Shown here in pieces: positions 1-64,000 of a DNA stretch of 64,000 bases (its first letter is position 1; every line of letters starts with the position of its first letter). Source of the DNA: Octopus sinensis (lineage: Eukaryota); assembly GCF_006345805.1 (NCBI RefSeq), contig NC_043016.1, positions 2,852,001-2,916,000 of the forward strand, written 5' to 3'. The translations under genes and the position numbers were made by a program. The notes under the pieces were generated by a model that was not told the DNA's origin, ran no database searches, and saw only the letters and a list, made by a program, of their open reading frames with translations.

Positions 1-364
1 TATATATATATATATATATACATACATAGATGCACCATTCATACACACAAACAGACAAGCAAACAGAGCGAGGAGCAATGGAATCAAGCCAGTAACGAAC
101 GCGTGAATGGATGATGATACCACTGCTCCTAACGTTTAAACAATACACGTACATTGAGTACTTTAATCAGATAATGTTTAAATTAAAAAGTGTTTCGATA
201 GCAAAATCTATTTTGCTCATGCAGCTCCATGGCAAATCAGAAAATTCATTTTAGTCAACCTGAATATGCTACCGGATAGAGATTTCGATTTTAATTTGCA
301 AGTGACTCGAGTTTACGGTTTTGATAACCTGCAAATAAAGTGAAATACTTATTAACCACTCCCG

Positions 365-1250
365 TGCGAAAAGGTATCAAAGGGTTCACGGACTGGTTAG
401 GTTTGATAAAAAATAACTTAGTCTGCTAAGTTTTAACAAAAGTTCCTTCGTATTAGTCACATCGCGCTGCAGTGCACCGTTCCCAGCGTTCCTGCCTATT
501 TAGGAATCCGGCCTGAGAGTTGTTTTCCGTAAGCCAGTCGATGACCTTCAGTGATTCGCTCTGGATCTCGATAACGGGGTTAAAACGGCGACCTTTGAGC
601 CGCATTTTTATCTTGGGGAATAGATGGATGTCTCTAGCGAATAGGGTGGATGCGGAAAAGATACCATTCTGTTTTGGCGAGAAACTCGCGGGTTAGGCGA
701 GCTCAGTTACAGGGGGCATTGTCGTCGTGAAGATCCTAATTCCTTGTGCTCCACAGATCCGGTTGCTTTCACCGAATGTCCTCCCTCAAACGCTTCAAAA
801 TGTCACAGCAGAGCTTCCGATTAACGGTCTGACCACGGGGGCCGAATTCTCGATGCACAAAACCACATTTTTGGTGGGTGACGATCAAGGCAGGTGTTCC
901 AGCGAGATTCTTCCGCTTTTGAAGTTCCTGTGCTACTAGAAATGTTGCGTGCGATCCATTGCCTCGTCGCCGTAAGCTTGCTGAAGCATATGTAATGTAC
1001 CTGTAGCAGACTTATTAAGTGTAACGCAAAATTTCTCGTTGGCTCCTTGTTCTTGTCCATAACAAAATCGCAGACTACAGCATACACGTAATCACAAAAT
1101 CACAATTTTCACAACTTGCGAAGACAGCGATGTCACTTGGCACAATGCGTCATGAAGATCATTGCTAGTCCTAACGACACACGCAGCTGTGTGCTGCTAT
1201 CTGTTGGTGTACTACTGAACAAGACCGGAAATGTTTTCATACCTTCTGAA
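365..1250 (-). mobile_element. Decayed, internally deleted mariner (Tc1/mariner) transposon; same family as 4537-5751
   Basis: The reverse complement of ~960-1130 aligns by eye with 4670-4840 (gtgattacgtgtatgctgtag..ctgcgatttt..accaacgagaaatt). Degenerate TIR-like ends at ~365-395 (tgcgaaaaggtatcaaagggttcacgga) and ~1224-1250. The minus strand retains HPPYSLDIH-like coding at ~625-655. Confidence 0.8.
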
Positions 1251-1424
1251 GCCATTTTGCTTGTCATAGCTCTGGAGTAAATCTCTTTTTGTAACACTGT
1301 ATGCATTAAAGATACTTCTTCCTTACTGATAAATCGCAGCTTCCGGCGTTTAAATAACATAGGTATGTGAGTATGGGGTAGCGTTAATGTGTACATTCCA
1401 AAGCTGTTTCAACTGCATAAGCTG

Positions 1425-1425
1425 A

Positions 1426-1493
<68 letters not shown>

Positions 1494-1536
1494 TGTGTAT
1501 ACACACAATTATAAGATTATATATCGATATATATGT

Positions 1537-1582
<46 letters not shown>

Positions 1583-1716
1583 ATATATATTATATATTAT
1601 ATATATATACATAATATATATTATATATATATGTACGTATACATATATGTATAGATGTGTACGTATATATGTGTGTGTGTGCGTACAGATATACACACAC
1701 AAATATATGATTATAT

Positions 1717-1793
<77 letters not shown>

Positions 1794-1850
1794 CATGTAT
1801 GTGTATATGTATGCGTGTGTGTGTGTGTGTGTGGTGTGTGTGTGTGTGTA
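1425..1850. repeat. Compound (TA)n/(TG)n microsatellite
   Basis: Seen directly; it generates the YIYI/CVCV pseudo-ORFs. Confidence 0.95.
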
Positions 1851-3208
1851 AGAGAAAAGGGTTTTCAAAATGATGGTGTAGAGCGAATCATAATTATGTA
1901 AGGAGTTCCAACTTCATATTTCAAGCAGCAGTTAACAGGAAGTTTAAATACAATTGATTGTTAAAATAAATGAGATTATACAATATAGTTCGTACATTAA
2001 CGATACATAGTTTTTTTTAATTTTTTTATTTTGATGTATTCTAAAAGAAATACTTTTTTCTTTAATATCTAAAGTGATGTTTCTGTTTTGGTGTGAGTTT
2101 TGCATAGCATTTAACATTTCATTTACTCAGATACTTTTTTTTCTCAGCTTTCTACCCACTCGGCCGAGAATTGCATTATATTGACGTGTTGCTAGTGGAG
2201 GTGTGGTGGTGGTTTGAGGTACTATTATTTTCCTTAACGCTGTTGCTTTTTTGGTCCGCTTGGGTTTGGTTCCATGGAAGTTAACACGTACACCTTTTGA
2301 GATGATGTTCGTGACTGTGACTTCGACGACGTTGAGCAACCTAATAGTTATGATCTTTTCAGAATACGTATAAATTTTAGATCAGTCTTCAGGCCTATAA
2401 ATTCGTCCAATAAAGGATTAGAGACGTCGGCATGGTAGTTCCCTGTTAGAATGATCCAAGATAACTTCCATCTATCCAGATTTGGGGTTAAAACATATTC
2501 GGTGGCTAAGTGCTCTAATCAAGCTAAATCAATTTAATTGATACGGCTATGTTGATCATTGATCCTAACTACATGTTTGCCAGCCACTCAAATTGTCTAA
2601 GGTAAATAAACCTACAGTGGGACAGCAAATCAAAGTATATAAACTACTAATTTAAGAGAATAAATTGAAAAATCGTTGTAAAGTTCAGAAATGGTCCACC
2701 TATCAGCCAAAACCACCTTGAAAAATTAAATCCTCACATCCTTTGACGAAAAAAAAAACGGGGTCTTTTATATGATTGTAGCTTTAATTAAGGAAGCTGT
2801 TTAGTGGACGCAGCTGAATGGTCTGAATAGAGAGCCTTTCCTTCCAATGCAAATCCTCGTTAAATTCTTCAGGTTCGCATAGAGAGAGAGGTAAGGTAAA
2901 GAGCAAATGTTATGAAAGAAGGGCAGGAATATTGTAATTGGTGAGGACAACATGAATTTGCGGATTGGCATATCTGCTCTGCATAATCCTACTTGGTCTC
3001 CGCCAACCGTTTCGGAGATTATTTTTGTGATTTGTTACTCTATTCTGTTATGGATTTTTATTATTATATGTTATCTTCTATATCTTTGTTGTTTTGATCA
3101 TGTAAATCACCTATTGATTTTTATTTATGTATACTTTTGTATTTACCTTTGGACTATCGTGAATTTGACAGGCCCTTCGGACATTAAAATACATTATTAT
3201 TATTGTTA

Positions 3209-3820
3209 GGTTACGCTACCTGCAACGATTTTTAGACGGTGAGAGTGTGTGGGCTCCGTTTGTTGCACCGCCACCTTTCTTCAATCGGGCAGGCAAGGCA
3301 GTTTTCCTTTGCCTTGTGGTTGGACAAGGCTGTAAGGTACGAGGACAGATATATTCCTCTTTGGTAGAACTCTCATTGACTTCAAGTTTCACTTGGAAAG
3401 GAAATTGAGACTGGAGAGGGAATTGCTGTCCTCGGCTGAGTTTATTGAAAAGTAGGTGAAAGTGGCGAAAATGGTAAGAGTGTATGGTATCTCTCTAAGT
3501 GTAGACCTGTAAATCGGAGGGAATGAATTGTAGAGGGAACTTGCTCCTGGTGTTCAGGAACAGTAGAGTTCTTCGATTATCTCTGGAGGTCATCCATTAT
3601 CAGGAGGGCAACATCTCTATCATCCTCCCCACTTTTTTTTTAAACCTTTGTACACTATGTATATTTCCCTTCCTTTTCATTGAATACGGTATATATTTAC
3701 ATCTTCTTTTTTGTTAACTTATTTAATAATTTTATAATTTCTTTATATGTAAACCCCAACACTTTATGCCTGTTTTTGTACTGTCTCCCTCATCCTTCGC
3801 CCTTAAGGCAAATAAATGAA
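3209..3820 (+). mobile_element. 5'-truncated L1/Tx1-like LINE (end of ORF2 plus 3' UTR), related to 9621-15554
   Basis: ggcaaggcagttttc, ttcaagtttcacttggaaaggaaattgagactggagaggga and gtgaaagtggcgaaaatggt match 15010-15215. Ends in a gcc-cttaa-ggc hairpin plus aataaa, followed by (ATC)n(ATT)n. Confidence 0.75.
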
Positions 3821-3839
3821 ATCATCATCATCATCATCA

Positions 3840-3889
<50 letters not shown>

Positions 3890-4536
3890 AACATCTTCTT
3901 GACTCAGGATTCATCTTATTCGTGGTATAATTTATGTGGTATCATGTTACTACTTGTAGCCTTAGATATCCAATTGATTTCCATAAGCCCTCAAATACTC
4001 AATGCCCTTCTATTGATCTACCTTGTTCCTAAAAGGATAAGATTTTTGTAAAAGCGCTATAGAAAACTCCATTCTATTATCACTTATCTATTTCATTTGT
4101 CTGTTTCGTCACTCACAGTACCCAAAATACCAATTATCGCAGAAACAATGTTTACAGATTTCATCTTCCAAATCCTCGAAATTTCAAATTTTAAGGGACG
4201 TTTTCGATTCAAAATATTCGTGCTACTCGCTTCATGTACGATATACCTCCTGCTTCAAATTCGCATTTTTGGAAGAGACCCCAGTGTAGAACCTTTACAA
4301 CTTAATTATGTCTCAATTTCTTATACTCTCCTTGAATCAAACTGGAACATTTTGCAACAATGTCAGCCATTGTTTTACCCCAATTCCACTACATTATATT
4401 TTTCCGAAACATCACCATACACATATTTTCTCAAGCTAGTTATTTGCAGCGCTCTATGTTGTACTGCTATAATAGTGCTCGCTGTTTATATTTTCAATGG
4501 TCCTTTCTTTAACCAAGCGCAGGCTTTCCCACCGCG

Positions 4537-5751
4537 TACGAGGTGATATCAAAAGCTTCCGGGATAGTTCTGCATTATACTAACAGAAGGCAGTACACGT
4601 TTGTGTACGCAGTGAGAGCTTGCAGTGAACTTCATGAGGCGGTGGGCCATGAGGCGGTGGGCCGAGTGACATTGCTGTGTTTACTTTGCAAGTTGTGAAA
4701 TTTACGTTTTTGTGATTACGTGTATGCTGTAGCCTGCGATTTTGCTTTGGACAGGAACAAAGAACCAACGAGAAATTTCGCGTTAAACTTGGAAAGTCTG
4801 CTACAGAGACATTGAGCATGCTTTGGCAAGCTTACGACAGTTTTGAAACTTCTGTGCCACGAACGCATTCCACGTGCTTCGACCACGGAAATGCGGAGGA
4901 GCATGAGGATTGTCGGAGGACAATCAACGATATTACATTTCTGATATTGTTGGTCTGTCGTAAGGGTTCATGCAGGCAATGCTAACGTCTGAATTGAACA
5001 TGTGGCGTGTCGCTGCTGAGTTTGTCCCCTGCCTTCTGACCACTGAGCAGAAGGAACATCGCGTCGATATCTGTCAAGATACCCAACAACATGCCGCTGA
5101 TGACCAACCCCTTCATGTCGGAAATCATCACCGGTGACAAGAGTCGTCACAATAGAGTAACCCTTCATCTTACGATCGAAGAAGGCACGACAGAGATGCA
5201 ACTCAATTAATAGCATGTTCAACGTTATTTTCGACATCCGCAGTATTGTGCATCGAGAATTATTCGGCCCCCATGGCAGACCGTCAATCGAAAGTTCTAA
5301 TACAACCTTTTGAAACGTTTGAGGGTAGACATTCGGCGAAAGCGACCGTATCTGTGGAGAGCGAAGAATTGGATTCGTCAAGACGACAATGCACCCTGCT
5401 GCAGAGCTCTCCTTACTCGTGAGATTCTCGACAAAAAATGCATGGTATCGCCTCCACCCTATGTGCTAGATTTAGCACATGTGGTCTTCCATGTCTTCCC
5501 AAAGATAAAAATACAGCACAAAGGTCACCGTTTTAACCCCGTTATCGAGAGCCAAAGCGAATGGCAGAAGGTCCTTGACTTGCTTACGGAAAACGACATA
5601 CATGCCGAATTCCAAAATTGGCAACACCGCTAGGACCGGGGTATTGCTGTGCAAGGTGACTATTTCGAAGAAGATTGTATCAAAACTTAGGCGACTAAGT
5701 TATTTGATATTAAGCATAACTGGTCCAGGAACGTTTTGATACCATATCGTA
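4537..5751 (+). mobile_element. Full-length-sized decayed mariner transposon (1215 bp including flanking TA)
   Basis: Imperfect TIRs tacgaggtgatatcaaaagcttccggga / tccaggaacgttttgataccatatcgta. ORF 5310-5633 has DDNAP and PPPYVLDLA..FHVFPKIK..KGHRF, degenerate forms of the mariner HDNAP and YSPDLAP motifs. Confidence 0.9.
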
Positions 5752-7345
5752 CATTCTTGGTGCTTTTCCAAAACTGAACATGTAAAGGTTCCTCTTTGAT
5801 ATGTTCAGCATTTCTCTTTGAATTTCGTTCTTGCCTTTTCACCTTTTCCAGTCATAACCACCTTTGCTTTACTCGATCCTTTTAGTAATTTTTCTATGTT
5901 GTTCTGCAAATAACCATGTAAGCTAATTTTTTTTTATCTGCGCACGCACTTCCACGCGAATTAAGCTTCTATTACCATGACTTCCCTTTATTTACAACTG
6001 AACTCCTATGACAATGAATTATGTGAAGATAAAAAAATAGTAATACAGATAGCGGGAATAGTAACAAAAACCACATGGCTACTGTTAATGTAATTATAAA
6101 CAACTGCAGCACACACACATATATTTTTACTAGAGGACATTTTCTTGCTCGCCCCGTTTCAAAATGAAAAGGAAGAAAATTCAAATGCAAACTGTGCGAG
6201 CACAGTTGTTTCAGCTGAGACAGCCGGTTCGATAACCGGTCAATTATGAACAGAGGTGTTATACTAAAGCTGTTACCACAAGATATAAGGGAATACGTGA
6301 GATTCAACTGTGAGAAATATAACTGCATGGATTTTTCTAAGCCGGCCAAGAATGGGATCAAAGGTGGTCATGCAAAGATAGGTGCATAGTAACATAAGGA
6401 TGCATTAGCATAAACACTTACAGAGAAGTTAAGACTTCCACAGGTAGAATGATGCCTGAAATGTAAGGGGTTAAAAGACGTACATCGCTTGTGTTAACAA
6501 GTTAGCACTGTAAGTGCCAGATCGCTAAAGAAACTGAAGCGAGGAGTAATTCCATCACTTCACTTAGAAGCGAAGATCTCACCATCATACTAAAGGACAG
6601 ACGTGTGGCAAACTAAAATGGTAGACAGGCCATTACATGTATAGAAAATGGCGTATAATAGCAACTGTTTTGTCTGATGCAGTCGAGACAAGCTATCTGG
6701 AAACGCGATGCAGAAGCAAAACTAGGTCCAAACTAGTCTGGCAGGAATCAAAACTGTCCATTGTTTAAACGATTTTCCAAATGGAACTATGTCATTCATT
6801 AAGATTTTAAGGTCAAAGAAGCAAAGTGCATGTGTCATATATATGGATCCCTAAACAATTTGAAGGTTTCTGCTGCGAGCAATAAGCTACCGATGTCTCG
6901 AGCGCATTAGTATCAACCACGCTAATAAGACCGACAATAACAAATCATTAACCACAGCCGCAACACCAACACCACACCACTAGCATCAGCAGAGCAGTTG
7001 CCACCAACAACAGCAGTACTACAGTAAGGGGAAACATAAGAACAAAAACAGAAGCCAAAACAACGAATCAAATAAAGCTATTTTTCCACCATCACCACAG
7101 AGAAAAGAAACCGTGGCGGCTCATTTCAGTGACATTTACTGTAAATGTACTTCGATCACATTGAAAAGTATTGTCTCCTTAATCATGTCAATTCACGGGG
7201 AGGAGAGACAGGAGAGAGATATGGAGAGAGGAGAGAGAGACAGAGAGAGAATTGCCTTCTAGTTAGATAGAATCGAACCGGTATTAAGGAAGAATAGGAA
7301 AATATTAGACTTATAAGCCCTAAAATGCACTACATAATTGCCTAC

Positions 7346-7577
7346 GGGCGTTTGGTGTAGTGGTTAAGAGCGCAGGCTACTAACCCCAATATTCCGAGTT
7401 CGATTCCAGGCAGTGAGCTGATCAATAATAATAACAACATGTTGTTCTCTTAGGAATGAGAACCCAAGTTTGAAATTCCCCCAGGACACCTGATGACGGC
7501 TGGAGAGTACATCAGTCTAAAAGTTGTGTTAACAACAAACAAGATGAGAACAAATATCCGTCAAATGTAAATGATGT
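7346..7577 (+). mobile_element. tRNA-derived SINE (family C) with a hammerhead-like 3' tail
   Basis: A box tggtgtagtgg at 7353-7363 and B box gagttcgattcc at 7396-7407, then an (AAT)n linker and acac-ctgatga-c-ggctg...cagtc-taaaagtt-gtgt at 7486-7529. Confidence 0.7.
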
Positions 7578-7748
7578 GACTAATGTTGTTTTTTTTTCTT
7601 CAATATAGCATCCTTAATAGTCGTATTCAACTATAAATTCTTCAATATTCGTATATAACTATTTCAACTTCATTGGATATCTTCAGTAAGATGCTATTGA
7701 TGACTTCTTAATAATTGCATCTTAATTAACCTATATAATTTCGTTTAA

Positions 7749-7979
7749 GGCGGCGAGCTGGCAGAAACGTTAGCACGCCGGGCGAAATGCGTAGCCGTAT
7801 TTCGTCTGCCGTTACGTTCTGGGTTCAAATTCCGCCGAGGTCGACTTTGCCTTTCATCCTTTCGGGGTTGATAAATTAAGTACCAGTTACGCACTGGGGT
7901 TGATGTAATCGACTTAATCCGTTTGTCTGTCCTTGTTTGTCCCGTCTGTGTTTAGCCCATTGTGGGTAGTAAAGAAATA
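7749..7979 (+). mobile_element. tRNA-derived SINE family A, full length
   Basis: ggcggcgagctggcagaaacgttagcacg head, ggttcaaattcc B-box-like motif, tail ending gtaaagaaata. Near-identical copies at 29050, 50386 and 62059. Confidence 0.9.
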
Positions 7980-9443
7980 TATATAATTTTGTTACGAAAA
8001 TGGGAGACGAGAACAAGTCAGGCAAAAGTCGGAAAGAAACAACTGAAAAACTTGCATACAAATCATATTTTGGGGTAGTATACAATAAAAAGGTTGGCAT
8101 ACCACCAACGTTACCCCAAGTTTCTTATCCGCAAACAATCTTATCAAATTGTTTGTGTACCTTGAACTGGCTTTGACAGTCGCCGAATATTGGTATTGCA
8201 AAGCTTATTTGCAGTTCCTTTCCTCTCATATTGCGCATCTGAAGATGAAGTTGCTTCTCTGCATCCATGAAACCGTAATAGAATGCTGAATCTTACTTGT
8301 GCATATGTGTGTGTAACTCTGTCTCTGTGTGTGTGTGTGTGTGTGAATTCCTTCCTGAAAATATTATTAATATTATCTTACTTTTTCTTATCCTATTCTC
8401 TCTTTCTCTCTCTCACGCGCACACGCGCATGCGCACATACATTTTCATTCTTTATATATCAATCTTACATTTCGTCTCGTACATTCCCCCCACCCCCTCA
8501 ATTTCATTCTTCTTCTCATGCTTCACATAGACATGTGTGTGTGTGTGTGTGTTTTTTTTTTTTTGTATCTTTGTTCACATTTATTTATAAAATGTGGCCA
8601 ACGGAAATTTAACGAGTTACATCACATCAAGTCTTCTTAAATTAATATAAGAATAGTCTTATTAGAAGAAGTGACATGAAATGGAGACCAGAAATAAATG
8701 AATAAATATATAATTAATTAATTAAATAAATAAAGGAATAATTGAATGAATGAATAAATATATAAATAATAAACAGATAAATGAAACAAGTACACAAGAA
8801 TCATTGACTTCAATTGTCAGTAAAAAGAAATAAGCCTGCCAATAGAACATAGCATTAATCGATGAACACAAACCGCCAAAAGTGACGTATGTCTTTGGAA
8901 CAAAACTAGCCAAGATTGATCAGCAGGCAACGCGCCAGAAGAGCAGAGAGGGAGGAGGAGACGAGTGGGTAAAGAGGTGAAGGGTGAGTGGAGAGAAAGG
9001 GAAAAAGATAAAGCAACGATATGTAAAGGGAGGGGGAAAAAGGGAAGGGGAAGGTAAGGGAGTGTGTGTATAAAAGGGAGAAGACGCATGAGGTGAACGT
9101 GTCAGAAATGAAGCAAGACTGGATCGAAAGGTGTGGGGGTGGGGGGAGTAAGAAACGAAGGAGAAATTGAGAGAATAAAGAGACAAAGACGAATAAGTCA
9201 GAGAAAGAGAGAGAGAGAGAGAGAGTGAGAGAGAGAGAGAGGGGTAGAGAAACAGAGAAAGGCAAATACAGGAAAGTGAGAGGACGATACACACACACAC
9301 ACACACATATATGTATATGTACATACACACACGCACACACATATATGTATATGTACATACACACATACACATATATGTGTGTTGTGTGTGTGTATGTACA
9401 TACAAAATTATTCTGACGACCTTCCCACTTCGCTCGGCGAATT

Positions 9444-9465
9444 TATCTATCTATCTATCTATCTA

Positions 9466-9509
<44 letters not shown>

Positions 9510-9620
9510 GTCTGTCTGTCTGTCTATCTATCTGTCTGTCTATCTTTCTATCTATCCATCCATCCATCCATCCATCCATCCATCCATCCATCCATCTATC
9601 TATCTATCTATCTATCTATC
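9444..9620. repeat. (TATC)n/(TA)n/(TGTC)n/(TCCA)n compound microsatellite; 5' flank of the LINE
   Basis: Seen directly. Confidence 0.95.
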
Positions 9621-9736
9621 GACGGACATGTTGTCACCTCGACTCCGAAGGTAATCGTTTATTTTGACTATTCATAGCCCATATTTTGTGTACATTTTTG
9701 TAAATAAGGTGTGTAAGGCACCCAACTTTCGTTTGA

Positions 9737-12054
9737 ATGCTTTTTCAAGGCAGGAATTCGCCCCTAGGGTCAGTTTCAACCCTATTTAATTTGCGTATTT
9801 TTCTTCTCGACATTTTTTTAATGTCGAGAAATGTTATTGTAGAACGCTGGTCGCGTTCCTTTATGGACCAGCATTTTCCTAGTCTGGAAACGCTAGGAGA
9901 AAAAAAGAACTTATGCACGACAAAGACAAATCTGAATGACGTGGTAGTGAACGCTGCAACCACTTGCGGTAACAGCCCTGTCACCACCACCACCACTAAC
10001 AACAACAACAACGAGACTACTACTGCTACCACCACAGCCTCCACCACCACCACCACCACCACCACCACCGCCACCTCATCCACTACCTCAACTACCAACA
10101 ACAATAACAATGACAACAAGAATAACAACAATTGCGCCACCATTTCGAAATCTGCTGCCAAGGCTGTCTCTTCTGCCACTGACGCCACCGCCAACACCAA
10201 CAACAAAAACAATAATGACAACAATAACAATTCCGTTCAGACCTTGTTTCCTCCAATACCAAGAACTGAAGGAGATAAACAAAAGACTGTGACAACCAAA
10301 CAAATTGACGAAAGCTGCTCAAACCCAGGAACAAATTATGCAAGTAATTTTCCACCCCTTCCTACTTGCACAATCAAACATCAGACACCAAATACACCAA
10401 TTTTACCAACTGCAGCCAACAACAACATCACTACCAGCAACAACAATAACAAAACAACAACAAATTTCGCCGAGGCGATAAAAAAAAAAAAGACAACAGT
10501 ATATTTTACTGCACAACAGATAAAAGATACCAAAGTTTTAATAACGACAGTAGATGACATGGTAAAAATAAACATACCACAAGAAATATTAGAAAATGAA
10601 AAAAAAGAACTATTATATATAAAATAATTAATAAGAAAACAAAAAGTCCAGAGAAGGCTAACACAAGCAAAATCGAAAAATGCTTGAAACCCATCTGGAA
10701 CTTCAAAGAGTATGTGACCTAGTGGAACACGTTCGCGCATGTACAAGTGGTTTTCCACACTGAAGTGTTAGCAAAACGTTTCTCAACGCTAACTCTTCAT
10801 TCAGGTGAACTCACATTAATACCAAGCTATCGTGGACAGAAAGTGACTAAGATCACTTTAAACAATGTTCCAAAAATAGCGAACAATCTATGGCTAGCAA
10901 CGGCCATAGGTGTGAAAATGGAAGATTTCACAATTTTACAAACTACGGTCACGGAACACAAAAACTGGGTGGGAAAAAGAGTAGAATTTCTACTACACAT
11001 CAACAAGGATGATATCAAGAAAATACCCACCCAGATATGTGTATCAGAAGACCACAAGTTGTATGTGGTCGTCGATGGCAGAAGACCACGTTGCTACATA
11101 TGCGGCAGTGAGCAACATCTAAAAAAAGATTGCAAATCTGCCGCAAGAAAACAACAGCAACAACAACAGCAGCCGGAAAAACAAAAAAGCCAGCTTTACT
11201 ACCCACACCACGTTTTGCACGAACAGGACTAATCACAGAAAATCAACAAAAAGCAAACCTCACAAACCAAACAACCACACCAACTGCACCAAGAACAGAA
11301 ACAACACCAACAACAACAACCAAGATTAAACCAACTCCCAAACCAAGAACATCTACCAAAAAGACAAGCATCGAAAATGAAGAAACAATTACCACTCCAA
11401 ATCCCCACAAAACTGACACCCCAAACAACACAACAATACCCACAATCACTCAAACACAAAATACCCACACCCACCTCCAAAACCCCATACACCACAACCT
11501 AACGCTCACCAACCAACACCAACAACAAAATCAAAACATTCTAAAATAGACCCCAATACTTTTCCCTCCCACTCTCTGATCCCTCAGATTTGTCATTAGA
11601 CGAAGAAGATACAGAAGATTGGCAAATAGCCACAGGGGGGAGAGGAAAAAGGGGGAAAAAAAGAAAAGAAAAGATAACAAACAAAGCAGGAAGATTCACG
11701 ACTCCCGAAACAAAAACATCCACAGAAAACGAACACATCAACACAAACACACCATCATCAAATCCCCCAACAATGTTGACAGCCATAAACACAAACAACC
11801 ACGACCTAATGGAATACATTAGGTCAAACACCAACATAACTGAAAACGACATAAAAACAAATAACCACCCACGCACAACACCACCACAACACATTAAAAT
11901 AATACACGCAACACAGAACACATACAGCACCCTGAAATCTCTTTACCCTGATGCAGTAGGGAGATTTCAAAAATATTCATCAAAGAAACTATATAAAAAC
12001 CTCATGGAAGAAGACTGTGAGGTGAAAAACAAAGGACTTCCGGACAACAAGTAA
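9737..12054 (+). pseudogene. ORF1 (gag-like, single CCHC zinc knuckle), disrupted by stops and frameshifts
   Basis: Fragments 9737-10627, 10747-11232, 11130-11549 and 11590-12054. VVDGRRPRCYICGSEQHLKKDC contains C-x2-C-x4-H-x4-C at 11092-11133. Long T/N-rich low-complexity segments. Confidence 0.8.
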
Positions 12055-12120
12055 CCTTTTCTCTCTCTCTTTCCTTTTTTGCACTTTCTTTTCGTGTGTA
12101 AAACACAATTTTATCGGAAC

Positions 12121-15100
12121 ATGCTCAAAATAGGCAGTATAAATGTACGTGACTTGGGGTCGCCTTGGAAACAAGGCTACCTGTTAAATGACATCAAGTC
12201 ACTAAATCTGAATATCATAGCCATCAGTGAGACCAGACTCCACAGCTCGCGGGCACTCCAGCACATGTTCGGTACACATTTCAACATTTATTTGTCTCCG
12301 TGTCTACCGAGAATGGGCGGAGGTGGCACCGCGGTGCTTCTCCGGAAGAGTCTGGGTCTCAAAGTAAGAGCAATTTTCCTAAACCCGGAGGATAGGCTGG
12401 TCGTTTTGGATTTCGATGGCAGCAATGAGTGTGCTTTTCGACTGATAACAGTTTATGCTCCGTCCTTAACAGGCCGACCAGATTTCTTTCGACGTCTAGA
12501 GTCTTTCATGGGAACGTCTCGTCCTTTACTTTTAGTGGGGGATTAGAATGCCACCCTGGACACGCATCTAGACTACGTGGGCAGTGATAGCAATAGAAGG
12601 GGATGCAAATGCCTCAAAGACCTGCTCAGACGTTTTCAACTGTCTGACAGGTACCGACTGGACCACCCGAATGTGCCAATGTGGACATGGAGTAACCGCA
12701 TAGTGTCGTCCAGATCATACTTAGATAGAGTATTCTGTAGGACAATAGATAAAAATAGTGTAGGTTGTCCACAATTTCATATAGTCAGTTACACATATCA
12801 CAAGTTTGTGACTTGTACACTTGACTTAAATAAGACACATAGGCAGGGTCCTGGTTACTGGAAACTAAACGCGTCTTTTACAGCACGACAGGTTTACCGG
12901 GACCGGATCAGCACATTAGTTAAGAGAGCTTTGACGGGTACCATCATCAACAAAAGATGGTGGTATGCCCTAAAAAAGGCAATTAAAGCAGAATTAGTCA
13001 GATACAGTAAAGCCCTAGCATTAGACCGAAATAGAATAGAGGGAGAATTAGTTAAGGTTTTAGAAGAGGCACTTAGAACTGGCATCGCGTCCAACGTGCT
13101 GGCGGCGAGATTGGCCCTCGACCAACACCTCAACGCCAAACACGAGGGATGCGTTGTCAGAGCTAGGATGCGTGCTCTGAGGAACGAAGGAGTTGGAGCC
13201 GCCCAAGAGGCCCGAGTGGTGGAGACGCAACGAGGCAACAGAGCCACCATCAAGTATCTTACAGATGAACAGGGACGCGAATTGATCGAGCCTAAAAGGA
13301 TGTGTGGGGCTTTTCAACAACACTTCACCCAACTGTTTGAGACAAGTGGTGGGTCAGAACGCAGAGTGGAATTTAGTGCCTACCTGCATGCCTTGCCACG
13401 ACTCTCAGCAAGAGAGGTGGAGTCTTGTGAAAGGCCTATCACAGCTGCGGACGTACATGATGCGATGGAGGGCTGCGCGAGAGACAAGTCACCAGGCTTG
13501 GATGGTCTGCCCTACGAACTTTATTGTCATATGCCAGACTTGTTTGGAGGCATCTTGGCAGCTGTCTACTGCAACTGGCAGCAAAACGGCAGTATTCCTG
13601 CTTTTGTAAAGCGAGGAGCAGTGGCACTGATTAAGAAAGACCCAAACAAGGGGGACGTCATAGATAATTTCAGGCCCATCGCTCTGCTCAACGCAGATTT
13701 GAAAATGTTGGCCAAGAGGTTGGCGCTTGTCAACAAGAAACTAATCGACAAGGCGCAAACATGCGCCGTGCCGGGTAGAAGTATTCATGACAACCTCCAT
13801 CTGATGCGCTACATCATAGACAGGGTAGTTAAGAATCCCACGAGAGCTGGGATGCGGGAGGAGCGTGTCTGCATACGCGGATGACGTCACCGTCATAGTG
13901 TCGAGCTACCAGCACATCGAGCTGGTCGGCGAGACACTAAAAGAATACGAAGCGGTAACGGGAACAAAAATTAACCGGGAAAAGTCAGTGGGCTTGCGGC
14001 TCGGCACCTGGAGAAGCAGGCCCATGCCGTCCAACAGCGTCTCCATCGTGGGACGCTGGACGGACGGACCAGTTAAATTGCTCGGGGTCTGGTTCGGTCC
14101 GGACCTCCAAATGGAGAAGAACTGGGGCGAGATAACGACTAGGGTGGCTACTCTCACCCAGAAATGGGCTGAGAGAAAGCTATCCCTAAAAGGTCGGGTG
14201 GAGGTGGCGAACGTGTACATCGCATCCGTCATCGAGTATCGTCTGACCGTCGTGCCTTGTCCCGACCCTACCATCACCAAACTGGAACGTATACTCTTCC
14301 GCTTCCTGTGGGAGGGAAACGTTCCGATGGTTAGGCGATCCATTTGCTGTCAACACCCGCTAAATGGAGGGCTGGGCATGCCGTGGTTGATGATGCGCAG
14401 ACATGCGCTGAGACTGCGACATCTCCGGCGCTTCATAGACGACGGTGAACAGGTGTGGTCGCCTTTTGTGCGGAGCGCTTTCCCGTAGCTCGTCTCCTTC
14501 GACGAACTACAGTCATGGATCAAGCAGAGACCGAGGCTAGGCGAATGGCACCGCGAGTGTCGCGTTGCTCTTAAGCAACTCTGCCGTCCGGGATCGAACT
14601 TGTGCGACTCCATCACAACAAAGGCATTCTATAGAGGATTAGTGGAGGGGAGGTGCGACGACGAACTCGGGCAGAGTCTGGGCGTCGACGAGGAACACCT
14701 GACCCGCCTGTTCAGGACAACTTTCGGGCCGGGACCTATGAACAATCACCAAAGATCCCTGGCCTGGCAGTGCTATCGAGAAGCATTACCTGTTCGGGAT
14801 AAGCTCTACAGACACGGTTCCAGACACACTGGACCGACTTGCCCGAGATGCGGTCAGAGCGACGAAACCGTTCTGCACGCACTCGTGCAATGTCCAATCA
14901 TTTCAGACCTGTGGGCTTATGCCGAACGGCTGCTGTCACGTGTGGGACGAGTCCGCCTATCGGCCGGGTCTATCGTGAAATTTGCTCCGCCCTCTTCCCT
15001 CAACCGGGAAGGCAAGGCAGTTTTCATTGTACTGGTGGCCATGGTGAAAGAATGTGTGTGGTGGACCCGAGCGAAAGGATTAGAGACAAACACTTACCTC

Positions 15101-15258
15101 TCTGGCCAATCGCTCATCAACTTTTTCAAGTACCACTTGAAAAGGAAGGTGAGAATGGAGAGGGAAGTTTTGTCTCGCGAAAGATTAAAAAAAGATGGGT
15201 GAATGTTGCAAAGATGGTGCGTGCGAGTGACAAAACCATTTTGAGCATGACCCTGTAA
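12121..15258 (+). pseudogene. ORF2 (AP endonuclease, reverse transcriptase, C-terminal Cys domain), disrupted
   Basis: IGSINVR, IAISET, LLLVGD*NATL, WTW, SYLDRVF and GPGYWKLN (APE); SPGLDG, NFRPIALLNAD, HDNL and SAYADD (RT); CPRCGQSDETVLHALVQC. Stop at 12544-12546. The RT segment normally carrying D..KAFD and QG.PLSP is missing at ~13840-13860. Confidence 0.9.
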
Positions 15259-15553
15259 ATTGTAAAAAAGAAAGAGAGAGCATTTTGCTCTCATGTGGTT
15301 ATTTTCCCCCTGACTGAGGTTCCCGTGGTCTTTTCTGTAGGCTTTTCTTCCCACGGATGAACCCAATCTTGTTTTATCAATGTTTTTATCATTATTTCTG
15401 TGATACACGATTTCTTTTCTTTTTTTCCTCCTCTCGATCCCTTTTGATCGCAATCTTACATTTATTTTCTTTTTTTTCCACCCTCAAAAAGAAAAGCTCT
15501 GCATTTGTATTTGTCCCCTCTGTATTCAGCCCTGTGTGGCTAATAAAAGAAAG

Positions 15554-15554
<1 letters not shown>

Positions 15555-15639
<85 letters not shown>

Positions 15640-15649
15640 GCCTATCTAA

Positions 15650-15691
<42 letters not shown>

Positions 15692-15703
15692 GTCTGTCTG
15701 TCG

Positions 15704-15735
<32 letters not shown>

Positions 15736-15747
15736 GTCTGTCTGTCT

Positions 15748-15781
<34 letters not shown>

Positions 15782-15790
15782 AGTCTTTCT
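15555..15790. repeat. (TATC)n/(TGTC)n microsatellite; 3' flank of the LINE
   Basis: Seen directly. Confidence 0.95.
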
Positions 15791-15826
15791 ATCTTCCCCT
15801 CTCTCTTTTCTCCCTTCTCCTATCTG

Positions 15827-15858
<32 letters not shown>

Positions 15859-16359
15859 CCTCTCTGCATTTAGAGAATATGATCAATCTCCGTATCGTAT
15901 TTAATAAAAATACAACATGAAAAGCGGAATTAAGTGCGGGATTCGACCGGAGATAGTATCTCAAACGGACACCCTGTTATGTACAACAGTGACAACAGAT
16001 CTTTTACTTGCATGCAGTTCCTAGTGAGTAAATACTACTGACAATGCGCTTTGAGATGGAAATGCACATCTAATATTCTCACAATTGCTGATGATCAATT
16101 TCAGACAGCAGCCAATATTTCTACTCTGTCAATCGGCTAATTGCAACGCCAATGAATATTCAATCACCGTAATGCTATATCACTGACGGCGCATTTTGTT
16201 TCAACAACGAGTACATACTACAAGAGAAGTTCAATAGGCAAGCACGCTCATCAAGCAATCTCAACACTGAGTGTGGTCGTCGTTTCTCGGCGATTGATGT
16301 ATTTGTGTTATATAACAAAGCACATCCATAAGACATATATTTTTGTATATATTCTAAAG

Positions 16360-16760
16360 AAGGTTGTTGTGTAAGGCCAGAAGTATGCGAGAAAGGCAAA
16401 AAGTAAACTACAAAAGGAAAAGAAAAACAGATCGAAGTTGCAGTTTGCAAGTGTCAAACCCAGAATTTCAAAGATTTAATGGAGGCAACAGGAACAATCT
16501 CAGAATTATGGAAGCCCTCCTTATAAACGAACTGAGTCCAGCCATGGACTACAGGAAGGAACTAAAAGAAGCAATCTGGTTGCTATAGCAACACCAATCT
16601 ACACATGCCACCGTACTTCTACAGCCACCCACCTCCTCTCACACACATCTGAGCCACAACCTGATGAAACTGCCACTTTTCCCTAATGCTCTGAAGAAGG
16701 CGTCTTCACCACGCCCTTTCGAAGTACAAATTAAAGCTGAAACTTTACCGAGGTTACGAT
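16360..16760 (+). mobile_element. Penelope-like element 3' remnant (GIY-YIG C-terminus plus pLTR-like tail)
   Basis: NLRIMEALLINELSPAMD resembles the L.I.EAL.I..L.P.LN end of PLE endonucleases. A ctgaagaagg...gaaac motif follows at 16691-16743. Confidence 0.55.
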
Positions 16761-16769
16761 GTTCATGAT

Positions 16770-16784
16770 ATGTATGTATGTATG

Positions 16785-16846
<62 letters not shown>

Positions 16847-17764
16847 TGTATGTATATATGTATGTATGTATGTGCGTATGTATGTATATATGTATGTATG
16901 TATGTGTGTGTATGTATTTATGTATGTATGTATGTATGTATGTGCGTATGTATGTATGTATAGATGTATGTATGTATGTATGTATGTATGTGTGTGTATG
17001 TGTTTATGTATGTATGTATGTATGTTTGTATGTGTGTATGTATGTACGTATGTATGTATGTATGTGTGTGTGTATGCATGTATGTATGCATGTATGCATG
17101 TATGTATGTATATATGTAGGTGTGTATGTATGTATGCATGTATGTATGTATGTGTGTATGTATGCATGTATGTATGTATGTATGTATAGATGTATGTATG
17201 TATGTATGTAAGTATGTATGTATGTATGCATGTATGTATGTATATATGTATGTATAGATGTATGTATGTATGTATGTATGCATGTATGCATGTATGTATG
17301 TATGTATGTATGTATGTATGCATGTACGTATGTATGTATGTATGTATGTATGTATGTTTGTATGTATGTATGTTTGTATGTATGTATGTACGTATGTACG
17401 TATGCATGTATGTATGTATGTATATATGCATGCATGTATATACGTATACATGTATGTATGTATGTACGTATGTATGTATGTATGTATGTATGTATGTATG
17501 TATGTATGTGTATCAATATATGTATATATGTATGTATGTATGTGTGTATGTATATATATGTATGCATATATGTATATATGTATGTATGTATGTGTGTATG
17601 TGTGTATGTATGTATGTATGCATATATGTATATATGTATGTGTGTATGTATGTATGTATGTATGTATGTATATATGTATGTATGTATATATGTATGTATG
17701 TATGTGTGTATGTATGTATGTATGTATATATGTATATATGTATATATGTATGTATGTATGTGTG

Positions 17765-17798
<34 letters not shown>

Positions 17799-18260
17799 TG
17801 TATGTGCGTATGTACGTATGTATGTATGTTTGTATGTATGTATGTATGTATATATGTATGTATGTATGTATGTGTGTGTATGTATGTATGTATTTATGTA
17901 TTTATGTATGTATGTATATATGTATGTATGTTCGTATGTATGTATGTGTGTATGTATGTATGCATGTATGTATGTATATATGTATGTATGTATGTGTGTA
18001 TGTATATATGTCTGTGTATGCATGCATGTATGTATGTGTGTATGTATGTATGTGTGTATGTATATATGTATGTGTGCATGTATGTATGTATGTATGTATG
18101 TGTGTACGTATGTATGTATGTATGTTTGTATGCATGTACGTGTGTATGTTTCTATGTATGTATGTATGTATGTATGTATTTGCGTGGGTGCATGCATGCA
18201 TGAATGTATGTATGTATGTATGCGTGCATGTATGCATGTATGCACGTACGTATGCAGATG
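16770..18260. repeat. ~1.5-kb degenerate (TATG)n array
   Basis: Seen directly; source of the MYVC/HTYI ORFs. Confidence 0.95.
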
Positions 18261-18264
18261 TGTA

Positions 18265-19075
18265 CACACTCTAAGAACGGTCGCTTGTTGTTTGAAGGCT
18301 AACCTCGTTCAGGTCATCTGTCGACCCCCTGAAAGAATGAAAACATCACGAAAATTCATGAACTGATCTTTGAGGACCATTACTGAACAATTGACAAACT
18401 TGTTGACTGGTGTGTCCTGGAGCTCCTGTAGACGAATTTTGAGCGAGTTATTTCGAATGAAAAGAGTTGTAGCAAAATTTGTGTCTCGGAAGATCAAAAA
18501 CAGACACGACTGAATGCGTATCGTGAACTGAAAGGTCAATGGGAAATTGATCCGGACGTTGTTTTTCGAAGGTCATCACTTGTGAAGAAATCTAGTGCTA
18601 CAGCTACGACCCGGAATCGAAGCAGCAATCTGGTCAATGGAAATATTCAATGTCATCATGCCCCCAAAATGCTCGTCAAGTGAAGTCCAATGTCAAGATT
18701 ATGTTGATTTGTTTCAGCGATGCGAAAGCAATTGTCCACACAGTATTTGTTGCTCCTGGTCAAACTGTTAACCAGACATTTTACTTGGAAGTTCTGAAGG
18801 GTTTGCGAAACACGGTGAGTCGAAAAGCCCCGACTTATGGCGAATTAGAAAGTGTTAGTTTCATCACCACAATGCGCGTGCGCACACCAGTTTGAGTGCG
18901 AGACAGTTTTGACCAAAAATGGCATGACCCTGCTTACCTACCCTCCCTATTCTCCCTATCTTGTTCCCTGCAAATTTTTGTTCCTCCGAATGAAAAAGTC
19001 CTTAAAATAAAGCGTTTTACAGATGTGGAAGACGTGAACAAAAAACGATGGAGACGTTAAAAGGCATCACACTCT
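18265..19075 (+). mobile_element. Decayed mariner transposase fragment
   Basis: PQNARQVKSNVKIMLICFSDAKAIVH..PGQTVNQTFYLEVL (18650-18895) and YPPYSPYLVPCKF at ~18938-18977. Confidence 0.85.
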
Positions 19076-19774
19076 GCCCGAGTAAACAGGATTACTACAC
19101 TGAAAGCTGCATATTCACTACTGCGCATATTCAGAATCAATGACTTATTATCCGAGTCAAGGAATATCTTCCTCGAAACCCAATCCTTTCCGAAACAACA
19201 CTGCCATTTCACATCTTAATTTACCTCTTAATGGACGTTTTCATTCCGTGGTCGTCAAAGAATAATGGTAGCGCGTGAATTTCGAAAACCTTGGTCTCAC
19301 CGATGGCTCCCATATTTGTATATTTTACTGTGATATTAGGCAAGCGCATTAATCACTCATCTACAATCGTACTCCGATGTTGATGCTTTTGAGTGAAAAG
19401 TCAGATAAGAAAAGTCTTTCAAAGTTGATTTGTGGTATTTCGAGTTCAGATTTTCAGCTGGTTGGGATTACTTGAAAATCATACCAGAAAATTCTTATTA
19501 ACTAATTGGTGTACACAGCTCAACTCTCAAACTGCTACAAAAAATGTGACGGACGCTGGAATAAAAGACATACATTTTTTACCAAGAGAAACACGCCATC
19601 CTGTATTTAGTAAGAACTCCAAGGAATGTTCTTGAGATTGGGAGAGATATGTTATTGCCAAACATCAAGATAATATCCCTGTTAATCAATTACTATAAAT
19701 CATAACAATACTGAATTATTTTGAACAATAGTTATAGCAATGGTTTCAAATTTTCGTAGCACTTACGTGGAAGT

Positions 19775-19930
19775 GGGTGAGTTGATTGCATTAACTCAAC
19801 TGTTCAACTGGTACTTATTTCATCGTCCCGGCGAGAATGAATGCCAATGTCTACTTCAGCACAACTTGAACTCAAAACGTGTAGAAGGACAAAATGCCGC
19901 TAAGTATCTTTTCCCGGCGCGCCAACTTGC
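19775..19930 (-). mobile_element. Old diverged SINE-A-like copy
   Basis: The reverse complement retains ttgagttcaagtt, gatgaaataagtaccagt and aatgcaatcaact-like blocks of family A. Confidence 0.55.
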
Positions 19931-19961
19931 CGTTGTCAAAAACAACAGCAATAATGATGAA

Positions 19962-20014
<53 letters not shown>

Positions 20015-20019
20015 CCACC

Positions 20020-20056
<37 letters not shown>

Positions 20057-20057
<1 letters not shown>

Positions 20058-23000
20058 TAAAAATAATAGAGATATAGACTTGGATACAGCAATGAACCCT
20101 AATAAATTAGCTAACGTACGAAGATACATTCTCAAAGCCAAAAAAATATCAGAAATAGAAATAGAACATTTAAAAGAAAAAATACACCAGGAAAATGTAG
20201 ATAGAAGCCACACAACAATGCCCAATAATATAAACACTGAAACTGTAAAACACGAAGACAAACGCAACATTCCAACAAACACGATATAAACAACGAAGGG
20301 GAGCCTAATGATTATGATAATATAAAAAATAAAATAATCAAAGAACTGAAAACACAGAGCCCCAAATGGACCACCGACCATACCTCCCAAGAATAAAAAT
20401 AAACGCAATAACAACACCAATTATAAACCACATAAACCTAGCCGTCACTGAACTAGCCACTGAAACAAAAAAAGTGATATCACTGAACTAAATGACTTGA
20501 TATACGCAGCAGCCACTTCAGCCACAAAAGAAGCTGGATACTCACCCAAACCCGCCCAAACAGAGTACCACCACCCAAACAACCCTGTGGATAAATAACA
20601 TCCAAAACAAATTAAAAAAATTAGAAAAGACCTGTCGATTCTTAATGAAATCAGCAAACAAGCGACGCTACTAAGCAACAAAAAGAGAACAAAAATGCTC
20701 CGCAAATATAACATCACAGAAAAAGATTTGCCGGAGATAAAGAAAGCTGAAGCAAGATATCCTTGCCAAAGCTCAAAGGATCCGCCGGTACGAGAAACGC
20801 CAACGCTTCTTTGAACAGAACAAAAAGTTCAACTCCGACCCCAAAAAGTTCTACCAAGAACTGGGCAAAAATAAAAGAAGTCACTGCAGCACCAACGGCA
20901 GAAGAATTGGAAGAATTCTGGAGAGAAATATGGTCGGCGAACGAACAGCCAAAAAAATGGAGTATGAAAATAACAAACTCGGCATCTGAACAACTTTGGA
21001 CCCCCATAACAACTGAAGAGGTCACCCAGACACTGCAAAAACTAAGCAACTGGAAGGCACCTGGGCATGACAAGATCCCCAACTTCTGGTTGAAATATCT
21101 AACAGGAATGCACAAAAGCTGGCTGAAAACTTTAACACATACTAGCAGAGCCAGAGACAATGCCTGAATGGCTCACGAAGGGGAAAACCATCTTAATTCC
21201 CAAATCAAATGAAACAACAAAACCAGAAAACTACAGACCAATAACCTGCCTCCCTACTATGTTCAAGGCATTTACTGCAGTGATATCGCAAAGGCTGAAC
21301 AAGCACCTGGACGAAAACAAATGTTCCCAGAAGAGCAGAAAGGATGCCGCAAGGCTCATATGGCTGTAAAGATCAACTAATGATTAATAAAGCCGTAACT
21401 GAAGACAGCCACAGAAAGAAGAAAGGCCTCACTATGGCCTGGATTGACTACAAAAAGGCGTTTGATAGCATCCCCCACATTTGGATCCTCGAAACACTAG
21501 CCATTAACAAAGTAGCACCAACAATCATAAAATTCATAGAGCACTCTATGAATAAATGGCAAACAGTCCTACACCTCCAAACAAAAGAGGGACTCGTGAA
21601 AACCAAAGACATCCCCATTAGAAGAGGAATATTCCAGGAAGACACGCTCTCTCCACTCCTTTTCTGCTTGGCACTGTCACCTCTACCTGATATGCTAAAT
21701 GGAACTGGATGCGGATATAAATGTTACGGCAAAACGATCAGCCACCTTTTATATATGGATGACCTAAAACTATACGCTGCAAATGACAAACAGCTGGAAA
21801 CACTATTAAAGACAGTTCATGGATTTACCAAAGAAATAGATATGAAATTTGGATTAGAAAAATGCGCCAAAGTAACCATGGAAAGAGGAAAACTAGTTAA
21901 GAGTAACAACCTCACACTAGATAAAACCAATGAAATAAAAGAATTAGACCAAAGCCAAACTTACAAATACTTAGGAATCCATGAACTAGATAAGACACAA
22001 CACACACAATGAAAGAGAAAATAAAAAAGAATATTATAGACGAGTTAGATCAATACTAAAAACAGAGCTCAATGCTAAAACAAGATAATAGGTATCAACA
22101 CTTTAGCTGTCCCAGTTATAAGTTACAGCTACAATATCCTTAACTGGACACGAAATGAACTGTCCAAAATAGATAGGAAAACAAGAAAAATACTGACAGG
22201 ATCTAGGATGCATCACCCAAAATCTGACATAGAAAGACTATATATACAACGTATTGAAGGTGGTAGAGGCCTTATACAGCTGGAAAACTACTATAAAATA
22301 ACTACCATAGGACTGCAAAAATACCTACTTCAGAAGGAAGGAAACTGATCCAGATAGCAGCAAAACACGAGCAAAACAAAAAACTGTTCTCAGTATTTAA
22401 GGAAGCTGACAAATACAAACAAGAAATCATACCACCTAATAAACAAGAAGAAGAAGAAGATGATGAAGAAACAACAAAAGCTATAAACAAATGAAATCCA
22501 AACTAAAAATAGAACAGCAACGAGGCATGATAAAACGATGGCAAGAAAAGCCCCTTCATGGTAAATACTGCACTAAAATAAACGCAAAAGAAATAGACAA
22601 AGAAAAATCCCAGCAATGGTTGAGAAGCTCAGGACTCAAAGCAAAACAGAGGGATTTTTAATTGCAGCACAAGACCAAAGCCTCCCCACCAGAAATTACC
22701 AAAACATGTAATGAAAAGAAATATTACAAGTAACTGCAGAATATGTGGAGATGGACAAGAAACAATAAATCATATTATCTCTAGCTGCCCAGTCCTGGCT
22801 AATAAGGAATATATTCACAGACATGACAGAGTTGGAACCTACATACATTGGAAGCTATGCCAACATTATGGAATAACAACAGAAAAAAGATGGTATAGGC
22901 ACACACCAGAAAAGGTCACAGAAAACGAGAAAGCAACCATACTCTGGGATATGCCGATACACACAGATAGAGAAATTAAGGCCAACAGACCAGATATAGT

Positions 23001-23400
23001 TCTCAGAGATCATGAAGAAAAAATGCTTTCTAATTGATGTATCAATACCGGCAGATGACAACGTTTCTCTAAAAGAAATGGAGAAACTCTCAAAATACAA
23101 AGACCTGGAAATAGAGGTAACTAGAATGTGGAACCTGAAAACAGAAACAATTCCTATCATAGTAGGTGCATTAGGCATGATAAAAAAATATTCAGACAAA
23201 TACATAACAAAAACACCAGGTCTTACAAACACATATAACATACAGAAAATTGCACTATTGGGCACTGCACACATCCTACGCAGAACACTTTCCATACAAT
23301 AACCATCAGAGCATCACAACAAACCACAGCACATACCCAAAGCACACAGAGCTGCGCTCGGTAGTGAAGTGAAAGCACGCTATAAAAATAAAACTACTAA
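20057..23400 (+). mobile_element. 5'-truncated R4/Dong-clade (RLE) non-LTR retrotransposon flanked by (TAA)n; coding disrupted
   Basis: NWKAPGHDKI, ENYRPITCLPT, WIDYKKAFDS, GIFQEDTLSP and HLLYMDD (RT); CRICGDGQETINHIISSC and RHDRV (CCHC); NRPDIV..LIDVSIP..EKLSKY..IIVGALG (PD-(D/E)xK RLE). (TAA)n at 19963-20056 and 23401-23421. Confidence 0.9.
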
Positions 23401-23421
23401 ATAATAATAATAATAATAATA

Positions 23422-24116
23422 ACCACCGTCTTACTTTCAAGTTTTTTTAACCATTTTTTGGGTGGTGTAATGTCCCACTCCACCAACTTTTCGTTCGCCC
23501 CTAGTGGGTAATAAAGAACTTACTCCACCAACTTTTCATTGTTATTTGCCATGTTTTTTTTAAAAGAGTCCAAAAATACAGTTGTTAAAATATGAAATAA
23601 TTAAGGAAAAAGAAGGAAAAGAATAAAGTCCAAACAAAACGAAGGGGAGAGAAAAAAATTAACAGTTCAAAAAAGTTTTTTTTTAATCAAAGATAGAAGA
23701 AGAGAGAGTAACAGTTCAAAACACAGCAAAGGCCACTTGGTACTCCAGGCCAAAATTTAACACAATTGTAAAACAGTTAAAAAATCATTCCAGTTTTCTT
23801 CTAGGTACTCCTTAACAGGAACAACACTATTTTGAAACAAAAATTTTGGCAGGATACGCCCACCAAACCAATAATTTTCACAATTAAGTGAATAATATTT
23901 TCACTCAGCCTTAGGCAGACTAGAGTCTATTGAGGACTTGTTGCTTGTAAAAATAATTTGCGACATACAACAGGTCCCCACTAGACCCCAAAAATTCTTA
24001 CCTTACGGCTGAGTATTCAAAAGTCTTCAATTTAAGATGGCTTTCAAAAACACGTCTTACATCTTCGGTGTCAAACAGAAGTCCAATTCGCACATGTGCA
24101 ATGAGGTAGCAATGAC
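23422..24116 (-). mobile_element. 5' portion (UTR plus ORF1 start) of a Tx1-ORF1-type element, homologous to 38900-40962
   Basis: After removing a 29-bp insertion and one TSD copy, the minus strand from ATG 23552 reads MANNNEKLVEWDITPPKKWLKKLESKTVV, versus SVLEWEINPPKQWLKDMEERTMVV in the 39406 ORF. Both UTRs carry repeated ttttgaact motifs. Confidence 0.8.
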
Positions 24117-24148
24117 GTAAGCTAGCTACTTACCACACAGCCACTCTT
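24117..24148 (-). mobile_element. Isolated 5' head of SINE family B
   Basis: The reverse complement aagagtggctgtgtggtaagtagctagcttac matches the heads at 30981 and 52493. Confidence 0.8.
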
Positions 24149-26299
24149 GTATATGTATTACATGCACTCTCATACTTTATAAAGAGGACAGAGAATAAGC
24201 TACGCACAAGAAGCAAAGTGTGAGGAGAAACAGAGGAAATCGATTCTTTAGATAAGGGAAAAGGAAATAAACTGGGAGTGTAGGTGAAAAATCGTAGACT
24301 GCGGTTTCAGTTTGTATTCTCAAGCTAACGTAGTTACTTGTACGTAATTCCCAGCAATGCTGGAAACTGCAGCTAAGTCACTCCCACACCACATTATTTT
24401 AGATGCAGAAATGATACAGAATTTTTTCAGTCGAAACAATCAAACAAAAGAAAACAACAGTACTGTTTCGGTTGGGATGTTTTTAATAAATCTGTTCAAC
24501 CAGATCGGACATTAGGGCTTATAATTACTGGCTTACAGAGAATAGAGTCTCTCCATGTTGCCTTGACCTGTCAGAAACTGCAGCCAAATTTTCCTTAAAT
24601 GAAAGCATAGCGTCTTGAATAACTTCGACTATATAAGATAATGCAACGAAATTTCTAATGCATAAAAATAGGAAGAAATGTGATGCCCATCTGTGGAAGG
24701 CTTTTAGCTTTAAATAATATATTAACTTTGATCAAGGTGGATCTGGGCTAAACACCAACATCAATATTAATATCAGTAAATTAAAAAACAATATCATCAT
24801 CATCAACAACAATGACTGAATGTCAATCCCATGAAACTTAAAATGTCCCAGCAATGCGTGAATTTTCACCGCCCAGTGTATTCTTCGAAAGTGCAAATCC
24901 ATACGAGAAAATGATGAGCAATAGATGAATGATGTTCTTCGTGAATTTTGCTTTGTGCTTGAAAAATCAGCGTAAAACTTGTTTGAATAACCTACCAAAT
25001 GAAAGTTAAAATCATCGTCGAAATATATAAGCAGATTGGCCAATAAATAGCTTTAAAATCATTCATATATGAATAAAATGGGTTTCCATGGACAATTGTA
25101 TAACAATTGTCATCCTGCGTCTGTAGAGAGGCATTTCGCCAGTAAAATGTTATTTCTCACTCAAATATTAATTTATTGGCCGCAGCCTCAAAGCTGAAAC
25201 ATATAAACGAATAAAAGGATAAAAGGATAATAGATATTGTTTAGATAATGACGATCCATCAAAAGCTTATATATGTTAGCCTAATTTACGAATCCTTTAT
25301 ATAAAAACTGATCTGTGCTATTGGTTGGTTAAGAAATCTGGTCTTATAATTTCTGCACGGAGGAAAATGTAACCATTCTTATGCTTATTTAACCTACAAT
25401 GAGGTCTTGATCTTACATATTTGATATATGCTTTTGTTTAACCTCTTTCAGGCTGCGTATGTTGTTCAAGGAAAGTGCCTTTAAGGGATAAGTGTAACAG
25501 AACGGTAGATATAATTATTTCGTTGTAATTTCAACTCGTCGGTGCCGTCTACTCGTGTCACTTTTGAAACGAATTCCAATCGTGCAGATAGCGTATGCTT
25601 CAGATGGGCAACAGCACCGCACAAGTAAAACTAAATTAAATTTCGAACTAGACACAGATCTCATAATATAAACATTATTGATATCACATATACATCAGAC
25701 CAGCGATTTGAATTCGTCTCGAGGTTGATTCGCCTATTCGATACCGACGAGTTGAAATACGAGCAAAGTATCAACATCTTTCGATATCGTTAATCTACAG
25801 GGCGATTCGTTTCACTTGGTTTGGGGGATATACAGTGCTTTTTAACACTGTACGTCTTAAAGAGATTTTGTCTGGACAACATACTGCATACTATATGTGT
25901 TTAGACAACACGCATACATTAATTTTGAGATATCAATGAAGTTTACATTATTAGAGCTGCTTCTAACTCAACGTTTAAATTTAGGTTTCTCTGATTTACA
26001 ATGTGTTGTAAATAAATAGATTATACATACATGCGTACATACGTGAATACACACATACATACGTACATACATACACAGATACACACACACACACTTTTAA
26101 AGGGTATCCAGGAACAGGAAATATCAACCAAATTTCGGATGCACATAAAGGGACAGAGACGCAGGAAAAGCAGAAAAATGTGATAATTGACACAGACTTT
26201 GTGGAGTTAACACCAAAGATATTATCTGCATTATAAGCAGTGGTCTGCAAATGCCATCCCAGTATTATCTACCGGTATTATCCCGGTATTATCTACCGA

Positions 26300-26600
26300 T
26301 GAAACATTATGTTGTAGCTAGGACACTGTAGAACGAGATCCGTCGAAAGGATAACCCCAAGGACAAAGAAATAAGAATCCACAGTATGAGGGAAGTCCAT
26401 TGCCACTCATGATAAAAATGAAAACTGGTGGAATATCCCAATCCAAACCTCAGTAAAACGTAAGCACAGCAGACCTGATATAATGATTTGTGATAGAGAA
26501 CAGAAACCTCACTGTTGTGGTATTCAGCTGCCCAGCGGATGTTAACATAAAGCTGAAGATCATTGAGAAAGAGAACACCTATGCTGAACTATTCAGAAAT
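26300..26600 (+). mobile_element. RLE-type LINE endonuclease remnant
   Basis: WWNIPIQTSVK..HSRPDIMICDREQK..FSCPADVNIKLKIIEKENTYAELFRN. Confidence 0.65.
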
Positions 26601-27547
26601 CCATACTTTATCTATAATAATAATTTGCTTGTTTGTAAGTTTGTCCAAAATCCCGCAATAAGTGAGTAGCAGTCACTGTAAGTAAGAGCCAAAATGGGAA
26701 GAGACAAAATGTTAATAACAATGAGAGGCAGTGGTATCAAACAGCACCTCACGCCCTCTCTTTCTCTCTCGACAAAAACCTTTTCATTCTATTGATGAAC
26801 GCTCTCTCTCTCTCTCTCTCTCTTTCTATCTACAGACGCACACACTCTCTCACTCTCTTTCTCTATTTCTCCCATTATCTTTCTCTCTCAACAACATTTT
26901 CATTTTTATTCGATAAATGCTAATTTTTTTCTGGTAAACATTAATAACAATATATAAGATAAGTAAATAGGATTTTTGCAACTCAATTTTTTTTTTTTTT
27001 GTTTTTTGTATCTCTATGGCAGTTTAACTGTTCTGAAAGATTTTTCTATTTAAAAAGTTGCAAAGTTAATAGAATATAAGATAAGTAAATAAGTAGTAAT
27101 TTTTAAGTCATAAAATTAAAATATTGTCTATTGAAAGAAAGCTTGATAATAGTGTCTACTCAAAGAAAGCTAAATTTAAAAAGAAGATAATTGTAAATAT
27201 TTACAAATACTTGCTGATGCAGTGATGTTTGTAAATATTTATGAATGAAGAATTTTGCCCAGGCGGTGAAATTTGTCTTCAAGATCTTTTTCCATCTCAG
27301 GTGGTAAAGAGTGTGAAAGAGAGAGAGAGAGAGGGAGAGAGAGAGACAAACAGACAGACAGAGATAGAGAACGTTTAAGCGTGCTGGAATGATCTCTGTG
27401 TATATGCCGTTAATACTGTGTAATTTTGGAATTTGTATCGTTACGTATAGAAATATAAACAAACTAACGTATACACACACACACAAATATACTCATTTGT
27501 TTTGAAGTGTGTGTTCCGTTGTATTAAATATACTCACCCACCTGCTA

Positions 27548-27990
27548 TGGAGAATAAACCAGACAGAAGGCGAGGGTGAGCCAGAGAAAGGCAAAGGCGA
27601 AGAACAGCCAGTCGCACCCAGGAAGAGCTAGACGCAAGAACGTTAAACAATACATTAAGGTTATTAAATCAATCAGAAGTCAGAGAAGAGAGACGAGCGC
27701 AAGAGGCAAGAAGACGTCAGAATGAAAAGAAGCACCTAATTGGACAAAAGAGAGATATCCAAAGAAAGAGAGAGAAAGAGAGAGAGAGAGAGCAACACAA
27801 AAACGCAAAGATGAAATAGAAGAGCAAGCATTATTGAGGAGAGAATATCTAAGAATAAGAGCATTGCAAAGGCAAAAAGATGAAATGGAAGAGGAAGCAG
27901 CACAAATGAGAGAAACCGAAAGAGAGAGAACATGGAGGAGAAGAATGGAAGAATTAATTAATATTGAAACGGACCATCCAAAACAAGGTG
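27548..27990 (+). pseudogene. R/E/Q-rich coiled-coil pseudo-ORF, possibly a Helitron N-terminal (STPR-like) remnant
   Basis: MENKPDRRRG*ARERQRRRTASRTQEELDART...EERRAQEARRRQ, then in a shifted frame EEQALLRREYLRIRALQRQKDEMEEE. Family assignment is by resemblance only. Confidence 0.35.
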
Positions 27991-28154
27991 AATTCATTGC
28001 TGGTAGGTTGTTTTTTTTTCATTACTAGAAACGTGGTGCTGAAGCAATTACTGAGATAAATGTTTTAATGTTTTTATTTCGATTTGATTATCATTTTCAT
28101 GCCGTCATTTCTGACGGCACGGTTACACTAGTTCAGATAATAAATTTAGATTTA

Positions 28155-28480
28155 TACTGGTAATTACTGAGGCACTGATATATGTAAAACACAGCCTTAA
28201 TACCAATCTTGAGAAATTAGGATTCTCAAAACCGGTAAGGAGAAAGCTATCTCGAAGATTACAGATCCAAGCTATCACTGGAACTGTGAAAATCTGTAAA
28301 ACTTAGCAGAAGTTTTTCATGTAATTATATAAACAAAACATACAAAACTTCGCACATACATACATACCAAAAAAACCCTTCTGATGTTGTTGGAATTCCA
28401 ATGAAGAAGCCTTGGATCTAGTTTAGAAACCAGCTCTTTCTCTATTGGCTAAAAATCTTGAAATAAAATTGAACAATGAC
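28155..28480 (+). mobile_element. 3' end of an RLE-type LINE (probable continuation of 26300-26600)
   Basis: YVKHSLNTNLEKLGFSKP.RRKL.RRLQIQAITGTVKICK, then a UTR ending aaataaaattgaacaatgacatacat. Confidence 0.55.
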
Positions 28481-29049
28481 ATACATGCATACTTACTTAC
28501 TTACGTGCAATCTCACATACAAGGTTCATTTCATAACCTGCGTACAAAGAAATGTCATATTGGATGATATCATCTTTGGTCTACTCTATTTTTTGTCTTG
28601 GAAAATGCACGGGATGGTCACTGCTACAGTGTCCCTTTTCCATAAATGCTTTCAACAAGAGAAGACGTAATGCTAACCAAGAACTTACCATTGATCTATT
28701 TAATATAATTCGTGTTCAAATCTCAATCTAATCCTCGCTATCATATTAGGATTTGGATTCATAAAAAGATGTAGTTCTGGAATTCAAAAAGAAAAAAGAA
28801 AAGAAAAGAAATCATGCATAACCTCTGCTGACGAATTTCATCAAAGGCCAGATCGGTGTGCGCGGTCCTGGTTCTAACAAACAGCAATAATAAACATTTT
28901 GCTACCAAACAGGGGTCCTCTAATCACTCTACGAGCGTAAGAGAGGGAGAGGAAGAGGGAGAAATATACAGGTAGGGAAGAAAGCAGAGAGAAAACTGAG
29001 ATGTAAAGGTAGTGAGAAAAAACAGAGAGAGAGAGAGAGAGACGTAGAT

Positions 29050-29278
29050 GGTAGAGCTGGCAGAAACGTTAGCGTGCCGGGCGAAATGCTGAGCGGTATT
29101 TCGTCTGGCGCAACGTTGTGAGTTCAAATTCCGCTGAGGTCGACTTTGCCTTTCATCCTTTCGGGGTCGATAAATTAAGTACCAGTTACGCACTGGGGTC
29201 GATGTAATCGACTTAATACCTATGTCTGTCCCTGTTTGTCCCCTCTATGTTTAGCCCCTTGTGGGTAATAAAGAAATA
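29050..29278 (+). mobile_element. SINE family A
   Basis: Colinear with 7749-7979. Confidence 0.9.
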
Positions 29279-29339
29279 GGTAGTACAGAGACCGAAAGAG
29301 AAGGAAGGGTAATAGAGAGTGAAGTGTCTCATTGAACTG

Positions 29340-30240
29340 TATTACGGCTGCTGCTGCTGTTCATAGCGGATTTTCAGACCTGCTATCAGTTACACAGATA
29401 ACTACACTTAGCTATGCCGACGAAACGAAAGTAGTACAAGCAGTCAATAAACCTTCTAATGCTAGTCTTCTACAAAAAGACTTAGGTTCCATATATAAAT
29501 GGGTTGAGGAAAACAATATGCAATTTAATACGAGCAAATTTCAAGCCCTTCACTGGTCAGAATCCGCAACAACGATATTTTGGGCTAACAGGAGCGACAA
29601 TCCCAAAATCACATACGGTACGTGATCTCGGGATCAAAATGGGCAACGATGTCTCGTTTCACATGCATGTAAGCAAGATGGTGACAGTGTACAGGTGAAT
29701 GGCCTGATGTATTCTGAGAAACTTTTGAACAAGGGACCAGGAAACTATGCTGGTACTAAGGAGAGCATTTATCCTCAGCCGCCTGGACTACTCCACTCAA
29801 CTGCAGTCACCCTACAGTTCTGATTAATACTTGAACTTGAGGCAGTTCGGAGGCGTTACACAAGGAGGATTGCATCAATGGAGAGAGGGAAAGAAGTAGG
29901 ACTCTACTCTCTGGACTGGAAACGGGAGAAGCATGCAGTGATGGAAAATACTGGAACGGCAGGCACTAAACTGGGAGCTATAGCAGACCCCGAAGTGGAC
30001 ATAACTTCACTGTAACAAGCGTCTCATCTATCCCAACTAGAGTGAGGACAAGTACTGAAAAAGCTTAGGATACAAGGGCCCACAGCTATTTAACGCTTCG
30101 CTAAAACATGGGAGATCTTCATGGTGGAGTAGACGTTTCACCGAAACAACTCAATCTCTTGCTATACAAGGTTCCGGAAGAACCAATATCAAGGCAAGAG
30201 ACTCAAAGGTGACCAGTAGTATCGAGCTTCTGCATTCAAC
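29340..30240 (+). mobile_element. Decayed CR1-clade LINE 3' fragment
   Basis: LSYADETKV..LLQKDLGSIYKW.EENNMQFNTSKFQ; VRDLGI..NDVSFHMHV; LSRLDY; ELEAVRRRYTRRI. Confidence 0.8.
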
Positions 30241-30447
30241 AAAAGCTAGTCACAGAAAATTGGTCATTGAAAAGGTGATCACACAGGCGAAGCCCTAGCA
30301 TAGGCCACTGGATCTGGGCTAAACGTATAAAAGGACATATATGTAGGTATGTATATGTATGAATGCAAATATATATATACATACATACATACATACATAC
30401 ATACATACATACATACATGCATATATATATTATATATAATATACATG

Positions 30448-30508
<61 letters not shown>

Positions 30509-30602
30509 AAAATAATGATAATATGAAGGAATATTATTCCAAACTTACAGGGAAAAATTCAATTTAGAAATGCTAAATCAAATTTCACAAAACAATATAT
30601 AT

Positions 30603-30815
30603 ATACAGATGCAGCACGAAGCTTTGTCAGTGAACAGGTCGCAGTCTGAAAGCGACGAAAATATTTTGACAAATTAAATTTAAATGTTGAAGTGAATCTA
30701 ACGGTTTTTGTGTGTTTCTTAAATGGCTTACAAACACCTTCCACGCTGCAATTGTTTTCGTTCCAGCACACAATGTCAGATCAAGTCACTTGATATGCAA
30801 GTACATCTACGTAAT
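30603..30815 (+). repeat. ~210-bp dispersed repeat (PLE pLTR/retrozyme-like) carrying a hammerhead motif
   Basis: Reverse-complement copy at 45408-45608; flanked by (TA)n. Confidence 0.85.
30623..30673 (+). ncRNA. Candidate minimal type I hammerhead ribozyme (G3-C8 variant)
   Basis: Stem I tttgtca/tgacaaa (7 bp), core gtgaaca, extra g, stem II gtcgc/gcgac, gaa, palindromic stem III aatatt, then U17. Confidence 0.7.
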
Positions 30816-30980
30816 ATAAATATATATATGTACATATGCATGTATGTACTTGTATACATATATATATATATGTGTGTGTGTGTGTGTATGTATGCATGTA
30901 TTTGCATGCATATATGTATTTATATGTATGTATATAAATATATGTATGTACGTATATACATTATATTTAGAAATATATAA

Positions 30981-31386
30981 GAGTGACTGTGTGGTAAGTA
31001 GCTTGTTTACCAACCACATGGTTCCGGGTTCAGTCCCACTGCGTGGAACCTTGGGCAGGTGTCTTCTACTATAGCCTCGGGCCGACCAAAGCCTTGTGAG
31101 TGGATTTGGTAGACGGAAACTGAAAGAAGCCCGTCGTATATATGTATATATATATATATATATGCGTGTGTGTGTTTGTGTGTCTGTGTTTGTCCCCCTG
31201 GCATTGCTTGACAACCGATGCTGGTGTGTTTACGTCCTCGTTACTTAGCGGTTCGGCAAAAGAGATCGCTATAATAAATACTGGGCTTACCGATAGAATA
31301 AGTCCCGGGGTCGAGTTGCTCGATTAAAGGCGGTGCTCCAGCATGGCCGCAGTCAAATGACTGAAACAAGTAAAAGAGTAAAAGAG
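30981..31386 (+). mobile_element. tRNA-derived SINE family B with an internal (TA)n(TG)n and a (gtaaaaga)n tail
   Basis: A-box-like tgactgtgtgg and B-box-like ggttcagtccc. Colinear copies at 40963, 52493, 57725 and 59897 (minus). Confidence 0.9.
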
Positions 31387-32091
31387 ATATGTATGTATGT
31401 ATCTATGTGTGGATACATCCCTCACCATCATGCCGCCTCCGCCGCCGCCTACACTTCCTACGATCAACCTCTGTGATTCGTTCCTAACTTCTTGCTTCTT
31501 TCACTTCTGCCTCTTTTACTTTTCACTTCATCTCTTCTTCTTTCCCTTTCTATCTTTGGCCCCTAAAAGCGTTTTGCGACTCTATGTAAAACTATAAAGA
31601 AATACATTTGTTTTCTTTACAGCTCAATTACATCGTCCACTGACGGCATATGCTTCTTCTCACACACACACACACTCTCTCTTTTATTATCCTCTCGCTA
31701 TTTCCTTCTCCATTCATACCCCTCCTCCGCCTTCCTATACTTTCACATTCCCCTCCCTTCCCTTCTTTCCGCTCCGCCCTACTCGGCCGCCCGCAGCACG
31801 CTCTTTACCCTCGTCCTTCACCTTTCACCCTGCCCCGTCTCTTCCCTCTTATCGCTACTCTATTTTACTCTTACTCAGACTCATATTCATACATAGGGGC
31901 TGAAATTTAAAATGAAAAGCACTCCGCCCCCCCTTTCTACTTAACCTTTTTCTTTTGTTTTGTTGTAGATTTTCTTTATTTTTCTTTTATCAAATTTATT
32001 AATTTTTTTATCTATTTATTTCCAATTCCTTTCATTTCTCCGGTTCTTTTGAAGATCCACTAAATTATATAGTAAAACAGAATGCCTATAT

Positions 32092-32170
<79 letters not shown>

Positions 32171-32622
32171 TGATAGATGGATATATAGATAGATAGATAG
32201 ATAGATATAGATAGATAGACACATACATATATATAGATGTGTGTGTGTGTGTGTGTGATGGTATGAATGTCTGTATATCTATGTATGTGTATCTGCGTGT
32301 GTATGTGAGTATGTATGTGTGTCTGTATATTCCACATACGTGTTTATGTTATAACCTAATTGTCTTAAAAGTACCCTGGATATGACACGAATAACAAACA
32401 TCATTTTACATCCTATATTATTTACATCCATAGATATTAACAACAAGGTGATTTTCGCAAAATAGTATTTATTCTCTTTTGTTTGATTTTACCTTTATTC
32501 CTCTTCATATTCTTTTTATAGAGATTTACATTTGCTTTTATTTCTACAATTTTACTCTAATTTATTTATTCTCTGATATGTGAGTCAGAAACAGAAAATA
32601 ACTTTTTCAGAAAGGGCGAGTT

Positions 32623-33842
32623 GCACTTCTCAGGGTACCTTCACATTTCTTTGCACTTCTCAGGGTACCTTCACATTTCTTTGCACTTCTCAGCGTACCT
32701 TCACATTTCTTTGCAGTTTTCAGCGTACCTTCACATTTCTTTGCACTTCTCAGCGTACCTTCACATTTCTTTGCACTTCTCAGCGTACCTTCACATTTCT
32801 TTGCACTTCTCAGCGTACCTTCACATTTCTTTGCACTTCTCAGCGTACCTTCACCTTTCTTTGCACTTCTCAGCGTACCTTCACCTTTCTTTGCACTTCT
32901 CAGCGTACCTTCACATTTCTTTGCACTTCTCAGCGTACCTTCACATTTCTTTGCACTTCTCAGCGTACCTTCACCTTTCTTTGCACTTCTCAGCGTACCT
33001 TCACATTTCTTTGTACTTCTCAGCGTACCTTCACATTTCTTTGCACTTCTCAGCGTACCTTCACATTTCTTTGCACTTCTCAGCGTACCTTCACCTTTCT
33101 TTGCACTTCTCAGCGTACCTTCACATTTCTTTGCACTTCTCAGCGTACCTTCACATTTCTTTGCACTTCTCAGCGTACCTCACATTTCTTTCTTTGCACT
33201 TCTCAGCGTACCTTCACATTTCTTTGCACTTCTCAGCGTACCTTCACATTTCTTTGCACTTCTCAGCGTACCTTCACATTTCTTTGCACTTCTCAGCGTA
33301 CCTTCACATTTCTTTGCACTTCTCAGCGTACCTTCACATTCTTTGCACTTCTCAGCGTACCTTCACATTTCTTTGCACTTCTCAGCGTACCTTCACATTT
33401 CTTTGCACTTCTCAGCGTACCTTCACATTTCTTTGCACTTCTCAGCGTACCTTCACATTTCTTTGCACTTCTCAGCGTACCTTCACATTTCTTTGCACTT
33501 CTCAGCGTACCTTCACATTTCTTTGCACTTCTCAGCGTACCTTCACATTTCTTTGCACTTCTCAGCGTACCTTCACATTTCTTTGCACTTCTCAGCGTAC
33601 CTTCACCTTTCTTTGCACTTCTCAGCGTACCTTCACATTTCTTTGCACTTCTCAGCGTACCTTCACATTTCTTTGCACTTCTCAGCGTACCTTCACATTT
33701 CTTTGCACTTCTCAGCGTACCTTCACCTTTCTTTGCACTTCTCAGCGTACCTTCACATTTCTTTGCACTTCTCAGCGTACCTTCACATTTCTTTGCACTT
33801 CTCAGCGTACCTTCACATTTCTTTGCACTTCTCAGCGTACCT
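32623..33842. repeat. 30-bp minisatellite (ttgcacttctcagcgtaccttcacatttct), ~41 copies
   Basis: Exact 30-nt periodicity with rare variants (tcacct, cagggt) and two small indels. Confidence 0.97.
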
Positions 33843-34856
33843 CAGAGGAAGAGACAAGTTAAGTGAGGGAAAAAAGACGAAAAAGGGAATGGGAGAGAAA
33901 GAAAGCTGTGTTCGACGTCTTTTTGGTGTCCTGTACACATATATGCGTGTATATGTACATGTAGAGGTAGGTACGTACATATATGTTTATATATATGCAT
34001 ATGTTCTATTTTATTAACATATTATACGACTAAACGCACGCACCCTATTAAGTAAGATTGTTCTGCTTATCAAGTTAGCCTTGATATTAACTCTCACGCG
34101 ACTCTGCATCTTTCTTTCTTTCTCTCCCATTCCCTTTTTCGTCTTTTTTCCCTCACTTAACTTGTCTCTTCCTCTCTCTCTCTCCCCCTCACCGTTCTTC
34201 ATGGTCTCCTCGCACCATTCCCCTTCTTCTCTCTCTTCCTCTTGCTCCTCCTCCCCCATTCCCGTCGTCCATCTGCGACGATACTTCCGTCGTAACTGCT
34301 ATCCTGTCTTTTCTCGCCCGCCTTCTAAGGCTACTGGTCGACTTTCTTTCTCTCTCGTCGTCCACTATAATCCAGCGTTTGCAATACTTTTTTCGTCTGG
34401 CGTTAACAGCCCTTCTTATCTTGTTCTCCTTGTCCTGTCTCTCACTGTTATATATTTATTTTTCCACTGTTTATATATATATTTTTTTACTGTTTATATG
34501 TTTGTACTGTCGTTACCGTCTTGCTTTTTTTACCCCTCTGCGAAAAGATCTCAGAATTTTAATTGATTTGCTTTTCGCAGGAAGGAAGTTTTCTTCGAAG
34601 TATACGTCTCGCTTTTATCCTTCGAAACGTTTAGTAGATGAAACCTTAGCGACTGAAGAAGGGGATTTTTCGTTGTGCTTATTGTCCTGTATCTCTTTTT
34701 TTGCTTGTCTTGTTCCTTGGTTTGTGTCTATGTTTTTCGTCTCTCTATGTGTTCGACGTCTTTTTGGTGTCCTGTACACATATATGCGTGTATATGTACA
34801 TGTAGAGGTAGGTACGTACATATATGTTTATATATATGCATATGTTCTATTTTATT

Positions 34857-34910
<54 letters not shown>

Positions 34911-35559
34911 CACTCAGACGCACAGACGTACATATATGCATACATGTATACACAGACCTATATTTTTATACATATACACACATATACTCACACACATTTA
35001 TACATACATACAATGAGAGATTATAGCTATCTATAATAAGTAAGACATCTCTCATGTCTTTGTTTATGCGTTGATGCTCATAATTTAAATTATCTATGCA
35101 TACATATATACATATGTGCACACACACATATATATATATATAAATGTATGCTCACATATACATACGTTCATATAAACACATACGTACCTACGTAGATATA
35201 TAGCAATTTATACATGCACTTAGTATAGCTTTATATAATATATATAGATATAAATTCAGATGTGGCATGAAGCTATATTAGCATAATCAAGATATAACAA
35301 ATAAATAATGGATAAATTATACACTTAGAGATTAGAAACCGCAAGCCAGATTATCAAATATATTTCTTACTACTGAGATGAAGACTACAAAGAATTCCTA
35401 TTTAGGAGGTTTATTATATAGAGTAACGAATATCTCAAACGATACTTAGATAATCTACACAACTACGTTAGGAGATATATGTAAAGTTATGGAACGCTGC
35501 TAGAAGTAGATTGCACAACAGGTTTTAAAGTATGCAAATATACCTTTAATGTTATGTAA

Positions 35560-35950
35560 ACATTTTAATGTTAGCTCTCACAATTTATTGAGGACATTGC
35601 CAGGATATTTAAAAATTCCCCACAATTCGGTGCAGCAAAGTGTGTACATCAACTTGTCATTTGAGTTTAGTGATTTTTTCTTATAGTGTTCCAGGTAAAG
35701 TAGTATTAAATATTTTAATCTTTCAATTCACGTATTTTCTCTGCGAGTGACGTAATACAAGCGTTATCTCGATTTTGAAAGGAAAAAGAATGGTCGTAAA
35801 ACCTATGCGTTAAGTTAAATGTGGTTGAACCTTTTAAATTAAAAATATTCATATCAGTTATTACATCACAGTTATATACAATATTTTTCGTTACATATGT
35901 GTTTTTAGGAGGACATAGAGATGTATTGTTATAGTTACACAATCTAGGGG
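35560..35950 (-). mobile_element. Penelope-like GIY-YIG endonuclease remnant
   Basis: CNYNNTSLCP..KNIVY.CDV..KGSTT..RFYDHSFSFQN...TSLAEKIRELK matches the C..C..CP...K.VVY...GST...RF..H..SF pattern. Confidence 0.7.
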
Positions 35951-36684
35951 TGCTAGTATTACTAGTGCTACGGTAAAGAGGGTTGGTTATAACCAGAACT
36001 AACAGGCATTTCTAAATTATTCATGGTATACCATGAACCTTTTGTTTTGCTGTGTACGTGCTTCTTGTTTCCTGTTCATCCTGATGGATTTCCTGTTCAT
36101 CCTGACGGTCGTCGCCGTGATACACTTTAGTGTATTTGAGTCGCGGTGAGGAGCTCCCGAAATGGCCATTGACGTATTTGAATTGACCTTGTGTAAGTCT
36201 GTTTGCTCATGAACTCTAACATACAATGGTTTTAAAAAATTAAATTTTGGAGTACTTTGTGTGATGGGAGTAAAGAAAACTTTTTAAATAATTTAATCGT
36301 TTGATAAAACAGTTTTAGTCGTTTGATATTTTATTTTATCTTAGTTAATTAGTCTTTTGGTAGTAGAATTTTTATGAATTTTGTAGTCGTTTTTATTTAC
36401 CTTTTGATAGGCCGTTCTATTAGTATTTTATTCGAATGTGTATTTTTCCTTCTGTGTTTTCATGTACATGTATATTTTTTTATATATTTAAAAACCATGG
36501 TAATATTTATATATGATGAAATATTTGGAGGAATGGTGTTATATATAAAATCGTTGACTCGAATGTAATGTTTGTTCTATGATCAATGTTTCTTTATCTT
36601 TGTCCCATTTACACTTCAGCACTTCTTTTTTGCAGTCATATAAACCCTTTTGTTTTCATAAAAAGAGACAAATATTATTTCTTG

Positions 36685-36744
<60 letters not shown>

Positions 36745-36946
36745 GTTATCTCAACACACTTCTTATGAAGTGTCTTGCCAATTTCAGGAACTTGATCTTC
36801 TATATAGCACAATGCAATACAGAGTTGTCGCAATCTTCCGTTGTGGTTCACTATGGAAGACCATCTAACGCAGAGGTGACAAATAGCCACCATAATAACA
36901 AGTATGTTCGAACAAATGATATTAAGTTTATTATAATTTCTGTTTA

Positions 36947-36960
36947 TTGTTATTATTATT

Positions 36961-36991
<31 letters not shown>

Positions 36992-37009
36992 CTGTTGTTG
37001 TTGTTGTCG

Positions 37010-37079
<70 letters not shown>

Positions 37080-37093
37080 CATTATTATTATCA

Positions 37094-37136
<43 letters not shown>

Positions 37137-37170
37137 CATTATTATTATTATTATTTTATTATTATTATTA
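36947..37170. repeat. (TTA)n/(TTG)n microsatellite
   Basis: Seen directly. Confidence 0.95.
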
Positions 37171-38459
37171 GACAGTACGATAGAGGTGGACAAGACGCAA
37201 GTATGTTTATATTGTGAGAGATGATAGAGAAAGATATAAAAGATTTTATTACTTGAATTGAGAGTTGAGTTATGTTTCAGACGTCAGTAAAACGAGTAAA
37301 AAATTGTAAGCAAGTTTGTCTATTTTAGATTTTCCAAATTCAAGCCACGGGTTTGTTAATTTAGAATCTTAGCTATTGTTTGCATAAATAACAACCAAAT
37401 ATTTTCCAGAATGATGATCCACTAAAGACAAATATGTTAATCAACAGCCTTTAAACCTACCAACATATTCTTGTGAACTAGTTTGCTTAAATTCTCCTTG
37501 TTAGTATCACTGCTATATATTTAAGTGATAACTAACAATCTTAAAGTATAGACAGGTCGTTTCCCTACCATCTTGCCATCACAACTTACAGCTTGATTAA
37601 TATTCATCAGAAGTCAGATTAGCCAAGGAAATGTTAACTGAGAGTATATAAAGCTGAAATGAACTTAAATTATTTATAGTCTTGTAATGGCTTAGCAGGC
37701 CGAAACTTCGAGGTCACTTGCATGATGCCAAGTTACATAGAAAATGAATGAAATACTAATTCCATGATTGAGGATTTGAACAATTACTTCTCCTAAAAGG
37801 AGTTTGCCACAAGTTCTCATAGAATGATACATCATATCATTCTATTGGAGTTAGATAGGCAGCGATGTTCCTTAAAAACATATGGAGGGTGGTCCGTTTT
37901 TTACGAGAACCATTAGATTGGTGTCACCTCAAATACTAAGATCCAAACCCTACTGTTGTGCACAACTACAGATACTACACCACAAGAGTGTTTGTACTGC
38001 AACGCCGATCTTCGCACTAAAATTCGCTTCTCTCCAGGCTAATGAATCTTGAAGAGTACTTCTAGAGAAGTTCACATCGATCAGTCAGAGTGAAACCATT
38101 AATAGTAGATCAGGAGACTCTTGGCAGTGAACCAACTTAAGTAGACATCAAGTATTCAGGACAGAAGTGTGCCGTTTCTATTCGTTAATTGGTGCCTTAA
38201 TAGTGGAAGAAACTAAATACACTTGGCTATATTAGGACTAAAGGGTAAGAAAAATATAACTTGTCTTAGAGCGGAGGAGGAGGAAGAGAAGGGGAATGAA
38301 ACAGTAAATCTACAGGAACTAAAGAGATTCAGTTGTCACGGGTGGGAGTAATACAGTTTTACGTTTATGAATTTGTTTTGCAAGATTTCTGATGTAAAAT
38401 CGTGTGAAAATTACTATTCAGCAACAGTACTTTGGAGTAAAGACTGTTTTCCAAAATAA

Positions 38460-38605
38460 CATGGCAGTCCTGGTTTAGGACGAATGTTACTGCATTTAGC
38501 CCTTGTTCGAAAATATAAGGACGCAGATCGTGTCGTATAGCCAGCGGGAGATGATGTTTTCTGGGGCTAAATTGCAGCAACATTCGTCCTAAACCAAGAC
38601 TCATG
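38460..38605. other. 146-bp fold-back element (MITE-like), ~42-bp arms, TAA on both sides
   Basis: catggcagtcctggtttaggacgaatgttactgcatttagccc (38460-38502) versus gggctaaattgcagcaacattcgtcctaaaccaagactcatg (38564-38605). Confidence 0.7.
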
Positions 38606-38862
38606 TAATATTGGTAAAATCGTGTCTTGAAACAAATATCGTTATATTTAGGGAAGGTCATTTTTTTTCTTACCAAATAAATACTAGCACTATGTATTCC
38701 TTTTTCATTTGTTTATTAATGTTCTTTTATGTCCATTGTCTGAAAATCTTTCGTCACACAACTGTAGCTTCTTCAACGACTCTTTATCCCAAGTATCTCC
38801 TGTTCAGGTGAGTGAAAAATCGTCAAACAACAGATGTCAAAGAAAAAAAAGAAAAGAGAACT

Positions 38863-38899
38863 GGCGCAGGAGTGGTTGTGTGGTAAGAAGCTTGCTTAC
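38863..38899 (+). mobile_element. 5' part of a SINE-B copy split by the 38900-40962 insertion
   Basis: ggcgcaggagtggttgtgtggtaagaagcttgcttac; the SINE resumes at 40963. Confidence 0.85.
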
Positions 38900-40962
38900 T
38901 TCCGGTTACCCAGAATGCAACACTAGTTGATCTGGACTGTTACAGTGAGAAGACGTTAGTTTCGGCTCCGTGAATAGAAAAAAGAGCAAAAAGAAAAATT
39001 GTCAATTATGGCTCGCTATAGCGAGCAAAAATATTGTTCTCATTACCATAACGGTGAATTGAGAATTTTTGCTTCAAAATTCTTTGGTCTGCCTTTTTTT
39101 CGCCAAATAATTTGTAAATTCTAGTGGGCATATCTCGCTAGAAAAAGTGGACAAGAATAACCCAGACTATTGGATTACCTGTTGGAGTATTATACAAAGT
39201 ATTCCCTGTCTGTTCGATTTGTGAGGTTTTTATTTTATTTTTCCCTTCTATTTTTTCTTTCTTTCTAAATTTTGGTTCATTCTTTTCATTCTTTTAATTT
39301 CAGTTTCCTTTTCTTCCCTTTTATTTTGTTTTACTTCTATTTTTATTCGGTTTTAATTTTTTGGCGGACTGTTTTTTGAACTACTTTTGAACTGTTTTTT
39401 TGGACATGGCAGAGAAGGAACTTCAAAAGAAGAACTCAGTCTTGGAATGGGAAATTAACCCGCCTAAGCAGTGGTTAAAAGATATGGAGGAGAGGACTAT
39501 GGTGGTTAGAACTTATTCTAAAGTTCTTGATTCCATCACCGTCTTCCCAAAACCAGTTATAGAAAATGAGCTGAAAGACTATTTGTCCTCTGTGAAATAC
39601 ATATCCTGTGGTGTCAAACATGCAACCGTATGGTTGCTGTTTGACAACCGGGAAAAGGCTCGCACATTTGCGAGTCAGCCTTTCGAGGGCAACGAAATTC
39701 TCTTCCTCTCGTTGTACTGCAGGAGAAAATTAATAAGAGCCTGGATATGTGGGTTGCCCCCAGGCACCGAGATGGGTTGGATTGAAGATACCATCCGACG
39801 GGGACTGGGGGATGGCGGACCCAGGCTCTTAAATGTATTGCCGGCGGTCGATTGGAAAGGGTCAAAAGCGATTTTGACCCTTTGGACCCCATCGGCCGCA
39901 ACAGATCTGGTTTTTACAGATTTTTAAAAAATGGCAGGATGCATGTATCCGGTGATACTTGAGGGACGTCCCCCCAAGTGTCACTCATGCCTGAAGCCAG
40001 TCACATTACAAATAACTGCCCCCAGGACCATGGTAAGGTCCTGGAACATTCACTCCTACCCGGTCAAAGTGAGAGGTGGATGTGGTTGAGCCTCCTCAAC
40101 TCAAAAAGGATTAAAAAGGAAGAAGGCGGGCAACAATAGTTGCCTGCCGAAGGACTCTACGGCTTCGGGAGGTGGGGGATAGACTCCGGACAAAGCGGAA
40201 GAGTTCCACTCTCCCGAAGTCTGGAAGAAAAGAAAAAAAGAAAGAAGAACGGGTCATCGCAGTGGGGGAGATTATGTGCTGTCTGCATGTCCCGAAGTTG
40301 TTCCACCCACGGGGGAAGAAACGACCCCACCCCATAAAGATGATGAATTAATTATCTTTTTCTACAAGGGCGGGGAGGTGGAAAAATAGTAGAAGAACAT
40401 AATGAGGCAGTAGATATGCCCTTCACACGGGATCCCGAATGGCCTCCGCAGATAGCTGTGGAGGTCATAAGGTTGCCCTTGTGGGAAAGGCTTAAAGGAT
40501 TTGGGGAGGAGTGTCGCATATGGCCGGGTGGCCCTTACACGACTTACATGTCTTACATGAGTGAGGCATGGGAAATAGCGGGATACAGGAACTCAAGCGG
40601 CAATGAAGATAATGATGAATATATCGATGGATATATCGATGAGTAGGAGGTGAAAAGCCTCGTTATAGGGTTTGAAACTTCATCTTATTGTATTATTTGT
40701 AATGGTTTATAACCTCAATTGTGTGTTTAAAAAAAAAAAAACAAAGAAAGAGGTTTTAGTGCCTCCTTCTTGTAAGAGGTTTGAAACCTCATATTGATTT
40801 TTAAAAAAAAGAAAATATGTTTTCGAGAAAAATCCAATCGGCGGGTGTTGGGTTTCGTCTCTCATTTATTCATTCTATTTCATTTTCATTCATTAATGTG
40901 TTTGTCACGCCCGCAAAGCTACACAATCTTTGTACTGTCTATATGACAAATTTTATGAAATA
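38900..40962 (+). mobile_element. ORF1-only (half-L1-like) non-autonomous retroelement, 2063 bp, with a 15-bp TSD
   Basis: TSD aagaagcttgcttac (38885-38899) / aagtagcttgcttac (40963-40977). Contains an ORF1 homologue and ends in gaaataaa. No APE or RT motifs seen. Confidence 0.8.
39406..40020 (+). pseudogene. gag-like ORF1 with a CCHC knuckle (stop at 39925-39927, frameshift at ~40000)
   Basis: FDNREKARTF..DWKGSKAIL..YPVILEGRPPKCHSCLKP(G)HITNNC aligns with FHTEVLAKRF..NWVGKRVEF..YVVVDGRRPRCYICGSEQHLKKDC of the 10747 ORF1 fragment. Confidence 0.8.
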
Positions 40963-41111
40963 AAGTAGCTTGCTTACCGACCACATGGTTCCGAGTTCAG
41001 TTCCACTGCGTGGCACCTTGGGCAAGTGTCTTCTACTATAGCCCCGCGCCGACCAAAGCCTTGTGAGTGGATTTGGTAAACGGAAAATGAAAGAAGCCCG
41101 TCGTATATATG

Positions 41112-41150
<39 letters not shown>

Positions 41151-41364
41151 TTGTGTATGTGCTTGTGTCTGTGTTTGTCCCCCTAACATCGCTTGACAAC
41201 CGATGTTGGTGTGTTTACGTCCACGTAACTTAGAGGTCCAGCAAAAGCGACCGATAGAATAAGGCTTCCAAAGAATAAGTCCTGGGGTCGATTTGCTCGA
41301 CTAAAGGCGGTGCTCCAGCATGGCCGCAGTCAAATTACTGACACAAGTAAAAGAGTAAAAGAGA
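40963..41364 (+). mobile_element. 3' remainder of the split SINE-B
   Basis: Continues cgaccacatggttccgagttcagttccactgcgtggcacc through to gtaaaagagtaaaagag. Confidence 0.9.
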
Positions 41365-41671
41365 GTAATAAACAAGTGTAGAAAGATCATATAGTGCGTG
41401 TGCATATTTGGTAAAAAAAATATGACTCTCCCGAAACATCACAAATAAAATTGTTTGATACTAATGAAGTTTTCTGGGAGGAATATAATGTTGCCTTTAC
41501 TTAATGTTCATACATGTTGTGTTGGCTATGGTATATACGGGGTTACGGGTAGATGATTCTTCGATAACTGAATTCGGAAGTTGCGCAATCGTATTAATTT
41601 AGCTAGTTGCATGTTAGTACAGTTACTCTGACGATAAAAACAACGTCACTATTTTGGCTGCTACTTTAGTC

Positions 41672-41800
41672 TATCGACTTCGAAAGGATGAGAAACTAAG
41701 TTGGTCTTCGGTAGGGTTTGAACTCAGAACTGTTTGAACAACGACTGCAACTAAATACAGTAATGCATTTTTCTGGCGATTTGAAGATTCTGCTAGTTCG
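41672..41800 (-). mobile_element. Old diverged SINE-A-like copy
   Basis: gttctgagttcaaaccc and catcctttcgaagtcgatagact on the minus strand. Confidence 0.5.
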
Positions 41801-41819
41801 AGACACGTTCTATACAAAA

Positions 41820-41823
41820 TATG

Positions 41824-41878
<55 letters not shown>

Positions 41879-42060
41879 AAAAAGACAGAAAGAAAGAAAA
41901 CTGGAACTGAAGAAAGGAAGGAGGGAAGGAAAGAAAGAAAGCAAGAAAGAAGGAAGGAAGAAAGAATGGAACTGAAGAAAGGCAGTGAAGAAGAAAGGAA
42001 GGAGGGAAGGAAAGAAAGGAAGGAAGAACGGATGATTGGGGGAAAAGAAAAATGGAGAAA
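41820..42060. repeat. (GAAA)n/(GGAA)n purine tract
   Basis: Seen directly. Confidence 0.9.
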
Positions 42061-42239
42061 TAAAGAAAAATGAGGAAAAGAAAAAAAAAAAAACCCTCGC
42101 AAATTAAGAAGAGAACAAAGAAAAGCGTCTGGGTAAAAATAAAAGGTAAGAATGGTTGAGGAAATGTGCTGACAGTTGAATCGACGTAGAAGGAAGACAT
42201 GCGTTGATTGAAGAGACGAAACAACAAGTCTGGACAAAC

Positions 42240-44453
42240 CCATCACTACTTGTTGATATTAATATCACTGTGGTAGATGTAGTCGTTGCTTTTATTGACG
42301 TTGTTCATGACGATGATGATGATGATGATGATGATGACGACAATGGTGATGATGACAGATGGCAGTGGTGTTGGGCGCAGTGAAATTATGGCCGTGTGTC
42401 ATGTGAATGTGGTTGTGGTCGCGCGCTCGTAATATCGCTGGTAGTGGTAGTGGTGCGTCGCTGATGCAGTGTCTCTCCGGGTTTGTGTTGCTTGTGATTG
42501 TAGTGTCGTCGATAATCGGGGATTTTGCTGGTCGTGATGTCTGTGCTATTCTTACTCACGGTGGTTGTAGGGTCTTAGAGACGATAGTGGTTGTTGATGT
42601 TGTTTATTGTCGATGTTTGTAGTTGTGGTGATGGTTGTGATAAGGTTCGTGTTGGTAGTGGTTTGGTGTAGTGCTTTTATTTTGTGATGTGGTATGTTCT
42701 CTTGCAGTGTCGCGCTTTAGCTAAGATGTGTTTTGTTAAGATGATGATGATGATGATGATGATGATGGCACTTGTTATATAGTACCGTTGTGTTATGCTG
42801 TGGTGTATTGTTGGTGTGTTGTTTTAGTAAGGTTTCAGTGATTGTAGTGATAATGATCCATTGTGTCGTTTCGAAAAGTACTAGTGGTTATGTTAGTACC
42901 ATTGGTATTTTTTCTTTCTTTAGTCTACTGCTTGAGAGAGCACATGGAGGTATTTCCTTATCTGTCTTTGTTAGTATTGTTTTCGATATAGGTATATTCC
43001 TATTATTACATACTAAATGGTTTTTATGGGTGGCGTGTTGGCATTAGTAATACTGATGCTAGCTGACATAGCATAGTAATAAAAATGTATAAGCATAAAT
43101 CAAATAACATATAAATTCTTAATTTATTGAAATTATCGCCCTTCCTGAAAGAGTATACCAATTGATCGGTCACTATGAGTGCCAACGCCAAATCAGAAAC
43201 GAAAGATATGTCATGAACCAATAATTTTTCTAAAAGTTATGTGTTAAGAGATTATGGGGCCCAGGTTTCTGCTGCCATAGGTGTCATCAGCATAGCAATG
43301 TTCCTACATTATGTTCATATATTACTTTGCTTCCCGACTAAGAGATAAAAAGACGCTGCGTTGACAGTGATAGTCGTGACAGTGCATTGACTATGGTAAA
43401 GGTGCTTGTGTGAATGATATTTGTATTTATGTACTGGTATTGGTGACGTTGGTAGCGACGGTCACGTTAATGTATTGGCAGTGGTAATAGTGGTAGTGCT
43501 TGTTAGTGATAGTTGTAGTAGAGTATTGGTGTTTTTACTGGTTTAGTGGTTATTTTAAATCCGTTTGTAGTGTTTTGTTGAGGGTATTGATGTTAGCTAA
43601 TATCTTGGCTGCTGTACTAATGAAATTGAAGTTGGTAATTCATTCTACGATGGTTTGAGTGGTAAATGGTTTGTGATTTCGGTGATGGAATCTTGATAAT
43701 AACGATGTCGTTATTTAACCCTAGTTCAGTCGCGGGCGGGCAAAACAGCCGCGACCAATGTATCACTTCAAACGGATTTTATCTGGGATAATATTATCCA
43801 ATCATTTCTTCTATTTTTAACACTATAAGGTGTGATTTCGACTGTTATTTTAGAAAGATCTGCAGCAGTTGGCTCTGCAGTAATGATGCTAATTGTTACG
43901 CTGATGGCAATAGATATAATGATCTTTTGGGAATTGATTAATTTGGCTCAGGGAACGCTTCATTTGTGATGTCAGTTGTGATGATGGCAGTACTGTTAGT
44001 ATTCTTATTGTTGATGCTGATGATGAAAGGAGTGTGTTTGTGGTTACGGTGTCATCTATAGTGTTGTCGTTGTGTTTGTAGTGATAATCATAATAGTGGT
44101 GGTTGTCATAGAAGTCGTGGCAAGGTATGGTCGTACTAAGGAAGCTACATTTTGCGCCCGATGACGTTGGTCAAAGAAGCCATGCCTTTGATAAACTAAG
44201 TAATAAACAAAATGAATGCAAACATGGAAAGACAAAACAAAAATGAAAATAAAATAAATGAAATAACATAACAAAATCAACGCCATCTGTTGAGCGTTAA
44301 TCGAAATATCAGTGTAGTGGCGTCGTTTCTATTGTTGGAAAAGAATGACGAAGGTCGGATCACTGTGGAAACAGTGAGACCATTGTTATGATTGCATGAA
44401 ACACTTTGAGTAATTGTAGCAAATTAAATTATTATTATTATTATTATTATTAT

Positions 44454-44504
<51 letters not shown>

Positions 44505-44536
44505 AAGAAGAAGTTGTTGTAGTAGTAGTAGTAGTA

Positions 44537-44624
<88 letters not shown>

Positions 44625-44632
44625 AAGATTAC

Positions 44633-44665
<33 letters not shown>

Positions 44666-44700
44666 ATTACTAGTAGGAGTAGTAGTAGCAGCGGCAGCAA
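42240..44700. repeat. Long degenerate GTG/GTT/GAT triplet-rich region ending in (TTA)n(TAG)n(CAG)n
   Basis: Composition; no sustained open frame. Confidence 0.7.
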
Positions 44701-45276
44701 TATCAGCAGCAGTCGCAAGCCTTTTTTTTTCCAATTTATTGCTTTTGATATATTGCTGCTTATATGCTTTTTAATGCGGTCGACATTTTCTTTTGTGTTT
44801 CTGAATGTTTTCTTTTTTCGTCGCTGACGTCGACGTTGTTGCCGTTTCAGGTTTTTTATTGTTCTTATATTTTCAGCTATATTGTTAAAGGATGTTTTTG
44901 ACGTTAATATCATTTTCATGTATTCACGGATTCGGCTGTCCTTTGAGTCTATTGTGAAGATCGTCACGCTGCTTTACGTCGGCGGGGAAGAGTAGATAGT
45001 GTTTATATGTCAGTTGCCCTTAGCGAAAGAGGTTGTGTGGTGGAGCAGATTGTAAAAGCTTTCTGAGGATAGCGACGGATGTGCTGCTTTCCAGCAATTA
45101 TCTTGAAAGCTGGAAGATTGTTCCAGAAACAGACCTTCGCAACAAACAATTCTGAGAAATTGCGCACGACGGTTTTTTTTTTATTTTACTTTTGTTATTT
45201 TTCAGGTGGTCTTTAAATTAATCCCGATCAATTCACGCGAGCAATGTTATAACTAATATATAAATATATATATACA

Positions 45277-45310
<34 letters not shown>

Positions 45311-45356
45311 TAGCATTGCCGCGGCCTTCGGGCTAAAACATTTTAAAGGATTTTCA

Positions 45357-45399
<43 letters not shown>

Positions 45400-45407
45400 C
45401 ATACATA

Positions 45408-45608
45408 TATTACGGAGATGTACTTGCATAGCGAGTGACTTGATCTGAGATCGTGTGCTGGAACGAAAACAATTGCAGCGTGGAAGGTGTTTAAGAAACA
45501 CACAAAACCGGTTAGATTCACTTCAACATTTAAATTTAATTTGTCAAAATATTTTCGTCGCTTTCAGACCGCGACCTCTTCACTGACAAAGCTTCGTGCT
45601 GCATCTGA
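45408..45608 (-). repeat. Second copy of the 30603-30815 repeat; hammerhead at 45540-45590 with G8 instead of C8
   Basis: Minus strand: tttgtca gtgaaga g gtcgc ggtctgaaa gcgac gaaaatattt tgacaaa. Confidence 0.85.
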
Positions 45609-45629
45609 GAAAGTAACAGTTAGTTCATG

Positions 45630-45736
45630 ATATATATATGTACGTATGTATGTGTGTGTGTATGTATGTATGTATGTATGTATGTATGTATGTATGTATG
45701 TATGTATGTGAGTATGTATGTATGTATGTATGTATG

Positions 45737-45769
<33 letters not shown>

Positions 45770-46010
45770 GCGTATGTAAGTATGTATGTATTTATGTACG
45801 TATGTATGTATGTATGTATCTATGTATGTGCGTACGTATGTATGTGCGTATGTATGTGTGTACATGTATGTGCGAATGCATGTGTGCATGCCTATACGCA
45901 TGTATGTATGTACTTATGTACTTACATATGTATGTGAGTATTTAGGAGAGTATGTAGACGTGTCTGTGTGTGTGTACGTGTGTATGTACATGTGAACGTA
46001 TGTTTGTGTA
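45630..46010. repeat. (TATG)n array
   Basis: Seen directly. Confidence 0.95.
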
Positions 46011-46451
46011 ATGATATGTGTCAGTTCAAGTTGTATACATTCACTGTTGCTTTCTTATAGTGTGTCCAGGCTATTGACAAGTTTTTGTGTTGTTTGTGAC
46101 AATCTTCTGAGGTCATCTTATTGATGGGTAGCTGATCTTTACAACCATAGGACCCACGTTTACATCCCTTTTGCTCATTAAAAACTATAGGTATATTCAG
46201 TCAGGACAGATGCAAGCGTTTTATACATTGTTGTTAAGCAGGTTATGGGTCGATAATTTTTTGGTTCATTTGTTTCTTCATTCTTTGGAAGTAGGAATGT
46301 TAAACCATTAACTAACCAAGAGGGAATCATATTAGGTTGTTGCAAACATTGTTGTAAGGTTTTGTTTGCAGTTAATGACTATCTGGGAAGGCATTCAACC
46401 AGAAGCTAGCAATTTTATCCTTTTCTGGAGACTTCAATTTGCTTGACTTCC

Positions 46452-46539
<88 letters not shown>

Positions 46540-46609
46540 TATTATTATTTTCTCAAATTTTATTGTAACTGCTGGAGTTTTGCATGCGTTGTCTGTACAA
46601 ATTTAATAA

Positions 46610-46910
46610 GCCCAATATAAGCGCTATGACTACCCGCCTTATAAGGGTACGCTAAGCACATGCATCACAACCATATGTACACGACATGGTGATCTCATAT
46701 CAAGATAAACAGCACATGACCTTGCAGGTGGGACTCAGCTAGAATTTTCTTCAGGCCGAGTAGCCCAACCCCCTCAAATGTCCCTGAATAAAATCGATGT
46801 TTCCAAAGGTGAATTTGTTAAACCACAAAGAAGTCTTTTCAACACATCGCTATGATGCAACCCCCACTAATTATGCTCGTGAACAGAGATGCACATATCA
46901 GCATACCCCA
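46610..46910 (-). mobile_element. Partial diverged copy of the 58897-59446 element
   Basis: catggtgatctcatatcaagataaacagcacatgaccttgcaggtggg is the reverse complement of 59271-59318. Confidence 0.85.
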
Positions 46911-48217
46911 GTTTTAATAATCAGACAAAGCATGTACATGATACCACTTCCGGTCATTTAAGATCGGAAGCCACGAGAGTCATTTCCTGTAGCTACAATC
47001 AATGTTTGTATAAGTCATGTTATAAAGTCCAGGAGAAAGCGATGTACAATTTCTCAAGCTGCATTGAACTGTGGCTGCATTGAGGTTTAAAGCTGCAATG
47101 TGCAAATTGCGTAGTGAAGAGGAGAAACTGCAAAGCAGTGTGGTTCAAAACAAATGTTTAAACGGGAATTCTGTATAGGCGGCTACTTGTAAAGAATAAA
47201 ATACATTACTCGTGCAAAGAACTAATAAGGCAACATTCCGAAGTGTAAGTATTCCGAGATATTTCGCAGCATACTAAGTGTTACCCAGTTGGCTGCTTAA
47301 CGAATTTCAGGAAGGATTTCTTTTGGTGGCGACATGAGGTTATCAACTCTGATTAGGAATTTAAGAACCCGAGTTATAATGTTAAACTTTTCTATTGAGT
47401 AGAGTTGGCACTTGTTACCGATGAAATGTGCTGGAACCGCACATAATGAAACAGTTAATGTTGTAGTTGGTTCTTTTTGCGATTTACTCTCCGAATATTC
47501 TTCGGAAGAGTTGCTGCAGACCTTTGCCTTCATGTCTGAAAGTATTTAAATGTTGAGCATCACTTGATTCAAAACCGTCCTAACTGAGGCCAAAACAACA
47601 TTTAGTACTTTTGCTGTTATTGATAGTTGGCACTTTCTTTGAAAGCATTTACCGTTTCTATCCCAGCAGTAATCAAAGAAGTGTAATGTAGTGTCCATGT
47701 AACTGAAATTCCAGAAGATTCGACCGGTAAAATTATTCTGTGAGGAATGTACAAAGAAGAAATTCGAGACATTTGAGGGATGCATTTTCGTATTCATGCC
47801 AAGAATATTTATTTAGTTCCACGACTTCCATACTATTATAGTTATTACGTACTTTCCTCATGTAATATTAATTTCAGTATGTAAAACATTATAGGTATAA
47901 ATTCATGTGTAAGTTCATACATACACACACACATAGATATACACACATTCATTTATGTATATTTGTATGTGTGTGTATGTGTGTGTGTATGGGAGTGGTC
48001 CATGTTGTGTACATGTGTATTTGTGTGTGTATGATGTGTTATCACTTACCTACTTATTTTCATGCAGATAGCATCTCTGAATTTCTTAAATCTCCGAATA
48101 TTTTGTTGCATATGTATTTATGTGGAGAATATTTATATAGATAACATTTTGCGTTGGCCATCACGTTACACGTTAGCTCTAGTTTAAAGTTCTTCAATTT
48201 TTATGCTTTCTACTGCT

Positions 48218-49365
48218 ATGCACAAAGGTTGGTCGAAAAGTCCATAGGCTGACCAAATGGAATGTGACCAAATGAGGTTTATTTTTCAAAATAATCCCCC
48301 TTGAGTTCCACAAATTTCTTCCATCGGTGTTCTTGGATCGTATAGGGGAAGAAGCATTCATCGTATTGCTCAAAAAGTCATCGGCGGTAGACATGACTTT
48401 ATAATCACTGCTTTACTGCTTCCCAATCAAGTGGGTTTTTCACATTGGAGAACAAATGGTAATCTCAAATGACAAATGGTAGTCAGTTGGCATCAAATTA
48501 GGAGAATCGGGAGGGTATTCAGCCAATTCAAAGCCACAATCATGCAAAACAGTCATTGGATTCTGGGACGTGTGTACTGGAGCATTGTCCTGATAAAAAA
48601 AGACTCCTTCCGACGGCTTTTCTAGACATTTGGTCTTGATAACCTTTCGTAACTGTCTCAGCAAGTTGGCACAGTACCACCCATTGATGGTGTGGCACTT
48701 TCCAAGATAGTCAACAAACACGATGCTTCCTGCATCCCAAACATCTGAGATTACCTGGTACGCTTTTGATCAAGTGTCAGAAGACGTGGCACCAACCGAG
48801 CAGAAACCTTCGTAACGCCAATTTCAATGTACAGGATATTCTCAACTCTCTCACAGGATATGTTAATAGCATCGGCAATAGTCAATTGCGTATCATTTAT
48901 TACCATGTGATAAACCACGATCAATATTTTCCTCAATGGTGGCAAGTGCAGGACGTCCAGACATTGGGTCATCTTCAAGAGTAAATTCAACTGGCCACTT
49001 TTTGAGCTGTTGATAAAGCTGGAGTGTCATCCACTAATATAACATTCATGTCAACATGAACGTCGTTCAGGGCAAAAGGACTTTTTTGCAGGTACTTGAC
49101 AACAATTCGATGCCAAATTTTGGTCGGTTTGAAGGGAAGTCACTACTAGTGACATATGAAATCTTTCAAAAGTCAGATTTTAGGGTTGAAATTAATACCT
49201 GTAAGATTTCATAGCTCTGGCATCACTTCTTCATATTCTGCTCATGACGTCTTCAGTTCTCCTGCCTGACTTAAACATTCAAAACCAAAAGCTGTTGCAG
49301 CTGAACAAATTGACCTAAAATATTCTCTTAATTTATGAACATTCACTCCTCAGATACACTCACTT
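48218..49365 (-). mobile_element. Decayed mariner transposon (right end approximate)
   Basis: VSARLVPRLL (WVPRLL-like), DYLGKCHTING, FYQDNAPVH and YPPDSPNLMPTDY. TIR-like ggttggtcgaaaagtccataggctgacc at the left end. Confidence 0.85.
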
Positions 49366-50028
49366 GGAGACGCCACTTGCACGAAAATAAGTAAGTAAAT
49401 GATAACACATCACTCACAAATACACATGTAAACAACATGGACCACTCCCATACATGCACACATACACACACATCCAAATATACATAAATGAATGTGTGTA
49501 TATCTATGTGTATGTGTGTATGTATGAACTTACTTATGAATTTATACTGTATTCAGATATCGCTGCCTTTGCATTAGAATTTGATATATACACTTTCCCA
49601 TAGTAAAGTAGACTAATATATAGAATGATTGAGCTAATGGTGACATACTGTATTAAACTCTGAAAAGCTAATGGGAAAAAATATGCTGGAATGAAAAAAA
49701 ACAACATTTTTTGGTAAACTGTTAATATGAGTTTAGTTAATCACGCTTGATAATATAATTTATGACTCAGCAAAACTAGTTGAACCGCTCCATGTGACAT
49801 CGTTGTTTAGAGAAGTTCCAAATGAGTGTATCAGGTGTGAATATTCAGATGTTTTGTTCTTTTCATAATAGGAAGACAGCAAATGACTAAGCAGCGAAAA
49901 TAGCTTGTAAATATTCCATAATTTTCTTTGTATTCTTCATTATAATCGCAAACAAACGTATGTTAGGGAATGAAGTGAAGAATTAAACAATGTGTGCGTG
50001 CGTGCGTGTCCGTGTGTGTGTGTTTGTA

Positions 50029-50077
<49 letters not shown>

Positions 50078-50385
50078 GAGAGTTCACAAACATTCTCACG
50101 GACACACAAATATACACGCATATACTTTACCGGAAACTTTATCTTTAAAGAAACAGCATTTGTTTTTGCAATGAAGTTTTGTCTTTAGAGGGAAGCTACT
50201 GTATGTTCTGGTATTGTTAGAATGTGGGTCTGCTATGTTTATAAACATTCCAGTAATGGTAACTCCACTATCATTTTTGTATATCTAAGTCTAAATTATC
50301 TCATGTCTTGGAAGAGTTTATATGTGCAGTTTAAGTCATGTTTTCTCGCGAAATAGCGTTTGTTCATTGGTATTAGAATCCTTAA

Positions 50386-50614
50386 GGCAGCAAGCTGGCA
50401 GAACCGTTAGCACGCCGGGCGAAATGCGAGCCGTATTTCGTCTGCCGTAACGTTCAGAGTTCAAATTCCGCCGAGGCCGACTTTGCCTTTCATCCTTTCG
50501 GGGTCGATAAATTAAGTACCAGTTACGCAATGGCGTCGATATAATCGACTTAATCCGTTGTCTGTCCTTGTTTGTTCTCTCTGTGTTTAGCCCCTTGTGG
50601 GTAGTAAAGAAATA
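50386..50614 (+). mobile_element. SINE family A with a probable 16-bp TSD
   Basis: Colinear with the other copies; ggtattagaatcctta (50369-50384) / ggtattaaaatcatta (50615-50630). Confidence 0.9.
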
Positions 50615-51500
50615 GGTATTAAAATCATTAGAATGGATTTCTTTACTTTAACATGTGCATGTTTGCTGTAATTTAGATTATCGTGATTATTTTTAGCAGT
50701 TTCAGTGGACGCATTCAAAGAGGAGGCAAGAAAGTGCTTGGTATTCTTATTCTTTCACATATTATTTTAATAATTCGGAAAGTATCGCTTTTGGTTGAGA
50801 TTAGGTCGCTATTTGTTGTAGGACGAGTTCCTACAAATCGCATACAAAAGCGACAATTATACGTGTCTTATTTGTGTGTATATAAATTAAATGCGTGTGT
50901 GTGAGTGTATATACCTATGTGTAAATGTTGACGTATTTGCTTTCGTAATTACATTTCCTTTCTCAATAAACAGAAATAGTAGCAACGACATTTTGCATTT
51001 GAAATAAGCGCAAATGCCTTTAAAAGTAATACAAATTATAATGTAGACGGAATATATGTATATGCAAAAAAAGAATCTACAATTGCAAATGCTTTAGTAT
51101 TAATCAGTTGGTGACTGATAAAGAAATTATCTAAAACAGATTTTTTTTAAAATTAAGAACATTTCTTGCAGCTCCTGAATCTCCGATATGCAAAGTAAAA
51201 ACAGCCGAAGAACGATATTGTTGAAAGAAAAAACTAAAATATAAAAAATAAAAATCTATGCTGAAGTGATTTTTTTTTCTATTAAGCTAACTTTTTAGAA
51301 AACCTTTTTATAGCAAGCTGAAAGTTGCCGGTTTACATTGCATATATTGCGATGTATCTAGAATGATCTACTAGATAGGTTTATGCGTGCATGTTTGAAA
51401 GTCTGAAATGGAAGTTTATCAGCGACATTGGGAAGCAATTAGAATGTTAAGTATGCTGGTAAATTAAAATTGTAGTTTTAAGTAAAGGAGGGAAGGATGG

Positions 51501-51593
<93 letters not shown>

Positions 51594-51969
51594 CAGAATG
51601 TAAGAAGACGGATAAGGAACTAAAAGTTTATTTTATTATTTACGAAATCAAAAGTATACAATATATAGTTTGCGATTCTCTATATTTTTGGCACCATTCC
51701 CTTGGTTGAGTCGTATTTATTTGTTAGTTACCTGTTCTCTGGGGGTAATGAGTATACGAGATTTCAACACTTAATTGATATCATAGCTTGATAAATCTAA
51801 CTCCGTTGATATTATGTATATGAGTGTGTGTATGTGTGTGGGGATAAATGTATGTGTGTCTATAAACATAGAGAAAGCCCAAATGATTGAATTTAAAACT
51901 ATCTCTCTCCATTCACAGACTCTATTCCTCGTCATAAACTCCTTCTCTCACTTTGTCGGTCTTGGTATC

Positions 51970-52009
<40 letters not shown>

Positions 52010-52336
52010 TCTCCCTCTCTCTCACTTCTTTTCATACACACAATTAAAAGCTTGGCAGTGACATCTAAGTTCCGTCTGTCGAAAACGAGAAATTTAAGAT
52101 TTCTAGATATGATAAATTTAATAAAAATGCACCCTATTAAAAATATTGGTGTCAAACTTTGTTACAAAGCCAGCAAACCCGGAATAAGGTCGATTATATT
52201 GACTCTCACAGTTCCACTGATGCCTATTTTATCGAAGACGGACGAAACGGCGCTAAGTATTCTGCTAATAATTTTGCCAGCCTACTGCTCTCACTCTATT
52301 AAAAAACATATTGCGAAATCATTCAGCTAAGTGCTT

Positions 52337-52413
<77 letters not shown>

Positions 52414-52492
52414 ATATGTCAGTAAATGGTGGACTTGTGTTATATATATACATAACACAAGAGAGAGAGAGAGATAGACATATATATATATA

Positions 52493-52663
52493 GGCATAGG
52501 AGTGGCCGTGTGGTAAGTAGCTTGTTTACCAACCACATGATTCCGGGTTCAGTCCCACTGTGTGGCACGTTGGGCAAGTGTCTTCTAATATAGCCTCGGG
52601 CCGACCAAAGCCTTGTGAGTGGATTTGGTAGACGGAAACTGAAAGAAGCCCGTCGTATATATG

Positions 52664-52694
<31 letters not shown>

Positions 52695-52914
52695 TTGTAT
52701 GTCTGTGTTTGTACCCCTAGCATTGCTTGAGAACCGATGCTGGTGTGTTTATGTCCCCGTTACCTAGCGGTTCGGCAAAAGAGACCGATAGAATAAGTAC
52801 TGGGCTTACAAAAGAATAAGTCCCGGGGTCGAGTTGCTCGATTAAAAAGGCGGTGCTCCAGCATGACCGCAGTCAAATGACTGAAACAAGTAAAAGAGTA
52901 AAAGAATAAAGAGT
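52493..52914 (+). mobile_element. SINE family B, full length with an intact head
   Basis: ggcataggagtggccgtgtggtaagtagcttgtttaccaaccacatg through to gtaaaagagtaaaaga. Confidence 0.9.
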
Positions 52915-53435
52915 ATATATATATATATATATATATAGATATATATGTACATATACATACATAAATTAATCGAAGTGTACAGTATCATATGTCCATTACG
53001 ACCGGTCATGCCGAACAGTTTCGCGTTAGGGGTTCAATGGAGTGTTAAATAACATTCGGATTAGACAACTCTCCACTCTTCAGAGATAGCAAAGCGCATG
53101 GTTTATAATCGAACTGTTGTCTAATATTCTAATGAATCGCAAGTGAGAAACCGATCGGTAAAATTGGCCACAATGGATATATACTACTGTCCACTTCGAT
53201 TAATATAACCACTCTACTGACAGATATACGAGTGCATTTTTCATCACTTACGGATTCTTAGTCGGTATACACACACATTTATTTACATACAAATATATAT
53301 ATACGAATACACACACATATATATGTATACACTATATATATACATACATATATCTATATATACACATATATATGTTATATATATGCATATATATATACTT
53401 ATATTATATATATGCATATATATACTTATATTATA

Positions 53436-53475
<40 letters not shown>

Positions 53476-53605
53476 ATATATTATGTATATATATATATAT
53501 ATATAAAATAATGTATGCATGTGTATACGTATATATATATTATATATACATACATATATCTATATATACACATATATATGTTATATATATGCATATATAT
53601 ATACT

Positions 53606-53642
<37 letters not shown>

Positions 53643-53699
53643 TATATTATCTATTATATATACAAAATGTGTGTGAGCTTTGCTTGTATAGATGTGCCA

Positions 53700-56320
53700 G
53701 CGCTTTCAGTCCTTAACGTCCTCAACACGTGTTATTATATAGTGAAATTTCTGAAAGAACTCCCAATCCTCACGAATAAACAGGATACTCTCACATCAGC
53801 ATTTCAACACATGGAAGTAGAAACAAGACTTTACAAAGAAAAAGTTGAATCAAGCCAAAACACGACTGAGACTTCGTCTAGTATAGTACAACATTTGAAT
53901 GCACAAAATATATTCTTGAAATACAATGAAATTCACTTGGAAAATGAAGCGGGCAAAAGGAAAACACAAATGAATAAACTATAGAGTTACAACTTAAATC
54001 AAAGAAAACAAGCTTACTGGAAAGCAATTAAAAATGGGAAGTTGGCCAACACATACATAAAATGGCAAAACCAGGAACCGAAGATTATTCCGCTTAAATT
54101 CCGACTCCACTATATGAATTCGGAGTCAAATAAAGAAACTCAGATTTGTTAAAATCTCTCACTTGGAAAATTTGATACAGAGATCAACTTACAAAAACTT
54201 CGCACAGTAAGTAACGAAGAGAAGTTTGAAAGTTATGATTCCTTCATATATAAATAAATATCTGATCGAACAGAGGGATTATTACGAGACGAAATATTTG
54301 ATCTTTGGAAGAGAGCAGTACAAAAATAAGAGGAGAAATCCAACGAAATACTGAAGGGACAACTCAATTGGTTAGAGAAATACCCACAAATGTATGGGAT
54401 GGACTTCCTGAAAACCACGACCAATAAATAATGATAAAAAAAAACCCCGCCAGACGTGGTTCACATACAGATCGTACGACTTATCGAAGGAAACAACTCT
54501 GACGTACCTAAGGTACCAAAACCGAGAAAAGACAAATATTTCAGCAAAATCTAACCAAAATAGAATTAAAAATGAAAAAAGACCCAACTAACACGCAACG
54601 ATAAACAATAACCATAGAAAAAACAAAAAAATACTCTTCTTTAACCCAAAGTAACCGTAATTCCCAACAAAAATATCGAAGATTCAGTAACTGGACCAAC
54701 CACCCAGAATTGAAATATTATGATTATGATGACAATACCATCAATAAAAATAATAATCATAATACCTCATAAAGGAAGAAAACTTTTTTAGGATATAAGA
54801 TCTCAAAACAGACACGGAAGAGAAACCTAAGGATACAGGAAATAAAGAGAAGAATGATATAATGATATAATGATATAATGATAAAGAGAAGAATGATATA
54901 AAAGTAATAAATATTTCAGAAAGAAACCTCAAGGAAAACGAAGTTAACCTTGTAAAATATGGACTCGAATTTACACCAACCCTGCAACGCAACGCTACAG
55001 GTCTTATTAAAGACACGGAAGAATTTTGCAGAAAACTCCGCCCGAAAGATTTATTTCAAAATAAACTCAATGAAGACTCATCGATTGTGAAGAACCATAT
55101 AGCCTTTATACCTCCAGTAAACAAAAACGGATACTTAGAGGAATATATAATGTATCTGAAAAATACTGCAAAATCCGATATCACAATGGACCATGGCAGA
55201 ATCAAATATTACGCTTGAAGAAAAAGAAGCTTTAGAATCTTTACAAAAAGATCACTCAATAATTATTAAGGAAGCGGACAAAGGAGGGGCAGTTGTCATA
55301 AAGGACAAACTCCATTATAGAGAAATGGTCCTTGAGCACCTAAATAACCAAAACTTCTACAAAAAAATTAGAAAATAATCTAGATAGGTATATATTAAAT
55401 AAGATTAGTAAACTTACAAACACATATAAAAATGAACTTATAAAAAAAAGAATTAGATTACCTTACTAAGTTTGAAATAAAAACCAGTAACTTCTATGGT
55501 CTTCCGAAAATCCACAAATCTCAAGAAATCAAGGACAGTTCAGTTTCAAGGACATCTAGACTTCCTATATAAAGATTCCCAGACCCTTTGATCTTAAATT
55601 GAGACCAACTGTAGCAGGACCGGCATCAAGCACATCAGGACTAAACAACGTGCTTGATACAATTCTAAAACTCTTATGTAAATTGGTCCCTAGTTTTATT
55701 AGAGAAGATATGGATTTCCTAAACCACATCCCAAAAAGAGTGAACAAAGAAACCAATTAGTCAGCTTTGATGTAGTCAGTCTCTACACCAATATCCTCCA
55801 TAACTTGGGACGAGAAACAACAGAGTTCTGGATGCACAAACATCCACAAGGAATCCAAGGAAGATTCTCCAAGGAGTTCATACTTGAAGGGCTACAGCTA
55901 GTACCAGAAAATAACTACTTCTTTTTTGACGACCAGTACTACATACAAATACATGGGACGGCAATGCGTACCAGGGTAGCACCTACATTTGCCACACTAG
56001 TAATGGGATATTTGGAAGGAAAATAATAAACAACGTCCATGGATCAATCTAATTCACTACGGAAATGAATGAAAGGGAACTCCTCTTCCAAGATATCTTG
56101 AGATTATAACAACTGACCTCCATTACAAAAGCACGGACACGTACCAATATTTTGACTTCAGATCTTGCCATCCTTCCCATACAAAAAAGGAACATACCCT
56201 TTAATATGGCAAGACGAATATGCACAGTAGTTTCGGAGACAAATAGAAGAGAAAGACGACTTGCAAATTTTAACTTGCTCCTTTAAAAACAAAAATACCC
56301 CACCAAACTAATAACCCCAC
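53700..56320 (+). mobile_element. Penelope-like element (N-terminal region plus RT), disrupted and 3'-truncated; 5' boundary approximate
   Basis: YGLEFTPT, IIKEADKGGAVVI, FYGLPKIHK, LRPTVAG, SFDVVSLYTNI, QIHGTAMRTRVAP, YKSTDT..Y and SCHPSH. Confidence 0.85.
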
Positions 56321-56326
56321 CAAACA

Positions 56327-56436
56327 AGAAGGAGGGTTTAACGTTTCGAGCGGAGCTCTTCGTCGGAAAGATCCAGAGAAGGGAAGACAGAGGAAAAAAA
56401 ATCGCCAACGGTACACACGCGGTCACATTTTGAACT
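56327..56436 (-). repeat. Inverted pLTR-like segment with a hammerhead motif (56336-56369) abutting the PLE
   Basis: Minus strand: ttt ccgacga a gagc tcc gctc gaaacgtt aaac. Confidence 0.65.
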
Positions 56437-56450
56437 ATATATATATATAT

Positions 56451-57608
56451 AATAAATATAAGAGAGTGGTCACTATATGGCTCACTCTAGCACCAGTTAA
56501 TCCAAAAGGTTTCAACCACAAAAATACATGTTTCCCATGAAAGTCAGTACGATTGTTAGCTCACACGGACAGGGCAAATAAAAAATAACAAAAATACAGA
56601 TTATTTTGGGACAATTGTTTCGCTATTAATGAATTAAATGTAATTTTACTTACAAAAAAAATCCACTTGTAGCTCCTCAGCCAAAACTATCTGGATGAAA
56701 TCCACTCAATCACACGCCAGATTTTACCATAACGATAAATACGCGTGTGGTTCAATGATTACATCCGACGTTATAATTCAAATGCCCCAACTAACAGCGC
56801 GCCAAATTTTCACGGAAAACAAATACAGCATTTAGAAATAAATGCAGCATAATTATAATTAATTAATAAGGGTGAGAGAATTAGATACTAATTTAATAGT
56901 ATATCTATTCTACACCAAGTGGCCTAGTGCTCCGAGAAACCTGGATTATTATAATATTTTATAATATATTATAATATTTTTACAAAATAAATATAAGAGA
57001 GGGTCACTATATGGCTCACTCTAGCACAGTTAATCCAAAAGGTTTCAACCACAAAAATACATGTTTCCCATGAAAGTCAGTACGATTGTTAGCTCACACG
57101 GACAGGGCATAAAAAAATAACAAAAATACAGATTATTTTGGGACACTTGTTTCGCTATTAATGAATTAAATGTAATTTTACTTACAAAAAAAATCCACTT
57201 GTAGCTCCTCAGCAAAACTATCTGGATGAAATCCACTCAATCACACGCCAGATTTTACCATAACGATAAATACGCGTGTGTTCAATTGATTACATCCGAC
57301 GTTATAATTCAAATGCCCCAACTAACAAAATAATCTGTATTTTTGTTATTTTTTATTTGCCCTGTCCGTGTGAGCTAACAATCGTACTGACTTTCATGGG
57401 AAACATGTATTTTTGTGGTTGAAACCTTTTGGATTAACTGGTGCTAGAGTGAGCCATATAGTGACCACTCTCTTATATTATTTTGTAAAAATATTATAAT
57501 ATATTATAAAATATTATAATAATCCAGGTTTTCGGAGCACTAGGCCACTTGGTGTAGAATAGATATACTATTAAATTAGTATCTAATTCTCTCACCCTTA
57601 TTAATTAA
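56451..57608. repeat. 535-bp tandem duplication (1.6 copies) followed by a ~282-bp inverted copy
   Basis: Units start at 56451 and 56986; 57326-57608 is the reverse complement of 56859-57140. Confidence 0.92.
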
Positions 57609-57621
57609 ATATAATATATAT

Positions 57622-57657
<36 letters not shown>

Positions 57658-57724
57658 AGTAAATAAGTGGAGTTGAACGAAGATGTTATTAAAATTCTTT
57701 TACTTTCAACATATGTTTCGAAGA

Positions 57725-58088
57725 CAGCATGGTTTTATGGGTTCAGTCCCACTGCGTGGCATCTTGGGCAAGTGTCTCCTACTGTAGCCTCGGGTTAGCC
57801 GAATCCTTGTGAGTGGATTAAGTAGACGGAAACCGAAAGAAGTCCTTCGTATATATGTGTGTGTGTGTGTGTGTGTATATATTTGAGTGTATATATTTGT
57901 TTGTCCGCCCACCTGCGGTTGACAACCGATGTTGGTGTGTCTACATCCCGTAACTTAGCGGTTCAGCAAAAGAGACCAAGACTACTAGGCTTACAAAGAA
58001 TAAGTCCTGGGGTCGCCTTGTTCAACAAAAGTCAGTGCTCCAGCATGGCCGTAGTCAAGTGTCTGAAACAAATAAGAGAATAAAAGAA
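57725..58088 (+). mobile_element. SINE family B, 5'-truncated and diverged
   Basis: gggttcagtcccactgcgtggcatcttgggcaag through to gtgctccagcatggccgtagtcaa. Confidence 0.85.
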
Positions 58089-58134
58089 TATATATATAGG
58101 TGTGTGTGGATATATACGTATATACATATATATA

Positions 58135-58180
<46 letters not shown>

Positions 58181-58190
58181 TACATATATA

Positions 58191-58221
<31 letters not shown>

Positions 58222-58250
58222 ATTATATATATATATATACACGCACACAC

Positions 58251-58281
<31 letters not shown>

Positions 58282-58688
58282 CACACGCATATATATTTAC
58301 ATATATATACATACAGGCATACACATACACATATATCTATGTACTGAAACAGGTGATAAATAAGCTGTGCTCATACCTGCGTGTGTGTGTATTTCTGTGT
58401 ACGTGTATATGTATGTTTGTATAACTGTATGGGATGTACGTCGATAGCCTTCACTGTATATTGGTATGCATATAATTCCACGAAATATGACATCTGTTTG
58501 TTTCTATTATTAAAGCTGACACAGAAGAGTGAGTGGTAAGCGTGTGTTGGGCGGGCGGTCATTGAACGCAATTTAATAACGCTGTCAGGAATCTTATTCA
58601 GCATGAAAAATGTATCATGGTCCGTTGTGGAACAATAAAAAGTATACAAACAATAATAATGACACTGCTACCACAACAACAAGAACAA

Positions 58689-58737
<49 letters not shown>

Positions 58738-58744
58738 GCTACTG

Positions 58745-58806
<62 letters not shown>

Positions 58807-58855
58807 GATGATGATGATAATAACAGTAATAATAATAATAGTAATAATAATAATG

Positions 58856-58896
<41 letters not shown>

Positions 58897-58897
<1 letters not shown>

Positions 58898-59446
58898 CCC
58901 TGATGCAGTACCAGGCAGTGGCTCTCATGGCTTCTGATCTTAACTGATTGGAAGTGTTATCATGTACATTGTTTTGTCTTGGTATAAAAGATGGCTACAG
59001 CAAATATTCTGCTCAATACCACAGATTTGCTTGTCAGTTGTTTGACCTTAACCAGTTGAGCATGTCCTTAGTGGCTGACGATATGTGCATCTCTGATCAC
59101 GAGCAGAAGTAGTGGGGGAGCATCATAGCCATGTGTTGAGAGGGATTCTTGGGGTTTGAATGGTTCACCTCTGGAAACATGGGTGGTTCTTTCAACATCC
59201 TTAAACAACCCTTATTCAGGGACCGTTTGAGCAGGATGGGCTACTCAAAATGAAGAAAATTCTAACTGGGCCCCACCTGCAAGGTCATGTGCTGTTTATC
59301 TTGATATGAGATCACCATGTCGCGCACATATGGTTGTGATGCATGTGCCTGGTGTACCTTTATCAGACGGGTAGTCATGATGGGTATATTGGGCTTCGTA
59401 TATTTTACCCCAGTGTCACTTTGATGCATGAACTGCTCTCTCACTC
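58897..59446 (+). mobile_element. 550-bp non-coding dispersed element flanked on both sides by (TAA)n; orientation assumed
   Basis: Sharp boundaries against TAA arrays and a second copy at 46610-46910. No ORF or clear Pol III boxes found. Confidence 0.75.
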
Positions 59447-59576
59447 AATAATAATAATAATAATTATAATAACAAAAATAATAATAATATAATAATAATA
59501 TAATAATAATAATATAATAATAATAATAATAATAATAGTAATAATAATAATTATTATAATAACAATAATAATAATA

Positions 59577-59617
<41 letters not shown>

Positions 59618-59896
59618 GCTTTATTGGCCAGAAGGACGCAAAATCATTAAGACTACAAAGACAGTGGACGGGGGATGGATTTGCATAGAAACTTGTAAAC
59701 AACAAGACAATGGAAATTTACAAGAGGAAACTTGAGAACCGAAATCTCGAATCCGAACCAAGGGCGAGTTCTTTATTAGTCACAAAGTCTTGAAGAGTAA
59801 CACAATATGCAAAGAAATGTTAATCTCGTTTTTAGAAAGGAAACGTATATGCTGAGAATGTTTTATACATTTGTGATGCTAAAGATATTGTACATA

Positions 59897-60095
59897 CTCT
59901 TACTCTTTTACTCTTTTACTTGTTTCAGTCATTTGACTGCGGCCATGCTGGAGCACCGCCTTTAATCGAGCAACTCGACCCCAGGACTTATTCTTTTGTA
60001 AGCCCAGTACTTATTCTATCGGTCTCTTTTGCCGAACCGCTAAGTAACGGGGACATAAACACACCAGCATCGGTTGTCAAGCAATGCTAGGGGGG
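59897..60095 (-). mobile_element. 3' half of SINE family B
   Basis: tactcttttactcttttacttgtttcagtcatttgactgcggccatgctggagcaccgcc is the reverse complement of the SINE-B tail. Confidence 0.9.
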
Positions 60096-61384
60096 CAAAA
60101 GGACGAATTAAGATTTTAAAACACAAACATTTACACTGAAATAAGCAACAATGTGATTAAAACAAAAGATAATTAAAAAATAAAACATGAATGTTAACCA
60201 CCTAGTTGCGGTTACTGGTTTTATAGGTGTTGTTTTCTTGTAGAAAGCAAGTTTCCATTAAAGACCCTTGAGTCTGTTGGTTATGAAAATCTCTTACATC
60301 TTGGAAGATGGATTTTATCAATTCGTTATATTATTTTAATTGTACTAACTAACATCCTATCGTTTGCATGCTTCCTATATTTCGAAACTAATTTACGTAG
60401 CTTTCGACATCCTGAGACGCATGAGACGGTCAAAGTGCGCCAGCTATAGCGGTTCCTCGCTTCGCAAAATGTGTCATTCCATTTCCTTCTAATCAACTGC
60501 ATGTCCCTGCAGATTGTTTGGTGTTAATTCGTCTTTGGGCTCTCCTCTCCATATCTATGAGCTGGCGATTAGAGTGAGAAATGCAGTAAGTTAGCGTTTG
60601 TACTATACCATCAAATCCTTATAATTGGTCTCGGCACCCTCGACTGAGCACCATACCAATATGGCTTGCAGATTCATATTGACAGAAGTGATAATCAACA
60701 AAAAACCACGTTGCTTAAATGTTCTTAGTCATTTTAGTTACTTTGCCTGAAGCACAGGAGCTAAAGTGGATCGGTGCAGGTATATTTAGCATTTGCAGCC
60801 CATGTTTTGGTTGAATCAACCATTTTAACGTAAATTCTTTTCGTTCTCATTTGCAAAGAAGCGCAATCTGGTTTTTGAGAAATTCTCCCAGCTATATTTT
60901 TCCTGGTTTAAGCTGTGATAAGTCAAACTCTTTTACGTTAGACTTGATGCGAAATTAGCTTTAAGACAGGCAGTATAGGTTCCTGATTCTTTGAGCGGTA
61001 AGCACTTATAGTACTTGTTTTTACTGTTCAGACAATCTTGCAAATAATTTATTGGACTGTTTAGAATATTTTCTGTTTATTGCTAATTAGAATGTCTTTT
61101 TTTACATTCTTTCAGTTGTATACACCGTTGCTTTGTGTTGTTATTTTCTCCTTTCATCTTCACTTTATATTGCCGATCGAGGATACTTGAGTAGTATCAT
61201 TACCTGGATATTCAACAGCTTTTGTAGATTGGACAAAATTTGATTTAGCAAATCTAGACAGAATTATGAAAGCATTCAGTATGAATGAATGGTCCCATCC
61301 AAGATCAGGAATAGCAACAATTGTATTTTCTTGAAATAAAGGTGGTAGAAGTATGTCAGTAGAAAACTGTGTGGAGTTAGATAG

Positions 61385-61607
61385 AGTAGATATACTTTTC
61401 TACCCTACGTACAAGACCCGAAATTTTGGGGGAGTGAGCAGTCGATTACATCAATACCAGTACGTAACAGGTACTTAATTCATCGACCCCGAAAAGATGA
61501 AAGGCAAAGTCGACCTCGGCGGAATTTGAACTCAGAACGTAAGACAGATGAAATACCGCTAAGCATTTCGCCCGATGTGCTAACGCTTCTCCCAGCTCGC
61601 CGCCTTA
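61385..61607 (-). mobile_element. SINE with a family-A head and body but a different 3' tail
   Basis: Family-A head and body to gatgtaatcgact, then gctcactcccccaaaatttcgggtcttgtacgtagggtagaaaag. Confidence 0.8.
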
Positions 61608-61639
61608 CAGTCGAAATTTTTTACTAAGAGCTGCTAGCA

Positions 61640-62660
61640 TAACAGTAGAGGATATAGAAAAAATGGGCAAATATAATTAAAAACCGGTAAAAAGAAGCAA
61701 GATTGTCTAACTGGCAAAAGAAGGATTTGCATGGTAAATTTTCACACATAGTGAGAGGAAATAGTAATAATGAGGCATGTTTGTGGAGGGCGGTAGAAAG
61801 TTTGATAGTAGCAGCACAAGATCAGATATTGAGGAATAATTAGATAAAAGGCAAGACAGACAAAAGTCAGGTAGATTTCTAATGTAGGTTATGCAAGATA
61901 AAGGAGGAAATTATTACTGATATATATAGTATATATACAGCATGCTGGCCCAGGAGGAATGCAAGAAAAGACATGAGAACCTGAGAAGAATAATCCACTG
62001 GGAGTTATGGAGAAAGCTAAGGTTTGACCATACTAATTAATGGTATGAGCATGAACATGGCGGTGAGCTGGCAGAAACGTTAGCACGCCGAAATGCTTAG
62101 AAGTATTTCGTCTGCCGCCGAGGTCGACTTTGCCTTTCATCCTTTCGGGGTCGATAGATTAAGTACTAGCACTGGGGTCGATGTAATCGACTTAATCCCT
62201 TTGTCTGTCCTTGTTTGTTCCCTCTGTGTTTAGCCCCTTGTGGGCAATAAAGAAATAGGTATGAACATGAACCTAGTGAAGAGCTAGAAAGTGAGCAATA
62301 TAAGAGGTTGTAGGATTTTTAAATTCCAACTGACAGTGTAATAGAAGCTAGAAGGCGTGATTCAGTAGTAATAGAGGAGCATAGAAAGTGTTAGATAATT
62401 AACTTTACAGTTCCAAAGTCAATAGGAGAGGTATAGAAAAAATAGCAAAGTACCAGGACCTAGCCATTGAATTACAGAGACTATGGAAAGTGCAGGTAAA
62501 AACCTATCCCTGTAGTTATAGGTGCATTAGGTACTAACCCTAAAGATTCGAAAAGATGGATTGAGGAAATAGGCGTAAAAGCCAGTTTAATGCAGCTCCC
62601 GAAAATAGCCTTATAAGGGAGATATAGATTACTTAGGAAGGTTCTCATTATCTAAGGTTA
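61640..62660 (+). mobile_element. Decayed R4/Dong-type RLE LINE 3' fragment, interrupted by SINE-A
   Basis: LHGKF, IVAAQDQ, CRLCK, KRHE..IHWEL, WYEHE|P, EKIAKYQDL..ELQRLWK and VIGALG. Confidence 0.8.
62059..62257 (+). mobile_element. SINE family A (small internal deletions) with a 15-bp TSD
   Basis: ggtatgagcatgaac (62042-62056) / ggtatgaacatgaac (62258-62272). Confidence 0.9.
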
Positions 62661-62989
62661 CTTGTTATAGCCTGATGATAGGAATATTTTCCCAACAGCC
62701 TATTATGTTGTGTGTATAGGAAATAATTATAACGGTAACAAAAACAACAGCACCAACAACAACGATGATAATGATAATTGGGTAAGCTAATGATGATAAT
62801 GGGGTAAGCTAAGCAGAAAAGAAATAGATAAAGTAAAATCCCAACAATGGTTGCGAAATACATAATGAAGAATAATACAATAAGTAGCTGCTGAATATAT
62901 GGTGGGGAAGAAACAACAAATTATATTGTCTCTCGTTGCTCCTTCCTGGTTAAGACAGACTTAAGACCTATATACACTAGAAGCTATGC

Positions 62990-63460
62990 TAACGCTATGG
63001 AACGACAAAGAAAAGGGGATAGTATAGGCATATCCCAGAAAAGGTCTCATACAATGACAAAGCAACCATACTGTGGGATATCTCGATACATACAGATAGA
63101 CAGATCAAGGCTAATTGACTGGGTATAGTTGTCAGAGAAAACGAAGAGAAATACTGCCTTTTAATTGATGTACCAATGCCAACAGATGACAGTGTGCCTC
63201 TAAAAGAAATAGAGAAATACAAAGTTCTGGAAATAGAGCCTTAAAAAGGAAACAATTCCTATAGTAATATGTGAATTAGGTATGATTGAAAAACATTCTC
63301 ACAAATAGACAATCAAAACATCTAACATACAGAAAATAGCACCGCCAAGCACAGCCCACATCCTAAGTAGAACAACACCAAAATCCACTGACATACACAA
63401 GGAACACAGAGCTGTGCTCGGTAGAGCAGTGGTAGCACCTGATAAAAATAAGACTACAGA
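62990..63460 (+). mobile_element. 3' fragment of the same Dong family as 20057-23400
   Basis: ATILWDISIHTDRQIKAN, LLIDVP and UTR acacagagctgtgctcggtag...taaaaataagactac match 22930-23400; followed by (TAA)n. Confidence 0.85.
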
Positions 63461-63464
63461 ATAT

Positions 63465-63526
<62 letters not shown>

Positions 63527-63681
63527 TAATGAATATGATGAAGATGATGATGATGATGATGATGATAATGATGATGACGATGATGATGATGATGATGACG
63601 ACGACGACGACGATGATGATGATGACGATGATGACGACGATGATGATGACGATGATGATGATGAGGATGATGATAATAATA

Positions 63682-63727
<46 letters not shown>
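63460..63727. repeat. (TAA)n(GAT/GAC)n(TAA)n compound microsatellite
   Basis: Seen directly. Confidence 0.95.
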
Positions 63728-63728
<1 letters not shown>

Positions 63729-64000
63729 GTCATAACCCGGGACAAGGACCGCGTTACCTAGTGTGGAACCAGGCAAGGGGCGAAAATTTTGCTACTGGAA
63801 CAAATTCTCAAAAAAAGATACCAGGTAACTAGAACCAGAATAACCCTAACTCTAGGCCTGTAGTGACACCATCAAAAGTACCACCTAAAGCAAAACGTAT
63901 AAAATGGACTAGAGAGGATTACAGAGATGTGTTGAAAGCTTTCTATACAGCCCATCTAAGCCCAAACAATAACCTCATTGTAAAAGCATATACAACGTGG
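63728..64000 (+). mobile_element. Probable 5' end of another R4/Dong-type element, running off the window
   Basis: Starts directly after (TAA)n; KAKRIKWTREDYRDVLKAFY resembles the R.KWT N-terminal motif of R4/Dong ORFs. Confidence 0.6.

What the first reader, a model, noticed from the sequence alone, without database searches (positions are those of the whole stretch)
38863..40977. Tx1-type elements that appear to target the tRNA-like head of a SINE at one exact nucleotide
Seen: a SINE-B copy is split after gcttgcttac (38899) by a 2063-bp element with a 14/15 TSD, and the SINE resumes at 40963. A second SINE-B head (24117-24148, minus) is cut after the same gcttac and joined to a homologous element. 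The two elements share ORF1 protein motifs (EW[DE]I[TN]PPK.WLK..E..T.VV) but their 5' UTRs show no alignment I can see beyond short ttttgaact motifs, which argues for two independent insertions rather than a duplication. Established: Tx1-clade LINEs are often sequence-specific (U2 snRNA, tRNA arrays, microsatellites, other transposons). Inference: a retroelement family uses an abundant SINE as its landing pad, inserting between the A and B boxes and so probably disabling the SINE promoter.
Basis: partly seen in the sequence, partly recalled or inferred. Interest (0 to 1): 0.88.

Follow-up and report, generated by a model that had tools for sequence, protein, structure and literature searches.

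The report
ORF1-only retroelement that lands in a SINE
An octopus 2-kb retroelement that has kept a LINE's first gene and lost its reverse transcriptase gene sits at the same nucleotide of a tRNA-like SINE in all four copies I could find in two genomes, so it probably inserts site-specifically into another transposon, a known behaviour with a new target.

Summary
At 38863-41386 a ~435-bp SINE is split after ...GCTTGCTTAC by a 2063-bp insert (38900-40962). The insert is flanked by a 15-bp duplication of SINE sequence (14/15 identical), and the SINE then continues to its normal end. A second SINE head (24117-24149, minus strand) is joined at the same nucleotide to a homologous element.

I found two more copies in Octopus sinensis (L001, L002). 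Both are preceded by a SINE head that ends at the same position. The outer flanks are unrelated and the junction details differ.

The element is not itself a Tx1 LINE, because it has no ORF2. It consists of a 5'UTR, a complete LINE-type ORF1 (two RRM-like domains, a CCHC knuckle and a C-terminal domain) and a 3'UTR without a poly(A) tail.

Its ORF1 is distantly related to ORF1 of L1/Tx1-like LINEs that have APE, RT and zf-RVT domains. In the same window and in O. sinensis these LINEs sit inside (ATCT)n and (ATT)n microsatellites.

Best reading, confidence about 0.6: a non-autonomous, ORF1-only derivative is mobilised by an unidentified target-specific L1/Tx1-type partner that cuts the SINE between its A and B boxes.

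Weaknesses: there are only four copies, the 3' junction is visible in one, and no partner was found. Tx1 elements that target other transposons are already known, so this is a new target and a new variant, not a new principle.

The parts
38863..38899 (+). 5' part (nt 1-37) of the host SINE-B copy, containing the box A-like motif. Its last 15 nt (38885-38899) are the upstream copy of the target-site duplication.
   Evidence: Aligns with the heads of intact SINE copies at 30981 and 52498.
38900..40962 (+). el1: the complete 2063-bp ORF1-only retroelement. It consists of a 5'UTR, a decayed ORF1 and a 3'UTR, with no ORF2 and no poly(A) tail.
   Evidence: Bounded by a 14/15 duplication of SINE sequence. 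No RT or endonuclease domain was found.
38900..39405 (+). el1 5'UTR (506 bp). It is not alignable with the 5'UTRs of the other three copies.
39406..40260 (+). el1 ORF1 core: an N-terminal LEWEI.PPKQWLK motif, two RRM-like domains, a CCHC knuckle (about 39979-40019) and a basic tail. It is decayed, with a stop at 39925-39927 and a 1-nt deletion near 39999.
   Evidence: 63% aa identity to P0001. tblastn covers the whole length of P0001. The AlphaFold model of P0001 shows two RRM-like folds, and Foldseek matches tandem-RRM proteins. The zf-CCHC match is weak.
40267..40646 (+). Second conserved coding stretch (..ACPE..DDELIIFFYKGGEVEK..DPEWPPQIAVEV..LK..WPG). It is probably the C-terminal domain of ORF1p.
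   Evidence: 45-57% aa identity between el1 and the L002 copy. It aligns at motif level with the C-terminal region of ORF1p of autonomous relatives. No Pfam family matched.
40647..40962 (+). el1 3'UTR. It has an internal ~45-bp duplication (40697-40741 and 40770-40815) and ends ...TTTTATGAAATA, directly abutting AAGT of the target.
   Evidence: The alignment to the 3' ends of related LINEs is weak.
40963..41386 (+). The rest of the host SINE-B copy (nt 23 to the end). It contains the downstream duplication copy (40963-40977), the box B-like motif, the internal (TA/TG)n run and the 3' tail.
   Evidence: Aligns along its whole length with copies at 30981, 52498 and 57741.
24117..24149 (-). Head of a second SINE-B copy, ending ...GCTAGCTTAC at the same position.
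23421..24116 (-). el2: the 5' 696 bp of a second element. It holds a 5'UTR homologous to the O. sinensis copies and the first ~20 codons of ORF1. It has 13 extra nt at the junction, including a TCATTGC direct repeat.
20046..23420 (+). R2/R4(Dong)-like LINE with an (AAT)n tail that truncates el2. It is not part of the element family.
   Evidence: RVT_1 domain. Best PDB matches are R2 proteins, 8.8e-19. Sequence.
9622..15554 (+). Autonomous L1/Tx1-like LINE inside an (ATCT)n microsatellite. Its ORF1 is the in-window distant relative of the el ORF1. It ends ...GGCTAATAAAAGAAAGTT without a poly(A) tail.
   Evidence: tblastn E = 1.4e-9. Pfam finds Exo_endo_phos, RVT_1, zf-RVT and zf-CCHC. Best PDB match is human L1 ORF2p, 1.8e-32.

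Best explanation
el is a non-autonomous LINE derivative that kept the 5'UTR, the whole ORF1 and the 3'UTR and lost ORF2.

ORF1 encodes an RNA-binding protein with two RRM-like domains, a CCHC knuckle and a C-terminal domain.

I infer that el is copied by target-primed reverse transcription, using the ORF2 protein of a related L1/Tx1-type LINE that I did not find. I also infer that this partner's endonuclease is sequence-specific for the head of one SINE family.

Proposed steps, all inferred from the anatomy of copy 1:
- The bottom strand is nicked between SINE nt 22 and 23 (bottom strand 5'-CTACTT^ACCAC).
- The element RNA, which ends ...AAUA(AAGU), is reverse-transcribed from that nick.
- The top strand is cut between nt 37 and 38 (GCTTAC^CGACC).
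- Repair leaves a 15-bp duplication.

The insert always has the SINE's orientation. It separates the box A-like and box B-like motifs by 2 kb, which should silence that SINE copy. That last point is also inferred.
For: Shown:
- Copy 1 is a textbook insertion: the SINE is otherwise complete and carries a 15-bp duplication.
- All four known copies, in the window genome and in O. sinensis, carry a SINE head ending at the same position and in the same orientation: el1 GCTTAC|TTCCGG, el2 GCTTAC|GTCATTGC.., L001 GCTTCC|TGTGCATG, L002 GCTTCC|ACTGCGCATG.
- The 500 bp upstream of the four heads are unrelated, so these are not segmental duplicates.
- The element side of the junction differs between copies. 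el2 has 13 extra nt, and L001 and L002 differ by 2 nt. This is what separate integration events would give.
- The heads carry different SINE variants. AAG[A/T]AG and TT[A/C]C occur in all four combinations. The same variants occur in an unrelated SINE copy, L010:8889-8950.
- Head similarity does not follow element relatedness.
- The host SINE of el1 is 90-93% identical to other copies. The el1 ORF1 DNA is only 65-71% identical to the other copies. So el1 entered a SINE that is younger than the split between the element lineages.
- Relatives are target-specific. The L1/Tx1-like LINEs whose ORF1 is homologous sit inside (ATCT)n and (ATT)n. They also form head-to-tail arrays.

From the literature:
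- Tx1-clade LINEs are known to target other transposons, microsatellites and small-RNA genes (PMC4494074).
- L1-Tx1 families are recently active in Octopus vulgaris (PMC13282606).
Against: - Only four copies could be retrieved, and no genome-wide count was possible.
- The 3' junction with the SINE remainder is visible only in el1. No SINE remainder lies downstream of el2, L001 or L002. All three are 3'-incomplete, so this is uninformative rather than contradictory.
- In target-primed reverse transcription the 3' junction is normally the precise one. Here the evidence is mostly from 5' junctions.
- L001 and L002 share two head variants (C at nt 9, and TTCC). Partial inheritance of the head within that sublineage is therefore not excluded. 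In that case the independent events could be as few as two.
- No ORF2-bearing partner with the same flanks was found.
- The 3' end of el1 resembles the 3' ends of the related LINEs only weakly.
- Clade assignment by RT phylogeny was not possible.
Confidence: 0.6

Rival explanations
1. One ancestral insertion into a SINE, after which the first 37 nt of the SINE became the 5' end of the element by 5' transduction. Later copies carry the head wherever they land, so there is no target specificity.
For: - Three of the four copies show only the head and no downstream SINE.
- L001 and L002 share head variants.
- Every head starts at SINE nt 1.
Against: - el1 is followed by the rest of the same SINE with a 15-bp duplication. 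Under this model, an element already carrying a head would have to land by chance at the matching nucleotide of a SINE (p <= about 4e-4).
- The host SINE of el1 is younger (90-93% identical to other copies) than the split of el1 from the other copies (65-71% identity).
- The heads are 68-84% identical with no indels, while the adjacent 5'UTR is unalignable (el1) or about 70% identical with many indels.
- The two variant sites occur in all four combinations among the four heads.
- A transcript that starts exactly at SINE nt 1 implies Pol III. The el1 sense strand has 28 runs of T>=4, the first only 167 nt in.
Confidence: 0.15
2. The reverse transcriptase switches template at the 5' end of the element RNA onto a SINE RNA fragment that ends in the anticodon-loop equivalent, like a tRNA half. 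This would add a 37-nt head to each new copy independently of the DNA target.
For: - Tx1-mobilised elements repeatedly gain small-RNA sequence at their 5' ends (SINEU, PMC4494074).
- There are extra or variable nucleotides at the head-element junction.
- SINE nt 37 corresponds to about tRNA position 34.
- Three copies lack a downstream SINE.
Against: It cannot explain el1, where the same SINE continues after the element with a 15-bp overlap. No independent evidence exists for such RNA fragments.
Confidence: 0.08
3. A single SINE copy that had received the insert was then retrotransposed as a 2.5-kb unit through the SINE's own 3' tail. All copies would then descend from one insertion event.
For: The head, the orientation and the junction position are the same in all copies. 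The outer flanks are unrelated, as retrotransposed copies would be.
Against: - No copy other than el1 keeps any SINE 3' part.
- The element-side junctions differ.
- The heads carry different subfamily variants.
- A transcript from SINE nt 1 through 2 kb containing 28 T-runs is unlikely for Pol III.
Confidence: 0.07
4. Chance: the element inserts at random and the SINE is simply abundant.
For: SINEs make up 11.6% of an octopus genome (PMC13282606). The window alone has four to five copies of this SINE.
Against: Same nucleotide (+/-1 to 2) and same orientation in 4 of 4 copies. The probability per additional event is <= about 4e-4.
Confidence: 0.01

Closest known systems
Tx1-clade target-specific non-LTR retrotransposons: Tx1L in the Tx1D DNA transposon, Tx1-Mar in Mariner-N4_AMi, Kibi/Koshi in microsatellites, Keno in U2 snRNA genes (Kojima 2015, PMC4494074, and references in it)
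   Same: - Recurrent insertion at one sequence position in one orientation.
- The target is another repeat.
- The 3' end has no poly(A) tail.
- Relatives in the same genome sit in microsatellites and in tandem arrays.
- Those relatives have the APE + RT + C-terminal zinc-binding architecture.
   Different: - The element itself has no ORF2.
- The target is a tRNA-like SINE, cut between boxes A and B. I found no report of this target in the papers searched.
- Clade membership by RT phylogeny is untested.
HAL1 ('half-L1') elements of mammals (Bao and Jurka 2010, recalled from memory; mentioned in PMC5753468)
   Same: A LINE derivative that keeps ORF1 and lacks ORF2. It is presumed to be mobilised in trans and persists as its own lineage.
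   Different: HAL1 is not target-specific and has L1-type poly(A) ends. Its ORF1p is the coiled-coil/RRM/CTD type, whereas this ORF1p has tandem RRM-like domains plus a CCHC knuckle.
SINEU elements mobilised by Tx1-Mar in crocodilians (PMC4494074)
   Same: Non-autonomous elements that share the target preference of a Tx1 partner and carry small-RNA-derived sequence at their 5' ends.
   Different: SINEU elements are short and non-coding, and their snRNA heads are part of the element. Here the SINE sequence is most simply the target, and the element encodes a full ORF1p.
R2/R4/Dong and R1-type site-specific LINEs
   Same: Precise, orientation-specific insertion into a multicopy sequence. One such element, R2/R4-like with an (AAT)n tail, is in the window and cuts copy 2.
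   Different: They use a restriction-like endonuclease (R2/R4) or belong to another clade (R1). They have no ORF1 homology to el.

Membership tests
Tx1 clade of the L1 group (target-specific non-LTR retrotransposons) | ORF2 with an APE-type endonuclease and a reverse transcriptase. | tested here: not met
   No such domain or ORF lies in 38900-40962 or in the L001 and L002 copies. The feature is present in the distant in-window relative at 9622-15554.
Tx1 clade of the L1 group (target-specific non-LTR retrotransposons) | RT domain groups with Tx1 rather than L1 in a phylogeny (RTclass1-type test). | not testable with these tools
   No reference RT set was available and el has no RT. The relative's ORF2 matches human L1 ORF2p best among solved structures (1.8e-32). 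That only places it in the L1 group.
Tx1 clade of the L1 group (target-specific non-LTR retrotransposons) | Copies recurrently flanked by one target sequence, at one position and in one orientation. | tested here: met
   4 of 4 5' junctions fall at SINE nt 37. 1 of 1 readable 3' junctions falls at nt 23, with a 15-bp duplication. The sample is small.
Tx1 clade of the L1 group (target-specific non-LTR retrotransposons) | ORF1 homologous to ORF1 of members of the group. | tested here: inconclusive
   - 22% identity, E = 1.4e-9, to ORF1 of the window's L1/Tx1-like LINE.
- The profile search finds 43 octopus ORF1-type proteins.
- None of these relatives is itself proven to be Tx1 clade.
ORF1-only ('half-LINE', HAL1-like) non-autonomous LINE derivative | A complete unit bounded by a target duplication that encodes ORF1 but not ORF2. 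| tested here: met
   el1 is 2063 bp with a 14/15 duplication. ORF1 and its C-terminal domain are present and nothing else is coding.
ORF1-only ('half-LINE', HAL1-like) non-autonomous LINE derivative | Shares 5' and 3' ends with an autonomous parent. | tested here: inconclusive
   No parent was found. The 3' end resembles related LINE ends only in the ..TTGT..AATAAA.. motif.
LINE ORF1p with RRM plus CCHC knuckle ('type I' of Khazina and Weichenrieder 2009, recalled from memory) | RRM fold followed by a CX2CX3GHX4C knuckle. | tested here: met
   - The AlphaFold model of P0001 (mean pLDDT 78) has two beta-alpha-beta-beta-alpha-beta domains.
- Foldseek gives tandem-RRM proteins, probability 1.0.
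- The knuckle is visible in the sequence. The Pfam zf-CCHC match is below its cut-off.
tRNA-derived SINE (SINE2), the host element | Internal box A and box B in a tRNA-related head. | tested here: inconclusive
   Box A matches 10/11 and box B 9/11 by eye, at tRNA-like spacing. ARAGORN and Rfam (down to E = 10) find no tRNA.
tRNA-derived SINE (SINE2), the host element | Dispersed copies with common ends and their own flanks. | tested here: met
   Copies are in the window (30981, 52498, 57741, 38863/40963), in L002 (three), in L011 (two) and in L010.

The most novel reading that the evidence does not exclude
An ORF2-less, ORF1-only retroelement lineage has persisted across octopus speciation. 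It integrates at a single nucleotide in the anticodon-loop equivalent of a tRNA-derived SINE, using the very large number of SINE copies as a safe landing pad and inactivating each copy it hits. This implies an undescribed SINE-specific L1/Tx1-type endonuclease in cephalopods.
Probability: 0.5. Interest if true: 0.6.

Novelty: new variant of a known kind. Interest (0 to 1): 0.5.

Why it matters
Target-specific LINEs are the natural models for programmable, RNA-templated DNA insertion.

Known Tx1-type targets are DNA transposons, LTR elements, microsatellites and small-RNA genes. A SINE as target would add a case in which one retroelement parasitises the sequence of another, and probably disables it.

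It would also point to an endonuclease with a defined 15-bp staggered cut in a 40-nt tRNA-like sequence. That can be tested in vitro.

For octopus genomics, SINEs and LINEs each make up about 12% of the genome (PMC13282606). Such nesting rules affect repeat annotation and age estimates. The principle itself is already established, so the gain is incremental.

Tried and rejected
- **Protein searches for more family members.** The single ORF1 sequence, a 46-aa N-terminal piece and a 4-sequence profile returned only P0001.
- **Exhaustive profile search.** It gave 43 hits, but only P0001 and P0007 belong to the family.
- **DNA searches of the ~250 kb of octopus sequence fetched.** No further copies.
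- **The missing part of copy 2.** I looked for it and its SINE remainder below 23421. Neither is there. The sequence beyond the R2/R4-like LINE is a mariner remnant and unrelated DNA.
- **Downstream duplications or SINE remainders in L001 and L002.** None found. The SINE tail piece at L001:20705-20773 is an unrelated 5'-truncated fragment.
- **Pfam on the el1 ORFs.** No family matched.
- **Is the post-CCHC coding stretch an ORF2 remnant?** There is no similarity to ORF2 of related LINEs. It fits the ORF1p C-terminal domain instead.
- **Segmental duplication.** Rejected because the outer flanks are unrelated.
- **Logan contigs carrying distant ORF1 relatives (L003-L009).** They show no SINE head. 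L003 runs into the start of an APE ORF2, so it is an autonomous family, not el.
- **Not attempted.** Scans of the metagenome, viral and prokaryote collections, because they do not hold cephalopod genomes.
Full report
**What is in the window**

The window is octopus DNA. The only close protein match of the element's ORF1 is Octopus sinensis LOC115225585 (P0001, 63% identity). All distant relatives come from Octopus species.

It has a head with a box A-like motif (TGGCTGTGTGG, 10/11) and a box B-like motif (GGTTCAGTCCC, 9/11). It then has a body, an internal (TA/TG)n run, and a 3' part ending ...GTAAAAGAGTAAAAGA.

Intact copies lie at 30981-31415 and 52498-52935, and a partial copy at 57741-58110. 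ARAGORN and Rfam do not recognise the head as a tRNA. 'tRNA-like' therefore rests on the box motifs alone.

**Check of the observation**

At 38863-38899 the first 37 nt of a SINE copy end in ...GCTTGCTTAC. A 2063-bp insert follows (38900-40962). From 40963 the same SINE continues to its normal end near 41386.

The 15 nt before the insert (aagAagcttgcttac) are repeated after it (aagTagcttgcttac). All other SINE copies have T at the mismatch position.

The element ends ...TTTTATGAAATA and abuts AAGT. The exact 3' boundary and the duplication length (11-15 nt) are therefore uncertain by four bases.

On the minus strand at 24149-24117 a second SINE head ends ...GCTAGCTTAC. It is joined to 696 bp of an element whose ORF1 begins MANNNEKLVE..VEWDITPPKKWLKKLESKTVV. 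That element is cut at 23420 by the (AAT)n tail of a plus-strand LINE. The RT of that LINE matches R2 proteins best. The rest of copy 2 is not in the window.

**What the element is**

el1 has four parts:
- a 506-bp 5'UTR;
- an ORF1 that aligns with the whole of P0001 but carries a stop (39925) and a 1-nt deletion in the zinc knuckle;
- a further conserved coding stretch (40267-40646);
- a 316-bp 3'UTR.

No reverse transcriptase or endonuclease is present in el1 or in the O. sinensis copies.

An AlphaFold model of P0001, built on a 29-sequence alignment, has mean pLDDT 78. It shows two RRM-like domains (residues 27-98 and 104-182) followed by the CX2CX3GHX4C knuckle. Foldseek returns tandem-RRM proteins.

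The stretch after the knuckle is 45-57% identical at the protein level between el1 and the L002 copy. At motif level (..EL..F/Y .. PP .. LK .. F/Y/W-P-x-D) it aligns with the C-terminal region of the longer ORF1 proteins of autonomous relatives. That alignment is weak, so this reading is an inference.

The element is therefore a LINE that has kept its ends and its whole ORF1 and has lost ORF2. It is comparable in layout to mammalian HAL1.

**Relatives**

tblastn with P0001 finds a distant ORF1 homologue at 10732-11133 (22% identity, E = 1.4e-9). It belongs to a LINE at 9622-15554 with Exo_endo_phos, RVT_1 and zf-RVT domains. That LINE's ORF2 matches human L1 ORF2p best among solved structures (1.8e-32).

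This LINE lies inside an (ATCT)n microsatellite and ends ...GGCTAATAAAAGAAAGTT with no poly(A) tail.

Other related LINEs behave similarly:
- A related LINE in O. sinensis (L010, protein P0002) lies inside (ATT)n.
- A further related LINE in O. vulgaris forms a head-to-tail array with a 5273-bp period at 99% identity (L011).
- The same kind of array occurs in O. sinensis (L012).

These behaviours are typical of target-specific Tx1-type LINEs, which are known to target microsatellites, small-RNA genes and other transposons (PMC4494074). A recent annotation lists 13 recently active L1-Tx1 families in O. vulgaris (PMC13282606).

I could not run the RT phylogeny that defines the clade. 'L1/Tx1-like' is as far as the evidence goes.

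**More copies**

An exhaustive profile search found only two family members in protein databases, P0001 and P0007. Both could be placed on O. sinensis chromosomes.

- In L001 the head GGCTGAGGCATGGCTGTGTGGTAAGTAGCTTGCTTCC (9453-9489) is followed by TGTGCATGCG..., a 5'UTR, and the intact ORF1 at 10001-10846.
- In L002 the head GGCGCAGGCGTTGCCGTGTGGTAAGAAGTTTGCTTCC (15704-15740) is followed by ACTGCGCATGTGCG..., a 5'UTR, and a decayed ORF1 at 16438.
- Their 5'UTRs align with that of copy 2 at about 70%, and not with that of el1.

All four known copies, in at least two genomes, therefore have a SINE head ending at the same position in the same orientation.

**One event or several?**

Evidence for several events:
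- The 500 bp upstream of the four heads share nothing. The L001 and L002 flanks share nothing with the window. Segmental duplication is excluded.
- The element side of the junction differs. Relative to L002, el2 has 13 extra nucleotides with a TCATTGC repeat, and L001 lacks two.
- The heads differ at sites that are polymorphic among ordinary SINE copies. AAG[A/T]AG and TT[A/C]C occur in all four combinations in the four heads. An unrelated SINE copy, L010:8889-8950, carries AAGAAGCTTGCTTC.
- Head similarity does not follow element relatedness. The el1 head is closer to those of L001 and L002 than the el2 head is.
- The host SINE of el1 is 90-93% identical to other copies. The el1 ORF1 DNA is only 65-71% identical to the other copies. 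So el1 entered a SINE younger than the split of the element lineages, yet at the same nucleotide.

Even if the el2, L001 and L002 heads were inherited from one event, two independent hits at one nucleotide have a chance probability of about 4e-4. That uses the 11.6% genome share of all SINEs as an upper bound.

**Weak points**

- Only el1 shows the 3' junction.
- No SINE remainder lies downstream of el2, L001 or L002.
- Each of these three is 3'-incomplete. el2 keeps 696 bp. L001 stops at the equivalent of el1 position ~1490. The L002 3'UTR cannot be delimited. They say nothing either way.
- The precise junction expected from target-primed reverse transcription is therefore documented only once.
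- L001 and L002 share two head variants, so partial inheritance or co-transcription of upstream target sequence remains possible.
- All six young intact SINE copies examined have GCTTGTTTACCAACC. The four element-associated heads have GCTTGCTT (the L002 head begins GTTT instead of GCTT). This could reflect endonuclease preference, the age of the targeted subfamily, or descent.

**Rivals**

- A head acquired once and carried along, a template switch onto a SINE RNA fragment, and retrotransposition of a SINE-plus-insert unit each explain the three head-only copies.
- None of them explains el1 without a coincidence of about 4e-4 (p <= about 4e-4).
- The two that need a transcript starting at SINE nt 1 face 28 Pol III terminator-like T-runs in el1.

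**Verdict**

The site-specific reading is the best supported (about 0.6).

The label needs correcting. The element is an ORF1-only non-autonomous relative of L1/Tx1-like LINEs, not a Tx1 LINE. Its autonomous partner is unknown.

Targeting of other transposons by this kind of LINE is established. The new points are the target, a tRNA-like SINE cut between its promoter boxes, and the ORF2-less passenger.

Noticed in passing
window 9622-15554 (+), flanks 9440-9621 and 15555-15790: A full-length but decayed L1/Tx1-like LINE (ORF1 with CCHC, APE, RT, zf-RVT) sits inside an (ATCT)n/(GTCT)n microsatellite. It ends ...AATAAAAGAAAGTT with no poly(A) tail. It looks like a microsatellite-specific LINE.
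   Followed up: partly
L010 about 9776-15347 (O. sinensis CM016872.1): A related LINE, whose ORF1 is P0002, is flanked on both sides by (ATT)n. This is a second microsatellite-specific member with a different repeat target.
   Followed up: partly
L011 4438-19184 (O. vulgaris OX597840.1); L012 5713-19915 (O. sinensis): Head-to-tail tandem arrays of a related LINE. The period is 5273 bp and the units are 99% identical in L011. Each unit ends ...GGGTAATAATAAAAAACA and is joined directly to the next unit's CCCGAYAGGACG start. The L011 array runs into an assembly gap.
   Followed up: partly
window 19945-23420 (+): An R2/R4(Dong)-like LINE with an (AAT)n tail has inserted into the ORF1 of copy 2. 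The RT matches R2 proteins, and there is a CCHC plus RHD..RPD..D restriction-like endonuclease motif. Upstream there is a solo (AAT)n followed by GACCACC and another (AAT)n. This looks like two successive insertions that share the ACCACC target duplication.
   Followed up: partly
window 18400-19100 (+): A remnant of a mariner-type transposase reading frame with many stops (..HDNA..H.. / ..PPYSPDL..-like).
   Followed up: no
window 40697-40741 and 40770-40815: A ~45-bp imperfect direct repeat (GGTTTGAAAC.TCAT...A-run) inside the el1 3'UTR.
   Followed up: no
window 32580-33866; 17000-18366; 36900-37200: A long minisatellite with a ~30-bp period (32580-33866), a (TGTATGTA)-like array (17000-18366), and (TAT/TGC)n runs (36900-37200). 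These create long spurious ORFs.
   Followed up: no
SINE heads in the window, L002, L010 and L011: The SINE family has at least three head variants: GCTTGTTTACCAACC (the young copies), GCTTGCTTACCGACC (the host of el1) and AAGAAGCTTGCTTCTCAACC (L010). All element-associated heads belong to the GCTT types and none to the young GTTT type.
   Followed up: partly
L002 10001-36638 (gene model P0007): The RefSeq model 'K02A2.6-like' is a chimera. It joins the element's 5'UTR and first 46 ORF1 codons to integrase exons of an LTR retrotransposon further downstream.
   Followed up: no
L003 1860-1930 (Logan SRR11869391): A contig with a distant ORF1 relative (P0005) runs into the start of an APE-type ORF2 (MSICLGCLNVKGLRSNWKQGRFLN). 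This shows that autonomous members of the ORF1 superfamily are present, and perhaps expressed, in another cephalopod data set.
   Followed up: no
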